The notes below the pieces were generated by a model. That model ran no database searches. It was not told where the DNA came from and worked only from the letters and a program-made list of their open reading frames with translations. The position numbers and the translations under genes were made by a program. DNA of 64,000 nt from Octopus sinensis (taxonomy: Eukaryota): NCBI RefSeq assembly GCF_006345805.1, contig NC_043001.1, forward strand, positions 50,778,001 through 50,842,000. The letters run 5' to 3'. Below, one piece after another: positions 1-64,000 of the stretch; the first letter of the stretch is position 1, and each line of letters starts with the position of its first letter.

Positions 1-459
1 CCTTTATACATGAAGGTAACTATTTCTAAATACACAACACAAAGTTCTGGCAGGAATGTGAAGTTTCACCAACATTGTATACTTGCTCTGGTGTGTAGCC
101 CCCTTCAGCAATCACTTTCTTCGATTGCTCAGTATAATTAGTAGCAACCTCTGTATCAGCACTCGTCGATAAAGGCTGGTTTGAACATTAGAAGTTTAAC
201 CATTTTTCTTCGACAAATTGTTACATAAACTGGTTTTTTTAATTTGATTTTGAATTACTATCGTATCTATGGCCACAGGAGGAATTTCAACCGTGTTGCG
301 TGGTCTGCTACCACTACAGCTTATAGGATCCAGCTTATAGGATCAGGAGGAACCACGTCCGGTTTCGGCCCCTACTCCTCTACCGTTTTGACGTGGCGCC
401 CCCCCCCCACTTTCGGAGGTGTCTTATTTCAAATGGATTTTCATATCTTCTTCATACTA

Positions 460-1647
460 CGAGGTGGTATCAAAAAGTTCCTGGAATATTTATGTTTAAT
501 TTAAAAAAAACTTATTTACTTAAATTTTAACAGAATTTCCTTCAAAATAGTCACCTTGCGCAGCAATATACCGGTCCCAACGTTCCTGTCACTTTTGGAA
601 TCCGGCCTGGAAGTCGTTTTCCGTAAGAAAGTCGAGGACCTACAATTCACTCTGGATCTCGACAATGGTGTTAAAACGGTGACCTTGAGCTGTATTTTCA
701 TCTTGGAGGAGAGATGGAAGTATACAGGTGCTAAATCTGGAGAATAGTGCAGGTACGGAAGCCCTACTATGTTGATATGGGCGAAAAACTCACGAGTGAG
801 GAGAGCTTGGTGACAGGGTGCACTGTTGTCGAGAAGAATCCAGTTCTTCGCGCTCCACAGATCCAGTCGCATTCGCCGAATGTCCTCCTTCAGGCGCTTC
901 AAAACGTTGCAGTAGAACTCTCGATGAACGGTCTGACCTTGGGTAATGAATTATCGATGCACAATACCACATTTCCGTGGGTGACGCTCGTGGCAGGTCT
1001 TCAAGATCGCTCATCGTCTTCCTGGGACGTTCTTCAGGTCTTGAAGTGCCCATGCAACTTGAAATATTGCGTGCCGAAGAATGCTTAATGTTTCTGTAGC
1101 AGACTTCTCAAGTTTAACGCAAAATCTCGCGTTGGCTCTTTGTTACAACTTCCTGTCCATGACAATATCGCAGACTACAGCATACATCACCGTGATCACC
1201 GTGACCGACCAGGCTATCAGATGTTGCTACACGTCGCTGGTCACAATGCGCTTCGCATCGTTTTAGCCTTTAAATAATGCCACCCCGCTGGCTAAGCGAG
1301 CATGCCAACAGAAGAGTGAGAGAAAGTTGTGGTGAAAGAGTACAGCAGGGGTCGTCACCACCCCACTGCCGGAGCCTCGCGGAGCTTTAGGTGTTTTCGC
1401 TCAATAAACACTCACAACGCCCGGTCTGGGAATCGAAACCGCGAGTCCGCTGCCCTAACCACTGGGCCATTGCACCTCCACAGAGCATACACTTGATCAC
1501 AAAAACACAAATTTTACAACTTGCGAAGTAAACATAGCGATATCACTAGGGCACACTGCCTGATAAAGGTCACTGCTCACGCAACCCTGTGCTGCCATCT
1601 GTTGTTGCGCTACAGAACTAGTCAGGGTGTTTTTTGATACCACCTCG
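460..1647 (-). mobile_element. Mariner (DD34D) transposon, internally deleted, defective
   Basis: 17-bp perfect TIR cgaggtggtatcaaaaa at 460-476 and 1631-1647, flanked by TA (458-459, 1648-1649). Minus-strand transposase remnants: N-terminus from ATG at 1160 (MDRKL..RANARFCVKLEKSATETL) and C-terminal half ...WILLDNSAPCH...YSPDLAP (ORF 516-902). The middle part is missing at a junction near 976. Confidence 0.85.
1281..1481 (-). mobile_element. tRNA-derived SINE 5' portion nested in the mariner
   Basis: Minus strand shows A-box tggcccagtggttaggg and B-box ggtttcgattccc. Homologous to copies at 12815-12980 and 29425-29727. Confidence 0.75.
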
Positions 1648-1846
1648 TATATATCCTTGTTGGTGGTGGTGGTCGTGTTGCTATAAACACACACACACAC
1701 CGTTGGTAAAGATACTGTTATCATGGCCATTGTCATTAATGGAAGCGCTGCCATTGCTGTTACAGATGTCATTGGCGATGGCTCTGCTGCTATTTCCGTT
1801 AGGGATACAGCCGATACGGTCGTTGCTGCTGTTATTGGAACTGTGT

Positions 1847-1877
<31 letters not shown>

Positions 1878-1884
1878 TTATACA

Positions 1885-2152
1885 TGAATAAATAACATAA
1901 AATAAATGCGCCCTTTTAAAGCCTAGGCCGGCTCATGGGCCCGGTTTCCCGGTTTCTATGGCGTATGTGTTCCCCAGCTGGACGGGACGCCAGTCCATCA
2001 CAGCGTTACTAATTTTATCAGCTGAGTGGAATGGAGTAACCTGAAATGAAGTGGTTTGTTCAAGAACACAACCCGTCGCCCGGTTCAGGAATCGAAACCA
2101 TAATCTTACGATCATGGTGCTGACACCCTAACCACTAAGCCACGCGCCTCCA
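1885..2152 (-). mobile_element. tRNA-derived SINE
   Basis: Minus strand gtggaggcgcgtggcttagtggttagggtgtc...ggtttcgattcctgaacc (A/B boxes). A related partial copy lies at 3770-3985. Confidence 0.75.
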
Positions 2153-2411
2153 CTTCAGATTATACATACATGTGTATATGAGCGTTCATCTATGGGTGTA
2201 ATGTGATAATTTTCCAGATCGTTAACTATATACTTTGAACTTAACTAAGTATAGTTTCTTTTTTAAATTGCTAACAATTTAAAACTACGCAATACAAATT
2301 GTGGTAAGAGTGAAATTACAGACTGTATCGCGAAATTAACGGTCATATTTTACAATTTCCGTAAGTGTGAAATCCTGTAAGTCCCGGGCAGCCGTAACGC
2401 GGTCATACTTG

Positions 2412-2446
<35 letters not shown>

Positions 2447-2449
2447 TCT

Positions 2450-2645
2450 TACTCTTTTACACTTTTACTTGTTTCAGTCATTTGACTGTGGCCATGCCTT
2501 TAGTCGAGCAAATCGACCCCAGGACTTATTCTTTGTAAGCCTAGTACTTATTCTATCGGTCTCTTAAGCCGAACCGCTAGGTTAAGGGGACGCAAACACA
2601 CCAGCATCGGTTGTCAAGCGATGTTGGGGGGACAAACAGACACAC
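2450..2645 (-). mobile_element. SINE 3' portion
   Basis: Recurring motif tttacttgtttcagtcatttgactgtggccatg...gtcgagcaaatcgacccc...aaacacaccagcatcggttgtcaag, seen repeatedly in this window. Confidence 0.75.
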
Positions 2646-2826
2646 AACCATACACACACACATATATATATTATAAGGGTGAGGCAAAAGAATTTGCTTC
2701 ACCACACACCGAACTTTAGAAATAGCAGATATTGTTTAAATTTACCGATAACGGTCTTTTACATATCGAATCACTACTTGGTGGAATTATTAATTATTAA
2801 TTAATTAATTAATTTTACCCTTATTA

Positions 2827-2864
<38 letters not shown>

Positions 2865-3084
2865 TATGTATGTATGTAATATTCAAATGTAAATTAGAAG
2901 TAGCTCGAGGTATATAAACAAAATCGACACACCTACACAAGGTGTGCGTGTTGTTAGTTCCTGGATCGGTTGCGTTGAAGGCGCAAGCGATTACTTTCTA
3001 AATCCACCTGGTGTTAAAAACACCTAAAAGTAAATCATGGGCAAGCGAGACAACTCACGTCAGGTCCCTTCTGGGAGCAACAAA

Positions 3085-3345
3085 CAGTCATTTGACTGCG
3101 GTCATGCGGGAGCACCACCTTGAATGTTTTGGTACTTATTCAAACGTTCTGTTTCGTCGAACCGCTAAGTGACGGAGGACATAAACACACCAGCACCGGT
3201 TGTCAAGCTGTGATGTGGGGGAGACAAACACACATACACATCCACGACGGGCTTCTTTCAGTTTCTGTCTACCAAATCTCACAAGGCTTTGGTCGAACCG
3301 AGGCTATAGTAGAAGACACTTGCCTTAGGTGCCACGCAGGACTGA
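3085..3345 (-). mobile_element. SINE (same family as 2450-2645)
   Basis: cagtcatttgactgcggtcatgc...ggttgtcaag...gggcttctttcagtttctgtctaccaaatc...ccttaggtgccacgcaggact. Confidence 0.75.
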
Positions 3346-3353
3346 TCGCTTAC

Positions 3354-3407
<54 letters not shown>

Positions 3408-3429
3408 ATATATATATATATATATATAT

Positions 3430-3760
3430 ATGCGCAGGTGTGGCTGTGGTAAGAAGCTTGCTTCCCAACCACATGATGACACCTTAGGCAAGTATCTTCT
3501 ACTGTTGCCTTGGGCCGACCAAACTCTTGTGAGTAGATTTTGTAGATGGAAACTGGAAGAATCCCCTCGTATATCTATACGTATATATTTGTGTGTGTGT
3601 GTTTATGTTTGTCTCCCACCAATGCTTGACAATCGATGCTGGTGTCTTTATGTCCCTGTAAACTAGCAGTTCGGCAAAAGACACCGATAGAATAAGTACT
3701 AGGCTTATAAAGAATCAGACCTGGGGTCGATTTGTTCGACTAAAGGCGGTGCTCCAGCAT
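3430..3760 (+). mobile_element. SINE, near full length
   Basis: gcgcaggtgtggctgtggtaagaagcttgcttcccaaccacatg...gtagatggaaactg...ggggtcgatttgttcgactaaaggcggtgctccagcat; reverse complement of the family above. Confidence 0.8.
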
Positions 3761-3769
3761 TTTTTCTTC

Positions 3770-3985
3770 TTCTGAAGCCATGCCAGGCTCATAAGGGCCA
3801 GTTTCTCGGTTTCACTCGCGTATATATTCCCCACGTGGACGGGACACCGATCTCTCGCAGGATTACTTATTCTTGGACAGGACAAATATGAAATGAAGTG
3901 CATTGCTCAAGAACACAGCGCATTGCTCGGGTCAGGAATCGAAACCACAATCTTACGATCATGAGTCCAACACCCTAACCACTAT
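3770..3985 (-). mobile_element. tRNA-derived SINE fragment
   Basis: Homologous to 1885-2152 (ggtcaggaatcgaaaccacaatcttacgatcatgagtccaacaccctaaccact). Confidence 0.7.
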
Positions 3986-4058
3986 AATTCTTTTATTCTT
4001 TTACGTGTTTCACTCATTTGACTGCGGCCATGCTAGAGCACCACCATATTATATATAT

Positions 4059-4125
<67 letters not shown>

Positions 4126-4237
4126 AGTCCGATATATGAAAATATATATATATAAAGAGATCGATAGAATAAGTACCGGGCTAAAAACATGTATGTATGC
4201 ATGCATGTATATGTGTGTCTGTATGTGTGTCTGTGTA

Positions 4238-4298
<61 letters not shown>

Positions 4299-4474
4299 TC
4301 ACATATAGACACATATATGTATGCATATATATAAATATGTATGTATGTATGTATATAGCCGAAATTGCGAGGATGATCCGGTTCTTGACTGAAGATTGAA
4401 GGCTTCGAATGTTCCGTCCGTGTCTTTTGTATCGTCTTCTAAATGTTTTGCGTTCTTGTCCCAGTTTGTATTTT

Positions 4475-4526
<52 letters not shown>

Positions 4527-4537
4527 TATATATATAT

Positions 4538-4568
<31 letters not shown>

Positions 4569-4569
4569 C

Positions 4570-4808
4570 TTGTGTCTGGGGAGTCATTCTCTTTTTGTGT
4601 CTTATTATTTAACACACTCACAGATTCAGTTTCCACTCGTTTATTTCTTTATATTTTCTAAAATTTTCGTTGCGTCTTGCAACCTTTTCAATCGCAAGGC
4701 GTGACGAAAATTTTAGAAAAGAATAAAGACGTAAATGAGTGGTAAATGAATCGGTGAGTGTGTTAAATAATAAGGCACAAAAAGAGAATGTCTCTCCCCA
4801 TACACAAC
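4570..4808. repeat. Tail-to-tail inverted pair of a dispersed repeat (arms about 105 bp, roughly 85-90% identical)
   Basis: 4570-4674 is approximately the reverse complement of 4699-4808 (cattctctttttgtg.cttattatttaacacactcac...ttttctaaaattttcgt). Confidence 0.75.
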
Positions 4809-4948
4809 AAAATATGCTTCAACACAGGAAGTCACATAAAGAATCTGGCAAACCAAATCCCAAAACGATTTATATATATATATACATATATATATGAGAC
4901 TTGTCTGGATGTTATGCGTTCTTGTCCCATTTTTTTTTGTATTTCCTA

Positions 4949-4979
<31 letters not shown>

Positions 4980-5000
4980 TACATATATCTAATAATAATA

Positions 5001-5061
<61 letters not shown>

Positions 5062-5152
5062 TCAGGGTAATAAAGATTTTAGAAATTTTTACAACCTGTG
5101 GCCTAGCGTGTAGAAAATTTTGTCAATAGACTATATATTATTCATATAAATA

Positions 5153-5447
5153 CAGTGTAGATTTAAACATATAAGAGGTATCCGTCATAGGATTCCTTTC
5201 ACGCTAGAAGGAACAGCTAAAGTCCAAGCCACTATTAAGGATAAAAACTGTTGATGAAGACTTCGCCTACCAAATTATTTTATTTACTAAAAAAAAGTCT
5301 GAAACCATGGCCCAGGAGATAGATGGTAAATGTTATTATTTTTGATTCCCTTCGAGTTTTATCCCTAATAGTGGTTTGGACTTTAACTGTTCCTTCTAGC
5401 GTGGAAGGAATCCTATGTCAGATACCGCTTATGTGTTTAAAAGTACA

Positions 5448-5450
<3 letters not shown>
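5153..5450. mobile_element. Tc1/mariner-type MITE (298 bp)
   Basis: About 97-bp TIRs beginning CAGTGT (5153-5249 and 5355-5450, about 10 mismatches), flanked by TA on both sides. Confidence 0.8.
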
Positions 5451-5490
<40 letters not shown>

Positions 5491-5504
5491 CTATATATAT
5501 ATTA

Positions 5505-5545
<41 letters not shown>

Positions 5546-5635
5546 GTATGTATGTATACATATATATGTATGTAGGTATATATACATACATATATATATA
5601 TATAATATTATATATATATATAAGAGATTGTTTTC

Positions 5636-5681
<46 letters not shown>

Positions 5682-5687
<6 letters not shown>

Positions 5688-5831
5688 AATATAAGAGAGT
5701 GGTCACTATATGGCTCACTCTAGCACCAGTTAATCCAAAAGGTTTCAACCACGAAAATACATGGTTGAAACCTTTTGGATTAACTGGTGCTAGAGTGAGC
5801 CATATAGTGACCACTCTCTTATATTTATTTT
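5682..5831. repeat. Perfect inverted repeat, 70-bp arms, 10-nt spacer
   Basis: 5682-5751 is the exact reverse complement of 5762-5831; spacer cgaaaataca. Confidence 0.95.
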
Positions 5832-5985
5832 GTAAAAATATTATAATACGTTATAAAATATTATAATAATCCAGGTTTCTCGGAGCACTAGGCCACTTGG
5901 TGTTGAATAGATATACTATTAAATTAGTATCTAATTCTCTCACCCTTATTAATTAATTATATATATAATATATATATATATATAT

Positions 5986-6020
<35 letters not shown>

Positions 6021-6021
6021 G

Positions 6022-6053
<32 letters not shown>

Positions 6054-6073
6054 TATATATATATATATAATAT

Positions 6074-6151
<78 letters not shown>

Positions 6152-6168
6152 CTTGCGTATATACATAC

Positions 6169-6285
6169 ATTTCCTGGATAAATATAACTACAACTATTCG
6201 ATGTTTCTGTTTTGTCCAGAAGCAGAATTTCATGTCCATACTCATGTATTTTGATGCTTTGGAATCTATTTTCTTTTCGTTTTAT
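6169..6285 (-). CDS. Candidate internal exon (39 codons), unknown product
   Basis: Strong acceptor ttttattttctctttttctccctaacccag, donor aat|gtatgt, only frame 0 open (IKRKENRFQSIKIHEYGHEILLLDKTETSNSCSYIYPGN). No homology recognised. Confidence 0.3.
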
Positions 6286-6655
6286 CTGGGTTAGGGAGAA
6301 AAAGAGAAAATAAAACACCTATAACATAATCTGAAATACTTAATGGTTCAAATAACTAGGGATTGGTTCGAAATCTTTCAAATCTGATTGATTTCTTTTC
6401 ACTGGGTATTATGACACTTGCTTAACGAACGTATAAAAACAAAATTTTCGGATCTGTTTTGTTCCTATTTCACTTATTTTCATCCAGCCAACTTCATTGG
6501 TCTTTTCTCCTTCCTTCTCCTTCCCTATTTAAAATTTCTTTTATCTTCCTCACTGATCTCGCTTTCCCCCCTCTCTCTAGCTATACACATTAGTATATAA
6601 ATATAGTAAATATATACATGTATACACTTCTTTCCCCCACCTCTATCTATACACA

Positions 6656-6702
<47 letters not shown>

Positions 6703-7199
6703 GTGTGTGTGTGTCTCACTCTCTACATGCGTATGCGTGCTCATACATATACATAAATACACAGGCACATATCTATATATGTCTACAATCACACATTTCT
6801 TGTTCCTACTCCGTCTGCACTTCTGTGTGTGTGTGGTGTGTGTGTGTGTGTGCGTATATATGTGTATGAATATAACCATTCTTCCTCGTTCCTGTGTTAT
6901 ATATGCCTTCCATACTTGTATTCCACATTAATATTTTATTTATTTACTCCATGAGTCTTTTTGTTTTTTTTGCTTCATTCTCCTAACATCCCATCACCCC
7001 TCTTCACACCCCACTTGGGAATTATAAGTTTTACGTCAGCAATATTTCCTCCAATCACATTGCAGTGATGTCATGACTGTTTTTTCCTGTCTAAAACTGA
7101 ATACCAGATCAAGCTCTTTCTTAGAGTTTATTTGTGTGTAAATTTCTCTCTCTAAGGTAGTCAATTTTATATACATCTCAATAAAATTAATTTAATAAT

Positions 7200-8800
7200 A
7201 TTTTTAATATGAATTATAACCTTTTACTACAAATCAATTAAAGGAACTACAAAGCAGCTGCCGTATCAAAAATGTGGATGAAACACTAATATTAACGAAG
7301 AAATTAAAGGTAAATATAATATATTAATTATATCAATTTCGTCTGTCCGTTTACACGTTGTCTTACATTTCTTATTTGACTTATTATGATCTGTTAAGTT
7401 AGTACTAATACATTATGGATATCGACATGTTAATCATGTTTGTTTAGATATTGCGCAATCAGTATGACCTTTTGTTTAGTTTGTTTTTTTATTTATTTTT
7501 GTTATTGAAGTTGTCGATTTGTTGTAACTTTTACACCTTTTGAAGCCCCTAATACACAGCTCGCACTTGGCCCTAATGACGAAATATGACAAGATTAATT
7601 GGTCTTTTGATCGGCCATTTCATCACCTTTGATATGTATATTATTTTATGCCAATATCTCATATCCATTAATTAAATTTATTCGCTTTTAACAATTTTTA
7701 CTTTACATCGCCCACTTAGCCTCTGTCTGTCTATTCATAAATAGTGATGTAGCGAAAGGCTGTACATGACGAAACAAAATATTCGGCAAATATATTAATT
7801 TATTTCCCATATCTAGTTCGACCCCTCACATATTTTGGGGGTTCGAATTCAGGTTCGAATCTCCTTGGATGATTCCTCATTTCATCCTGCTGCCGCCTAT
7901 AAAATTCATATTACTGGCATACAAATATTGATTTCTTTTGTTGTATGAAAACACACACACACAGACATATATATTTGAAGATTATTATTTTTTTTTCGAA
8001 TCGAGAAGTTCGATGTGTTTTATATAAAAGTTTTCTGAGAAGTTTGATGCTGTTTATTTGTTTCAAAGTCAGTGGGGATTAAATTCAGAACAGAATAACA
8101 TCTGGTAATATTATTTAATCAGCGTAAGAGTATTTCTGCGCCTACATAAATCCACATTAATGAATACTTAATTAAGCAGTAGGCCATAACTGGTTGTCTT
8201 TATTTAGCTTCCCAATCATTTCGGATACACTGTACCCAAAGACTACGACAACATTATCGAATATCTCCTTATTTTTATTCTAATTACGAACTTAAGGTTT
8301 GAAGTTTGATTGTCATTTTCTGTAAATCGGGCGACGATTAAGAGATGTCCCGCGCAAAAAAAAAATCTATTTATGTTTTTATTCAACAGATAAATTACTT
8401 GCTGTTTTCTCTCTTTTTCTCCACCATCGTATCTGAACTGACTAATAGCACGCATTGACATTGCTGCTATTTACTGCAGTCACTGCAGTAAAATAACAAG
8501 CAGGACGTAACAGCCAAGTCAACGCCTACATATAATCATTAGCACAACTAAATCGTTTTTCTTTCCTGCGAAAGAGAAAATTCAACGAATCATTACTAAG
8601 AATTTTTTTTATTTATATGTTTATTTTTTAGATGTAATTCGTCAGTTTGTTTTTTGGCTACTAAGAAAACGAACATTTTTATACTTCTTTATTAAATTGT
8701 ATATGTGTGAGTGCGAATGTAAGCGCGGGTAGAAATGATTACTCAAACTTCTCCCTCTCTCTTGATCCCTCGTGTATTTATAAGTAATCAAACCTGTATA
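7200..8800. promoter_or_regulatory. CpG-retaining, TE-poor region; candidate (possibly bidirectional) promoter zone
   Basis: Frequent CG dinucleotides and no recognisable TE copies, just upstream of the CpG-depleted domain that contains the ankyrin gene. No TSS evidence. Confidence 0.35.
7266..8427 (-). CDS. Candidate small multi-exon gene, unknown product
   Basis: Phase-compatible GT-AG chain 8427-8399, 7896-7830, 7759-7707, 7572-7535, 7390-7367, 7285-7266, giving MVEKKRENSKRQQDEMRNHPRRFEPEFEPPKYPFATSLFMNRQTEAKWAMAKCELCIRGFKRYHNKSNKKLFHPHF*. Manual prediction only. Confidence 0.35.
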
Positions 8801-9030
8801 ATATTTGGGGAATGATAAATATAATTTCCTTTCCTTGATTTCCTATTATTTTAGCATTTATATTTACATTCTCATACTCTCATTAGCATTTACATTTTTC
8901 AGTATCTCCCTTGTTATTGACGGCTGGGGTACACATGTAATAAATGATAATATATGTGAAAATAAGTATATATATTTGATGTATGTTTGTTCGTATATAT
9001 TAAATATATACGTAATATAACGATATGGAG

Positions 9031-9073
<43 letters not shown>

Positions 9074-9079
9074 GAGAGA

Positions 9080-9450
9080 GAGATAAAATCGGAAGTATAT
9101 AGTGTTATATATCCATCCGGCTGATCTTATCAATCGGTTTCGCGCGATGAGTGCAATGGAGTGTTAGGTAACAATCCGATAGAACCTTACGCTCATCAGA
9201 GTTAGCCGTGATGGATATATAAATAACATTTCGGATAATATACCCACTGTACCACGAATTACACGTGCATGAGTCAACTAAGAGACCATAAGTCAGGGAA
9301 AAGATGCACTCGTCTCGTATATCTGTCAATAGAGTGGGTATATTATCAGAAATATATATATAGTATCATATATCCATCACGACAGATATTACCAATCGGT
9401 TTCGCTCAAAGAATACAATGAAGTGTTAGGTAACAATAATTGCCGGAGGT
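9080..9450 (-). mobile_element. Tandem hammerhead-containing repeat (non-LTR retrozyme-like), 262-nt period
   Basis: caatcggtttcgc recurs at 9131 and 9393, and the second copy gives GAAACCGAUUG-GUA. The monomer 9128-9389 has internal inverted repeats (15-bp perfect 9234-9248/9333-9347). Confidence 0.65.
9106..9221 (-). ncRNA. Type I hammerhead ribozyme (minimal stem III)
   Basis: Minus strand: about 20-bp stem I (tatatatccatcacggctaact / agatcagccggatggatatata), core CUGAUGA (9199-9193), stem II gcgu/gcgc, GAAAC (9141-9137), near-palindromic stem III CGAUUG, triplet AUA (9130-9128). Confidence 0.75.
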
Positions 9451-9989
9451 GGATTAACACAGTCAGCGGCTGCTGTGATTTTTCACAGTGAAACGAAAAA
9501 GGGCGGGGGGGGATTAGGTTATGAGTTATGCCCCTTCGTTGGGTATGCTGTGAAGCCGGTAAGAGTTATCTTAAAGCATTTGTAGGGGAAGTGTGCATTA
9601 AGTGTGGTGCTCCTGTGGGGATGGTGTGTGTGTGATAAGTGTAGTGGTGTTGTGCATAATTTTTTCTGGGTTTGTAGGTATAATTGGCTGTGTTCGTTGG
9701 TCTGTTTTCTTCCTGTAAAGGATAAAGTCGTGGGGGGCTGTTTATGTTAGCGTGTGGTGTGTAATGTGTACGTCTGTGTGTGAAGGAGTATATGTTGGGG
9801 TGGTGGGAGACAGTTTATTTTGTTGGGTGTCCGCCTTATAGGGATGTGTGTGTGTGCTTTGGTCAGACTCTTTGCTGGGCCGAGGGCATTGGTAGAAGGT
9901 CGGGGTCGGCGACCTGTGGTTGCAGTCATATTGAAGCTGAGCTCGCAGTGTGTGTATGCACGCGTTTTACCTCCGCCTATATATATATA

Positions 9990-10040
<51 letters not shown>

Positions 10041-10212
10041 AAGTCGTCTAAGAGTCCATAAGTCAGGAAAAAAATGAACTCATTAGAGTGGATATATTAT
10101 CCTAAGTGTACAGTAGTATATATCCATAACGGTCGATCTTACGAGTCGCGAACCCAACTGGTAAGATCGGCTGTAATTGATATATAGAATACTGTACACT
10201 TGGGATAATATA
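10041..10212 (-). repeat. Third, rearranged fragment of the same ribozyme-bearing repeat
   Basis: 10041-10081 resembles 9270-9310 (ctaagag.ccataagtcagg.aaa), and 10085-10142 resembles 9330-9392. It is followed by an inverted copy, forming a hairpin with about 50-bp arms (10093-10212). Confidence 0.65.
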
Positions 10213-10485
10213 TGTGTACAGACACACATATTCTTCATGTTATATCACAATGTATTTATTTTATATATACGAACAAACATACATCAAATATATATTATGT
10301 ATATAATAGCGGCCATTGCTCCACTCGCGTCCGCTTTAGGGTCTTTGCAGTGTCTGTGGGAAGGATAAGAAACAATGCAAAATTAATCATTTCATCAAAT
10401 GAGTTACTAGAAACAGAATGAACTGATATATATAGTTATACATACTTATTAGTGGATTAACAACACTATCAATAATTTCAACTGG

Positions 10486-10569
10486 AAAGGATTTCCACAA
10501 TCTCAAGCGATCCACTTGTCATTTACTAGCCATTTTAAGTGGATCGTTTGAAGATTGTGGAAATTCTTT
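10486..10569 (+). ncRNA. Pre-miRNA-like hairpin candidate
   Basis: 32-bp stem with 2 G-U pairs and one bulged A, 19-nt loop, 84 nt total. Confidence 0.3.
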
Positions 10570-10747
10570 CGCCATGAAACCATTGCTAGCGTTTGTATTA
10601 TATATATAACGTGTACATTAAAAATTTAGAAACTTCAAAAGAATAGGAAATAATTCGATTTTAACGGTTTAACTCGAAGTAGATTAAGCAGTAAATAGGG
10701 TGTAAGTATTGGGTTAAAAACCTTTGGATAGAAATAGTCCCACTATT

Positions 10748-10816
10748 GCTCGTGGGACTCTAACCTATGTCTTCTGCAAATATGACAGACGTTCTATCAT
10801 TGGACCAAAGTAATCC
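10748..10816 (-). pseudogene. Degenerate tRNA-like sequence or SINE head
   Basis: Minus strand tggtccaatgatag (A-box-like) and ggttagagtccc (B-box-like); acceptor stem does not pair. Confidence 0.35.
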
Positions 10817-11039
10817 TTTGATTCCTCTGTCCGTTTTAGAATTTTTTTTTACTGACGAGATTGTATTTATTTTTTATTATTTATAGTTTCATCTACTTCG
10901 AGTTTAAGTTTGCTTATGAGATATATTTTGAATAGGCATATAAAAGCTTCTTTTGTACTTTGCTGGCTACAGCCTAATGACTCCAACTGTCAATACCAGT
11001 ATTTTTGAGGTTACACACTCACTCACACATACATATAAT

Positions 11040-11215
11040 GGATGATCTTGGAGAGTGTAGTGCCAAACTTTTGGACTGAGAGCAATTCCAGTCCCTGAAC
11101 TGTACGTAAATGCAGAATGCCAGCAAACTCACCATATAAAGTTGGTACACAATACTGCAGATTTCAGATGCCCACTACTCTTTAACATCCTGTCTCCCCC
11201 ACCACCCCAAAAACT
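11040..11215 (+). mobile_element. LINE 3' coding remnant
   Basis: ILESVVPNF...FNIL-like remnant resembling a LINE ORF2 C-terminus; heavily degraded. Confidence 0.4.
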
Positions 11216-11479
11216 TAATGGTTTTGTTGGAACAACTTTTGTTGGAGATCCTTGATGAATTAAATAAGAAAAATAAAAGTGGGAGAGTTGTGCACTAAAG
11301 AGCAACCACAGAGGGAGAACTAGAAATAAAGGAGAATTAATGGTAGCACTCCTGCATAGCCAGTCGAGAAGGTTGAAATAAATAAAGAATATAATAGGTG
11401 AATTTTATATATGTATTTGTGTGTTTGTAATCTAGGCATATTATGAAATCTTTTTGAAATAATATCTGAATGCACAAGA

Positions 11480-11990
11480 AGTGTTTTAAGATCAAAGGCT
11501 GGCTAATCAGGAAAATAAACTTCATATGATCAAGGAAGAAATCTTCTAACCCACTGGAGTATAGGAAACAGATTCTCTCAAATGCTCTCAAGTCTTCCTA
11601 GTTGTCAATAAGTGACCTAATTAGCAATGGAGGAGGATATTCTGAGAATGAGTTGCTAGAGCAAGGACAGATTTAAAAAGTTAAAAGAGGATTCTTTGGA
11701 GTGCAAAGCAAATTGTGTGATGCTCATCTATGTAGTTTAGGATTTGCAAAGACTGGAAAATGATAAAGTGAGCCTGCTATGCTAGCTGTACAATAGTGTA
11801 CAATGAACTGTGGAGTACTAATGTGTTGAGAGAAAAAAATGGATATAAGAGGAATCAATGTGCAAGAGTACTGTGCTGATTGGAATGTGTGATGTGCATG
11901 GATTAGGCTAAACATTGAAAATGGGTGGGGTCTGTAGAAGAGGAAGACTGAGGAACACTTAGTTTAAATTGCTAAAGATGGATTTCAAAT
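11480..11990 (+). mobile_element. Degraded RTE LINE 3' fragment
   Basis: Similar to the RTE fragments at 35790-36470 and 45486-46126 (gagagaaaaaaatggatataagaggaatc...tggaatgtgtgatgtgcatgg). Confidence 0.45.
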
Positions 11991-12814
11991 TGTTGCATCT
12001 CGTGTAAATGACAAAGAACTATGATGGTTGATGTTATGTAGAACTTGAAAAGTACCAATCACTTATGCAAGATGGCAAAACATGTTGAAATGCGAGGGAT
12101 GGTGGGACTGAAACATATAATATGTATAATATCTACGTCTGGGCTTTTGCCTCCTTTGAACTTGCTTAGTTTCCATTTACTGCCTCTAATGCCTGTTCTA
12201 TCTCATCTGTCACTTTCCCTTTCTCCTCTTCATTGTTCAATGTCATCTATAAAATGGGGCATATCATTAGATCTATCTATACTCAATTCTCTCACCATCA
12301 TCAGTTGTACCTCTCTCTTATCAGTTAAAATTACTCTCCTTTACTGCTACAGTTCCTCCAGTTCATTTGTTGACATATCATTGTATTATATCATTGACTA
12401 TTCCTATGGCTATCTACCATTTGCTTTCCCTCTCTCTCTATTTCTTTCATTCTCTCTCTTAGTAACTATAAAGCTTCCGTTAGTTTCTCTTCCCCATTAC
12501 CATATTTCTACCATTTCTCCTGCCTTTTTGGTTCACTTCCCTATCATACATGCTCTTGCTCTTCTTTCCCCTGCCTCCCAAATTCATGTTCTACAGTCAT
12601 ACTCTACTATTTATTCTCTTAGTGTTTTTGCCCTGAAAGAACAAAGGTTACATAAGAGTAGTGAGGTTTCTTTTGTCATGCAGGCTGTAAAGCAACTTCA
12701 CTAGTGCAAGTAAAATGAAGTATTACACCTTACACTATGTAATGTGTTAGTTTCTATGGCAAAATTCCTTTCCTGTGTCAGAAACATGTCTTGTGAGTGA
12801 AGTATTGTTCCTTC

Positions 12815-12980
12815 TCAAACCATGCCTGGCTCATAAGGGCTGGTTTCCTGGTTTCATTGGTGTATAGGTTCCTCACCTGGATGGGACGCCAGTCCGTCGC
12901 AGGTGAGCTGCAAGATGCAGGAGGAAAGAGTGAGAGAATGTTGTGGCAAAAGAGTCAGCAGAAGTTCACCATTACCTTCT
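12815..12980 (-). mobile_element. SINE fragment
   Basis: Homologous to 29425-29727 and 1281-1481. Confidence 0.7.
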
Positions 12981-13107
12981 ATAGAGTGAAGTATAGTCCT
13001 CTGACACGTTTAGAAGACTGGTCACTCTAAAAAAGATCTTCTATGCAGGTGCATGACTGTGTTAGTTTACATTTGGATCTATGATTGGCATGGTTGATAC
13101 TTATCCT

Positions 13108-13403
13108 TCGAGTGTGATTGTTACCAACGTCGCCTTACTGGCACCTGTGCTGGTGGCATGTGTAAAAGGATTTGAGTGAGGTCATTGCCAGTACCACCTG
13201 ATTGGCCCCTGTGCCGGTGGCACGTAAAAGGCACCCACTACACTCTCGGAGTGGTTGGCGTTAGGAAGGGCATCCAGCTGTAGAAACTCTGCCAAATCAA
13301 GATTGGAGCCTGCTGCAGCCATCTGGTTCGCCAGCCCTCAGTCAGAATCGTCCAACCCATGATAGCATAGAAAGCGGACGTTAAACGATGATGATAATGA
13401 TGA
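13108..13403 (+). mobile_element. SINE/RTE-type 3' tail ending in (GAT)n
   Basis: cactacactctcggagtggttggcgttaggaagggcatccagctgtagaaac...ggacgttaaacgatgatgat. The same tail occurs at 54385-54576 and, inverted, at 39250-39460, 43700-43800, 45486-45720 and 47020-47400. Confidence 0.75.
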
Positions 13404-16054
13404 AATGACCCACATGCTTCATGCCTTCAAATGGATGTGAAATAAGAGTTTCCTTTCTTGAAAAACAGATATGGGCTAGCAATGGAGCTTAAAGCAAATA
13501 CGTCAATAATACATTTGTCTAACTTATGTTAGGTTGAAAAAAATTAATGTAAAAATGAATGAGTGATGTGCGCGCACACACACACTTGCATGTCTGTGTG
13601 TGTATGTGTTCATATATATATATATATATATAAAGTTAGGTGTGGTACAAACAAATAAAACTCAAGCATAAAGTAGGACATAAAGTAGGTGTGTTTTTTG
13701 GAAAATAATGAATTGAAAATTTATTATTTTCAATTCATGTTTTATTCAAATATATATACATTTGAATAATGCATGTTTATTTTTGAACAGAGGAGGTAAA
13801 TATGTCTATAATATGTGTGAATAATGATACAAAATTATAGTTTTCATAAAAAGTTTTCCTGTGAATATATTGTGTGTTTTCACAAAATGAGTTTTAGACA
13901 AGAACGAGAATCATTTTGCTGATAAGATTTTGTATAAGAAAGTTTTACTGAATGAATGTTGGGGTATGTTTTAACTAAAGAAGTTTTACAGGACAAGGAA
14001 AACAACATTTTACTGACTGGTTTATGCTGTCATCAGTTTCAAAGTTTGAAGTATGTTTTTTAATGCAAGTTTTAATCCATGCATGCTGTCAGAATTCTTG
14101 GAGCACCAGAAAAAATATTTTGTATTCCAGCTCTTTATATTCTGAGTTCAAATCTTTTTGCGGTCAGTAGTGCTTTCTGTCCCTCTGCTCAGCAAAATTA
14201 AGTACCAGTCAAGTACTGGGGTTGATATCAACAATGTTACCCTCAAAAAATGGCTGGAGTTGTGCCTAAATCAGAGACCAAATTCATTTGGATTTTTTTT
14301 TAATATAAAACAAAAAGATTACATAAACAAAGGTTGGATTCCAACCTTCCTTGCACCAAGTTCCTGGATGTTTTTATCTAGAATTTATGAGAAAATTAAC
14401 ACATATTAGTATTTCACCTATAACCTAGAATATAACAGATGCAGAGACATTATCTGATACAACCCATCATACAAATTAGCAACAACAATATTTGAAACAG
14501 ATGGACATGCTTTCACACCAGTTGGTCTGCAGACCTTGTTTTATGTTACTATTCTTGTGTCATGTCTGCTCATCTATTTCCCAGCAGCTTATATTGTTTC
14601 ATTGCCAGATTGTTGGAAAGTGTTGAAATTGTGATGATATTTGATTAGATTAACTGATGAAGGGTTGGCTGTGTTTATGCTTGTTTAGTTTTTTTTCTTA
14701 TAAATTTTTTTTGTCATCCCTCTGCTACCTTTTATATGATATATACACACATACTATATATACATTTATACACATATATCTAGATATATATGCATACATA
14801 TATATAGATATATGTATTCATAGGTATACATAGATATATATATGCATACACACACATTCCTACACACACACACATATATATATATATATATGTGTGTGTG
14901 TGTATACATATATATGTGTGCATTTCTATATTTGTGTACATACATATGCATGTATACATATCTATATGTCTTACTTGGAAACAGATTATGGCTGGTAACA
15001 TGTCATCCAGCCTTATGAAATCTCTTTCAGTGAATTCCATCTGATCCATGTAAACTAAGAAAAGTGGATGTGGAAATGTTAATGGTGGTAGTGGTGATGA
15101 TGATGATTGTGTGTGTGTGTGTGTGTGTGTATATTATGTTTATACCTTTGGGTGGTTTAAGTTGAATTAGCCTGCAGTTAGAAGTCGTTTCAAGTTGATA
15201 AGCGTAAAATATATAATTACCAAATTTTTTGAACACAGATTTGGTACTTAGTGATAAATGAAAGTTCATGAAATGAGATCGCAATTGCAGTAGACATTAG
15301 GGATTCTATATTTTGAAGCATTTTGTATCATGCCCTTATTTTTCTCGTAATGCCTGACACAATTGCACTGCAGCTTTTTTTCAATGAAAGTCATGTATGA
15401 AAAAGAAAAGCAAACTTTGAAAACTTAACGACATTTAAAAAATAATTAAAAGTTGATTACAATTGCATGGCTACCTGAAGATGGTTATGTGATGGAAGTG
15501 CTAGCACACAAATATAGGTGGTTTGCAGTGAATGGACATTGTAATAACTGTCACAACTTGGTATAGTTACATGAAGGAAGTGCTAACGTGCAAATATTGG
15601 CAGTTTACAGTGAATGGACATTGTAAAAGTTGTCACAACTTGGTATGAGTAAAAGCAGAGAATATAATATGGGTTATATTCTGAAGCGATTGAAAAAAAT
15701 AATTGTTGATTTAAATTGCATGTCTATGTGTAGAAGGAAGTGCTAATATGCAAAAAGTTACAGTCAGTTGGCCACACACACCCACACCTTCCGGTGTAAG
15801 GGAGACAATCAATTTCTGACTTCCTTCACAAAGAGTTACCTCTTTTGTCCACAATAGTAATTGTACAAGGTTTTTCTGATCTGACACCAGAAGCTCCTTT
15901 ACTCCATATTACTCCATAAGGGAAAAGTCTAAAGAGTGTAGAACCATCTGTGGAATATAAGTGATGTATTTGTCAAGTGTGAACGAAATCGGATGAAAAT
16001 ATTGATTTTATGTGGGATCACTAATGGTCAGTCACACACACACACACATTCTGT

Positions 16055-16095
<41 letters not shown>

Positions 16096-16359
16096 ATGTA
16101 TTTTAATATTTTGCCTAAGCATTGTCATGCTAATAACCTGGTATATGGAGCATCAGTCAAACACAGAGTGGTAATATGAAATTGGGATGGCAAAGGAAAG
16201 AAACTTATGTTATGAACTTCATTAGCTTACAGCTGTTTCTGCTATAAGGTGCAATGTACTCATAGTTGAATGCTTAATTAACACCGTATAGCTTCATTGG
16301 AGCTACAGACATGGTGGTGGGTGATACATACATACATATGTGTGTGTGTATCTTTCATA

Positions 16360-16730
16360 TTTTACTTGTTTCAGTCATGAGACAGCAGCCATGAACCATG
16401 CTTAAGCCCTACCTTGAAGAATTTTTAGGTGAATGAATTGACCCCAGTGCTTTTGCTTTTTAAGCCTGGTGCTTATTCTCTCGATTACTTTTGCTGAACC
16501 ACATGGTTATAGAGTCATAAACAAACAAACACTGGTTGTTAAGTGGTGCTGGTGATAGTGTGGACAAAGACACATACACACACATGATGGGCTTCTTTCA
16601 GTTTCCATCTGCCAAATCTGCTCACAAGGCTTTTGTTGGCCTGAGGCTTTATTAGAAGAGACTTGCTTAAGGTGTCACGTAGGACTGAACCCAGAACCTT
16701 GTGGTTGGGAAGCAAGCTTCTTACCCACTC
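16360..16730 (-). mobile_element. SINE, near full length, CpG-decayed
   Basis: ttttacttgtttcagtcatg...ggttgttaagtgg...gggcttctttcagtttcc...ggttgggaagcaagcttcttaccca. Confidence 0.75.
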
Positions 16731-17123
16731 TATGTATGTACTTAGATATATGGATGTATTTATAAATTAACATGTTCAAAAGCATGTCTGGTCATTGGTA
16801 AATATTGCTATATTTGGTAATAGGCAAGTGTCTTGGAGGGTGTCCAGTTGTAGAAAGTTTATGGTAACAAATTCCACCTGAAGCATGCAAGTTTGAAGAA
16901 TTGGACACTAATATAATGATATATGTATATGTGTGTGTAGGGAGGGTGTATGCATGTGTATATTTGTGTGTATGTGTATATGTGTGTATATATGTATGCA
17001 TAGATATTTATGCATAAGTATTTATGTAAGTATGTATATATATTATAAATAGACTACCTGTGACCTGTTTGGTCACTGGAAAACTCTTGAGTTTTGTTTT
17101 GTGTTTTTTTTTTTCTTTTCCAG

Positions 17124-17239
17124 GTTATTTTGCATGCTTTCAATGAATGTGACATTGAAATCACACATAAATGGCTCCTTTCCGCAGAAAAGGAAAGATT
17201 TGGCTACTATTTCTGGCATGCCCTGCTACCATGTAACAG
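17124..17239 (+). other. Candidate upstream (5' UTR) exon of the ankyrin gene
   Basis: Acceptor t-run+cttttccag, donor cag|gtattt. Not in frame with the main ORF if joined to 25558. Confidence 0.3.
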
Positions 17240-18004
17240 GTATTTTGGGTCCTATATTGCAAATAGCTGTTACCTGGTAGCAGGGCATGCTAGAAATCGC
17301 AGCCAAATCTTTGGAGGTGAGATGTGTTGAATGCACTCAAAAAATCCAATGGAAAAAAATCATTTCACACTGAGGTTACGAACAGGTCTTTTATGAAATA
17401 TTTGCCGTATTTTGAAAGTCATTTTTACTTCAAAATATTTCTTAAATATGCTAATAGAAATTTTTGTAAGGTATTCAGTTGTTTAAAGAAGTCTAAAATA
17501 TAAATGCATACTTACAAACAGCTTACATTCTTGAAATCACATTCACTTAAAAATATTTCTAAATGATTGAAATATTGTGTTTAACAAAAATGAAAATAGA
17601 AACATTTTCTGTAAAAAATTCGTATTTTTTCATTGTTAAGTCACTGTCTTGTAGAAAGACAAGAGTTTCTCCCCTTTCAAGATGAAGATTATTTTCAGAA
17701 TATTTTCCCATTATGTACCGTTTTGGGTATTTATACTCCAAAACCTCTAATATCTATAAAACTACTTGTCTGATTTACCCGAAATTTTTTTTTATTCCAT
17801 TTGTATTAACATTTTAAGGTAAACTTAATTCATTATATTTCCCTTTATGTGCCATTGTGGCTGGGTAACATTGCAAGCAATCAAGCAAGATTCAAACTGA
17901 CTTTTAATGTATTGATAATTAGTATCTGGCTCTGTGCCGTCAAAAATGATAGCTAATTGTAGTATTTTATATATAAATAAGATACATAATAATCATAGAT
18001 ACAA

Positions 18005-18660
18005 ACATTCACATACTTCCCTTGTACACACACATACATACACACATATACCCACACAGAGCTGAAACTCTGTTTGATTTATCTTTTCAGCATTGAATGT
18101 TCACCATCCCACTTCCATTGTACACACACACGCACAAACATTCCCATGATTCATTTTTACATACACACACATATACTCATGCAGAGTTGAAATGCTGCTT
18201 GATTTTTTTTCACCGTAGAACTTCCATCATCCCACTACCAAGTTTGCCATCACCCTTTCCTTCCTTATTCATCTGTCACCCCTCCCTTTCTCATTCATAT
18301 GTTGTGTCAGATAAAATACATGAGTATTATTATAGTAGGAGATATAGATGGTAAATCAAATTAATACACCTGTTAATGTTCACATACATTCACATACTTC
18401 CCTTGTACATGCACACACATACACACATACCGAGTTGAAATGTTTGATTTTTTTTTCCAGCATTAAATGTTCACTATCCCACTTCCATTGCACACACACA
18501 CACACACACACACACCACACACACATACATACATACACATATACTCACACAGAGTTAAAACACTGATTTTTTTTCATCCCTTCCTTTGCTATTCATCTAT
18601 CATTCCTTCCCTTCTCATTCATATGTTGTGATGGGGAAAAAACAGTATTATTATAGAAGA
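18005..18660. repeat. Old diverged tandem duplication (two units of about 280-330 bp with internal sub-repeats)
   Basis: cattcacatacttcccttgtaca...cagcatt.aatgttcac.atcccacttccattg...ttctcattcatatgttgtg occurs at about 18005-18335 and 18387-18660. Confidence 0.7.
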
Positions 18661-20360
18661 TGCACGATGCACTCTTTGCCACTTCCTCTCTCATTGCTAT
18701 TACTTTCTCTCAGTCCCTCTAAGTCAAGGCTTTTACTCTCACTACTTCTCCTTCACTGAATTACTATTTTCTCTCCTCTCCCTTCATTTATACTACTCCC
18801 TCCTGCGTGATTTTGGACAAATAATATATATATACACATACACACACAAATCTAAAAAAACACTACGCACATTATATTAGGAGATAATCCATTCTACTAT
18901 GGGCACAGGGCCTGCAATAAATTTTAGGGGAGGGGGCTAGTCGATTACATTGACTCCCCCTAGTTTACTGAGAACATGAAGACAAACAAAATGCTGCTAA
19001 GCATTTTGTCTGGTGCGCTAATGATTCTGTCAGCTTGCTTTTTTGATAATAATAATCATGATTTATGATATTGGCACAAGGCCACAGATTAGTGGGAGAA
19101 TGGTGTAGATGAATATATCGACCCCAGTATTTGCTATTCTATTTCATTGACCCCAAAAAGTGAAAGGCAATGTCAACCTAGGCAGTATTTGAACTCACAA
19201 TTTAAAGGGACTTAAACTAAGTGCTGTAAAGTGCAATCATCCCACTGCCCTTACTACTACTACTGATAATAGTTGTTACTAACATAGGAAAGAGGCCACA
19301 AATTTAGGGGTAAGAAGTGGGTAAGTCAATTACATCAACCACTTTCCCTCAGTACCTTACTAGTACTTTATTTTGCTGATCCTGAGATTTGAACGCAAAA
19401 TGTAAAGGGACATGACTCTATACACTTACACATATTAAGGCATTTAGTTCAGCACTCTATTAATAATGATATACCTAACAGAGTTGAAGCCTGAAATTTG
19501 ATGGTGTGGGGAGAGGGAATAGTCAACTGTATTGACTGCAAGCCACAGATTTGGTCTGTTACTTCTGGTGTTTGTCTCCTACAAATTTCTGGTTGTTCCT
19601 TATGATGGAGATCTCTATCTTGTCCTCATAATATTTAACATCTTGAAAATATTTAGTGGAATGTTCTCTTACATTCCACACCCGTCTCTTGAGAGTCCTT
19701 TTTTGTCTTTCAGTCATATAGCATCCATTCTAAGGTCACCAGCCTGTGCTGAATGACACATTCTTTATCAGAGAAAGACGTGTCTGTGTATCTAAATGAT
19801 AGACAGACAGCTTACATTTTCATCTGATTGAAAGGTATTCAAGTAGCTGATACTAGTTAGTTGAAATTCATGTTGTAGACAAATGTTGACCCATTTGTTT
19901 CATAGAACTCTAAAAACCTTGATCCTTCTTCATTTCTTGAAGCACATCCATAGCCATGATGTACTCTGGAGTGCCCCTCATGGTGCTGTCCAGCTTGTCC
20001 ATTCAAATCACCAGTCAAGTTAACGAAGCTGCTGTCATTTGTTATTGAGATTATTCACAAGAGGACTTTTTGCTTATCTGCCTGTCTGGACTATGGTATA
20101 CAAATGATTAACAGTTGCTATTGCTTTATCCATAAGTAGTATAAGCTTAACTATTCTGTTAACATATTCTGACTACTTCACTCATGTTACTATTTATTTT
20201 TCTTTCACAGGTATGCTTACTCCACCTAAACCAGCATTATTATTACACCAAAGAATGTGTACTGGTGTTCTTTGCTTGTTAGGAGTTTGATTGAGAACCC
20301 CCTGTATCCCACCTCATGCATACAGCATACATCTATACACCTCTGCTCTAGCATTACTGA

Positions 20361-21447
20361 TAGGTTGTCAAGTATAAAATTTGTAGAAAAGACAATAAAG
20401 TTTGCTAATGTTTTATAGATACAAGGAATAGTTTTATTCATCAAAATGTGCACCCATATTGTCAATACACTTTTGCTATTTCAGCAGTAACTTGTCCAGC
20501 CCAGAACTGTAAAAGCTTGACAACCTAGAGTCAATAAAATCTTGGAAGGCCTGTTTTACAGCATCGTTGGAATTAAATTTTTTTCCTATCAAAGTTATCC
20601 AAATTCTGGAAGAAGTGGTAGTTAGTGGGGGCAAAATAAGGTGAGTATGGTGAATGATGGAGAACTTCCAACTCCCACTCCTGTAGTTTTGCCAATGTCA
20701 TTTTTGCAATGTGCTGTCTGGCGTAGTCTTGCAATAAAATAGGAGTGGATCTATTGACTAATCTAGGCTGCTTTTTTTGTGTAAGTTTCTGCATCATTTG
20801 GTCCAGTTGGCTGCAGTATACTTCGGCCGTGATTGATGAGCCAGGTTTAATGAAATCATAATGGATCACACCTGTGCCAGACCACCAAGCACACATCATC
20901 AGCTTCTTTTGATGAATTTTGCTTTTTGGACTGTTTTTTGGTGGCTCGTTTTTGTCCAACCATTGTGCTGAACGTTTATGGTTGTTGTATTAGATCCATT
21001 TCTCATAATTCGATTAAAAGATGATCCATTATTGTGAAGAGAAAGTAGCATAATGCAGGCTTCTAAACATTGCTGTTTCTAATTTTCATTGAGTTCATGT
21101 GGAACCCACTTATCCAACTTTCTCACTTTACTGATTTGATCTAGATGAATCAATATTGTTTGCTTGCTAACACCAAACAACAACGATAATTCATGGGCAC
21201 TTTGAGATGGATCTGACTCGACGGTGACTTTCAGTTCGTCATTATCCACCTTTGTTTCTGGTTGATCACATTGCTCATTTGTGAGGTCAAAGTTACCAGA
21301 ACAAAATTTTGCAAGCCAATTCGATACTGTCTGCTGTGTAATAACATTAGAATGAAATATTCCATTAATATTCCAAGCTGTCTGTAATATTGTATTTCCA
21401 AGAAAGAACTCATATTTCAAAATTGTACGAATTTCCAACTTAGCCAT
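20361..21447 (-). mobile_element. Mariner transposase pseudogene
   Basis: MAKLEIRTILKYEF...WVPHEL (from 21447), then ...CAWW...ILLQDYARQH...YSPYFAPTNYHFF and C-terminal QKCIDNMGAHFDE* (stop 20434-20436). Terminus TA-GGTTGTCAAG at 20361 matches the TIR of the 50111 mariner; the other TIR was not found. Confidence 0.85.
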
Positions 21448-21726
21448 CTCTAAACAAAAATCTGACTTCAGCCTCATTTTACCGGCTGGTAACTTCCTTC
21501 TGCTGGTACTTAATAGCATTGATTGGTTGTGTTTGATCATGCCATCACCAAAGAGTTTGTCTGCACCACTTAAGTTTCCTCTGTGTTGGTTTTTATTCAG
21601 AGTTACTACTCTCATAAATGAGTTGCACTCACTATGGCTTATGGAGGCTAAGTCTACACATCCTCATGCAAGTATTTATTCAGAATTACTATTCTCTTTG
21701 GTTGGCTACTTTCATGATGGTTTGTG

Positions 21727-21792
21727 CAGTCCACATCTTTGTTCAGACTTGAAGTTACAGTCCACATCTTTGTTCAGACTTGAAGTTACAGT
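21727..21792. repeat. Perfect 31-bp tandem duplication
   Basis: cagtccacatctttgttcagacttgaagtta x2, plus cagt. Confidence 0.9.
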
Positions 21793-22280
21793 TATAAATC
21801 ATGGTGGTTGGGCTTTACGTATTCATAAGATTGAAATAACTATATCAGCTGAATATTTACTCCTGGCAATTCTGATGACATTGGGCATGTTCGAAATAAG
21901 TGATTATACTAAATGAGAATGACTATCAGAAACCTTGGGAAGAAACAGGCAGGATATATAGTTTCACTGGAAGAATTAAGCTATGACAAAATAAGATTCT
22001 TGAAAAATGGAATCATAGCAACAACATTGACAGGATCACCTAACTCTGAAGCTGAACCACAGCTAACATCTATAGAACTAGTAATTATAGACGTCTTTTA
22101 GTATAATGTTATCAACACCTAGATGTTTATCCCATGTTGTCACATGATCAGTCAAGGAGAGCATTCTGCTGTGGTTTCAGCTTCTACATTGTTACAAAAA
22201 AAAAAACAAGCTACTGAGCAAAAAAATTCAAACAAGTCTAAAACTACTAAAATGTATATGTCTCCTGATATTTTCATCAC

Positions 22281-22510
22281 TTACCCCTTTAGCATTTAAA
22301 CCGGCCAAGTCTGGCCAAAATATTCTACCTGATTTATGTTCAAACCAGCCAGATCCAGCCTCTCACATCTATCACACTATGCCAGTCTCAAAATAAACAA
22401 TCAAATCATCAATATCTCAAAGCTACTCGATAATAATGCATGATTAGTTCAAAGCAATGTGAATAAATAAGCATTACAATTGACATAGTAACCCGGATGT
22501 TAAAAGGTTA
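22281..22510. mobile_element. Short dispersed element with terminal inverted ends (MITE-like)
   Basis: ta.ccc(t)ttagcattt ... taaa.ggtta ends; homologous copies at about 39722-39925 and 40401-40658. Confidence 0.6.
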
Positions 22511-22559
22511 ATGTTTGCATTATGAATACATTCGATTAAATTCCTGAGTTCACAGCTGG

Positions 22560-23800
22560 AGCAGTTGCCTCTGTTAATGCCATATGTATTCAAGAACATT
22601 GATTCCTTCATGATGAATTAAATCTCAAATATCATGAGGTTGGTAATGCTTAGAATCTTATGCGTACCTCTGCATGAAAAAACTATTGTTGTATCAATTA
22701 GTGGAGTTGGTATACTTCTTGACCTGCAAACATCCAAGTCTTTAAATAAGTTTGAAAAGATTTTCCTGAGAAGATAAATATTACTTTCAATAGCAATCGT
22801 TGTACAGCTGAGATCTCCTGCTATAGTCAGACTAATATCTGCGACAAAAAAGTTGTACATATGTCTTGGAAATTCTCATTTACTTGACAAATATCAAAGT
22901 ATCAAAGGGCAAGATATAGAGTATAAATTGGGTGTAATGGAAATCACAAATTTCAAAAATCCACCAAAACACCACCATTTGAACATTTTCAGGAATTTCT
23001 TTCAGAAAATGGACTATCATGCTTAAATATTATCTTCCAGAAAATGATGTTAAATTATGGACATACATTTGCCAAAATGGCCCAAAAAGCTCAAGTTGAA
23101 TACTTATTCAAAAACTGATAGTGGACACTGAGAAGCTTGTAGCAGTTTTTTAGGAGTACATTGTGGTTATTGAATTTGGCCTTTGCCTGTGAGCCAATAA
23201 ACATAACATCTAGCAATCTTTAATATGACTGGACTATACTAATGAATAATGAAAAAAATATGCAATCAGTACATCATCAAGGTCAAAAATTGATTTGAAG
23301 TGCTTGATATAGAAATCAATTGATAGTAAGGTCTTCGATTTACCCTCACAAAATTAAGTTCTAGAAACCCAACCTCATCAATAACATGCAAATTCAAATC
23401 TATAAAAGCCGCTACTTTACTTCAAAGCCTTGAAGAGACTGTAAGAGTTATAAGTTTCTGCTAAAGCAATGTCTAGAGCTTCGATAAAAACAGCAGATTC
23501 TTTCACATACTTCAAGAGCAACTTAGTAATTACAGAGTCAGATATTAAGCCATGAACCATCAAGGTATGATCAGCTTAAAAGTTGCAGTATAATATAGCA
23601 GTCTAAGCTCTCAGAGAATCTAAAAAGTAACTTCTCCCACATGGTGGTTGAATCTGTTACTTTTTGGCACTTCCCATTGGAGACTATCCAAAATACTTGA
23701 AATTATGCTAGATAACACTGACACATGCATTTTTCATGCCATTTTGAATATGTAATGGAAAGAACACCTCAGTAAAGAACAATTATACAATAAATATCCA
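22560..23800 (+). mobile_element. Degraded RTE LINE endonuclease region
   Basis: Remnants ICIQEH, SGVGIL and NGLSCLNIIFQK...KLWTY...KAQVEYLF resemble an APE endonuclease; many stops and frameshifts. Confidence 0.45.
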
Positions 23801-25635
23801 TAAGTATCTGACACCATTAGAAAAAGAATAGTTTACTTTGTTAGAAAATGTTGGGGAAGTTAGGTGCAACTGGTTAGGGATATTCTACTTAGGATACCAA
23901 GACATGGTTATAATTGTGTTGGTTGAGGATCAGGGTCATTTGAATTAGAGCAAGTTTGATCAATTGATAATAACAATATATGTAAAATACACATGTATTT
24001 GCCTGTGTTTGAAGTTCCACTACAAAAAAGGCTGTTGAATCTGTTTAAGTATTTATATATAAGTATAGCTATTATTTTGAATGTGTGTATATGCTATATC
24101 TGTATATTTGTATGTATAGATGATTGTGCATAATGTATCATCATCATCTTAATGTCCACTTGTCCATGCTTGCACAGATCTGATGGACTTCATTGAGGCT
24201 GATTTCCTACAGCTGTATGCCCTTCCTTTCACCAACCCCTAACTTGTTTCTCAAGTTAATATTTCTTAATGGCCAGACATGTCATCAAAGAAGTGTGGAA
24301 ACAAAGGACACTGCTCATATTACTGTGTTAATTGTGGTCTATATTAATATGAATTATACAGTGAAGTTTGTGAATTTGGCTAAGTGTGTATGCTGTAAAG
24401 AGAAGAGGAATCTGAGATTTCAAGGGCAGTCCCTTCATCAGAGAGAGAGAGAGAGAAACTTGGAAATGACTTCATTTTTTTTTTGAGGTTTAATAATAGG
24501 TAGGAATCCCACTTAGGTATTAAATCTCAAAACTTCTTGTTCATCATTTATCTTGAGTTCTTTGTGAAGCTGATAATCAAGTTCATACTTCAGAGGCAAA
24601 CTTAAGGCTGTTGAAAATATAGCTACCATTTATAATTCTGAATGTGGTGGACATTACAATAATATAGTTGATTGTAAGAGACACCAAATCTCAGTTACAT
24701 TGTAAAGATTGTGTATAGTATATAAGATGTAAAGTGTACACTCAAATGATGTAACCAGATTGCAGTGAAACTACATAAAACCAGCTTTCAGTGTGCTATA
24801 TTCATTTGTAGAATGACCAGGCTGTAACTAAATAGTGAAGTTTGTAGAATTCCTAAAATTGTATTCTGTTGCCTAAATAATATAGTTCTGGAAGAAATAG
24901 TAGTGGTAAAGTGTCAAGTAGGCAATTGCTAAATAAATATTTACCTCCCTTAATTACTATAATTTTTTTTTCAATCTTGCCATGTTAGTGAAAGTAGATC
25001 AGTAAGAAGTGACAGTAGCTGTGATGATTTATGATTGCAGTATGGGGTAAATATTGTGCAAAGAAAACAAAAAAACCTCAAGCAATTAATAGTAATGAAT
25101 GCATAAAATAGAAGTTTTCTTTTTCCAATAATATTATTCAGTTGATTCAGTTGTTTGTGGTGCGAGTTCTTGTCTTTTTATCTTATTAACAGTTTTAAGT
25201 AAATAAAATACTGTTCATTATGAATAGACTGTTGGATTGTTTCTTGGAATATATAATATTCAGTTGGAACTATATTGCATTATCCTTCCTTAATTACTTA
25301 ATTTTGTGTTGAGAAGAATATTTCAGAGGTAAATTAACTATTTAACTAACAAACGAGTTATGTATAAAGATAAGTACCTCTTGTCATATTTCACAGTTTT
25401 GAAAGTTGCAATCATATCTCAACCTGTTTTAGCTAGTATATTTGTTTGTAACAATTTTTTTGTTACACTGCTTCATGTTTTAAATAAAAATTGTATTCTT
25501 TTTAGTGTCTCTAAGTTGCATGTTATCTCTAATTTTTGCCTTCTTTTTTAATTGCAGTTTATTTGGTTAACACCTTCAAATATTACTTACCAACTTCAAC
25601 GTGATTATTTTGTAAACAAAACAAAGCAAAAAAAA

Positions 25636-28330
25636 ATGGGGCAATTGACAAAAGAAGAAACTAAGACTGAAACTAGGAAATTACCAGAAGAAAGGACATT
25701 AGAAAGAGACCAGCAGTTTCTTTCTGGTGAGGAGGCTAATCTTAGTGAGGAAGAGGAACAACCTAAAGAATATAAAGCCCAAAACTCATTGACTGTTGGT
25801 TCTGAGTCTGATGTTCTCGAAAGGAATTTTTCAAATCTTACTATATCAGATGGCTCAATGAAATCAGTTGAATTAGCTTCTGCAGGAGAAGAATCAGAAT
25901 CAGATGAGGAAACAGATGACGATTTGGACAAAGGTGAAAGCTTGAAAAGAGGTCCAACTAATGGTGTACCAGTCAGTCTTTTGAGGACTCATGAAGCTTA
26001 TTTTGCCTCTTCCCAAGATCCTGTGTTTACTGAGAATAAATCTAAACGATCATATGATTCTCATGATGTACCATACTATAAATACCAAAGACCTGTTTAC
26101 AAAAGCTGTGAATTGAATGAGTCTTGGCTCAGCAGTAGTTTTCCAGTGACAAATGGAGGAATAATTTCAGTTAATGGTGAAAATTATGAATCTGACAGTG
26201 CTCAAAGTGCACCATATACAATCTCAGAGTGCTCAAGATCTCCTGATCAAAATGATAGTCAGAATGATCTTGCCATTTTAAATCAAGAAAATACATTGGA
26301 TGATTTGATGGCTATTTTACAAGAAGATAACAATAAAAATATGTATCCCAACTTATGTAAGGAGGACTTTAGTTCTTCTAAAATTTCTCATATAAAAAAC
26401 ATTAAAGAAACATTGAAGAATGGCTTTGAAAAATCTACTCCTAACAATATTCCAGAAACTTTTAATATAGAGGATCAATATAATAAGGCTTCACCACCTC
26501 CTCAGTGTGTTCCTCAGCTTCTTGATCAGCATTGTCCCAACTTTGAGATGAATGAGACTCTAAATGTAAATATTACTGAGCAAGAAAATTTAAATCGAAT
26601 GGCTGCCATTTATGAACGAATGCCAGGTCTGAAAAACTGTGGGCCAAGTTCAATGGATAAGAAACTTCAAGAACAATTTTTGCTAAATTCTTTGAAGCAG
26701 AATGATACACTTGATGGATGTAGTATCTTAAATGCTCCTCCATATATGGGCCAGCAGTTTATAGATGGTAACTTACTCAATATCTGCAGCCAAGGGCAAA
26801 TTACAATGAATGAGGGTAACCAAAGCAGACCTGTAACGAATTCTGGTAGTGAAAGGAAACCTGTAATGAATATTGGCCCAGACAAACGTACCACTATAAT
26901 GGGTTCTGACCACCAGTTGCAAGGCTTGCATAATTATGACCAAAAACCGATTATGATAAATGGAAGTGCTGGCCAACAACAACCCATAAATGGTAGTGGC
27001 CAAAGAGTGAACAGAGTTAGTCCTATTTGTCAAGGAGTAACTGAAATGAATGTTGGTAGACCAAATCAAAATGTAATGAATACTCGTAACACAGCTGCGA
27101 CTATGATAAGTGCTGGTAACCAAGGTCGTATTATGATGAATCTTAGTAGTCAGAATCAGGTTATAATGAATGCTGGAATCCAAAGTCAGGCCATAATGAA
27201 TGCTGGAAGCCCAGGTCAGACTATAGCAAATGCTGGGAGCCCAGGTCACTCTATAGCAAATGTGGGGAGTCCAGGTCAGCCCATAATGAATGCTGGCAGC
27301 CCAGGTCAGACCCTAGTGAATGCTGGCAGTCCACATCAGACCATAATGAATGCTGGCAGCCCACATCAGACCATAATGAATGCTGGCAGCCCACATCAGA
27401 CCATAATGAATGCTGGGAGCCCACATCAGACCATAATGAATGCTGGGAGCCCACATCAGACCATAATGAATGCTGGGAGCCCACATCAGACCATAATGAA
27501 TGCTGGGAGCCCAAGCCAGACCATAATAAATGCTGGGAGCCCTGGTCAGACCCTAGTGAATGCTGGGAGCCCAGGTCAGACCATAATGAATGCTGGCAGC
27601 CCAGTGAATGCTGGCAGCCCTGGTCAGACCATAATAAATGCTGGGAGCCCTGGTCAGACCATAGTGAATGCTGGGAGCCCACATCAGAACATAATAAATG
27701 CTGGGAGCCCAAATCAAACCATTCTGAGTGCTGACAGCCCAAGTCAAACTATTTTGAATGATGATGAACAAGAACAGATTATAATGAATGCTACTAGCCA
27801 AGCGCAGACCGTCACTATGCGGCAAACCTGGATGAATTCTCTTGATGGAGGGCAAAATCTGCCTTCAGTTTCGGTACCATGTACGGTAAATCCCAATAAA
27901 TCCCCACTGATTTATTCCCCTGTTGCTGAACTTGTTGGACAAGGCGGTCAAGTTTATTCTTCCCAATCACCACATGTTATAATAAATGGTACCACATCCA
28001 ATTTACAAAATCCTGCTATTGTTACACAAGCAATACCTAACCAAACCACAACCCCAGGAACCTTAACATCAACAGCAGTCTCTTCTACTCCTCTCTTAGT
28101 ATTGAACACCCCACCACTGTATATCATGTCACCTACTTCAAATGCTCTTATCCTTGTTCAAAAGCCACCAACACCAACCACAAAATCTTCACCAAAGCCA
28201 ATTTTACCCAAACCTCCTGCATCAGATATCAAACCACATTTGTCAGATGAACACGTTTTCCCAAAGCATTTCAACACTGCCAAGAAAGGAAAAGCTGTTT
28301 TCAATCCTGATGCTAATGCAGTCAAATCAG
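25636..28330 (+). CDS. Nuclear IkB-like (BCL3/IkB-zeta/IkBNS-type) ankyrin protein, coding exon 1
   Basis: ORF 25552-28353; acceptor ttttttaattgcag before 25558; first ATG at 25636; donor cag|gtttgt at 28331 (phase 1). Acidic N-terminus, decapeptide repeats, Pro/Thr-rich end. Confidence 0.85.
26803..27810 (+). repeat. In-frame 30-bp coding minisatellite, decapeptide (I/L)(M/V/I)NAGSP(H/G)QT
   Basis: 22 clear units at 27163-27810 (two shortened), five identical IMNAGSPHQT, plus 12 degenerate units at 26803-27162 in the same 30-nt register. Confidence 0.95.
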
Positions 28331-28409
28331 GTTTGTTTATGTTATGTTTTTAGATTATTTGTTATTGAAAAATTTTTTTTTTATTAAAAAAAAAGAAAAA
28401 GAATAATTA

Positions 28410-31060
<2,651 letters not shown>

Positions 31061-33244
31061 GTTGACTGTGTCTTTTGTATGAAACATAGTGTTTCAAAGA
31101 CTACATTATCCAGTGTGTTCTTCAGTTTTTAAAACTGGTTGGCTGTTATTTGGGTCTGATTTAGCTGCTATTTCTGCCAGGTCAAGTGACTCTGTAGAAG
31201 TTTCCTTGTTGCTTTAGTGGACTGTAATGTTTTGTTTAGAGGTGTGTCTTTCATATAAAACAAACGACAAATTTTCTTACTATTGTTTAGTCTTGAAATT
31301 CTATCGGACTCCTATTTAAGAAGAGCTAATTAAATATTTTATTGATAAGATTCCACAAATCTGTACTATGGTAATGTCTATGGTTTTCATTTTTCATGTT
31401 GGCATGGATAAATACTTTCAATAGTCAAGATAGTAAAGCATTGAAATGTCTTATAGTTTATTGGCATTGTTCATATTTCTAGCCATCATCACTAATTGCA
31501 CTCATGATTCAGTTTTGTATCCTGTGTTCTCATTGAGGTGCAGCGTTTTTGAATATCAAAAACATTTGTGCTTCATCAAGATTAAGGAAGATAGATACTT
31601 TAGAAAGCAATAGCAATTATATATTTACCAAATCAGTTTCATGTTTGACTGGATATTTGGTAATGCTTATAGAGGTATTTGTTAGGTACTTGTATGTATC
31701 ATTGTTATTGTTAGAGCACTGGATAGTAGCAATTAGTAGCACATTCTTCTAGTGTCAGGAAAATAATGTTAAAGTTGAGCCTTTCAGCTTTACTTCTTCT
31801 CACCAAAACTCAGGAGCTTGTGCCCAAGTTGGAAATTGTTATTGTTTTTGTTCAGATAATTTCTAACATATGTACAAGGTCCAGTATTTGAAAGAATGAG
31901 AGGTGAAGTTAACCTTGGTTGGATCTGAACCCAGAATATAAAGAGTCAGAACATATGCCATAAGACATATTTGTCCAACATTCTAATGATTCTGTTAATA
32001 CCTGCTCTAACTTAACAAAATATACTCAATGCTACATTCTTTTCCAGATGTTTTTTGGTTGGGCAATATTTATCCATTTCTGGGTATTTGATGAAGCTGG
32101 TATAGTTTAAAAAAAAAACAGTTTTGAAATTTATAACTTGGGATAACACCAGCATGTAAAACAATAGTTTAGATAGTGTTTAATATTCATTATAGGAAGC
32201 ATTAAAAAGCTAAGGCTAAGTAAAAATAATAAAGATATGTTAGCTAATATTGTTTTATTCTTCATTGACTTATTTCTACTTAACTTTATAAGCATTCCCT
32301 GCATTATATATGTTAGCATGTACTCAACTACTCAAATTTTTACTTTGACCTAGAAGCCTAGTAATTTTAAATGTAATCTGGTTTCTACTTCTGAATAACA
32401 GACTAGTCACATTCTTATTAGTTGCTGTGTTTGTTGGTATTTCAAGTTCATTTGCATAATATATATTACAGCTATTCTAAATGCTGTGGATTAGTTATAA
32501 CTTTTTAGTGAATTGAGTCCTTCATTTACTGCACTTTATTTAAATCTTCAACATTGGGAGCAAGCTGGCACATAAGCAAATACTTAGTGGCATTTTGTCT
32601 GTCTTTATGTTCTGAATTCAAATTCTGCCTAGGTTGACTTTTATCTCTCGTCCTTTTTGGGTTGATGTAATTGACTTAACCCCTCCCCTAAACTTGCTGG
32701 TTTTGTGCTAATATTTGAAACCAATATTTTTAATGCCCTTGGAGAAGTATGAATGTCATGATTTCTGTCTTCTCATAAGTTAATGCTGATGACTTATTTG
32801 ACTAGATTCATCACACTTAAACTATCACTCAAATTAGAAAGTTCTATCTTCCTTCCATTAGATTTAATACAGACAACCTTTTTTGAGAAGTGGGCCACAT
32901 GAAATATGGCCCATTATTAGATGGGCATCACTACTAAAACAAAATTTGACGCTAATTTTTCATTAGGCATGTCATTCAAAAAGTCCTGCGCACCACAAAT
33001 TGTCCATGACTGGTTTAAATATTCTTTTACAAATATCCCCAGTCATTTGTAAACATACTTTGGATAATATGCTCAATACACTGATTCTTGAGTGCCTTTC
33101 CCTGATTTCCTTTGTGTCCCATTTTTTACTGCAGACTTAGGCCTGTAGAGATTCTCCTAACTTAACATAAAAATAAAATAAATTCCTTATCTAAATATAA
33201 ATTCTTTTGTTTCATCTTTTCCTTTCTGAATTTTGTTTTTCAAG

Positions 33245-33444
33245 GTGCATCTCATCAGATAATAGCTCGCCGCTGTGTTGCTTCCAGGACTGATGAGGAA
33301 CTGCTTGCTATTGATTCTGACGGCAACAACTATCTCCATGCTGCTGTGTGCGTAACTGATGTTAACATGGTTAAAGCTCTTCTTGAGAGAATTAAACGGA
33401 TTAAAAAAATTGAAATAATTAATGACTGCAATTCTTTAAACCAA
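33245..33444 (+). CDS. Nuclear IkB-like ankyrin protein, coding exon 2
   Basis: ttttcaag| acceptor, phase 1 entry, GASHQIIARRCVASRTDEELLAIDSDGNNYLHAAVCVTDVNMVKALLERIKRIKKIEIINDCNSLNQ, donor |gtaagt. DSDGNNYLHAAV is an ankyrin motif. Confidence 0.9.
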
Positions 33445-33675
33445 GTAAGTTTTTCTCTTCAACCTCATATTTTTAAAAATATCCTACTCTTCTTCTCTTA
33501 TAGGCACAGGTACATCTCTTGATCATCTTGTAAAGAAAGAAAAATCTAGTTTCGATAAACCTACATGAAATATATCTTTCATAAACGTTCTGAAATATGT
33601 CAACTCAAACAACTGTTTAGCTTTGTCTTTGAAACAAGCCTTTTCTTTTTTTTTCATCTTTTTCAACTTCTCTGA

Positions 33676-33845
33676 ATTTATTTTCTTCTAATTAAGTGCA
33701 GGAGTGACTGTGTGGTAAGTAGCTTGCTTACCAACCACATGGTTCTGGGTTTAGTCCTACTGCGTGGCACCTTGGGCAAGTGTCTTCTGCTATAGCCTCG
33801 GGCTAACCAAAGCCTTGTGAGTGGATTTAGTAGATGGAAACAAAT
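33676..33845 (+). mobile_element. SINE 5' portion
   Basis: gcaggagtgactgtgtggtaagtagcttgcttaccaaccacatggttctggg...gtagatggaaac; same family as 3430-3760. Confidence 0.75.
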
Positions 33846-34183
33846 TCACATAGGGGAACTTCTTGGTCTCTATGGACGTTTGCATGGATTTATTGAGTTT
33901 AGGAAGTAGTCTTATTCAGTTACAAGTTGACTTTCACCATCAAACAGCTACATTGTTTAAATGAGGATAATTATTGTAGTGATGAATTATAATAATTAAT
34001 TCAGTATGTTATTGTGGCTAGTTAATATTATTGAATCTAAATTCATCCTCTTCAAACACTCTATCAATTTAAACTATCCAGTTGCTATTTATTATCATGA
34101 AATGTCAACTAACATGATCATTCACATCTTACTGAACATTTCAATGATTAAATATATCTTTATTTTCTTTGTTTTTAAAATAG

Positions 34184-34273
34184 ACACCATTATATTTAGC
34201 TGTATTTTATAATAAGCCAGCTGTTGTGTGTGAACTAGTGCGCAATGGTGCCAATCCAAACATACCTGGAGAG
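34184..34273 (+). CDS. Nuclear IkB-like ankyrin protein, coding exon 3
   Basis: aaaatag| TPLYLAVFYNKPAVVCELVRNGANPNIPGE |gtaagt; phase 0-0; canonical ankyrin repeat. Confidence 0.9.
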
Positions 34274-35234
34274 GTAAGTAAACTTGTTATACATTTTCTA
34301 ATATATTCAATGTTCTGCACACCTAACAGATGCAGGTCTTGTAGAATTACTGCCATCAACCTTCAGTACAGAAGACCAGAATGTAATAACTTTATCAATG
34401 AAAATACCACTTTAATTATTTAATACAAAGATTAATTTAATAAATAATCAATAAGGATATTACATAAAGACTGTCATCATTGAAATGTGAACATCAACTG
34501 AAACAGATAAATACTTCTGTTCCTGAAATATATGATTATTATAATTGGCTATCATTATATACACTACTGTTGAAGTAGTAAAACTAAGATTGGCTTTACA
34601 TACACTTTTACTGCTTACATTGACAAAGATCAAGGGTCACTTTTGAATATGTTCTTTGCTTACAGGTTGCAGTAATTTTTTCAGTGTATTTTACACTGCA
34701 ATTATAATAAATCTAATTGAACACGTCTATATATAACACTATCATTAAACAAAGTCACTGTATATAAGACATATTTTACTGGAATTTCATAGCCCATCAC
34801 AAGTAGTGCACATTATACTCAAGTACGTTTTATACACAAATAAATATATAGGTATTTGATACTGAAATTAATCCTATCAAATCTCAACATACTAAACTAT
34901 TATGCGCAAAGATAACTTCATTAATTTTAGATAAATCTCTGCTAATCATAGATGTCTTTTGTGTATATAAATCCAAAATTTTCTTGATGTGTGTTATAAT
35001 AAAATGATCCTATGTAGAATGAAAATGACTGTAAATCTCATTCAAATTTAAAGTTATGTAGCCAAATATTTTTGAATGAATTGTTGAATACATCAGTATA
35101 ACAAACATTTTAGAAAGAAAAAGTTGCAAGAAGAATGACAGGAGAAATTGTGTTTTTATAGTTTTCTGTCTTTTTGTAATTTGTTGCAAATCTTTAATCA
35201 ACATTTCATTTTATTTCTGGTAAAAAAAAATCAG

Positions 35235-35346
35235 AAACGACGCAGTGCTCTACATTGTGCAGCCACACAGGGGAAAGAGTTCAACCTAACATTGAAACAA
35301 CTCTTTGAATCAAAGAAAATTGATCCAAACATTAAGAACTGTGATG
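35235..35346 (+). CDS. Nuclear IkB-like ankyrin protein, coding exon 4
   Basis: tcag| KRRSALHCAATQGKEFNLTLKQLFESKKIDPNIKNCD-g |gtaagg; phase 0-1. Confidence 0.85.
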
Positions 35347-35789
35347 GTAAGGGAAATTTCAATCAAAATCTACATGTATAGTTTAGAAAGAATCAAATTC
35401 TGAATTATTTTAAATTCACTGAAATTTCCTTAAAAAATTAATGAAAAACAAAATTAGTAATAAATGCTATACATTTACAAAATTCATTAGAAAATACAAT
35501 ATCAGTGAAAATAATTAAGATAAAGAATGTCATATTTCAGTTATTTTTCTTCCTGTTTTATATCCATTTCTCCATGTCAGCAAAAGCTGAATTATTTTAG
35601 TTGGATTAATTATTTTTACTGTTTGATGCTTTTACTTCATCATTAACCATTAATTTTGTAAGAATAGAATGTGTTTTGTTAGTCAAGTAAACTTAACTGA
35701 GCAGTCTTTTTTTTTTTGCCTAGAATGCAACACTGGTCATTGTTGTTATTGTCATCATTCTCCTTCTCCTCCTCCTCCCATTTTTTTGC

Positions 35790-36470
35790 ATACAGGCATT
35801 AGTTGTGTAGATCCCCTCTAGTGTTTGGCCACTTATTGTGGTCCATTGTGGCTACCTTCATGCAATCCAGCTTTAATTTAATTGGTCTTTCTTTACTGCA
35901 TACTTTCTCCACCCAGATATCTTGACATCTCTTCAGTTGTCCATACCAGTGCAATTTTCTTGCTTGCACACTATTATTGGTTCCCCTAATACTCATCTTT
36001 CTCCTGGCTCTGCTCCATTGTTCAATCATACTGACACCACGTGCCCAGCAGAGCTTGCTCATTTCATTTCTCTCCAACCTTTGCATATCCTCCACATTCA
36101 ACTCCCATGTCTTGCTACCCTGCCTCATAGTATTTGGTACACAAGTGTCATACAGTCTGGGAGCACTATGTTGCCAATAAGGGTAATGATTCCTTGAAAT
36201 TTCCCCACTATATCCTTACTCTGGCTGCTATGTTTTTTGAACATCCACCATCACTATTGATTAAGTCATCTTGGTAAAAGGAGCTGTTTAACTACATCTT
36301 GCAACTCTTCTGAGCAGTTGAATGATTGCCTTTCATTAGTGCTTTTGTTGCTTACTGCTCTTGTACGTGTTTTAAATACAAATTTTTCCTTCTGTGTCAG
36401 CCTTCCTCAGATCCCACTGCATCTTTTGTAGACTATTAGTTTGCATTGGGTTCACAGTATCAAATTCCTG
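35790..36470 (-). mobile_element. RTE LINE 3' fragment in intron 4
   Basis: ORF 35799-36128: GSKTWELNVEDMQRLERNEMSKLCW...LHWYGQL, typical of an RTE ORF2 C-terminus. Confidence 0.8.
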
Positions 36471-36611
36471 TTTACTTGTTTTCTATATATCAAGATTGAC
36501 CATTTGTTTGATGATAGTAGAATTCTGTTTTATTCTCTACTCTCTAAGTTGTGTTATATAATTGAAGATGTTTTCATAGCTTGCTTATGCTGCCATGTTT
36601 ATTTTATCCAG

Positions 36612-36967
36612 GACTAACACCACTGCTCTGTGCCATAATGGAACATGGAAAAATTGTCTCCAGAAATAATAAAAATGTCATGATTGACAACTGTGTTAAT
36701 GTGTCATTGTTACTGAAGAATGGTGCTGATCCAGAGGTATATGATGGCCGAAATGGTATGACACCCCTGATGCATGCAATTGAACGCAAAGACATTAATT
36801 TAATAGAAGCAATTGTGAAACATGTAGATCCTGCAAAATTTCAGAAAATGCTCTCAGCAAGAACATTTAGCGAAAGAACATGTAGTATGATTGCTGAAGA
36901 ATTACAAAATAAATTTGACCCTAGTGTGTATCGGAAGCTGACCAGTATTTTGTCACTCAACAAATGA
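36612..36967 (+). CDS. Nuclear IkB-like ankyrin protein, terminal coding exon 5
   Basis: tatccag| phase 1; GLTPLLCAIMEHG...LLLKNGADPEVYDGRNGMTPLMHAIE...SLNK*; stop at 36965-36967. Confidence 0.9.
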
Positions 36968-38894
36968 TTCTGCCATTTGGTATGTTTATGAAGAAATCTT
37001 TCTAATTACCATTATTGTTTTATCTTTATTGTTACTCTGTCATCTGCCTCTGGTTGATGGCCATGTGACACCTTATATCATAACTAATTAGAATGACTGA
37101 CATGTGTGCATATTTAAAAATGCATTATGATATCATGATATCACAGTACAGAGACACTTCTTAAAGTCATGGTTTTAATGAAAAATTGATAAGAAAAATT
37201 TTTTTCTAAATGTATTCAGAACTTTGTTTTATTAATGGCTTATAGTTAACTAGTGTAATAATTTACATCACTTTTTAGTTTTAATTTCTACTTGTTTATT
37301 ATGTTTGATTTTCTTAAAACAAATAATGTTTACCTAAACTTGAAATTAGGTAAAATTTTGGTATAAAATATTTATGACTTTTCTTCAATTCTACATCAAT
37401 AATTAAAATACTGATTTCTAAAATAATCTTCATCTTGGTTGTCATTTGGCAACATATGAGAAAGCAACTTCTAAATAAAACTTGTTTTGTGAGAGCTTCA
37501 CTAACCGAAACCTGTAAATCTCAGATAATCTTACGTAAGAATAGTAATTTCAGTGTCAGATAGATTTCTGTTGTAGTTTCAGTCTTCCCTTCAATTCTAA
37601 AGATGTAATATGCTACATTTTTTTACATTGTACTTTCTTTTCTTATTCTTTCAGCATTTTGGCAGAAATTGTTATTGGTGAACCCCTGAGTTGAAGTTTT
37701 CTGTTAAATGCTGTGAATCTGTGAGCAGCTATCAGTCTTCCCTAACAGTTAGCTCAGAAACGACGGCATCTGTTTATATATGTACTTGCTGTATGTGGTG
37801 ATCCCAAATACATATAGAGTACAGACAGATATGGTAAAAGCATGTACAGAATTGAAGCATGTGGTTTGTCTTCATGAATCACTTGTTTGTAAGGAACAAT
37901 TTGTTTCTTTGTAAATAACATTTCTTACTGTAGATTTGAACTGAAGAAATTCTTTTTGTGCTGTATATTAATCTCTTATATGATCTGTGTATATGTTAAT
38001 AATATGTGTGTGTATGTATGTGCATTAAAATAACTTTGTGTGCTTGTATTTCCATATCTACTGTTGGTAATTTGAAAATCATCTTTTAAATAGTTTATAT
38101 TTCTTTGTAGACACTCTGTTTTGATCTCTGCAAAAATGCAGTTTTGTGTGTGAAATATATCAATAGGGCTAAATAGAGTTTTCTTAGATGTTTAGTTTCA
38201 GTTTTAAGAAAACATTCCTTTCTAGATAATTTATTATTCTTATTCTCTTTTTATTATTTTAAACATTTTTTTAATGTTTTCCTAATAAACTACAGTTTAT
38301 CTTAATATTTTTGATGTTGTTTTATTTCACCAAAGCTTTCTTTTTTTAAATAGATGGACTAGTAGTTTAAATGTATCTAAGAGTTAACCGTGAATACTGC
38401 AGCAGAACTCTTTTCATTTATTTAGCAAGTCTATGTAATTTAAACATTACCCTTGCCCTCTAAATTTTTATATTGTTTATAACAGGTTTTGTATTTAGAT
38501 GAAATAAAAAACAAAACAAACAATCTCTGCAATTTTGAGATAGAAATACTTATTTTGATTTGCTCTCATGCTACCTCTTTTTATGGTTTGGGTGCAAGAT
38601 GCATACCAGAAAAAATATGGCTGAAGATGGAGTTCCAACAAGTTGATGTTTTTAAGGAGGAAGGATCTGACCAAGTGGATAGTATAGAACTTCGATGGCA
38701 AGAGTAGGATTGGCTGGTGGCAGTGATATAAATAACTAGCTCTGAGAAGCTGAGAATGTTGTAGTAGTTTTAGAAGAGATGAGGAATCAGCCCACATGTG
38801 GTTTAGAGGCTGGAGTGTGTTTATAAGTGAGTCCTTGCTAATTAGCTGGACAGCTTCCCTTTAGATGTGGTGTTGGATTTCATTTTTTTTTTTT

Positions 38895-38919
38895 TTAATT
38901 TTGTAGTAGTAGTAGTAGT

Positions 38920-38975
<56 letters not shown>

Positions 38976-38985
38976 AAGAAGAAGG
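38895..38985. repeat. Compound trinucleotide microsatellite (GTA)n(GCA)n(GTA)n(GAA)n
   Basis: Directly visible. Confidence 0.95.
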
Positions 38986-39774
38986 AGAAGAGTCCCTGAT
39001 GTAGGAGCTGAACTTCATTGTGGCTTTCATTTCACTTTAGTTGAGAGTTAGCAGTTGTTCTGCACTAAAATATCTTCTGGTCCAGAAAAGAAAAACTTGT
39101 CTTTTGGATGTGATTTTTGCTTTGGGAGGATGAGATCTCTAGAAGAGATCAGTTATAAAGCTTAGCATTTCTAGCAACAATTAGGGTTTTAATTGCATGT
39201 ATCTTAACATTAGAGAGGGTGAAGTGGAAGACTTCACTTGATATCATTCATCATCATCATTTAAAGTTTGTTTTCCATGCTGGCATTGGTTGGACAGTTT
39301 GACAGGAGCTGGTGAGGCTGGGGATCGCACCAGGTTCCATTGTTCTGATATTGTTTCTATGGCTGGATGCCCTTCCCAATACCAACCACTTTACTGAGTG
39401 TACTGGATGCTTTTTATGTGGCATCTAGTATGAGTGCTTTTTAATGTGGCACCAGTACCACTTTTTCTTATCCAGTTATGCAAAAATTAAAAGAAGAACA
39501 AAACAATTTGCTAATTTGACAACAGACTTCAGGTCTCTTTTCTTAACTTAATTCCTATTATTTATTGTCATCATCACAAGTCTAATTTTCCCAGCTATTT
39601 GTAGTTATTCCATGACCATATGTCATACTTTTGGCAAAGTTCACTTCAATTCATTCCTTTCTAAAGTTATTGTTCCCAGTATTTTCAACACCCTACAATT
39701 TCTGGCTTTCTGACTTCTACCTTGACCCTTTAGTGTTCAAACTGGTTATATCTGGCCCAAATACTCTGCCTGTT

Positions 39775-40154
39775 TTATGCTCAAACTGACCTGATCAGGT
39801 CTCTCACACCTATCTTACAATGTCATTCTAAAAATAAACAATCACATCATTGAAATCTCAAAGCTACAAGATAATGTATGATAAATTCAAAACAATGTGA
39901 ATAAATATGCATTACGTTTGACAGAGAATGTTCCTAGATTAATCGGAAACATAGATTGCCATGCTACTGGCAATCTATGTTTCCGATTAATCTAGGAACA
40001 TTCTCTGTCAAACGTAATGCATATTTATTCACATTGTTTTGAATTTATCATACATTATCTTGTAGCTTTGAGATTTCAATGATGTGATTGTTTATTTTTA
40101 GAATGACATTGTAAGATAGGTGTGAGAGACCTGATCAGGTCAGTTTGAGCATAA
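39775..40154. repeat. Perfect palindrome, 187-bp arms, 6-nt spacer
   Basis: 39775-39961 is the exact reverse complement of 39968-40154; spacer tgctac. Confidence 0.95.
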
Positions 40155-40400
40155 TAAACCTTGATAGTTCAGTTATTTGGTGAAAAACATACCACCAAAG
40201 CAGAACTGAAGGATTCATTGGGTTAAGTTCTATCCTGGTTTTGATACAAGATTGAAACCATTTTGCTACATATATTCTTTTAATGATTTGCAAGGTGCAG
40301 GGAACTTTCTTTGGAAAGAGGCTTTTGTGAGCTGAAGTAAATAATAATTGAAACCATGATAATAAAAGCCTGTAGAAACAGCATGTATTTGAATTTTTTG

Positions 40401-40658
40401 TAACCTTTTAACATTTAAACTGGCTATATCCAGTCAAAATAGTCCAACCTTTTAACATTTAAACTGGCTATATCCAGTCAAAATAGTTCTATGTTCAAAC
40501 TGGTCAGATCTGGCTTCTCACACCAAGCTTACAATATTCTAAAAATTAAGTTACCTCATCAAGATCTCAAAGCTACAAGATAATGCATGATTCATTCAAA
40601 ACAATTCTAAATAAATAAGCATTAGTTTTGAACGAAACAGGTGAATGCTAAAGGGTTA
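40401..40658. mobile_element. MITE-like dispersed element with a 44-bp-period duplication at its 5' end
   Basis: Homolog of 22281-22510; ends gaatgctaaagggtta; 40402-40443 equals 40446-40487. Confidence 0.65.
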
Positions 40659-42552
40659 AACATCATCTGTATGAAGGAAGGAATTGCTACACATGTAATG
40701 ACATTAAAATTGCTATGTACCATGCATGATGTATCATGCTGTGAAGAAGTAAAACAGTTTAAAGCTGAAAGTGGTGGATGGTACAGTTATTGTGGCCATC
40801 ATATAAATATGGTGTGAGCCAATTTACCTGGACAAGTAAATATTTTTTATTACTCCCTCCTTTCTTAGAATTGAGTAAACTATATTGGTTTCAAATTTTG
40901 GCACAAGGCCAGCAATTTTGGAGGAGTGGGTAAGTTGATTACATTGGCTCTAGTATTTGTTTAACCAGTACTTCATTTTATTGACACTGAAAGGGTGAAA
41001 GACAAAGTCAACCTTGGCTGAATTTGAACTCAGAACAGAAAGACTGACGAAATACCACTTAGCATCTTGCCCGGGGTGCTAACCATTCTACCAGTTCGCT
41101 GCCTTATTCCTGTAAACTATATTACAACAATGCATGAAATGCTGTTAGCTTTTGTTGATTTATTTATTTAGGAAACTGAAAATATTTACTACTTAAAATA
41201 TCACAACTAGGGAAAGTTTTAGTTTTTAACGAAATGAAGGGAACTCACTTTTATAATTTTTGTATTAATATAAAACATTTATTTGGGACCACTACAGTAA
41301 TAAGACTTGTGTTATATGTCATGACTGTATTATATTGTTCACTGACCAAAGGTAGATAAAGCAAATAAAAGAATTTTTGTATGCAATATTTAATGAAAGT
41401 GGTTGGCTGAATTTGGCCCATGGGCTTTAGTTTGATTACTCTTGGTGTTGGGGAAAGACAAGTACATTAGTATTGCTCATTTCCCTTCTTCAAGCTTAAA
41501 GATAACAGCATTTTTTTCTTTTTGTTGGTTTGGTTTTGAGGAAGAGGCTGCATCTAGGGCATTCCCAGGCCCTTTCTGATGTTGATGACTGCTGGGGGTG
41601 GGGAATTCTAGAGGGTTGAAATTCTGATGAGAAAGGGCTGGACATAGTGGTTTGTGATTAGTACAATATGGGTAATGGGAGGAGGACTATGAGTGAATCA
41701 GGAATGCTTGAACAGAGCTGGTACGAGACTAGCAAGCTTAGAGAAGACTAGGCTACTGTAGAAAAGATAGAGAGAGGAAACAGTATGTCTTTGGACCAGT
41801 AATTGCATTGTGTTGGTGAGTGACTTCATGCATAACAATTGAGTGGTCTTTCTTAGTATGCATTCTTAGATGAGCTTGTGTGTAGCAAACATCATTTAAG
41901 ATGTGAGTCACAAAATGTTATTGCCTTTGATATAATTCAGTATGAGGTAAATTACACGATACATTGTTTTATTGGGCCATGATTGAAAGATTCCACTTCA
42001 TGAATTAATTGAAGGAAGGATGCAGAAGAATGGTTCCTTGTTGTCTTCTACAAGCCTTGTAAGCAGATTTAAGATCATCTAGTGCAAGCTAACAGTAGTA
42101 ATGAATATATTTGTCAATTTTGATGAATATAGTGAACGGCCTTCAGTTAAATATTCGGTAGTGGCAAGCCAACGAGAATCTCTGGTCAGCCATGCTTCTA
42201 AACATAAGTGAATATCCCTCAAATTATACTCCATCATCGTAAAAAATGGCAGGACACATTACATAATGTAATTTTAAAGATACTCTCTAAAAATAAGCTG
42301 GGAAGCTCATGGCTGGAATGTCTTTGACTAAAGTTAACCTAAGGCTAAACAATAACTTCCACAAGTAAATCCTGTTATAATGTTGTAGTCATTTTATTTC
42401 CTAGAAATTGCTAATCTCTCTATGGAAGGCTTGTATATCATACAAACTAATTTTCTTTGCATAAATGTGACATGTTCCAGTGTAAGGATTCAACCATTGA
42501 GCATATGCTATTGTTGTCCTACAGTAGTGAATGGGAAATGTACCCTGTAAAG

Positions 42553-42842
42553 CAGGGGTTCTTAACCGGAGCCCATGGATACAATATAGCAAGTTGGGGG
42601 TCTATTGTAATATTTGAGGGGCCATGAAAAAATTGTACTTCAGACTAGTAATGTTTATGTACAATAAATTGCTTATACATTCACAATACACAAAATATTT
42701 TAACAATTTTTATACAATGTCTAATAATATTTAATTATAAAAATACTATAGGATTTTTAAGCATTGAATGGCTATGGGGGGTCCACTCAAGTAAAATAGG
42801 AATCAAAGGGGTTCAAAGGTAAAAAATGTTTGAGAACCCCTG
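42553..42842. mobile_element. hAT-type MITE (290 bp)
   Basis: TIR caggggttcttaac / gtttgagaacccctg; 8-bp flanks ctgtaaag and ttctaaac (degenerate TSD). Confidence 0.65.
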
Positions 42843-43419
42843 TTCTAAACAATACATATTTTTACTGAAATAGTCAGTCTATATCGTGCATTTTGCATAA
42901 ACTGGTGAAGGAGCCCAACTTGTTAAATATAACAGCTGAATCTCTTTCATATTGTATCTTTTATCTTTAACCTGTTACAGTCATTGGACTGTGGCCATCT
43001 TCAGAAAAAAAAAAAAAACAGAGAGATTGAACACATTCAGTAATGTAATATTGGATGCTATACATACGAAGAAAAGACAAGAAGATTACAGCTGGGAAAG
43101 TTTTTGTCATCAGTCTGCTTCACTCAGTCAGAGCTGATCTGGGTATAAATGTCAACATGGGAACATAAACTGTTATCATCATCATCATCATCATCATCAT
43201 TGTTTTGGCATCCACTTTCCCATGCTTGCGTGAATCAGATGGAATCAGTTGAAGTAGATTTTTCATGGCTTGAAACCCTTCCTTTTGCCAATCCTCATCT
43301 GTTTCGAAGTAAGGTTAATATTTTCCCCCATAGTTAGACCTGCTTTTCACTAAAGGTTTTCACAAAAGTTAGGAAATAAATTATAATTTATTTCCTACTT
43401 TATGCTTGTAAACGAGCAT

Positions 43420-43800
43420 AATTATGTTTGTTTACAACCATTGCGCCATGTCAAGACAAGGGAACACACGCGCACATCTGTGTGTATATGTATGTATACA
43501 CATGTCTGTCTGTCTGTCTCTCTATAGGCTTCTTTCAGTTTCTGTCTACCAAAAACACTCACAAGGTTTTAGTTGTCCTGAGGCTATAGTAGATAACAAT
43601 GACCCAAGATGCTACCTTGTGGGACTGAACCCCAAACCAGATGGTTGTGAAGCAAGCTTTTTAACTGTACTGCATTGTTTGCATTTATCATCATCATCAT
43701 CATCATGATCATTTAACGTCCGTTTTCCGTGCTTGCATGGGTTGGACAGTTCAACCGGGGCCTGGGAAGCCAGGAGGCTGCACCAGGCTCCAATCTGAGT
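43420..43800 (-). mobile_element. SINE plus RTE-tail fragments
   Basis: ggctttctttcagtttctgtctacc...gggactgaaccc...gaagcaagc, then catcatgatcatttaacgtccgttttccgtgcttgcatgggttggacag. Confidence 0.7.
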
Positions 43801-44267
43801 GAGATGACAAACCATGAGATCTGTATCCTTTTTGGCTCAACCAACTGCTAATTTGTGTAATGCATTCAAGAGAAATGCTTAAAAGAGGAAAAACAAATAC
43901 AAAATTATCAGCCTAGTAGCAAAGCATTTTAATTGTTTTGGTGTCAATTACCTTGAATTTATTTTTAGTAACCAAATGTTGACAACTTGCAATAAAGGAG
44001 TGGTCCATTAGTTACAGGATTTAAACTAAAAAAAAACAAAACAAAAAAAAAAACAAATTTTGTTTTTAGGATGGTATCTTTGTTATAAGTGTTGTACATA
44101 AATAATTTAAAGACTTTGCTTGTAAGCATTGACCATCCTAGTTTGGGATTTGTTTTTCTTACTTGGTTTATTTAATTTCTGATCATGTGTCTTGTGATTG
44201 TAAGTTTTGCAATAGGTCACATGGTGAGTGTGACAAGGAGAGGCAAGGTTGGAGCTACTTGGATGTG

Positions 44268-44303
<36 letters not shown>

Positions 44304-45485
44304 AATAAGGTATTTTTTGTTCAGATGCACTGTTTATTAGTTATCATGCTGATGTATATAGCTTTCACCAGAATATGCAAGGGAAAGACACCACACACAC
44401 ACTACAGTGGGCTTCTTATATACAAATGCTTGAATTATTTCTTTTCCGTTTTCATGTTACATATTTTTTCATCCGGATGTATGTAGTTTTTTTAGTTTGA
44501 TTTTACATCCCAATTCCCAATCTTATGGAAGTGGGTACAGGGGTTTTATTTTTAAGCCAGTAAATTAAAATAAAGAGAAAAAGGAACAAAAACAAATTGC
44601 GCATGTGTGTTTAGTAAACAATAAAACAAAATAAAAAAACCAACTTAAACTGAACTTGGCATCAGAGCCATGGCTATTTGGGTTGGTTGAATATCAGCTT
44701 GCTTCTAAAATAGTCAATGACTCTTTTCCTGTTTTGCATTTTCATCCTTGCAAAATTATTTTCTCTGAAATATACAATATAATCTACATAAATATCCACT
44801 TTTTGTGGTTGGTGTTATGACATTGAAAATTTAAAAAAAATTCTACTTAATACCTAGTGCTTGATATTGAAGTCTGACGAGAAGAAGCCTAAATTACCAT
44901 TAAAGGAAAGCAGCTGTAATATGTCATGTAATGGACTAATAAGAAGAATCTTTTGTGCCGGATTTCCTGGATTGTCAGAAGAAAGTTGTTTTCATTATCT
45001 GTAAAAATTATTGGTCTTTCTTTAGTCCTTATGTTTTTACATGGGGGATATATTCAATGTTAAAATCAACTCTTTCCAACCTCTTCCATTCAATTTACAT
45101 ATAAAACTGTTTCTCAGATTTTTTTGCTATCATTCCACCTCCTTTCTTTTACTAATACTTTTACCCCCCCCCCCCTGGCTAAAATCCATTAGAATTAAAT
45201 GCATGCACATAGCTTTTGCTTGTTTCAGTCACTGGCTGTAGCCATGCTGGGGTACCACCTTGAAGGCTTTAGTCAAGCAATCAAACCCTGTACTCATTTT
45301 TAAAGTCTGGTACTTAATTTGTCTCTTTTTCTGAAAGGGACATAAGCAAACCAACAGCAGTTGTCATGTGGTTGTGATAGTGGTGGGGGACAAACACTAA
45401 GACACATATATATTATACACACTCCAGTTGGAACATTACCTAATACCACAGTTGCAGTGGCCATCATTATTACATGCATAGAAAT

Positions 45486-46126
45486 AATCATCATCATCAT
45501 CATTATCATCGTTTAATGCCTGCTCCCCATGCTGGCTTGGGTTGGACGATTTGACATGGAGCTGGCTTGCAGGGAGCTGTCCAGGCTCCAGCTGTCTGTT
45601 GTGGCATGGTTTCTACAGCTGGATGCACTTCCTTATACCAACCACTTAACAGTGTGCTGGGTGCCTTTTACGTGCCATTGGCATGGGTGCATTTACACAA
45701 CACTGGCCCAGGTGCTTTTTATGTGGCACTGGCCCCTGAAAGGACAAGCCTGTATGTGTGGAAGATAGCGATTTTACTTAGCTTGACATGTCTTGTCAAG
45801 TGCAGCAAATCACCACATCTCCCAGTCCCTGGTCATTTCCTCAGTGAGGCCCAGCATCCTAAGATCCTTTCTCATCACTTCATCTCACGTCTTCCTGTGT
45901 CTACCCTTTCCACAGGTACCCTCCGTAATTAGAGCTAGGTACTTCTTTATGCAGCTGTCCCCATCCATACACATTACATGACCAAACCAGTACAGTCTTC
46001 TCTCTCTTGCGCACAACATATGATTCCTCTTATATACAGTTTTCCTCTTAAATCTTTTACATTGTGTCGTGCATGCACACTGACATTACCCATCCAGCAG
46101 AGCATGCTAGCTTCATTTCTTTCAAG
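45486..46126 (-). mobile_element. RTE LINE 3' end with (GAT)n tail
   Basis: Minus-strand LERNEASMLCWMGNVSVHAR...LRGKLYIRGI (ORF 45974-46168) leading into the shared 3' tail. Confidence 0.8.
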
Positions 46127-46358
46127 CATTACCCATCCAGTGGAGCATGCTAGCTTCATTTCTTTCAAACACTACCCATCCAGTGGACCATGCTTGCTTC
46201 ATTTCTTTTAAACACTACCCATCCAGTGGACCATGCTAGCTTCATTTCTTTCAAACACTACCTATCCAGTGGACCATGCTAGCTTCATTTCTTTCAAACA
46301 TTACCCATCCAGTGGAGCATGCTAACTTTGTTTCTTTTAAAAATTACCCATCCAGTGG
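46084..46358. repeat. 43-bp minisatellite, about 6.4 units
   Basis: ca(t/c)tacccatccagtgga(g/c)catgctagcttcatttctttcaaa, with units starting at 46084, 46127, 46170, 46213, 46256, 46299 and 46342. Confidence 0.9.
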
Positions 46359-47851
46359 CAAATGCAAGACATTACCCAACATTAGTTTATAATTTAACTA
46401 CATAGTATATATTTGGTTTTGTTTCAGTCAGTTATTACTGTTATTATTGTTCATGCTGTCTTAGTTATTGTCTTTCTTGTAACTACGGCTAACATGCACT
46501 TTATCATACTATTACATTGAAATGTTTTCTACAATTAATTAATTAAGAGACAAAAACTAAAATAAAGCTGTACAGATGTATTTATTACAACCCCTGTCCC
46601 CTATCATTGCTTCTTTTGTTCTCAGCATTCCTATACAATTTATCATTGTTTACTCTGAGAAGCACTGATATAGAAAATTAAACATGATTTCTATACTAAT
46701 AGATTTTTGCATATCTGGATCTACAAATATCTTTCAAATAGCTTGAAATAAAAGGCACTGAGCCTGAAATAAATAAACAGTATAGTCATAATTGGAACAT
46801 ATTTAATTATAAGTCAGCTTGCCAGGATCTAAACAACAACTTTTCATTACTTCATGATAAAGGATGGGTTAATCTAAAAATGGTTCAGATGAGTGGCAGC
46901 AGGCATTATATGACTTGAGTTAATTTTTTTCAAGGTTTGGTGCTGTTCTTAAGTATATTTGTTTGTCAGAGATGTAAGAGAATCTCGAATTCTTGGATTT
47001 AAAAGTATTTTGAATGTTTTAAATCATCATCATTATCATTTAACATCCGGTTTTCATGCTGGCATTGATTGGACAGATTTGACAGGATTCAATGAGCCAG
47101 AGGACTATTTTAAGCTGCAATGTCTGTTTTTGAATGGTTTCTGTGGCTGGATGCATGTCTGTCACTGAAGGGTGCGCTGGATGGCACTTCCCCCTCACTA
47201 TTTAATGGTTCACCCTCAGATTTACAGTGACACACTTATTTTGAAACTCCACTTTAGTATCAATACAAATAAGTGCCCACCCCAAATATTTTAAAGCACC
47301 CCCAGGTACCAAAGTTTGGCGATGGGCCTGGCTGGATGCCCTTCCCAACCTCATTACATTTCTCATGACACCAGCTCCAGTGAGGTCAGTAAGTAACTTG
47401 CAGCACAAAGAAAAAGACTTCTTGAGTGATTATAATAAAGAGGGAAGTAGCTTTATGTCACATGTTAAGAGTTAAAATATTATAGAGGAACTGGCACCAG
47501 TGTCTTGCTATAGAGGTGATACTTGGTTATGTCACATTAGATAAAGATGGGTGCAAGTAGTTGGGTAGATGGCGGTGATGAGGTATCAGAGTGAACTATC
47601 AAAATATGAGAAGGTAAATATAAGTGAGAATGTGGACAAAAAATTAGTAACGGTAAGTAGATATATTCATTAGAGCATGAGAGGAGAGTGACAGATGGTT
47701 AAAGATGGATGTAGGGGTTAAACAGAGTGAACAGAAGAAGGGTTGAGATTTAGTCAGAGGAGAATGTCAGTATGGAGGTGGGAGGTGAAGCATTATGAGT
47801 GGCAGAGGAAGGTGATAAGTGGCAATACAGGAAGGGAAGTAAGTAGCAGTA

Positions 47852-49170
47852 CTATACAATTTATCATTGTTTACTCTGAGAAGCACTGATATAGAAAATT
47901 AAACATGATTTCTATACTAATAGATTTTTGCATATCTGGATCTACAAATATCTTTCAAATAGCTTGAAATAAAAGGCACTGAGCCTGAAATAAATAAACA
48001 GTATAGTCATAATTGGAACATATTTAATTATAAGTCAGCTTGCCAGGATCTAAACAACAACTTTTCATTACTTCATGATAAAGGATGGGTTAATCTAAAA
48101 ATGGTTCAGATGAGTGGCAGCAGGCATTATATGTTGCATCAGAAGAAGGTTATGGTGACTGTTTGGTGGTCTGCAGCCAGTCTCATCCATTGCAGCTTTT
48201 TGGATCCAGGTGAAACCATTACGGTGGAGAAGTACTGTCAGTAAATGGATGAAATGCATAAGAAACTCTGACAACAACAGCCAGCATTGGTCAATAGAAA
48301 AGGACCAATTCTTCTCCATGACAACGCTCAGCCGCACGTCGCACAACTGACCCTGCAGAAGTTGAACTAATTGGGCTACGAAACTCTGCTTCATTCGCCA
48401 TACTCACCAGACCTCTTGCCTACCAACTACCACTTTTTCAAGCATCTTGACAACTTCTTGTATGAGAAACGCTTAAAAACCAAGATGATGCCAATCATGC
48501 CTTCAACTTCATCACCACCAGAATGTAGGATTTTTATGTTACTGGCAGAAATAAACTTGTTTCGCATTGACAAAAGTCTACTGATTCTGACGGCATTTAT
48601 TTCGATTAATAAAGCTTTGTTTGAGTCAAGAATTTAAAGGTTAAAAACCACAAGAACTTTCTTAGAATCTCGTTTGTTTTCCTGCTAACTAGAACTTTGG
48701 TCTTAGCTAAGATAATTGCAAAGTTTACTAATTCAAGGTTTTGCTGCTACACCTGGAATTTCTTTTCTAATTTTACTACAGATGCAGCTAGAAGAACAAA
48801 ATCATCAGCATATAGTAGTTCCCAAAGACAGTCAGTTTTAAAATTCTCTTCTATAGCCTGGAGGACTATGATGAATAGGAAGGCTCTCAGAACAGATTTC
48901 GCCTATAGTTCATGAAAACTTCTTAACTGTACAACCATGTCTATAGCATGCCTTGCAAAAACATAATCAAGGGCTAAGGCAGCATTGGACAAAGTTAAAA
49001 GAACTAGCCTCCTTATTATCCTGAATACACTCAGTCAAAAAGATTTGTTAGTAAGTTTATTATAAATATCTAAGTCTAGGTGTTAATTTTATTATTTTTT
49101 TAAATTAGAGGCTTCTTTAATCAACTGAGAGAACCAATATTTAGTTTTGGAACATAGATCATAAAGGAGA
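47852..49170. repeat. Three-piece chimeric duplication of neighbouring sequence
   Basis: 47852-48133 = 46631-46912; 48133-48663 = 50800-51331 (one A indel); 48662-49170 = 51702-52210. Confidence 0.9.
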
Positions 49171-49689
49171 TTAGTAAATATGGAGATAATGTGCTGGGGT
49201 TGGTGGTGGGAGAGAGATGTATGGTGATGAATGTTAGCAGTATGTAGTGAGGTGACCCTAGTGAGTGGGGGATAAAGTTAGGCTGAGAGCATTAACAGCA
49301 GATGTGACAAGGTGAGGAGAATGATAGCAAATGAGGGGAGGTGTTAAAGATTAAATATGACAGTTCTAAAATGTATCTCATAGTTGAAGGAAAGATACCT
49401 TGAAGCACAAAGAAGTGTAATCAGTGGAAGATAAAGGGGAAAAGGATAAGAATGAGCGATATATTTCAAAAGGGAATGGTTCCAAAGGAGGTGGAATAAC
49501 TATAGCACAAAAGGGGATGAAATATGTGTATATCTGCTCTCATGTGATCATAGCAACTGAATAGCATCATAGTTAGAAGAGTGGCGATTGGAAGATGAAA
49601 AAATGGCAAACGCTTGAAGGGACAGATTCGGTGTAGGAGCAGGGCCCAGTTAGTGCATAGATGTGTATATACTGCTTTTAGGACTTCTC

Positions 49690-52060
49690 ATTCATTGAAA
49701 TTGATAGTTCTTGAGCACATCAAGTTTCCAATAATCTTGGTTTTTTTGTCATCTCCTCTTTGAAGCTCAGCATTTTGAGATCAGCCCTCACTATTCCATC
49801 AATGTTTTCCTGGGACTTTCTCTTCCACAACTTCCATCATTAATGATTGGCAATTCTTTATAAAGCTGTTCTCAGCTCTACATGTCATATGACCATACCA
49901 GTGCAGTTTTCTCTCTTGCACATCACATCTAATTTCTCTTATGCTCAATTTTTCTCTATCAAATTTGTACTCTGTTGTTCATAAACACTGATATTGCACA
50001 TTCAATGGAGCATACTAACTTCATTTCTTTCTTGTCTTCATTTGTCCTCTGTATTCATGACCCACATCTCACAACTAAGAAGCACTGCTGTTTGTACATA
50101 TACCATCAATTAGGTTGTCAAGAAAGTTCCTGCGGAATTTAAAATTTTGATTTTAAATGATGTATTTTCAAATAAATTTTCGTTAAATTACTTTGAATTT
50201 ATATATCATTTTAAAGCCCGTTTTTCGCTCTATCTGATCGTGTTACACTTTTTCTTTTTAAATAATTAGGCCATTTTTTTTCTGGAATGTTGAATACAAC
50301 ATGGACAAAAAGCAAATTCATACAATTTTCTTATTCCAGTTCAATCTAGGCTGAAAAGCTGCTGAAACAGCTCGCGATATCAATGGTGTGTTTGGCTCAT
50401 GAACGTACAGCACAATGGTGGTTCAAGAAATTTTGTAGCAGTGACGAGAGTCTTGAAGATGATAAGCATAGTGGTCAGCCTTAGTTGAAGCCAATCAACG
50501 CACAACTGTTCGAGAGCTTGCTTCTGAATTAGGCGTAATGTATAAAACAATTTCCAACCATTTAAAAAAGATTGGAAAAACAAAAATACTTGAGAAATGG
50601 GTGCTACATGAATTGAACGACAACCAAAAAAAAACCACTGTTTTGAAGTGTTGTTTTCCCTGCTTTTACACAACAAGAATGACCCATTTCTTGTCCAGAT
50701 TGTGACTTGCGATGAAAAGTAGATTCTTTATGACAACCAGCGATGCTCAGCTCAGTGATTGGACGCTGACGAAGCTTCACAGCACTTCCCGAAGCCAAAG
50801 TTGCATCAGAAGAAGGTTATGGTGACTGTTTGGTGGTCTGCAGCCAGTCTCATCCATTGCAGCTTTTTGGATCCAGGTGAAACCATTACGGTGGAGAAGT
50901 ACTGTCAGTAAATGGATGAAATGCATAAGAAACTCTGACAACAACAGCCAGCATTGGTCAATAGAAAAGGACCAATTCTTCTCCATGACAACGCTCAGCC
51001 GCACGTCGCACAACTGACCCTGCAGAAGTTGAACTAATTGGGCTACGAAACTCTGCTTCATTCGCCATACTCACCAGACCTCTTGCCTACCAACTACCAC
51101 TTTTTCAAGCATCTTGACAACTTCTTGTATGAGAAACGCTTAAAAAACCAAGATGATGCCAATCATGCCTTCAACTTCATCACCACCAGAATGTAGGATT
51201 TTTATGTTACTGGCAGAAATAAACTTGTTTCGCATTGACAAAAGTCTACTGATTCTGACGGCATTTATTTCGATTAATAAAGCTTTGTTTGAGTCAAGAA
51301 TTTAAAGGTTAAAAACCACAAGAACTTTCTTGACAGCCTAATACTTTTCACGCTGAAACGCCTTTTTCTCACCAACAAAGGTAATAGCTCTCTGAACTGC
51401 CTCCATTGTCTTCTTATTCTAATAACTTTACTTTCAGAACATCTTCCACCACTGCTAATTTGGTCACATAGGTAACAAAAGCTACTACTTTTAGGGAACC
51501 TTCTGGACGTACAAGAAACTCTATTTCCCCTGTGTTCTTAATGTTTATTATTCCTGTGCATCTGCCTCATACAAAGGCTACTTTCTCTGTTAATGTTCCT
51601 AGGATTCCACTGCACTGCATAGCTTGCAGTGAGCATACCAGATGGAATTTCCATCTACACCTTGCATACATATCAAAACAGAACCATTTTCCTGAAAGGA
51701 GTTAGAATCTCGTTTGTTTTCCTGCTAACTAGAACTTTGGTCTTAGCTAAGATAATTGCAAAGTTTACTAATTCAAGGTTTTGCTGCTACACCTGGAATT
51801 TCTTTTCTAATTTTACTACAGATGCAGCTAGAAGAACAAAATCATCAGCATATAGTAGTTCCCAAAGACAGTCAGTTTTAAAATTCTCTTCTATAGCCTG
51901 GAGGACTATGATGAATAGGAAGGCTCTCAGAACAGATTTCGCCTATAGTTCATGAAAACTTCTTAACTGTACAACCATGTCTATAGCATGCCTTGCAAAA
52001 ACATAATCAAGGGCTAAGGCAGCATTGGACAAAGTTAAAAGAACTAGCCTCCTTATTATC
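49690..52060 (-). mobile_element. RTE LINE (RT domain and 3' region), interrupted by a mariner
   Basis: Minus strand LFIIVLQAIEENFKTDCLWELLYADDFVLL...AKTKVLVSRK near 51720-51920 (YADD motif). PLLVRKRRFSVK..CTK continues across the mariner insertion. Confidence 0.8.
50111..51340 (+). mobile_element. Full-length defective mariner with TIRs
   Basis: TA-ggttgtcaagaaagttcctgcgg / ccacaagaactttcttgacagcc-TA (3 mismatches). Transposase from 50301 (MDKKQIHTIFLFQF...WVLHEL...IVTCDEK...ILLHDNA...YSPDL) to stop at 51275-51277, with stops and frameshifts. Confidence 0.9.
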
Positions 52061-52559
52061 CTGAATACACTCAGTCAAAAAGATTTGTTAGTAAGTTTAT
52101 TATAAATATCTAAGTCTAGGTGTTAATTTTATTATTTTTTTAAATTAGAGGCTTCTTTAATCAACTGAGAGAACCAATATTTAGTTTTGGAACATAGATC
52201 ATAAAGGAGAATGAACAATGGAGGCAAATTTGTTAGGATATCTAATCCACTGGTTAAAGGGAAGTAACTCAAAAAATACAACAATCAATCTCGTATACAA
52301 CCGCTCCGTTTTTCTGTCATCATGTTATCTATGAATTTTAAAGTTTATTTTGTGACAGCCTTTTAGGTGAACTTACTATTGTAATATTTACAATAGTATG
52401 TTCACCTAGTAATATATTTTTTAACATTCCTCCATTATTACACCCTACAAAATGTGTTTAAATGCTATCATAAATTTCTCAGTGTAATTTCAAGGAATCA
52501 AGATGGTTATGTGTTATATTATTTTCGACATTTCTATTGTTGAGATGGTACTAAACATA

Positions 52560-53040
52560 GAATGATAAAATGAATTATGAGCTATTCAGTTTCAAGGAAG
52601 GCAACTGGTTTATTAGACATCCTCAGCATTATCCACCATCTTTCCAACAACAACAACCTTCGACACCTTTTTCAATTCTATTTATCTTACACTTGTGGAC
52701 ATGCTTACAGAATAAAAAAAACAACAAAAAAACAACACAACACCCATGACTTTCGGAAACATTTTTTTCACACAGAATTGCTGAAACATGGAATAAACTA
52801 CCCACATCTGTTGTTAGCTGTCGGAACACTACATCTTTGTAAAACCTCCATGCTTCTTGAAATTTGCTAACAATACACCTGATGCCCCCTACCTCGGTTT
52901 TCTTTCCCCCTTTTTTTAAAGACTTATTCACTGTTCCACCTCCTCTCCATATTCACCGTATTGTTCATGCAGTTTGGTTACCTTTTCTAATTAGTAGTAG
53001 TGCACTTGAGCACTGAATACAATATGTTCATTAGTATTAT
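52560..53040 (+). mobile_element. CR1-type LINE 3' end
   Basis: LRHLFQFYLSYTCGHAYRIKK...HDFRKHFF, then ETWNKLPTSVVSCR after a frameshift; matches the CR1 C-terminal pattern (RGH..KL...R..FF..RV..WN.LP..VV). Confidence 0.7.
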
Positions 53041-53074
53041 TATATATATTATGATTGCTCTTTACTCTTTACGG

Positions 53075-53913
53075 ATCTTTTCCTTTTGAACGGCAGTTTT
53101 CAACACTATTTCTAGTTAACTAAACACTTTTAAACTTCGTATACTGGTAGAATGTGTTTATAAAACATCATTTTTTCTTGGCATTATTGAGAAAATTCTA
53201 TAGTTTGTAAGATATTTCCACTTTAAAATCGAGCATTTCGGCAATTTTAACCAATTGCTGTAGTCCATTTGGGGTGAAAACATTCCGTGCTGTATGAATA
53301 TGTCCCTCCTTTTAAGAAACAGATTAGGTTTATTTACATTTGCGAAGAAAAAAAGATACCCTTCCCCCACCCCTAACCCTAACCACACCCCTAACCCTAA
53401 CCCCACCCCTAACCTTAACCCTAACTAACCCTAACCCTAAAACATATTGAAATGCAATAGATCGATACTAGGGTTATAATTATGGGTGACAAATTCATAC
53501 GACACTGCTACGGAAAATGGGATTTTTTTCTAGCGGTGTCAAATGAAAATGTCACCCATAATTATAACCCTAGTATCGATCTATTGCATTTCAATCTGTT
53601 TTAGGGTTAGGGTTAGGGGTGGGGGAAGGGTATCTTTTTTTCTTCGCAAATGTAAATAAACCTAATCTGTTTCTTAAAGGAGGGACATATTCATACAGCA
53701 CGGAATGTTTTCACCCCAAATGAACTACAGCGATTGGTTAAAATTGCCGAAATTCTCGATTTTAAAGTGGAAATATCTTACAAACTATAGAATTTTCTCA
53801 GTAAAGCCAAGAAAAAATGATGTTTTATAAACACATTCTAGCAGTATACGAAGTTTAAAAGTGTTTAGTTAACTAGAAATTGTGTTGAAAACTGCCGTTC
53901 AAAAAGAAAAGAT
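53075..53913. mobile_element. Fold-back element with about 400-bp arms and internal telomere-like repeats
   Basis: Arms about 95% complementary. (CCCTAA)n variants at about 53364-53440 and (TTAGGG)n at about 53601-53625; spacer near 53520; possible direct repeat ctctttactct at 53058-53068 and 53916-53926. Confidence 0.8.
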
Positions 53914-53926
53914 GCCTCTTTACTCT

Positions 53927-54088
53927 CTCTTTTACTTGTTTCAGTCATTTGACTGTGGCCATGCTGGAGCACTGCCTTTAGTCGAGCAAATCTTATTCTA
54001 TCGGCCTCTTTTGCCGAACCACTAAGTTATGGGGACATAAACACACCAGCATCGGTTGTCAAGCGATGTTGGAGGGACAAACACAGAT

Positions 54089-54128
<40 letters not shown>

Positions 54129-54300
54129 CACACACACATATATATGACAGGCTTCTTTTCAGTTTCCGTCTACCAAATCCACTCACAAGGATTTGATTAG
54201 CCTGGGGGTAAAGTAGAAGGTATTTGCCTGAAGTGCTGCACAGTGGTACCATACTTGAAACTATGTGGTTGGGAAGCAAGCATTTTATTACACTGTGACA
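53927..54300 (-). mobile_element. SINE, near full length
   Basis: ttttacttgtttcagtcatttgactgtggccatgctggagc...ggttgggaagcaagc. Confidence 0.8.
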
Positions 54301-54306
54301 TCTGTG

Positions 54307-54344
<38 letters not shown>

Positions 54345-54384
54345 TGCATATACATACATATATATATATATATATATACATACC

Positions 54385-54745
<361 letters not shown>

Positions 54746-54940
54746 ATATTTCAAAAATTTAATAAAACCTCAACAAACAGAAAATTTTACAAAAACATAG
54801 CAAGCAGAAAATTTGTAACCAATTCTTCATCAATGTTCAAAAGATCCTTTCAATTTCATGCCTTTAAAGTTGATATTGTTCACTTTTGGTGGTGCTAACG
54901 GTGAAAAGCAACTGGGTATAGCTAAAAGTGGCAGTTCCAA

Positions 54941-55658
54941 AGAGGACGATGTTACTGTTGTTTTTAGCCCCAGGAAGACATCTCCTCCAGCTGGCTAACA
55001 ACACAGTCTGTGTCTTATTAGTATTTGTGAGGGGAGGTCATCGCTCCCATCTCTAGCCTTACATGATAAACTGAGACCCGGGTTTCTGGGTAGTTACCCA
55101 TCTTAAGTGTGTGATAATCACCAGTTAGTAATGAAAACTCATTCCACTCACAAAATACTAAATGCTTTTTCCAGCGTCAAACTGTCGCTGATCTCGATAA
55201 AGGAGAAATAAGCTATATTAAGTCTTTGAGTGAGAGGTAAACAGTAACAGTATGGAATTGTAAAATATATTTTCCAACAAAAAATATTAACATCATCCTC
55301 TATGGGACTGCCACATTTAGTTCGCAAATATATTTTACGATTCTGTACTGCTACTGTTTATATCACACTCAGAGATTTAATGTAGCTTATTTCTCCTTTT
55401 CGAGATCAGTGACAGTTTGTCGCTGGAAAAAGTATATAGTATTTTGCGAGTGGATTGAGTTTTCATCACTAACTGGTGAATATCACACACTAAAGATGGG
55501 TAACTACCCAGAAACCTGAGTCTCAGTGTACCATGTAAGGCTAGAGATGGGAGTGATGACCTCCCCTTACACATACTAATCGGAAACAGACAGTATGTTG
55601 TCAGCCAGCTGGATAAGATGTCTTCCTGGGTCTAAAAATAACGGTAACATTGTCCTCT
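54941..55658. mobile_element. Imperfect fold-back/MITE (arms about 330 bp, about 85% complementary)
   Basis: agaggacgatgttactgttg...ctgggtagttacccatc pairs with gatgggtaactacccag...aacggtaacattgtcctct. A fragment also occurs at about 56326-56340. Confidence 0.75.
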
Positions 55659-55694
55659 ATGTGACTGCCACATTTAGTTGGCAAATATATTTTA

Positions 55695-55740
<46 letters not shown>

Positions 55741-55824
55741 TATATATATATAAATATATGTATATATATATATGTATGTATATATATATATTATATATAT
55801 ATTATATATATATATACACATATA

Positions 55825-55921
<97 letters not shown>

Positions 55922-56499
55922 GTGTATATATATACTCTCACATACCTACCACAACCCTATACCTGAGTTTCTTCGGTATTTCATTCCTTCATTTGTCTCA
56001 GTCACCTCTATCCTATAAATATATATCTATGTATATGTATAGATGTGTGTGTGTGTGTGCATGCATGTGCATCATCTCCATCATTTAATGTCCCTGTCCC
56101 ATGCTGGCATGAATTGGATAGATTGAGAGGATCTGATGCATCAAAGGGCTGCATTATGCCCCAATGCTTGCCTGCATACTTATATCTCTCGTTTTCACAC
56201 TCTCTCTCTCTCTCTCTCTCTCTATCTGTTTGCCAAGCTCTCATGTAGTTTTTGTCTACCTAAATTTCATGCACAAGGCATTTGTCAGTGTGAGGCTATC
56301 ATAGAAGCTGAAGATGGGTAACTACCCAGAGACCCGGATCTCTTCAGTATGAATTATTATTTGCTATTTCTATATAAACACAACATGAAAATAATATGTG
56401 GCTTGGTATAAAAAATAAACTATCTTTTGTTCTGATCTTCAATATGTACTTTAAATGAACTTTTTTCAGAAATCGTACAACATATATAAAACACCCGAA

Positions 56500-57250
56500 A
56501 GAAAATTTTTTTTGCTGGTGATTACGTAGTTTATGCTTAGAAAAGGGGAGAAAACGGTCGTTAAATGAGAGGGAAAATTATTTTCCAGACATTTAGGTGT
56601 TGTTTCTAGCATATCGGGCTTTCTGGCGGTGGTGGTAGTATATTTTTTCGTCTGCGTGTAACAGCAGTCAAAAGTAAAACACATGGAATTTTTATCTTTT
56701 TGAAAGTCGGGAGGTGTGTGCTTGTGTGTGGGTGGGGATACAGGCGAATACGGTATTTTTTAAGAAAATTTTTTTAAAAAAATGTTTTTAGGTTTGTAAT
56801 CTCCGTTTTTTTTTTCTGCGTGGATTAGAAAAAAAAATAAAAAAGAGTATTTCGAAATAAGTGAAAACTTAAAAAATTAGGTTGCGGAGAGGGGAAATTA
56901 AAATTGTGAAACGTGCACTTTTTGCAAAACCGTAATCTATATTGAAAACATGGGAATCCGAAGAATTAAAAAAAAACAAAAAAAAAAAACATAAGTGGGT
57001 GGGGTGCTTACACTTTATCTTCGTCACATTCTAGTGTGGGCACGCGCACACATATATGTTAGAAGGTAGTTTGTTATGGACAGTCAGAGAGTGACAATTG
57101 GTTTCGCTCCTATAAGGCGATTACCTGAAATAGCTGGAAGTACATAAGCTCTCAACAAGTGGAACGAAAGCCTACCGATACTGTCTTAGGCGAGGCAGAA
57201 TTATCCTCCTTACATCGGTTCAATCCTTGTGTGTGTATCCCAAACTGACA
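56500..57250. promoter_or_regulatory. Second CpG-retaining, TE-free region; candidate promoter or first exon
   Basis: CG-rich unique sequence; candidate minus-strand donor tttcag|gtaatc near 57126 and plus-strand gag|gtgtgt near 56713. No direct TSS evidence. Confidence 0.3.
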
Positions 57251-58204
57251 CCCCACCCTGACATCCCCACACCCCAACACCGCCACATCATACCACACAC
57301 CACCACACCACATCACACCACCCCACACCACTCCGCACACATTAGCACTGACCACTTACCAGCACCCACACCATCATCCACACACCCACACATTACAGAC
57401 GCACACACACACACGCACACACGCACACATCTACACGTCAAAGTCATCAGCCCCTATCCACACGCACACACACACTAATATATACACATACGCACGCGCA
57501 CCTTCGTTTTGGGACCACTGATACTTTATTATCACCCTTTCTTCCTAGCTCTCCTGTCTAACTACCTTTGTTCTACCAGTCGCCATGATTGACTGCTAAC
57601 TCTAAAAGCTTTTCCTATTTTCTAATGTTCTTGTCTGTTGAAACGTAAAAGACTTTATCACCTTCCCGAGCGTCAAACTAATACACCTGCTTCTAGGCTT
57701 AGGCTTTCCACGCGTGTGAAAAATAAAAAAAGAAAGAATAAATGGAGTCAAAAGTAAGAGTTCGATGCTATCACATCGAAATCAAACATCTACTTATGTG
57801 CATATTTTAGACGTGTATATGAATATGATTGTGCGCGTATAGGTATGTGCACGTGTGCGTATAGGTATGTGCAGATATGTATATGTGTACATGTATGGTT
57901 GCATATATATGTGCATATATAGGCGTATGTGTGGGTGTGCATGTATGTGTTTCACGCGAGTGTGAGTGAGCATATGCATATAGGCACATGTACGTGGGTG
58001 TACGTGCGCGCATGTGTATGTATGTACATGCACGCATACGCGATTTCTATGGCATTTTTACTTTTTTACCTTTTTATTTACTCCCCTTCAGTTATTTCCC
58101 CTTACTTAACGGTCATTCTAATAGCTCTTTTGTCTTAATAGCGGTCAATCACATAGTAATTTCCCCTTGTTTAACGGTCATTTTCATAGCATTTTTTGAT
58201 TGCC

Positions 58205-58267
58205 TTGATAACTGACGAGACGCCGGAGCAGATTTCCGCCCGACATCCGAAACTCGGAGTTTTATTA
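58205..58267 (+). ncRNA. Degenerate type I hammerhead ribozyme
   Basis: tgataa-CTGACGA-gacgccgg...ccgacatcc-GAAAC-tcgga-GT-ttatta. The core is intact; stem II has two C-A mismatches, and the stem I/cleavage-site register is off by one nt. Confidence 0.45.
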
Positions 58268-58387
58268 TGACAACTGAATAATTGTCACATGCTTTATTAC
58301 AGATAAATTCCTCTATTTACATAATATCGAAGTCTCATTTATTCTTTTGTTGTCATACCATTACTATTAATATATATATATATATAT

Positions 58388-59045
58388 AGCAATAATAATT
58401 CTCTAAATGAGATATAGACAGTGACTGCTCCGTAATATAAGGGATATTAGCCAACCGAATATGGCTAGGGACAGGGCAGGGTGGTGGGGGTGTCACTGTT
58501 GCATTTAGCCCCAGGCGAACATCAACGTCACCAGATAGGCCTGACGCCATCACGGCGTCCTCTATCTTGCAAAGGGAGATCATCCACCAAGAAGCAGATA
58601 CCACACACGGACCTAGGTATCAAGGTGTATTGCCTATTATCAACGTGTGGTAGGCATCGCTTAGCCATATTCGGTTGGCTAATATCCCTTATATTACGGA
58701 GCAGTCACTGTCTATATCTCATTTAGAGAATTATTATTGCTGTCGAACAGATTTTCGAAATCAGTAAATGTATTTACTTGAAAATCCTTATATATATCTT
58801 GCATAGTTGGTCGTTCATCGAGAAGCGATGCCTACCACACGTTGATAATAGGCAATACACCTTGAAACCTAGGTCCGTGTGTGGTATCTGCTTCTTGGTG
58901 GATGATCTCCCTTTGCAAGATAGAGGACGCCGTGATGGCGTCAGGCCTATCTGGTGACGTTGATGTTCGCCTGGGGCTAAATGCAACAGTGACACCCCCA
59001 CCACCCTGCCCTGTCCCTAGCCATATTCGGTTGGCTAATATCCCT

Positions 59046-59050
<5 letters not shown>
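58388..59050. mobile_element. TIR element (80-bp perfect TIRs) plus a nearby inverted near-identical partial copy
   Basis: 58388-58467 = revcomp 58662-58741; 58435-58662 = revcomp 58823-59050 with one mismatch. Confidence 0.8.
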
Positions 59051-59090
<40 letters not shown>

Positions 59091-59091
59091 A

Positions 59092-59141
<50 letters not shown>

Positions 59142-59491
59142 ATTATATATATATATATATATATTTCAATAGGTGAATGAATTATCCTATGTTTATCGTC
59201 AGCATGGAAAATTCGTTGAACCGATACCAGGGTAGCAAATTCGTGTCAGAAACATTTGTTAACAGAATTTTGGTAACAGAATTTCGTTAACATCTTCGTT
59301 CGACTCCATTCTTTCATTTATATATATATTATATATATATTATATAATATATATATATATATATATATACGATGCTATGTAAAGCTTCACTGAAATATAT
59401 ACCGGCAAAGATGTATGCGGGCAGCGAACATAAACATTTTTTGTCTTACGTCAAGGCAAAACATCGTAAAAATGAATAACTCAGAATTGAT

Positions 59492-59567
59492 AATCTAGGA
59501 CTCGAGTTTCGGACTTTACAAAACACGGTTGTTATCGTAAATTTGATTAGTCCTCATTAGCTAGATT
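59492..59567 (-). ncRNA. Minimal type I hammerhead ribozyme with a G5A core change
   Basis: Minus strand aatctag-CUAAUGA-ggact-(33 nt)-agtcc-GAAAC-UCGA-GUC-ctagatt: perfect 7-bp stem I, 5-bp stem II, palindromic ACUCGAGU stem III, GUC triplet. Confidence 0.8.
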
Positions 59568-59679
59568 CACATGTGACGAAATTTTAAAATATCGCTACAT
59601 CTTGTCAGTATGTTTGGTTGAGCGCCTAGCTGTTAACAACCGAGATCACTGAAAAAGTTTTCTATAAAAATTCTAGATA

Positions 59680-59860
59680 TCATTACATACATACATGCAT
59701 ACATACATACATACATACATGCATACATACATACATACATACATACATGCATAACACATACATACATGCATAATACATACATACATAGATACATACATAC
59801 ATACATACATACATACATACATACATACATACATACATACATACATACGTACATACACAC
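59680..59860. repeat. (TACA)n microsatellite
   Basis: Directly visible; a second tract lies at about 62115-62185. Confidence 0.95.
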
Positions 59861-60129
59861 ATATATAGTACAGGACAATCAGTAAATTGTCATAATAGAA
59901 CTCAGAGTTTCAAATGCCGAAGCAAAAAGGGAAGTTACTCTAATAGGTATGATAAAATATAAAGGATATAAAATATAAAAAAAATAAAAATTAAAAAAAA
60001 TAAAAATTTAAAAAAAATACACGCATCCACATTCTCACCATAGAAAAAAACCTGCGTTCGTAAAATCTGCATACGTACACACTGTGAGTGTGTACGTATG
60101 TAGGAAGTCCAACGATAGATTTAGTTATA

Positions 60130-60900
60130 TTAATGTAGGTTCCTGCCACCCACCTCATAGTGTTTAAGAATTTAGTTAAGAATATTAGTGGGAGAATATC
60201 TAGCCTCTCCTCCGATATAGACATATTTAATAATGTTGCCCCATTATATAATAAAGCTCTTAAAGATAATCGATTTAACGAAGAAACAGCTTATACACCT
60301 GTTATTAGTCCAGAAATAAAGAAAAGAAAACATAGACACAGGAAAATGATCTGGTTCACACCCCGCTTACTCCTCCGAAGTGACCTTTAATACTTCTTGT
60401 CACTTATAGAAAGGCACTTTCCAATAAATCATAGATATAGGAAATTTTTAATAGCCATAACCTAAAAATTAGTTTTAGTTCAACCACAAATTTTAAAAAT
60501 ATAATTGCACATAACACACACACACACACAAAAACAACAACAACACAAAGCCAGCTGTTCCCGCAGAGATAAAGACTTGTGCCCGCTAAATGGAGCCTGT
60601 ATGACCGAGACCATTATTTATGAAGCCACCGTGGAGTCTACGACCGCTAAGGACACAGCTCCGTCAAAGAAATATGTGGGTCTTACAGGGGGAAATTTTG
60701 AAGCTAGGTTCAATAACCACACCTTAAGCTTCAGACCCTGGGATAAAAGAAAAACAGCCAAATTAATATATGGTTCTTAAAAGAACAAGGTATCAGCTAT
60801 AAGATTCAGTGGGAAGTGCGGTTTTTGTGATATGGAAAGATGGTTCATCTAGAGAAGTTCCTTAAACCCCGCTACATGTCTAAATTCAAGAACTGAACTT
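60130..60900 (+). mobile_element. Penelope-like element remnant (RT C-terminus and GIY-YIG endonuclease)
   Basis: NISGRISSLSSDIDIFNNVAPLYNKALK...RKMIWFTP, then CPLNGACMTETIIYEATV...KYVGLTGGNFEARFNNHTLSF (GIY-YIG-like), ending LNSRTEL..SCP; frameshifted. Confidence 0.8.
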
Positions 60901-61136
60901 TTTGGATCATGTCCACGTATGACAAAATACTTGTTACGGTTTTGGACCACCAAGATCACGGATAGAACCTCCTTTTTTATGTCCCTGAGCAAGCCTTCCA
61001 TTTGTCTTAACACTTTTTATTGTTTTATATATATATATATACATATATTTCATTTTTTCCATTTTTAATTGTGTGATTGTATACGCGTGTGAGTATAAGT
61101 ATATATATAAGTATATATTAAATGCGTATGTTTGTG

Positions 61137-61203
61137 CGTCTGTATATATGTGTACGTGTGTATGTATATGAGTGTAAGACTTATCCGGTGCATAAGGGCG
61201 ACT
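61137..61203. repeat. 67-bp segment duplicated exactly at 63719-63785
   Basis: cgtctgtatatatgtgtacgtgtgtatgtatatgagtgtaagacttatccggtgcataagggcgact is identical at both sites. Confidence 0.95.
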
Positions 61204-62869
61204 GTCATGCACATGTCTGCTTCCTTTATACGTATATACATGTACATACGTTTGTATATCTGCTGTTGTAGGTGTGTTGATTGATAGGGGGGTGTGTATA
61301 TGTATATATATGTACCTCTATACATATGTACATATATGCGTATTCATGTATGTGGCGAGTGCGAATATATGCCTGTACAAGTGTGTATATACTATTATAT
61401 ATAATTTATATATTTTCTGAATATGGCAGTACGATGATTGATAATTCCGGGTAAATTTCAGTGTTATAGTGGGGTCCTGGTTCGGCATTCCAGGTTTTTT
61501 GAGCAATGTGGAACCATCTCTTACCCACTATTGTTTCCATGATTATACTGATCTGGAGTTGTAGCACCTTTTAGGGTCCCAGCTAGGGGCAAATAAGTAA
61601 GTTGGTCGGGAAGATGGTGTTCGTTAGCTTGGAGTGGGGTGACCCATCTAGGGAAAGAAAATCTTGATTTCTCCGCAGCTTTGCGATCATACGCAACCAT
61701 GGGAAGCGCTTCGGGAGGAAAATCTGAGAAAAAAAAACTGGAGTTAGAACCCCTGTCTAGAACTTATTTTTGGCAACTCCTGTGACGATGATGGGGCCAA
61801 ATCGTAATGGCCGTGCTGATCTTTTTGGATCCATCATGAGGTATAGCCTGTTCTCTGTGCCATACTACCTAGGTTTTAGGTCCTATCGAACGCCTCGATG
61901 AATGCAGCGGAAGAGAGGCAGATCGCTAGAAACGAACACTACAACTTAAACAGCAACACGACAACCCACAAGTGCGAGTTGTGTGACGGAGACTGCTGTT
62001 GGCGCACTTCATCCATGGTCAATAATGACAGACGGAAGCCATAGATTAGATCTTCAGCAAGTACAGCATATACGTGTACGTTCAGAAAACAACATACACA
62101 CACATACATACTTAGATACATACATACATACATACATACATACATACATACATACATACATACATACATACATACATACATACATGCAAAAAATACCCTG
62201 TTGATGATGTTGAAATTCCAATGAAGATGCCTTAGATCTAGGTTAGAAACCAGCTCCTTCTCTATTGGCAAGAAATCTTGAAATAAATCTGAACAATGAC
62301 ATACATATGGGATCCTTTCAAAAGAGTGACGTATCAGAAGAGTGACATAACATATTTTAAGTTATTATTTTATTTTGCTTTTATGTTTATATGTCAATCC
62401 TAAGTTAGAGCCCCGAGGGTTTGTATTCTGTCTGATAAAAAGATTTACACACATCAGTATAAAAGTAGTTTAAAAAAAAAATCATATAATAATACTTAAA
62501 AACCCTTTTTTTAAAAAAAGAATATACAGTTGAATAATATGTAAACATAAAATATCCTCCAAAAATACTTATAACCTTTATTTAAAAAAAAAATCTACAA
62601 TTGAATAATACGTAAACATACTACTGCGTGAACCAAAATCTAAATTGTGAGCAATTCCTCTGATATATTCATTTAAAGAGACGGTTCCCTATCTACCTAA
62701 AACTGTTGCAGGACTATTTTCTCTTTGAATTTCTCCTCTCTTCTTTTTTCTCGAATTAATCCCTGAAATTAAACGCTGTACCTCTTGGTCTGTGTGATGA
62801 TTTTTTTATGAACTCACTCATCATCGATTATACTCGTTCGAGTATAATCGATGATGGTATCGATTATCG

Positions 62870-64000
62870 TTCGACAACTGTTTCAAATCTCATGTGCCAA
62901 GCCTCTACACCATTGTTCGTCCTTGGGAGATTGTACGCCTTCAAGTGATAAATAACTGCTCCACACAGTTGGATCAAATCGTGGGGGATAACGTACTTGG
63001 TTTTGTCGTATTCTTCCTCTACTTCGTGAAACTATGGGTCTACCTAGCACATAGGCATCACCAAAATATTTATAAACTGGTTCAGCTTAATTTGGAATGT
63101 TATCCGAGAGATCTAAATATGCATCGTAATCTTAAGGCTAACCTCATTATTTTCATTATGCATCAACAAGGCCGTTCTTTTGAATACTTAGGTAAATACT
63201 TTGACATAAGTGAAAAAGCATCCCGATATTCTAACTTCAGGAGGGCTTTGATGTTAGACAACTCAAAATCTACTACAATGAATGTTGGGTTTAACCGAAT
63301 TCCTTTTGCTTCTGCAACCGAAAGTGTTCTACCATTGATGAATATATACGTGCTGTTTTTCCAGTCAGCAACACGTAAATAGCTGGGAAAATTTGCTCTT
63401 CGAACCTGTAATGAACACTATATAACTGATAGAAAAGTCGTGGACAAGTTTTAAATGTTCCATCTAAAAGCCAGATATCAGAGTCGGCTAATCTTCGTAA
63501 ATAATCTTCATTACCGAAAGATATAATTCTCTCATGGAGCTCGTCCTTTTCCTAGTCCTCACCCTTTTCGATTCGTTCATTCAAAGTGTCGCTGTCTATC
63601 TTCGTGTCAAACAAAAGCAAGTTTCTTTCCCCACTTTGCGTGACCTTTAAGTTCTTTGGGATTATCAAATCTATCGCAGAATTTGATTCCACTGGAAATT
63701 CATTTTTACGAATTTTTACGTCTGTATATATGTGTACGTGTGTATGTATATGAGTGTAAGACTTATCCGGTGCATAAGGGCGACTAGCTAATGTATTTGG
63801 CATTTCAACGGCATCGTTTTATATCTAGTTTCTGTTGAGTTTCCTGCATAATTGCCGCTGGTGTAGAATTTGTGGCTCTAGCCTCACTTTTCAATTCATC
63901 AAGAGCTTGTATTACTTCTTTTCTCCCTGCCAGCAGTGCATGATTTTGTACCTTTCCCTCGGATATACAGCCACCATGTGCATTAAAAAGTGGAATTCCA
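62870..64000 (-). mobile_element. Mutator-like (MULE) transposase pseudogene, running off the window end
   Basis: Minus strand IWLLDGTFKTCPRLFYQLYSVH...FPAIYVLLTGKT (DGTFK at 63464-63450) and RTNNGVEAWHMRF (about 62920-62885); stops, frameshifts and a 67-bp insertion. Confidence 0.85.

What the first reader, a model, noticed from the sequence alone, without database searches (positions are those of the whole stretch)
26803..27810. About 34-unit decapeptide array with 19 consecutive Ser-Pro motifs and a centre-to-edge age gradient
Five identical IMNAGSPHQT units sit in the centre. They grade into variants and then into 12 strongly diverged upstream units that keep the exact 30-nt register (27163-26803 = 360). 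This indicates an old, frame-preserving array that is still expanding. Regularly spaced S-P sites are substrates of proline-directed kinases (MAPK/CDK/GSK3) and Pin1. The array could therefore act as a multisite phospho-tunable activation or condensate domain on an NF-kB regulator (inference). I do not recognise this repeat from known IkB proteins.
Basis: partly seen in the sequence, partly recalled or inferred. Interest (0 to 1): 0.7.

Follow-up and report, generated by a model that had tools for sequence, protein, structure and literature searches.

The report
Ser-Pro decapeptide array in octopus IκB-like gene
A real, roughly 34-unit in-frame ten-amino-acid repeat sits in the large first coding exon of an uncharacterised octopus ankyrin protein that resembles nuclear IκB proteins. 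It is shared with the paper nautilus Argonauta, its centre still changes copy number between sister species, and it keeps an invariant Gly-Ser-Pro core. What that core does (phosphorylation sites, a structural turn, or nothing specific) is not settled.

Summary
Window 26803-27810 contains 34 slots of 30 nt in the frame of a 2.7-kb coding exon of Octopus sinensis LOC115211934 (100 % match). There are 19 Ser-Pro sites at 10-residue spacing and five identical IMNAGSPHQT units.

The 12 upstream degenerate units are real (lag-30 z = 6.65). They keep register only in net terms, because some slots shift by +3 or -3 nt.

The array is old and labile:
- Argonauta hians carries an orthologous array of 15 SP units with its own homogenised core.
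- Central units cluster by species, while edge units match across species.
- O. vulgaris has one fewer perfect unit.

Ser6 and Pro7 are invariant in all 34 SP-bearing units of the two species, and their codons vary only synonymously. Positions 2, 8, 9 and 10 have turned over.

The protein ends in an ankyrin domain that aligns colinearly with BCL3 and IκBζ, and it lacks the DSGxxS degron. It is therefore probably, not provably, an atypical IκB.

The non-ankyrin half has no detectable relative outside octopods. A spliced RNA contig confirms that the exon is expressed from 42 nt after the array.

The function is inferred only. A multisite proline-directed phospho or binding module is my leading reading. 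A β-turn structural repeat and a tolerated minisatellite remain open. This is a new member of a known kind, of moderate interest.

The parts
25636..28330 (+). First coding exon (898 codons) of Octopus sinensis LOC115211934. It starts at the Met codon, ends at a GT donor, and holds the whole array.
   Evidence: The ORF spans 25552-28353. The spliced translation of the five exons equals P0001 / XP_029636545 exactly.
26803..27162 (+). Twelve strongly diverged 30-nt slots (pattern x-M-N-x-G...) that mostly lack Ser-Pro. Slots 26893-26982 shift locally by +3 and -3 nt.
   Evidence: Lag-30 identity is 0.46 against 0.28. z = 6.65 against codon shuffles.
27163..27192 (+). Transitional unit IMNAGIQSQA with no SP. 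In O. vulgaris it reads IMNAGIPSQA.
   Evidence: 25/30 identity to the consensus
27193..27750 (+). SP-bearing core with 19 units of consensus I-M-N-A-G-S-P-(G/H)-Q-T. Ser and Pro are invariant, and the segment is uncharged (0 K+R, 1 D+E in 186 aa).
27343..27492 (+). Perfect block of five IMNAGSPHQT units (2 with GGC, 3 with GGG). This is the site of the one-unit copy-number difference from O. vulgaris.
27583..27630 (+). Truncated unit IMNAGSP (27583-27603) joined to a nine-codon unit VNAGSPGQT. This marks a 12-nt in-frame deletion that O. vulgaris shares and Argonauta lacks.
27751..27810 (+). Two degenerate 3' edge units (ILNDDEQEQI, IMNATSQAQT). They are acidic and 80 % identical to Argonauta, which makes them the best-conserved part of the array.
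33245..33444 (+). Coding exon 2: the helix preceding the ankyrin domain, ankyrin repeat 1 and the start of repeat 2.
34184..34273 (+). Coding exon 3 (ankyrin repeat 2).
35235..35346 (+). Coding exon 4 (ankyrin repeat 3).
36612..36967 (+). Coding exon 5 (ankyrin repeats 4 to 5/6 and the stop codon). The protein ends with the ankyrin domain.
37658..37930 (+). A 3'UTR exon, seen only in the spliced RNA contig of a related octopus. It implies a 3'UTR intron at about 36984-37657.

Best explanation
Shown: the feature is a coding minisatellite of 30-nt units, one unit per decapeptide. It lies inside the long non-ankyrin half of an octopod-specific protein that resembles atypical IκB proteins. It grows and shrinks by unequal exchange or replication slippage among the near-identical central units. 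Units stranded at the edges stop being homogenised and decay, or become fixed as unique sequence. The same array has existed since before the Octopus-Argonauta split. Within it the pattern hydrophobic-x-Asn-x-Gly-Ser-Pro has been kept while the other positions were replaced lineage by lineage.

Inferred: the array is an uncharged, polar, low-complexity module whose repeated Ser-Pro sites act as a multivalent regulatory surface. The most likely form is multisite phosphorylation by proline-directed kinases, which would add up to about -38 charge. Repeated docking of a partner is a second possibility. Either would tune the activity, assembly or turnover of the ankyrin protein, in the manner of the Ser/Pro-rich activating tail of BCL3, the N-terminal activation region of IκBζ, or the repeat tails of RNA polymerase II and Spt5.

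Confidence is about 0.9 for the anatomy and evolution and about 0.35 for the phospho or binding mechanism. The figure given is a blend of the two.
For: Anatomy.

Gene model and identity.

Age and conservation:
- Argonauta carries an orthologous array of 15 SP units at 10-residue spacing, with its own homogenised 30-nt core (9.4 copies, 88 %).
- Ser6 and Pro7 are 34/34 invariant. Codon variation at each is 15 synonymous and 0 non-synonymous; Pro uses all four codons.
- Gly5 is 32/34, Asn3 is 29/34 and Ile1 is 27/34.
- Positions 2, 8, 9 and 10 have entropy 1.5-2.5 bits.

Turnover:
- Central units have their nearest neighbour within the same species (28-30/30, against 19-23/30 between species).
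- Argonauta edge units are closer to Octopus units than to their own species' units.
- O. vulgaris has one fewer perfect unit.

Expression: the spliced RNA contig L002 joins 27852-28332 to all four ankyrin exons at the predicted junctions.

Composition: the core has 0 K+R and 1 D+E in 186 residues.

Gene context:
- The ankyrin domain aligns colinearly with BCL3 1K1A (E = 4e-25 with a profile) and with IκBζ 9BOR (E = 1e-20, full length of the domain).
- It is 31 % identical to fish BCL3 from the DxDGD..LH start of repeat 1.
- The protein ends with its last ankyrin repeat, a trait reported as unique to IκBζ among IκBs (PMC11293385).
- BCL3 has a Ser/Pro-rich transactivating tail and is regulated by GSK3 phosphorylation, and IκBζ has an activation domain N-terminal to its ankyrin repeats (PMC3639191).
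Against: - No phosphorylation data exist for this protein.
- The regular SP spacing follows automatically from tandem duplication.
- The 34 units are not independent, because of concerted evolution. They were also selected as 'SP-bearing', so edge units that lost SP are excluded. The invariance is suggestive rather than a clean dN/dS test.
- Comparing the two consensus units alone is not significant: 0 of 6 non-degenerate GSP sites changed, against 5 of 14 elsewhere.
- Extended kinase consensus motifs are not conserved. S-P-x-K/R occurs only in Argonauta, and P-x-S-P occurs nowhere.
- Conservation extends beyond S-P to I, N and G, which a minimal proline-directed site does not need.
- The older upstream units keep M-N-x-G but not S-P.
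- IκB membership is not proven, because generic ankyrin proteins outscore IκBs.
Confidence: 0.45

Rival explanations
1. Structural repeat. Each decapeptide forms a short β-strand (x-Q-T-I-M-N-A) followed by a tight G-S-P turn. The array then folds or self-assembles into a β-serpentine or solenoid, possibly an amyloid-like assembly, with Ile and Asn ladders. On this reading G-S-P is conserved as a turn, not as a kinase site.
For: - Single-sequence AF2 gives a 7-residue strand plus a 3-residue turn for every unit. pLDDT reaches 70-78 over the perfect core.
- The full-length run again shows periodic strands over residues 509-698.
- The top Foldseek hits are β-helix proteins, though they are not significant.
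- Conserved positions tend to alternate (1, 3, 5, 7, 9 against 2, 4, 8, 10), as on one face of a strand.
- Asn, Gly, Ser and Pro are classic turn formers.
- The core is uncharged and lies on the compact side of the charge-hydropathy boundary.
- Amyloid-type motifs do act in NF-κB-type signalling in insects (PMC9496462, PMC13506858).
Against: - Only 1 of the 5 single-sequence models reached mean pLDDT 51; the others reached 37-39.
- In the full-length model the array reaches only about pLDDT 50-54.
- From my own knowledge, AF2 tends to invent solenoids for perfect repeats.
- No Foldseek match has E < 0.7.
- The odd/even alternation has permutation P = 0.07.
- There is no RHIM core motif.
- A Pro in every 10 residues, plus a tolerated 4-residue deletion and variable unit number, argue against a precise fold.
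Confidence: 0.2
2. Tolerated minisatellite. The array is a slippage-prone low-complexity spacer with no sequence-specific role. G-S-P looks conserved only because one founder unit was amplified and homogenised in each lineage.
For: - Copy number differs between sister species.
- Unit number differs between Octopus and Argonauta (19 against 15 SP units), and the upstream degenerate part differs by about 5 units.
- The N-terminal half evolves fast: 43 % identity, against 78 % in the ankyrin domain.
- Unrelated proteins carry similar decapeptide arrays, for example the SYSAITSPGQ mucin-like protein P0127.
- The consensus-to-consensus comparison is not statistically significant.
Against: - The reading frame has been kept open across about 1 kb in three assemblies, and all indels are multiples of 3.
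- Third-codon positions of G, S and P have turned over within and between species with no replacement of S or P. With at least 1 Ser and at least 3 Pro synonymous events and no replacement, the simple neutral expectation is about (1/9)(1/3)^3 = 0.004 (inference).
- Edge units of Argonauta that escaped homogenisation still carry S-P.
Confidence: 0.25
3. The host protein is not an NF-κB regulator. It is an ankyrin-repeat protein with another partner, as seen for nematode IκB-like proteins that bind chromatin factors rather than Rel proteins. Whatever the array does is then unrelated to NF-κB. This rival concerns the gene context and can hold together with any of the readings above.
For: - Generic ankyrin proteins (ankyrin-1, NOMPC, TRPA1, DARPins) score higher than IκBs.
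- Only 5-6 repeats are recognisable, against 6-7 in IκBs.
- There is no DSGxxS degron.
- The closest named non-cephalopod relatives are filarial proteins (34 % identity, with a shared insertion in repeat 4).
- C. elegans IκB homologues did not bind p50 or p65 (PMC7527347).
Against: - Among natural single-domain chains, BCL3 and IκBζ give the best colinear matches.
- The IκBζ-like architecture is present: a long N-terminal region and a protein that ends with the ankyrin domain.
- Automatic annotation of the O. vulgaris orthologue chose BCL3 / p105-like names.
Confidence: 0.3

Closest known systems
IκBζ (NFKBIZ) and BCL3, the atypical nuclear IκB proteins
   Same: - The C-terminal ankyrin domain aligns colinearly with both.
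- The protein ends with the last ankyrin repeat, as IκBζ does.
- A long non-ankyrin N-terminal region sits where IκBζ carries its activation domain.
- BCL3 has a Ser/Pro-rich activating, phospho-regulated tail.
- There is no IKK degron.
   Different: - Neither IκBζ nor BCL3 has a tandem decapeptide array.
- The N-terminal half shows no sequence similarity to either, or to anything outside octopods.
- Only 5-6 ankyrin repeats are recognisable.
- Binding to Rel proteins is untested.
Repeat tails phosphorylated by proline-directed kinases: the RNA polymerase II CTD heptad YSPTSPS and the fission-yeast Spt5 nonapeptide TPAWNSGSK
   Same: Both are tandem arrays of short units (7-10 residues) with an invariant Ser/Thr-Pro in a transcription-related protein. 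Unit number varies between lineages, and degenerate units sit at the array ends. The Spt5 unit is cited from PMC4274631; the CTD comparison rests on my own knowledge.
   Different: There is no homology. The unit sequence differs. The location is internal rather than a C-terminal tail. Phosphorylation and reader proteins are not demonstrated here.
Filarial nematode IκB-like proteins (P0011, P0017; the source names P0017 'NF-kappa-B subunit')
   Same: The architecture is the same: a long N-terminal region and an ankyrin domain at the C-terminus. Identity over about 200 aa is 34 %, with a shared insertion (HG...DN) in the fourth repeat.
   Different: Their N-terminal region has no decapeptide array. 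Orthology is not established.
Pfam PF25296 'Decapeptide repeat region'
   Same: It has 10-residue periodicity, and there is a weak hit over residues 549-632.
   Different: The score is 15.8-16.7 bits against a cut-off of 45. No single stretch passes, and the Argonauta array gives no hit. The array is not a member.
Other decapeptide arrays found by the profile search (P0127 mucin-like SYSAITSPGQ, P0128 KLEEAGSVAQ, P0130 SLEATGAPVQ)
   Same: They share the period of 10 and a small-residue/Pro composition. P0127 shares S-P-G-Q.
   Different: The matches are confined to the repeat, with no shared flanks. P0127 has a signal-peptide-like start and is Ser/Thr-rich like a mucin. This is convergent low complexity, not homology.

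Membership tests
IκB family (atypical/nuclear branch: BCL3, IκBζ, IκBNS) | An ankyrin-repeat domain of 6-7 repeats that is colinear with IκB ankyrin domains. | tested here: inconclusive
   Pfam Ank, Ank_2 and related models are significant. The domain aligns colinearly with BCL3 1K1A (query 22-209 to chain 5-172) and IκBζ 9BOR (11-238 to 26-258). Only 5-6 repeats are recognisable by eye. The AF2 model of the domain was too poor to count repeats.
IκB family (atypical/nuclear branch: BCL3, IκBζ, IκBNS) | Closer to IκB proteins than to other ankyrin proteins (reciprocal or phylogenetic placement). | tested here: inconclusive
   Long generic ankyrin proteins score higher. Among natural single-domain chains, BCL3 (91.8 bits) and IκBζ (77.2 bits) are best. 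In the large protein database the top non-octopod hits are generic or unnamed, with filarial 'NF-kappa-B subunit' and fish BCL3 among them. No phylogeny was built.
IκB family (atypical/nuclear branch: BCL3, IκBζ, IκBNS) | Binds Rel-homology (NF-κB) dimers. | not testable with these tools
   This needs pull-down or co-IP with octopus Rel/p50-like proteins.
IκB family (atypical/nuclear branch: BCL3, IκBζ, IκBNS) | IκBζ-type architecture: a long N-terminal regulatory region and a polypeptide that ends with the last ankyrin repeat. | tested here: met
   The gene model puts the ankyrin domain at residues about 915-1150 of 1150. The trait is described for IκBζ in PMC11293385.
Classical IκB (IκBα/β/ε, Cactus) | An N-terminal DSGxxS IKK/β-TrCP degron. 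| tested here: not met
   No DSG..S or D[ST]G..[ST] motif occurs in the Octopus or Argonauta protein.
CTD-like proline-directed phospho-repeat arrays (works-like comparison, not homology) | A tandem short unit with an invariant Ser/Thr-Pro that is conserved across species. | tested here: met
   All 34 units in two species keep S-P, and their codons vary only synonymously.
CTD-like proline-directed phospho-repeat arrays (works-like comparison, not homology) | The serines are phosphorylated in vivo and read by partner proteins. | not testable with these tools
Pfam PF25296 Decapeptide repeat region | Score at or above the gathering threshold of 45 bits. | tested here: not met
   The score is 16.7 and 15.8 bits with 0 passing stretches, and the Argonauta protein gives no hit.
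RHIM/cRHIM-type amyloid signalling motifs | A core tetrad (I/V)-Q-(I/V/L/C)-G within a β-forming segment. | tested here: not met
   No such tetrad occurs in either orthologue. The predicted β-periodicity has low confidence.

The most novel reading that the evidence does not exclude
The array is a repeat-number-tunable switch specific to octopods. It would be an uncharged, β-prone low-complexity domain on a nuclear IκB-like co-regulator. Its self-association, as a condensate or an ordered β-assembly, would be turned off or on by proline-directed phosphorylation of up to 19 evenly spaced serines. Gains or losses of units in the perfect core would then shift the threshold of an immune or neural transcriptional response between species or individuals.
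Probability: 0.1. Interest if true: 0.7.

Novelty: new member of a known kind. Interest (0 to 1): 0.35.

Why it matters
Cephalopod innate-immune and transcriptional regulators are almost unstudied, and this gene is annotated only as 'uncharacterized'.

The locus is a compact natural experiment. The same coding repeat can be followed over a deep split (Octopus-Argonauta) and a very shallow one (O. sinensis-O. vulgaris). This shows which residues survive concerted evolution (I-x-N-x-G-S-P) and where copy number changes (the perfect core).

If the array proves to be phosphorylated or self-assembling, it would be a lineage-specific way of tuning an IκB-like co-regulator, and a simple length marker for population work. 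If it does not, it remains a clean textbook example of a coding minisatellite with a young centre and old edges.

Tried and rejected
1. Pfam 'Decapeptide' family: the hit is far below threshold and absent in Argonauta. Rejected.

2. Profile search of 1.84 billion representatives with the non-ankyrin half: apart from the octopod proteins, every hit matched only the repeat columns. Inspected examples are unrelated arrays (KLEEAGSVAQ, SLEATGAPVQ, mucin-like SYSAITSPGQ, and others). They are rejected as homologues. No squid, cuttlefish or other mollusc orthologue of the N-terminal half was found.

3. Third word-index protein search (residues 1-560): it returned nothing, not even the self-match. 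It is therefore uninformative rather than negative.

4. O. vulgaris DNA could not be fetched, because P0004 is not on record. The one-unit difference is therefore known only at protein level.

5. AF2 of the full-length protein with a 4-sequence alignment: mean pLDDT 32.6, and even the ankyrin domain is poor.

6. Foldseek of the array model against PDB: nothing with E < 0.7.

7. Motif ideas checked by eye or regex and dropped:
- TRAF-type P-x-Q-x-T: the spacing is wrong (P-x-Q-T) and the motif is absent from the Argonauta core.
- N-glycosylation sequon: absent.
- MAPK-type P-x-S-P: 0 sites.
- GSK3-type S-x-x-x-S: 1 site in Octopus and 3 in Argonauta, so no regular priming ladder.
- DSGxxS degron and RHIM tetrad: both absent.

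8. Period-2 alternation of conservation as evidence for a β-strand: P = 0.07, too weak.

9. The antisense ORFs across the array (26773-27249 and 27251-27742, minus strand) are mirror ORFs of a stop-free repeat, not genes.

10. Literature: no paper mentions LOC115211934, and searches on octopus or mollusc IκB/BCL3 gave nothing on this protein.
Full report
WHAT IS THERE

The window is eukaryotic and AT-rich, with microsatellites and transposon remnants. A 934-codon open frame runs from 25552 to 28353 on the plus strand. Its translation from the Met at 25636 is 100 % identical to Octopus sinensis XP_029636545, 'uncharacterized protein LOC115211934', 1150 aa.

Splicing five GT-AG exons reproduces that protein exactly: 25636-28330, 33245-33444, 34184-34273, 35235-35346 and 36612-36967. 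The array occupies protein residues 390-725, inside exon 1.

CHECKING THE OBSERVATION

Tandem Repeats Finder reports a 30-nt array at 27163-27604 (14.7 copies, 88 % matches) that extends to 27760. The consensus unit occurs 11 times with at most 3 mismatches, against 0 expected, and nowhere else in the window.

There are 19 Ser-Pro motifs at residues 525-701. They are spaced by 10 residues except for one step of 6.

Five identical IMNAGSPHQT units lie at 27343-27492. Two use GGC and three use GGG for Gly.

The twelve upstream slots (26803-27162) are true degenerate units:
- Lag-30 nucleotide identity is 0.46, with lags 60 and 90 also peaking, against 0.28 +/- 0.03 at other in-frame lags.
- z = 6.65 against codon shuffles, and protein lag-10 gives p = 6e-4.
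- The 'exact register' holds only in net terms. The slots at 26893 and 26953 fit best at +3 and -3 nt, and the slot at 26923 is nearly unrecognisable.

Identity to the consensus rises from 9-20/30 upstream to 23-29/30 in the core, then falls to 17-24/30 at the 3' edge. The centre-to-edge gradient is therefore real and asymmetric. Counting the truncated and nine-codon units, there are 34 units.

EVIDENCE FROM OTHER SPECIES

Only two 90 % protein clusters match the exon: the O. sinensis/O. vulgaris cluster and an Argonauta hians orthologue (1015 aa, 41-48 % identity).

Octopus vulgaris. Its isoforms carry the same array, including the 12-nt deletion, with three differences:
- four rather than five IMNAGSPHQT units;
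- Gln to Pro in the transitional unit (IMNAGIQSQA becomes IMNAGIPSQA);
- Arg to Cys in an upstream unit.

Copy number has therefore changed in the perfect core since these sister species split, or it is polymorphic. The direction of the change cannot be told.

Argonauta hians. This species has 15 Ser-Pro units at strict 10-residue spacing. Its own homogenised core is I-T-N-V-G-S-P-G-(K/R)-V (9.4 copies, 88 %). The same unique 3' flank, LN(D/E)DEQEQII.NATSQ.QT, follows the array. The array thus predates the Octopus-Argonauta split.

Age gradient. Central units in each species have their nearest neighbour within the same species (28-30/30, against 19-23/30 between species). Several Argonauta edge units (IVNVGSPKQT, IIDGGSPYQS, IANTGSPFQA) are closer to Octopus units than to their neighbours. 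That is the signature of concerted evolution with a young centre and old edges. It also suggests an ancestral unit close to I-x-N-x-G-S-P-x-Q-T.

Segment identities between Octopus and Argonauta:

| Segment | Identity |
|---|---|
| N-terminal region | 43 % |
| Degenerate upstream units | 31 % (many gaps) |
| SP core | 56 % |
| Two 3' edge units | 80 % |
| Linker | 56 % |
| Ankyrin domain | 78 % |

ARE THE SER-PRO POSITIONS SPECIAL?

Across the 19 + 15 SP-bearing units:
- Ser6 and Pro7 are invariant. Ser uses AGC 19 times and AGT 15 times. Pro uses CCA 19, CCT 10, CCG 4 and CCC 1. Variation is thus only synonymous.
- Gly5 is 32/34 (18 synonymous, 2 non-synonymous).
- Asn3 is 29/34 and Ile1 is 27/34.
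- Positions 2, 8, 9 and 10 have 1.5-2.5 bits of entropy and differ between the two species' consensus units.

It is not met.

Three caveats apply:
- The units are not independent.
- They were chosen as SP-bearing.
- The comparison of the two consensus units alone is not significant.

A minimal-event argument needs at least 1 Ser and at least 3 Pro synonymous events with no replacement. It gives roughly 0.004 under simple neutrality. That figure is my inference, not a tool result.

The older upstream units keep M-N-x-G better than S-P. Position 7 in those units is often Gln. The O. sinensis/O. vulgaris Q/P difference in the transitional unit shows that a single CAA-to-CCA change links the two states.

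IS THE EXON EXPRESSED?

L002 is a 1549-nt Logan contig from run SRR16213285. It is 96-98 % identical at the nucleotide level, so it comes from a related octopus. It aligns to the window in six blocks whose ends coincide with the exon junctions. The blocks start at 27852, 42 nt after the array, and include an extra 3'UTR intron at about 36984-37657.

L002 is therefore a spliced mRNA. Its 5' end breaks just beside the repeat, as short-read assemblies do. However, it lies in the same exon, and all four O. vulgaris isoforms contain it.

WHAT IS THE HOST PROTEIN?

Pfam finds only ankyrin repeats, in the last 250 residues.

Against PDB, long generic ankyrin proteins score highest. The best natural single-domain, colinear matches are BCL3 (1K1A, 91.8 bits with a profile) and IκBζ (9BOR, 77.2 bits, covering the whole domain). 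NF-κB p100 and IκBα follow.

The alignment to a fish BCL3 starts at the canonical D-x-D-G-D..L-H of repeat 1, with 31 % identity. Filarial 'NF-kappa-B subunit'/IκB-like proteins are 34 % identical and share an insertion in repeat 4.

The protein ends with its last repeat. PMC11293385 describes this trait as unique to IκβIκBζ among IκBs. There is no DSGxxS degron. O. vulgaris isoforms were automatically named 'B-cell lymphoma 3' and 'p105 subunit-like'.

I regard an atypical IκB-like identity as probable (about 0.7) but not demonstrated. C. elegans IκB homologues, for example, do not bind p50 or p65 (PMC7527347).

The non-ankyrin half has no detectable relative outside octopods. A profile search over 1.84 billion representatives matched only the octopod proteins outside the repeat columns. 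Every other hit matched only the repeat columns, and the examples I inspected are unrelated decapeptide arrays.

HOW IT MOST LIKELY WORKS

Shown: the array is a frame-preserving minisatellite. It turns over in its centre by unequal exchange or slippage and freezes at its edges, with purifying constraint on hydrophobic-x-N-x-G-S-P.

Inferred: the SP core is strikingly uncharged (0 Lys+Arg and 1 Asp+Glu in 186 residues) and polar. Phosphorylating up to 19 serines would change its charge and behaviour drastically.

Ser/Pro-rich, phospho-regulated activating regions are known in BCL3, and an activation domain lies N-terminal to the ankyrin repeats in IκBζ (PMC3639191). Tandem S/T-P repeat tails read by partner proteins are known in the Pol II CTD and in Spt5 (PMC4274631).

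I therefore favour a multivalent phospho or binding module that tunes an IκB-like co-regulator.

Points against this reading:
- Extended kinase motifs are not conserved. S-P-x-K/R occurs in 7 of 15 Argonauta units and in 0 of 19 Octopus units, and P-x-S-P occurs nowhere.
- Conservation reaches beyond S-P.

RIVALS

(a) A β-turn structural repeat. Single-sequence AF2 draws a 7-residue strand plus a G-S-P turn per unit, with pLDDT up to 78 in the perfect core. Only one of the five models does so. The full-length run is unusable at pLDDT 32.6. Foldseek finds nothing significant. The odd/even conservation pattern has P = 0.07. No RHIM motif exists.

(b) A tolerated minisatellite with no sequence-specific role. 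The long-maintained frame and the purely synonymous variation at S-P argue against this.

(c) The host is not an NF-κB regulator. This is independent of (a) and (b).

VERDICT

The evolutionary reading is supported, except for 'expanding'. The functional reading is plausible but untested.

This is a new, unannotated member of a known kind: a coding tandem repeat with conserved Ser-Pro in a regulatory protein. It is of moderate interest.

Noticed in passing
window 20573-21615 (minus strand): A Mos1/mariner-type transposase remnant split into two ORFs (Transposase_1 DDE part, E = 3.8e-22; HTH_48, E = 4e-9). It lies about 4 kb upstream of the gene's start codon. A similar DDE-like fragment may lie at 516-902 (minus strand), but it has no Pfam hit.
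   Followed up: partly
window 27751-27810; L001 4747-4812: The two degenerate 3' edge units form an acidic/hydrophobic patch, (I/L)LN(D/E)DEQEQII(M/R)NATSQ. At 80 % identity to Argonauta it is the best-conserved stretch of the whole array region. It looks like a small acidic activation-type motif and may matter more than the repeats.
   Followed up: partly
window 28150-28250 (protein residues about 826-866): The linker block PP.Y.MSPTSNALILVQ.PP..TKS.PKPILPKPPASD is almost invariant between Octopus, Argonauta and the RNA contig species. It is a conserved Pro-rich element of unknown role between the array and the ankyrin domain.
   Followed up: no
window 36984-37657 and 37658-37930: The spliced RNA contig L002 shows an additional intron inside the 3'UTR and a downstream 3'UTR exon. 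The coding gene model does not reveal these.
   Followed up: partly
window 28331-33244 (intron 1), especially 29934-31004 and 30300-30550: The intron contains long AAT/TAT/ATT triplet microsatellites and a cluster of 200-400-bp internal repeats at 77-85 % identity.
   Followed up: no
window 46624-52210: Near-identical (99-100 %) duplicated blocks lie at 46624-46912/47845-48133, 48133-48663/50800-51331 and 48662-49170/51702-52210. They indicate a very recent segmental or tandem duplication, or the long terminal repeats of an element.
   Followed up: no
window 53075-53913 and 58435-59050: Two inverted-repeat pairs are present: 310 bp at 97 % and 228 bp at 99.6 %, with short spacers. They are foldback or MITE-like structures.
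   Followed up: no
window 12805-12980, 13208-13403, 29428-29603, 39243-39416, 45494-45677, 54383-54576: Dispersed copies of about 170-200 bp at 75-87 % identity, on both strands, look like a SINE-type family.
   Followed up: no
window 26773-27249 and 27251-27742 (minus strand): Long antisense ORFs (158 and 163 aa) run across the array. They are mirror ORFs that arise because the repeat lacks stop codons on the opposite strand. There is no evidence that they are genes.
   Followed up: yes
window 25552-25635; O. vulgaris isoform P0005: The open frame continues upstream of the annotated Met. One O. vulgaris isoform (1201 aa) reads through it from an upstream exon, which suggests an alternative longer N-terminus. 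Another isoform (P0003, 895 aa) reads through the exon-1 donor into the intron.
   Followed up: no
(tool behaviour): A word-index protein search with residues 1-560 returned no hit at all, not even the identical database protein that one search found. Negative results from that call should not be trusted.
   Followed up: no
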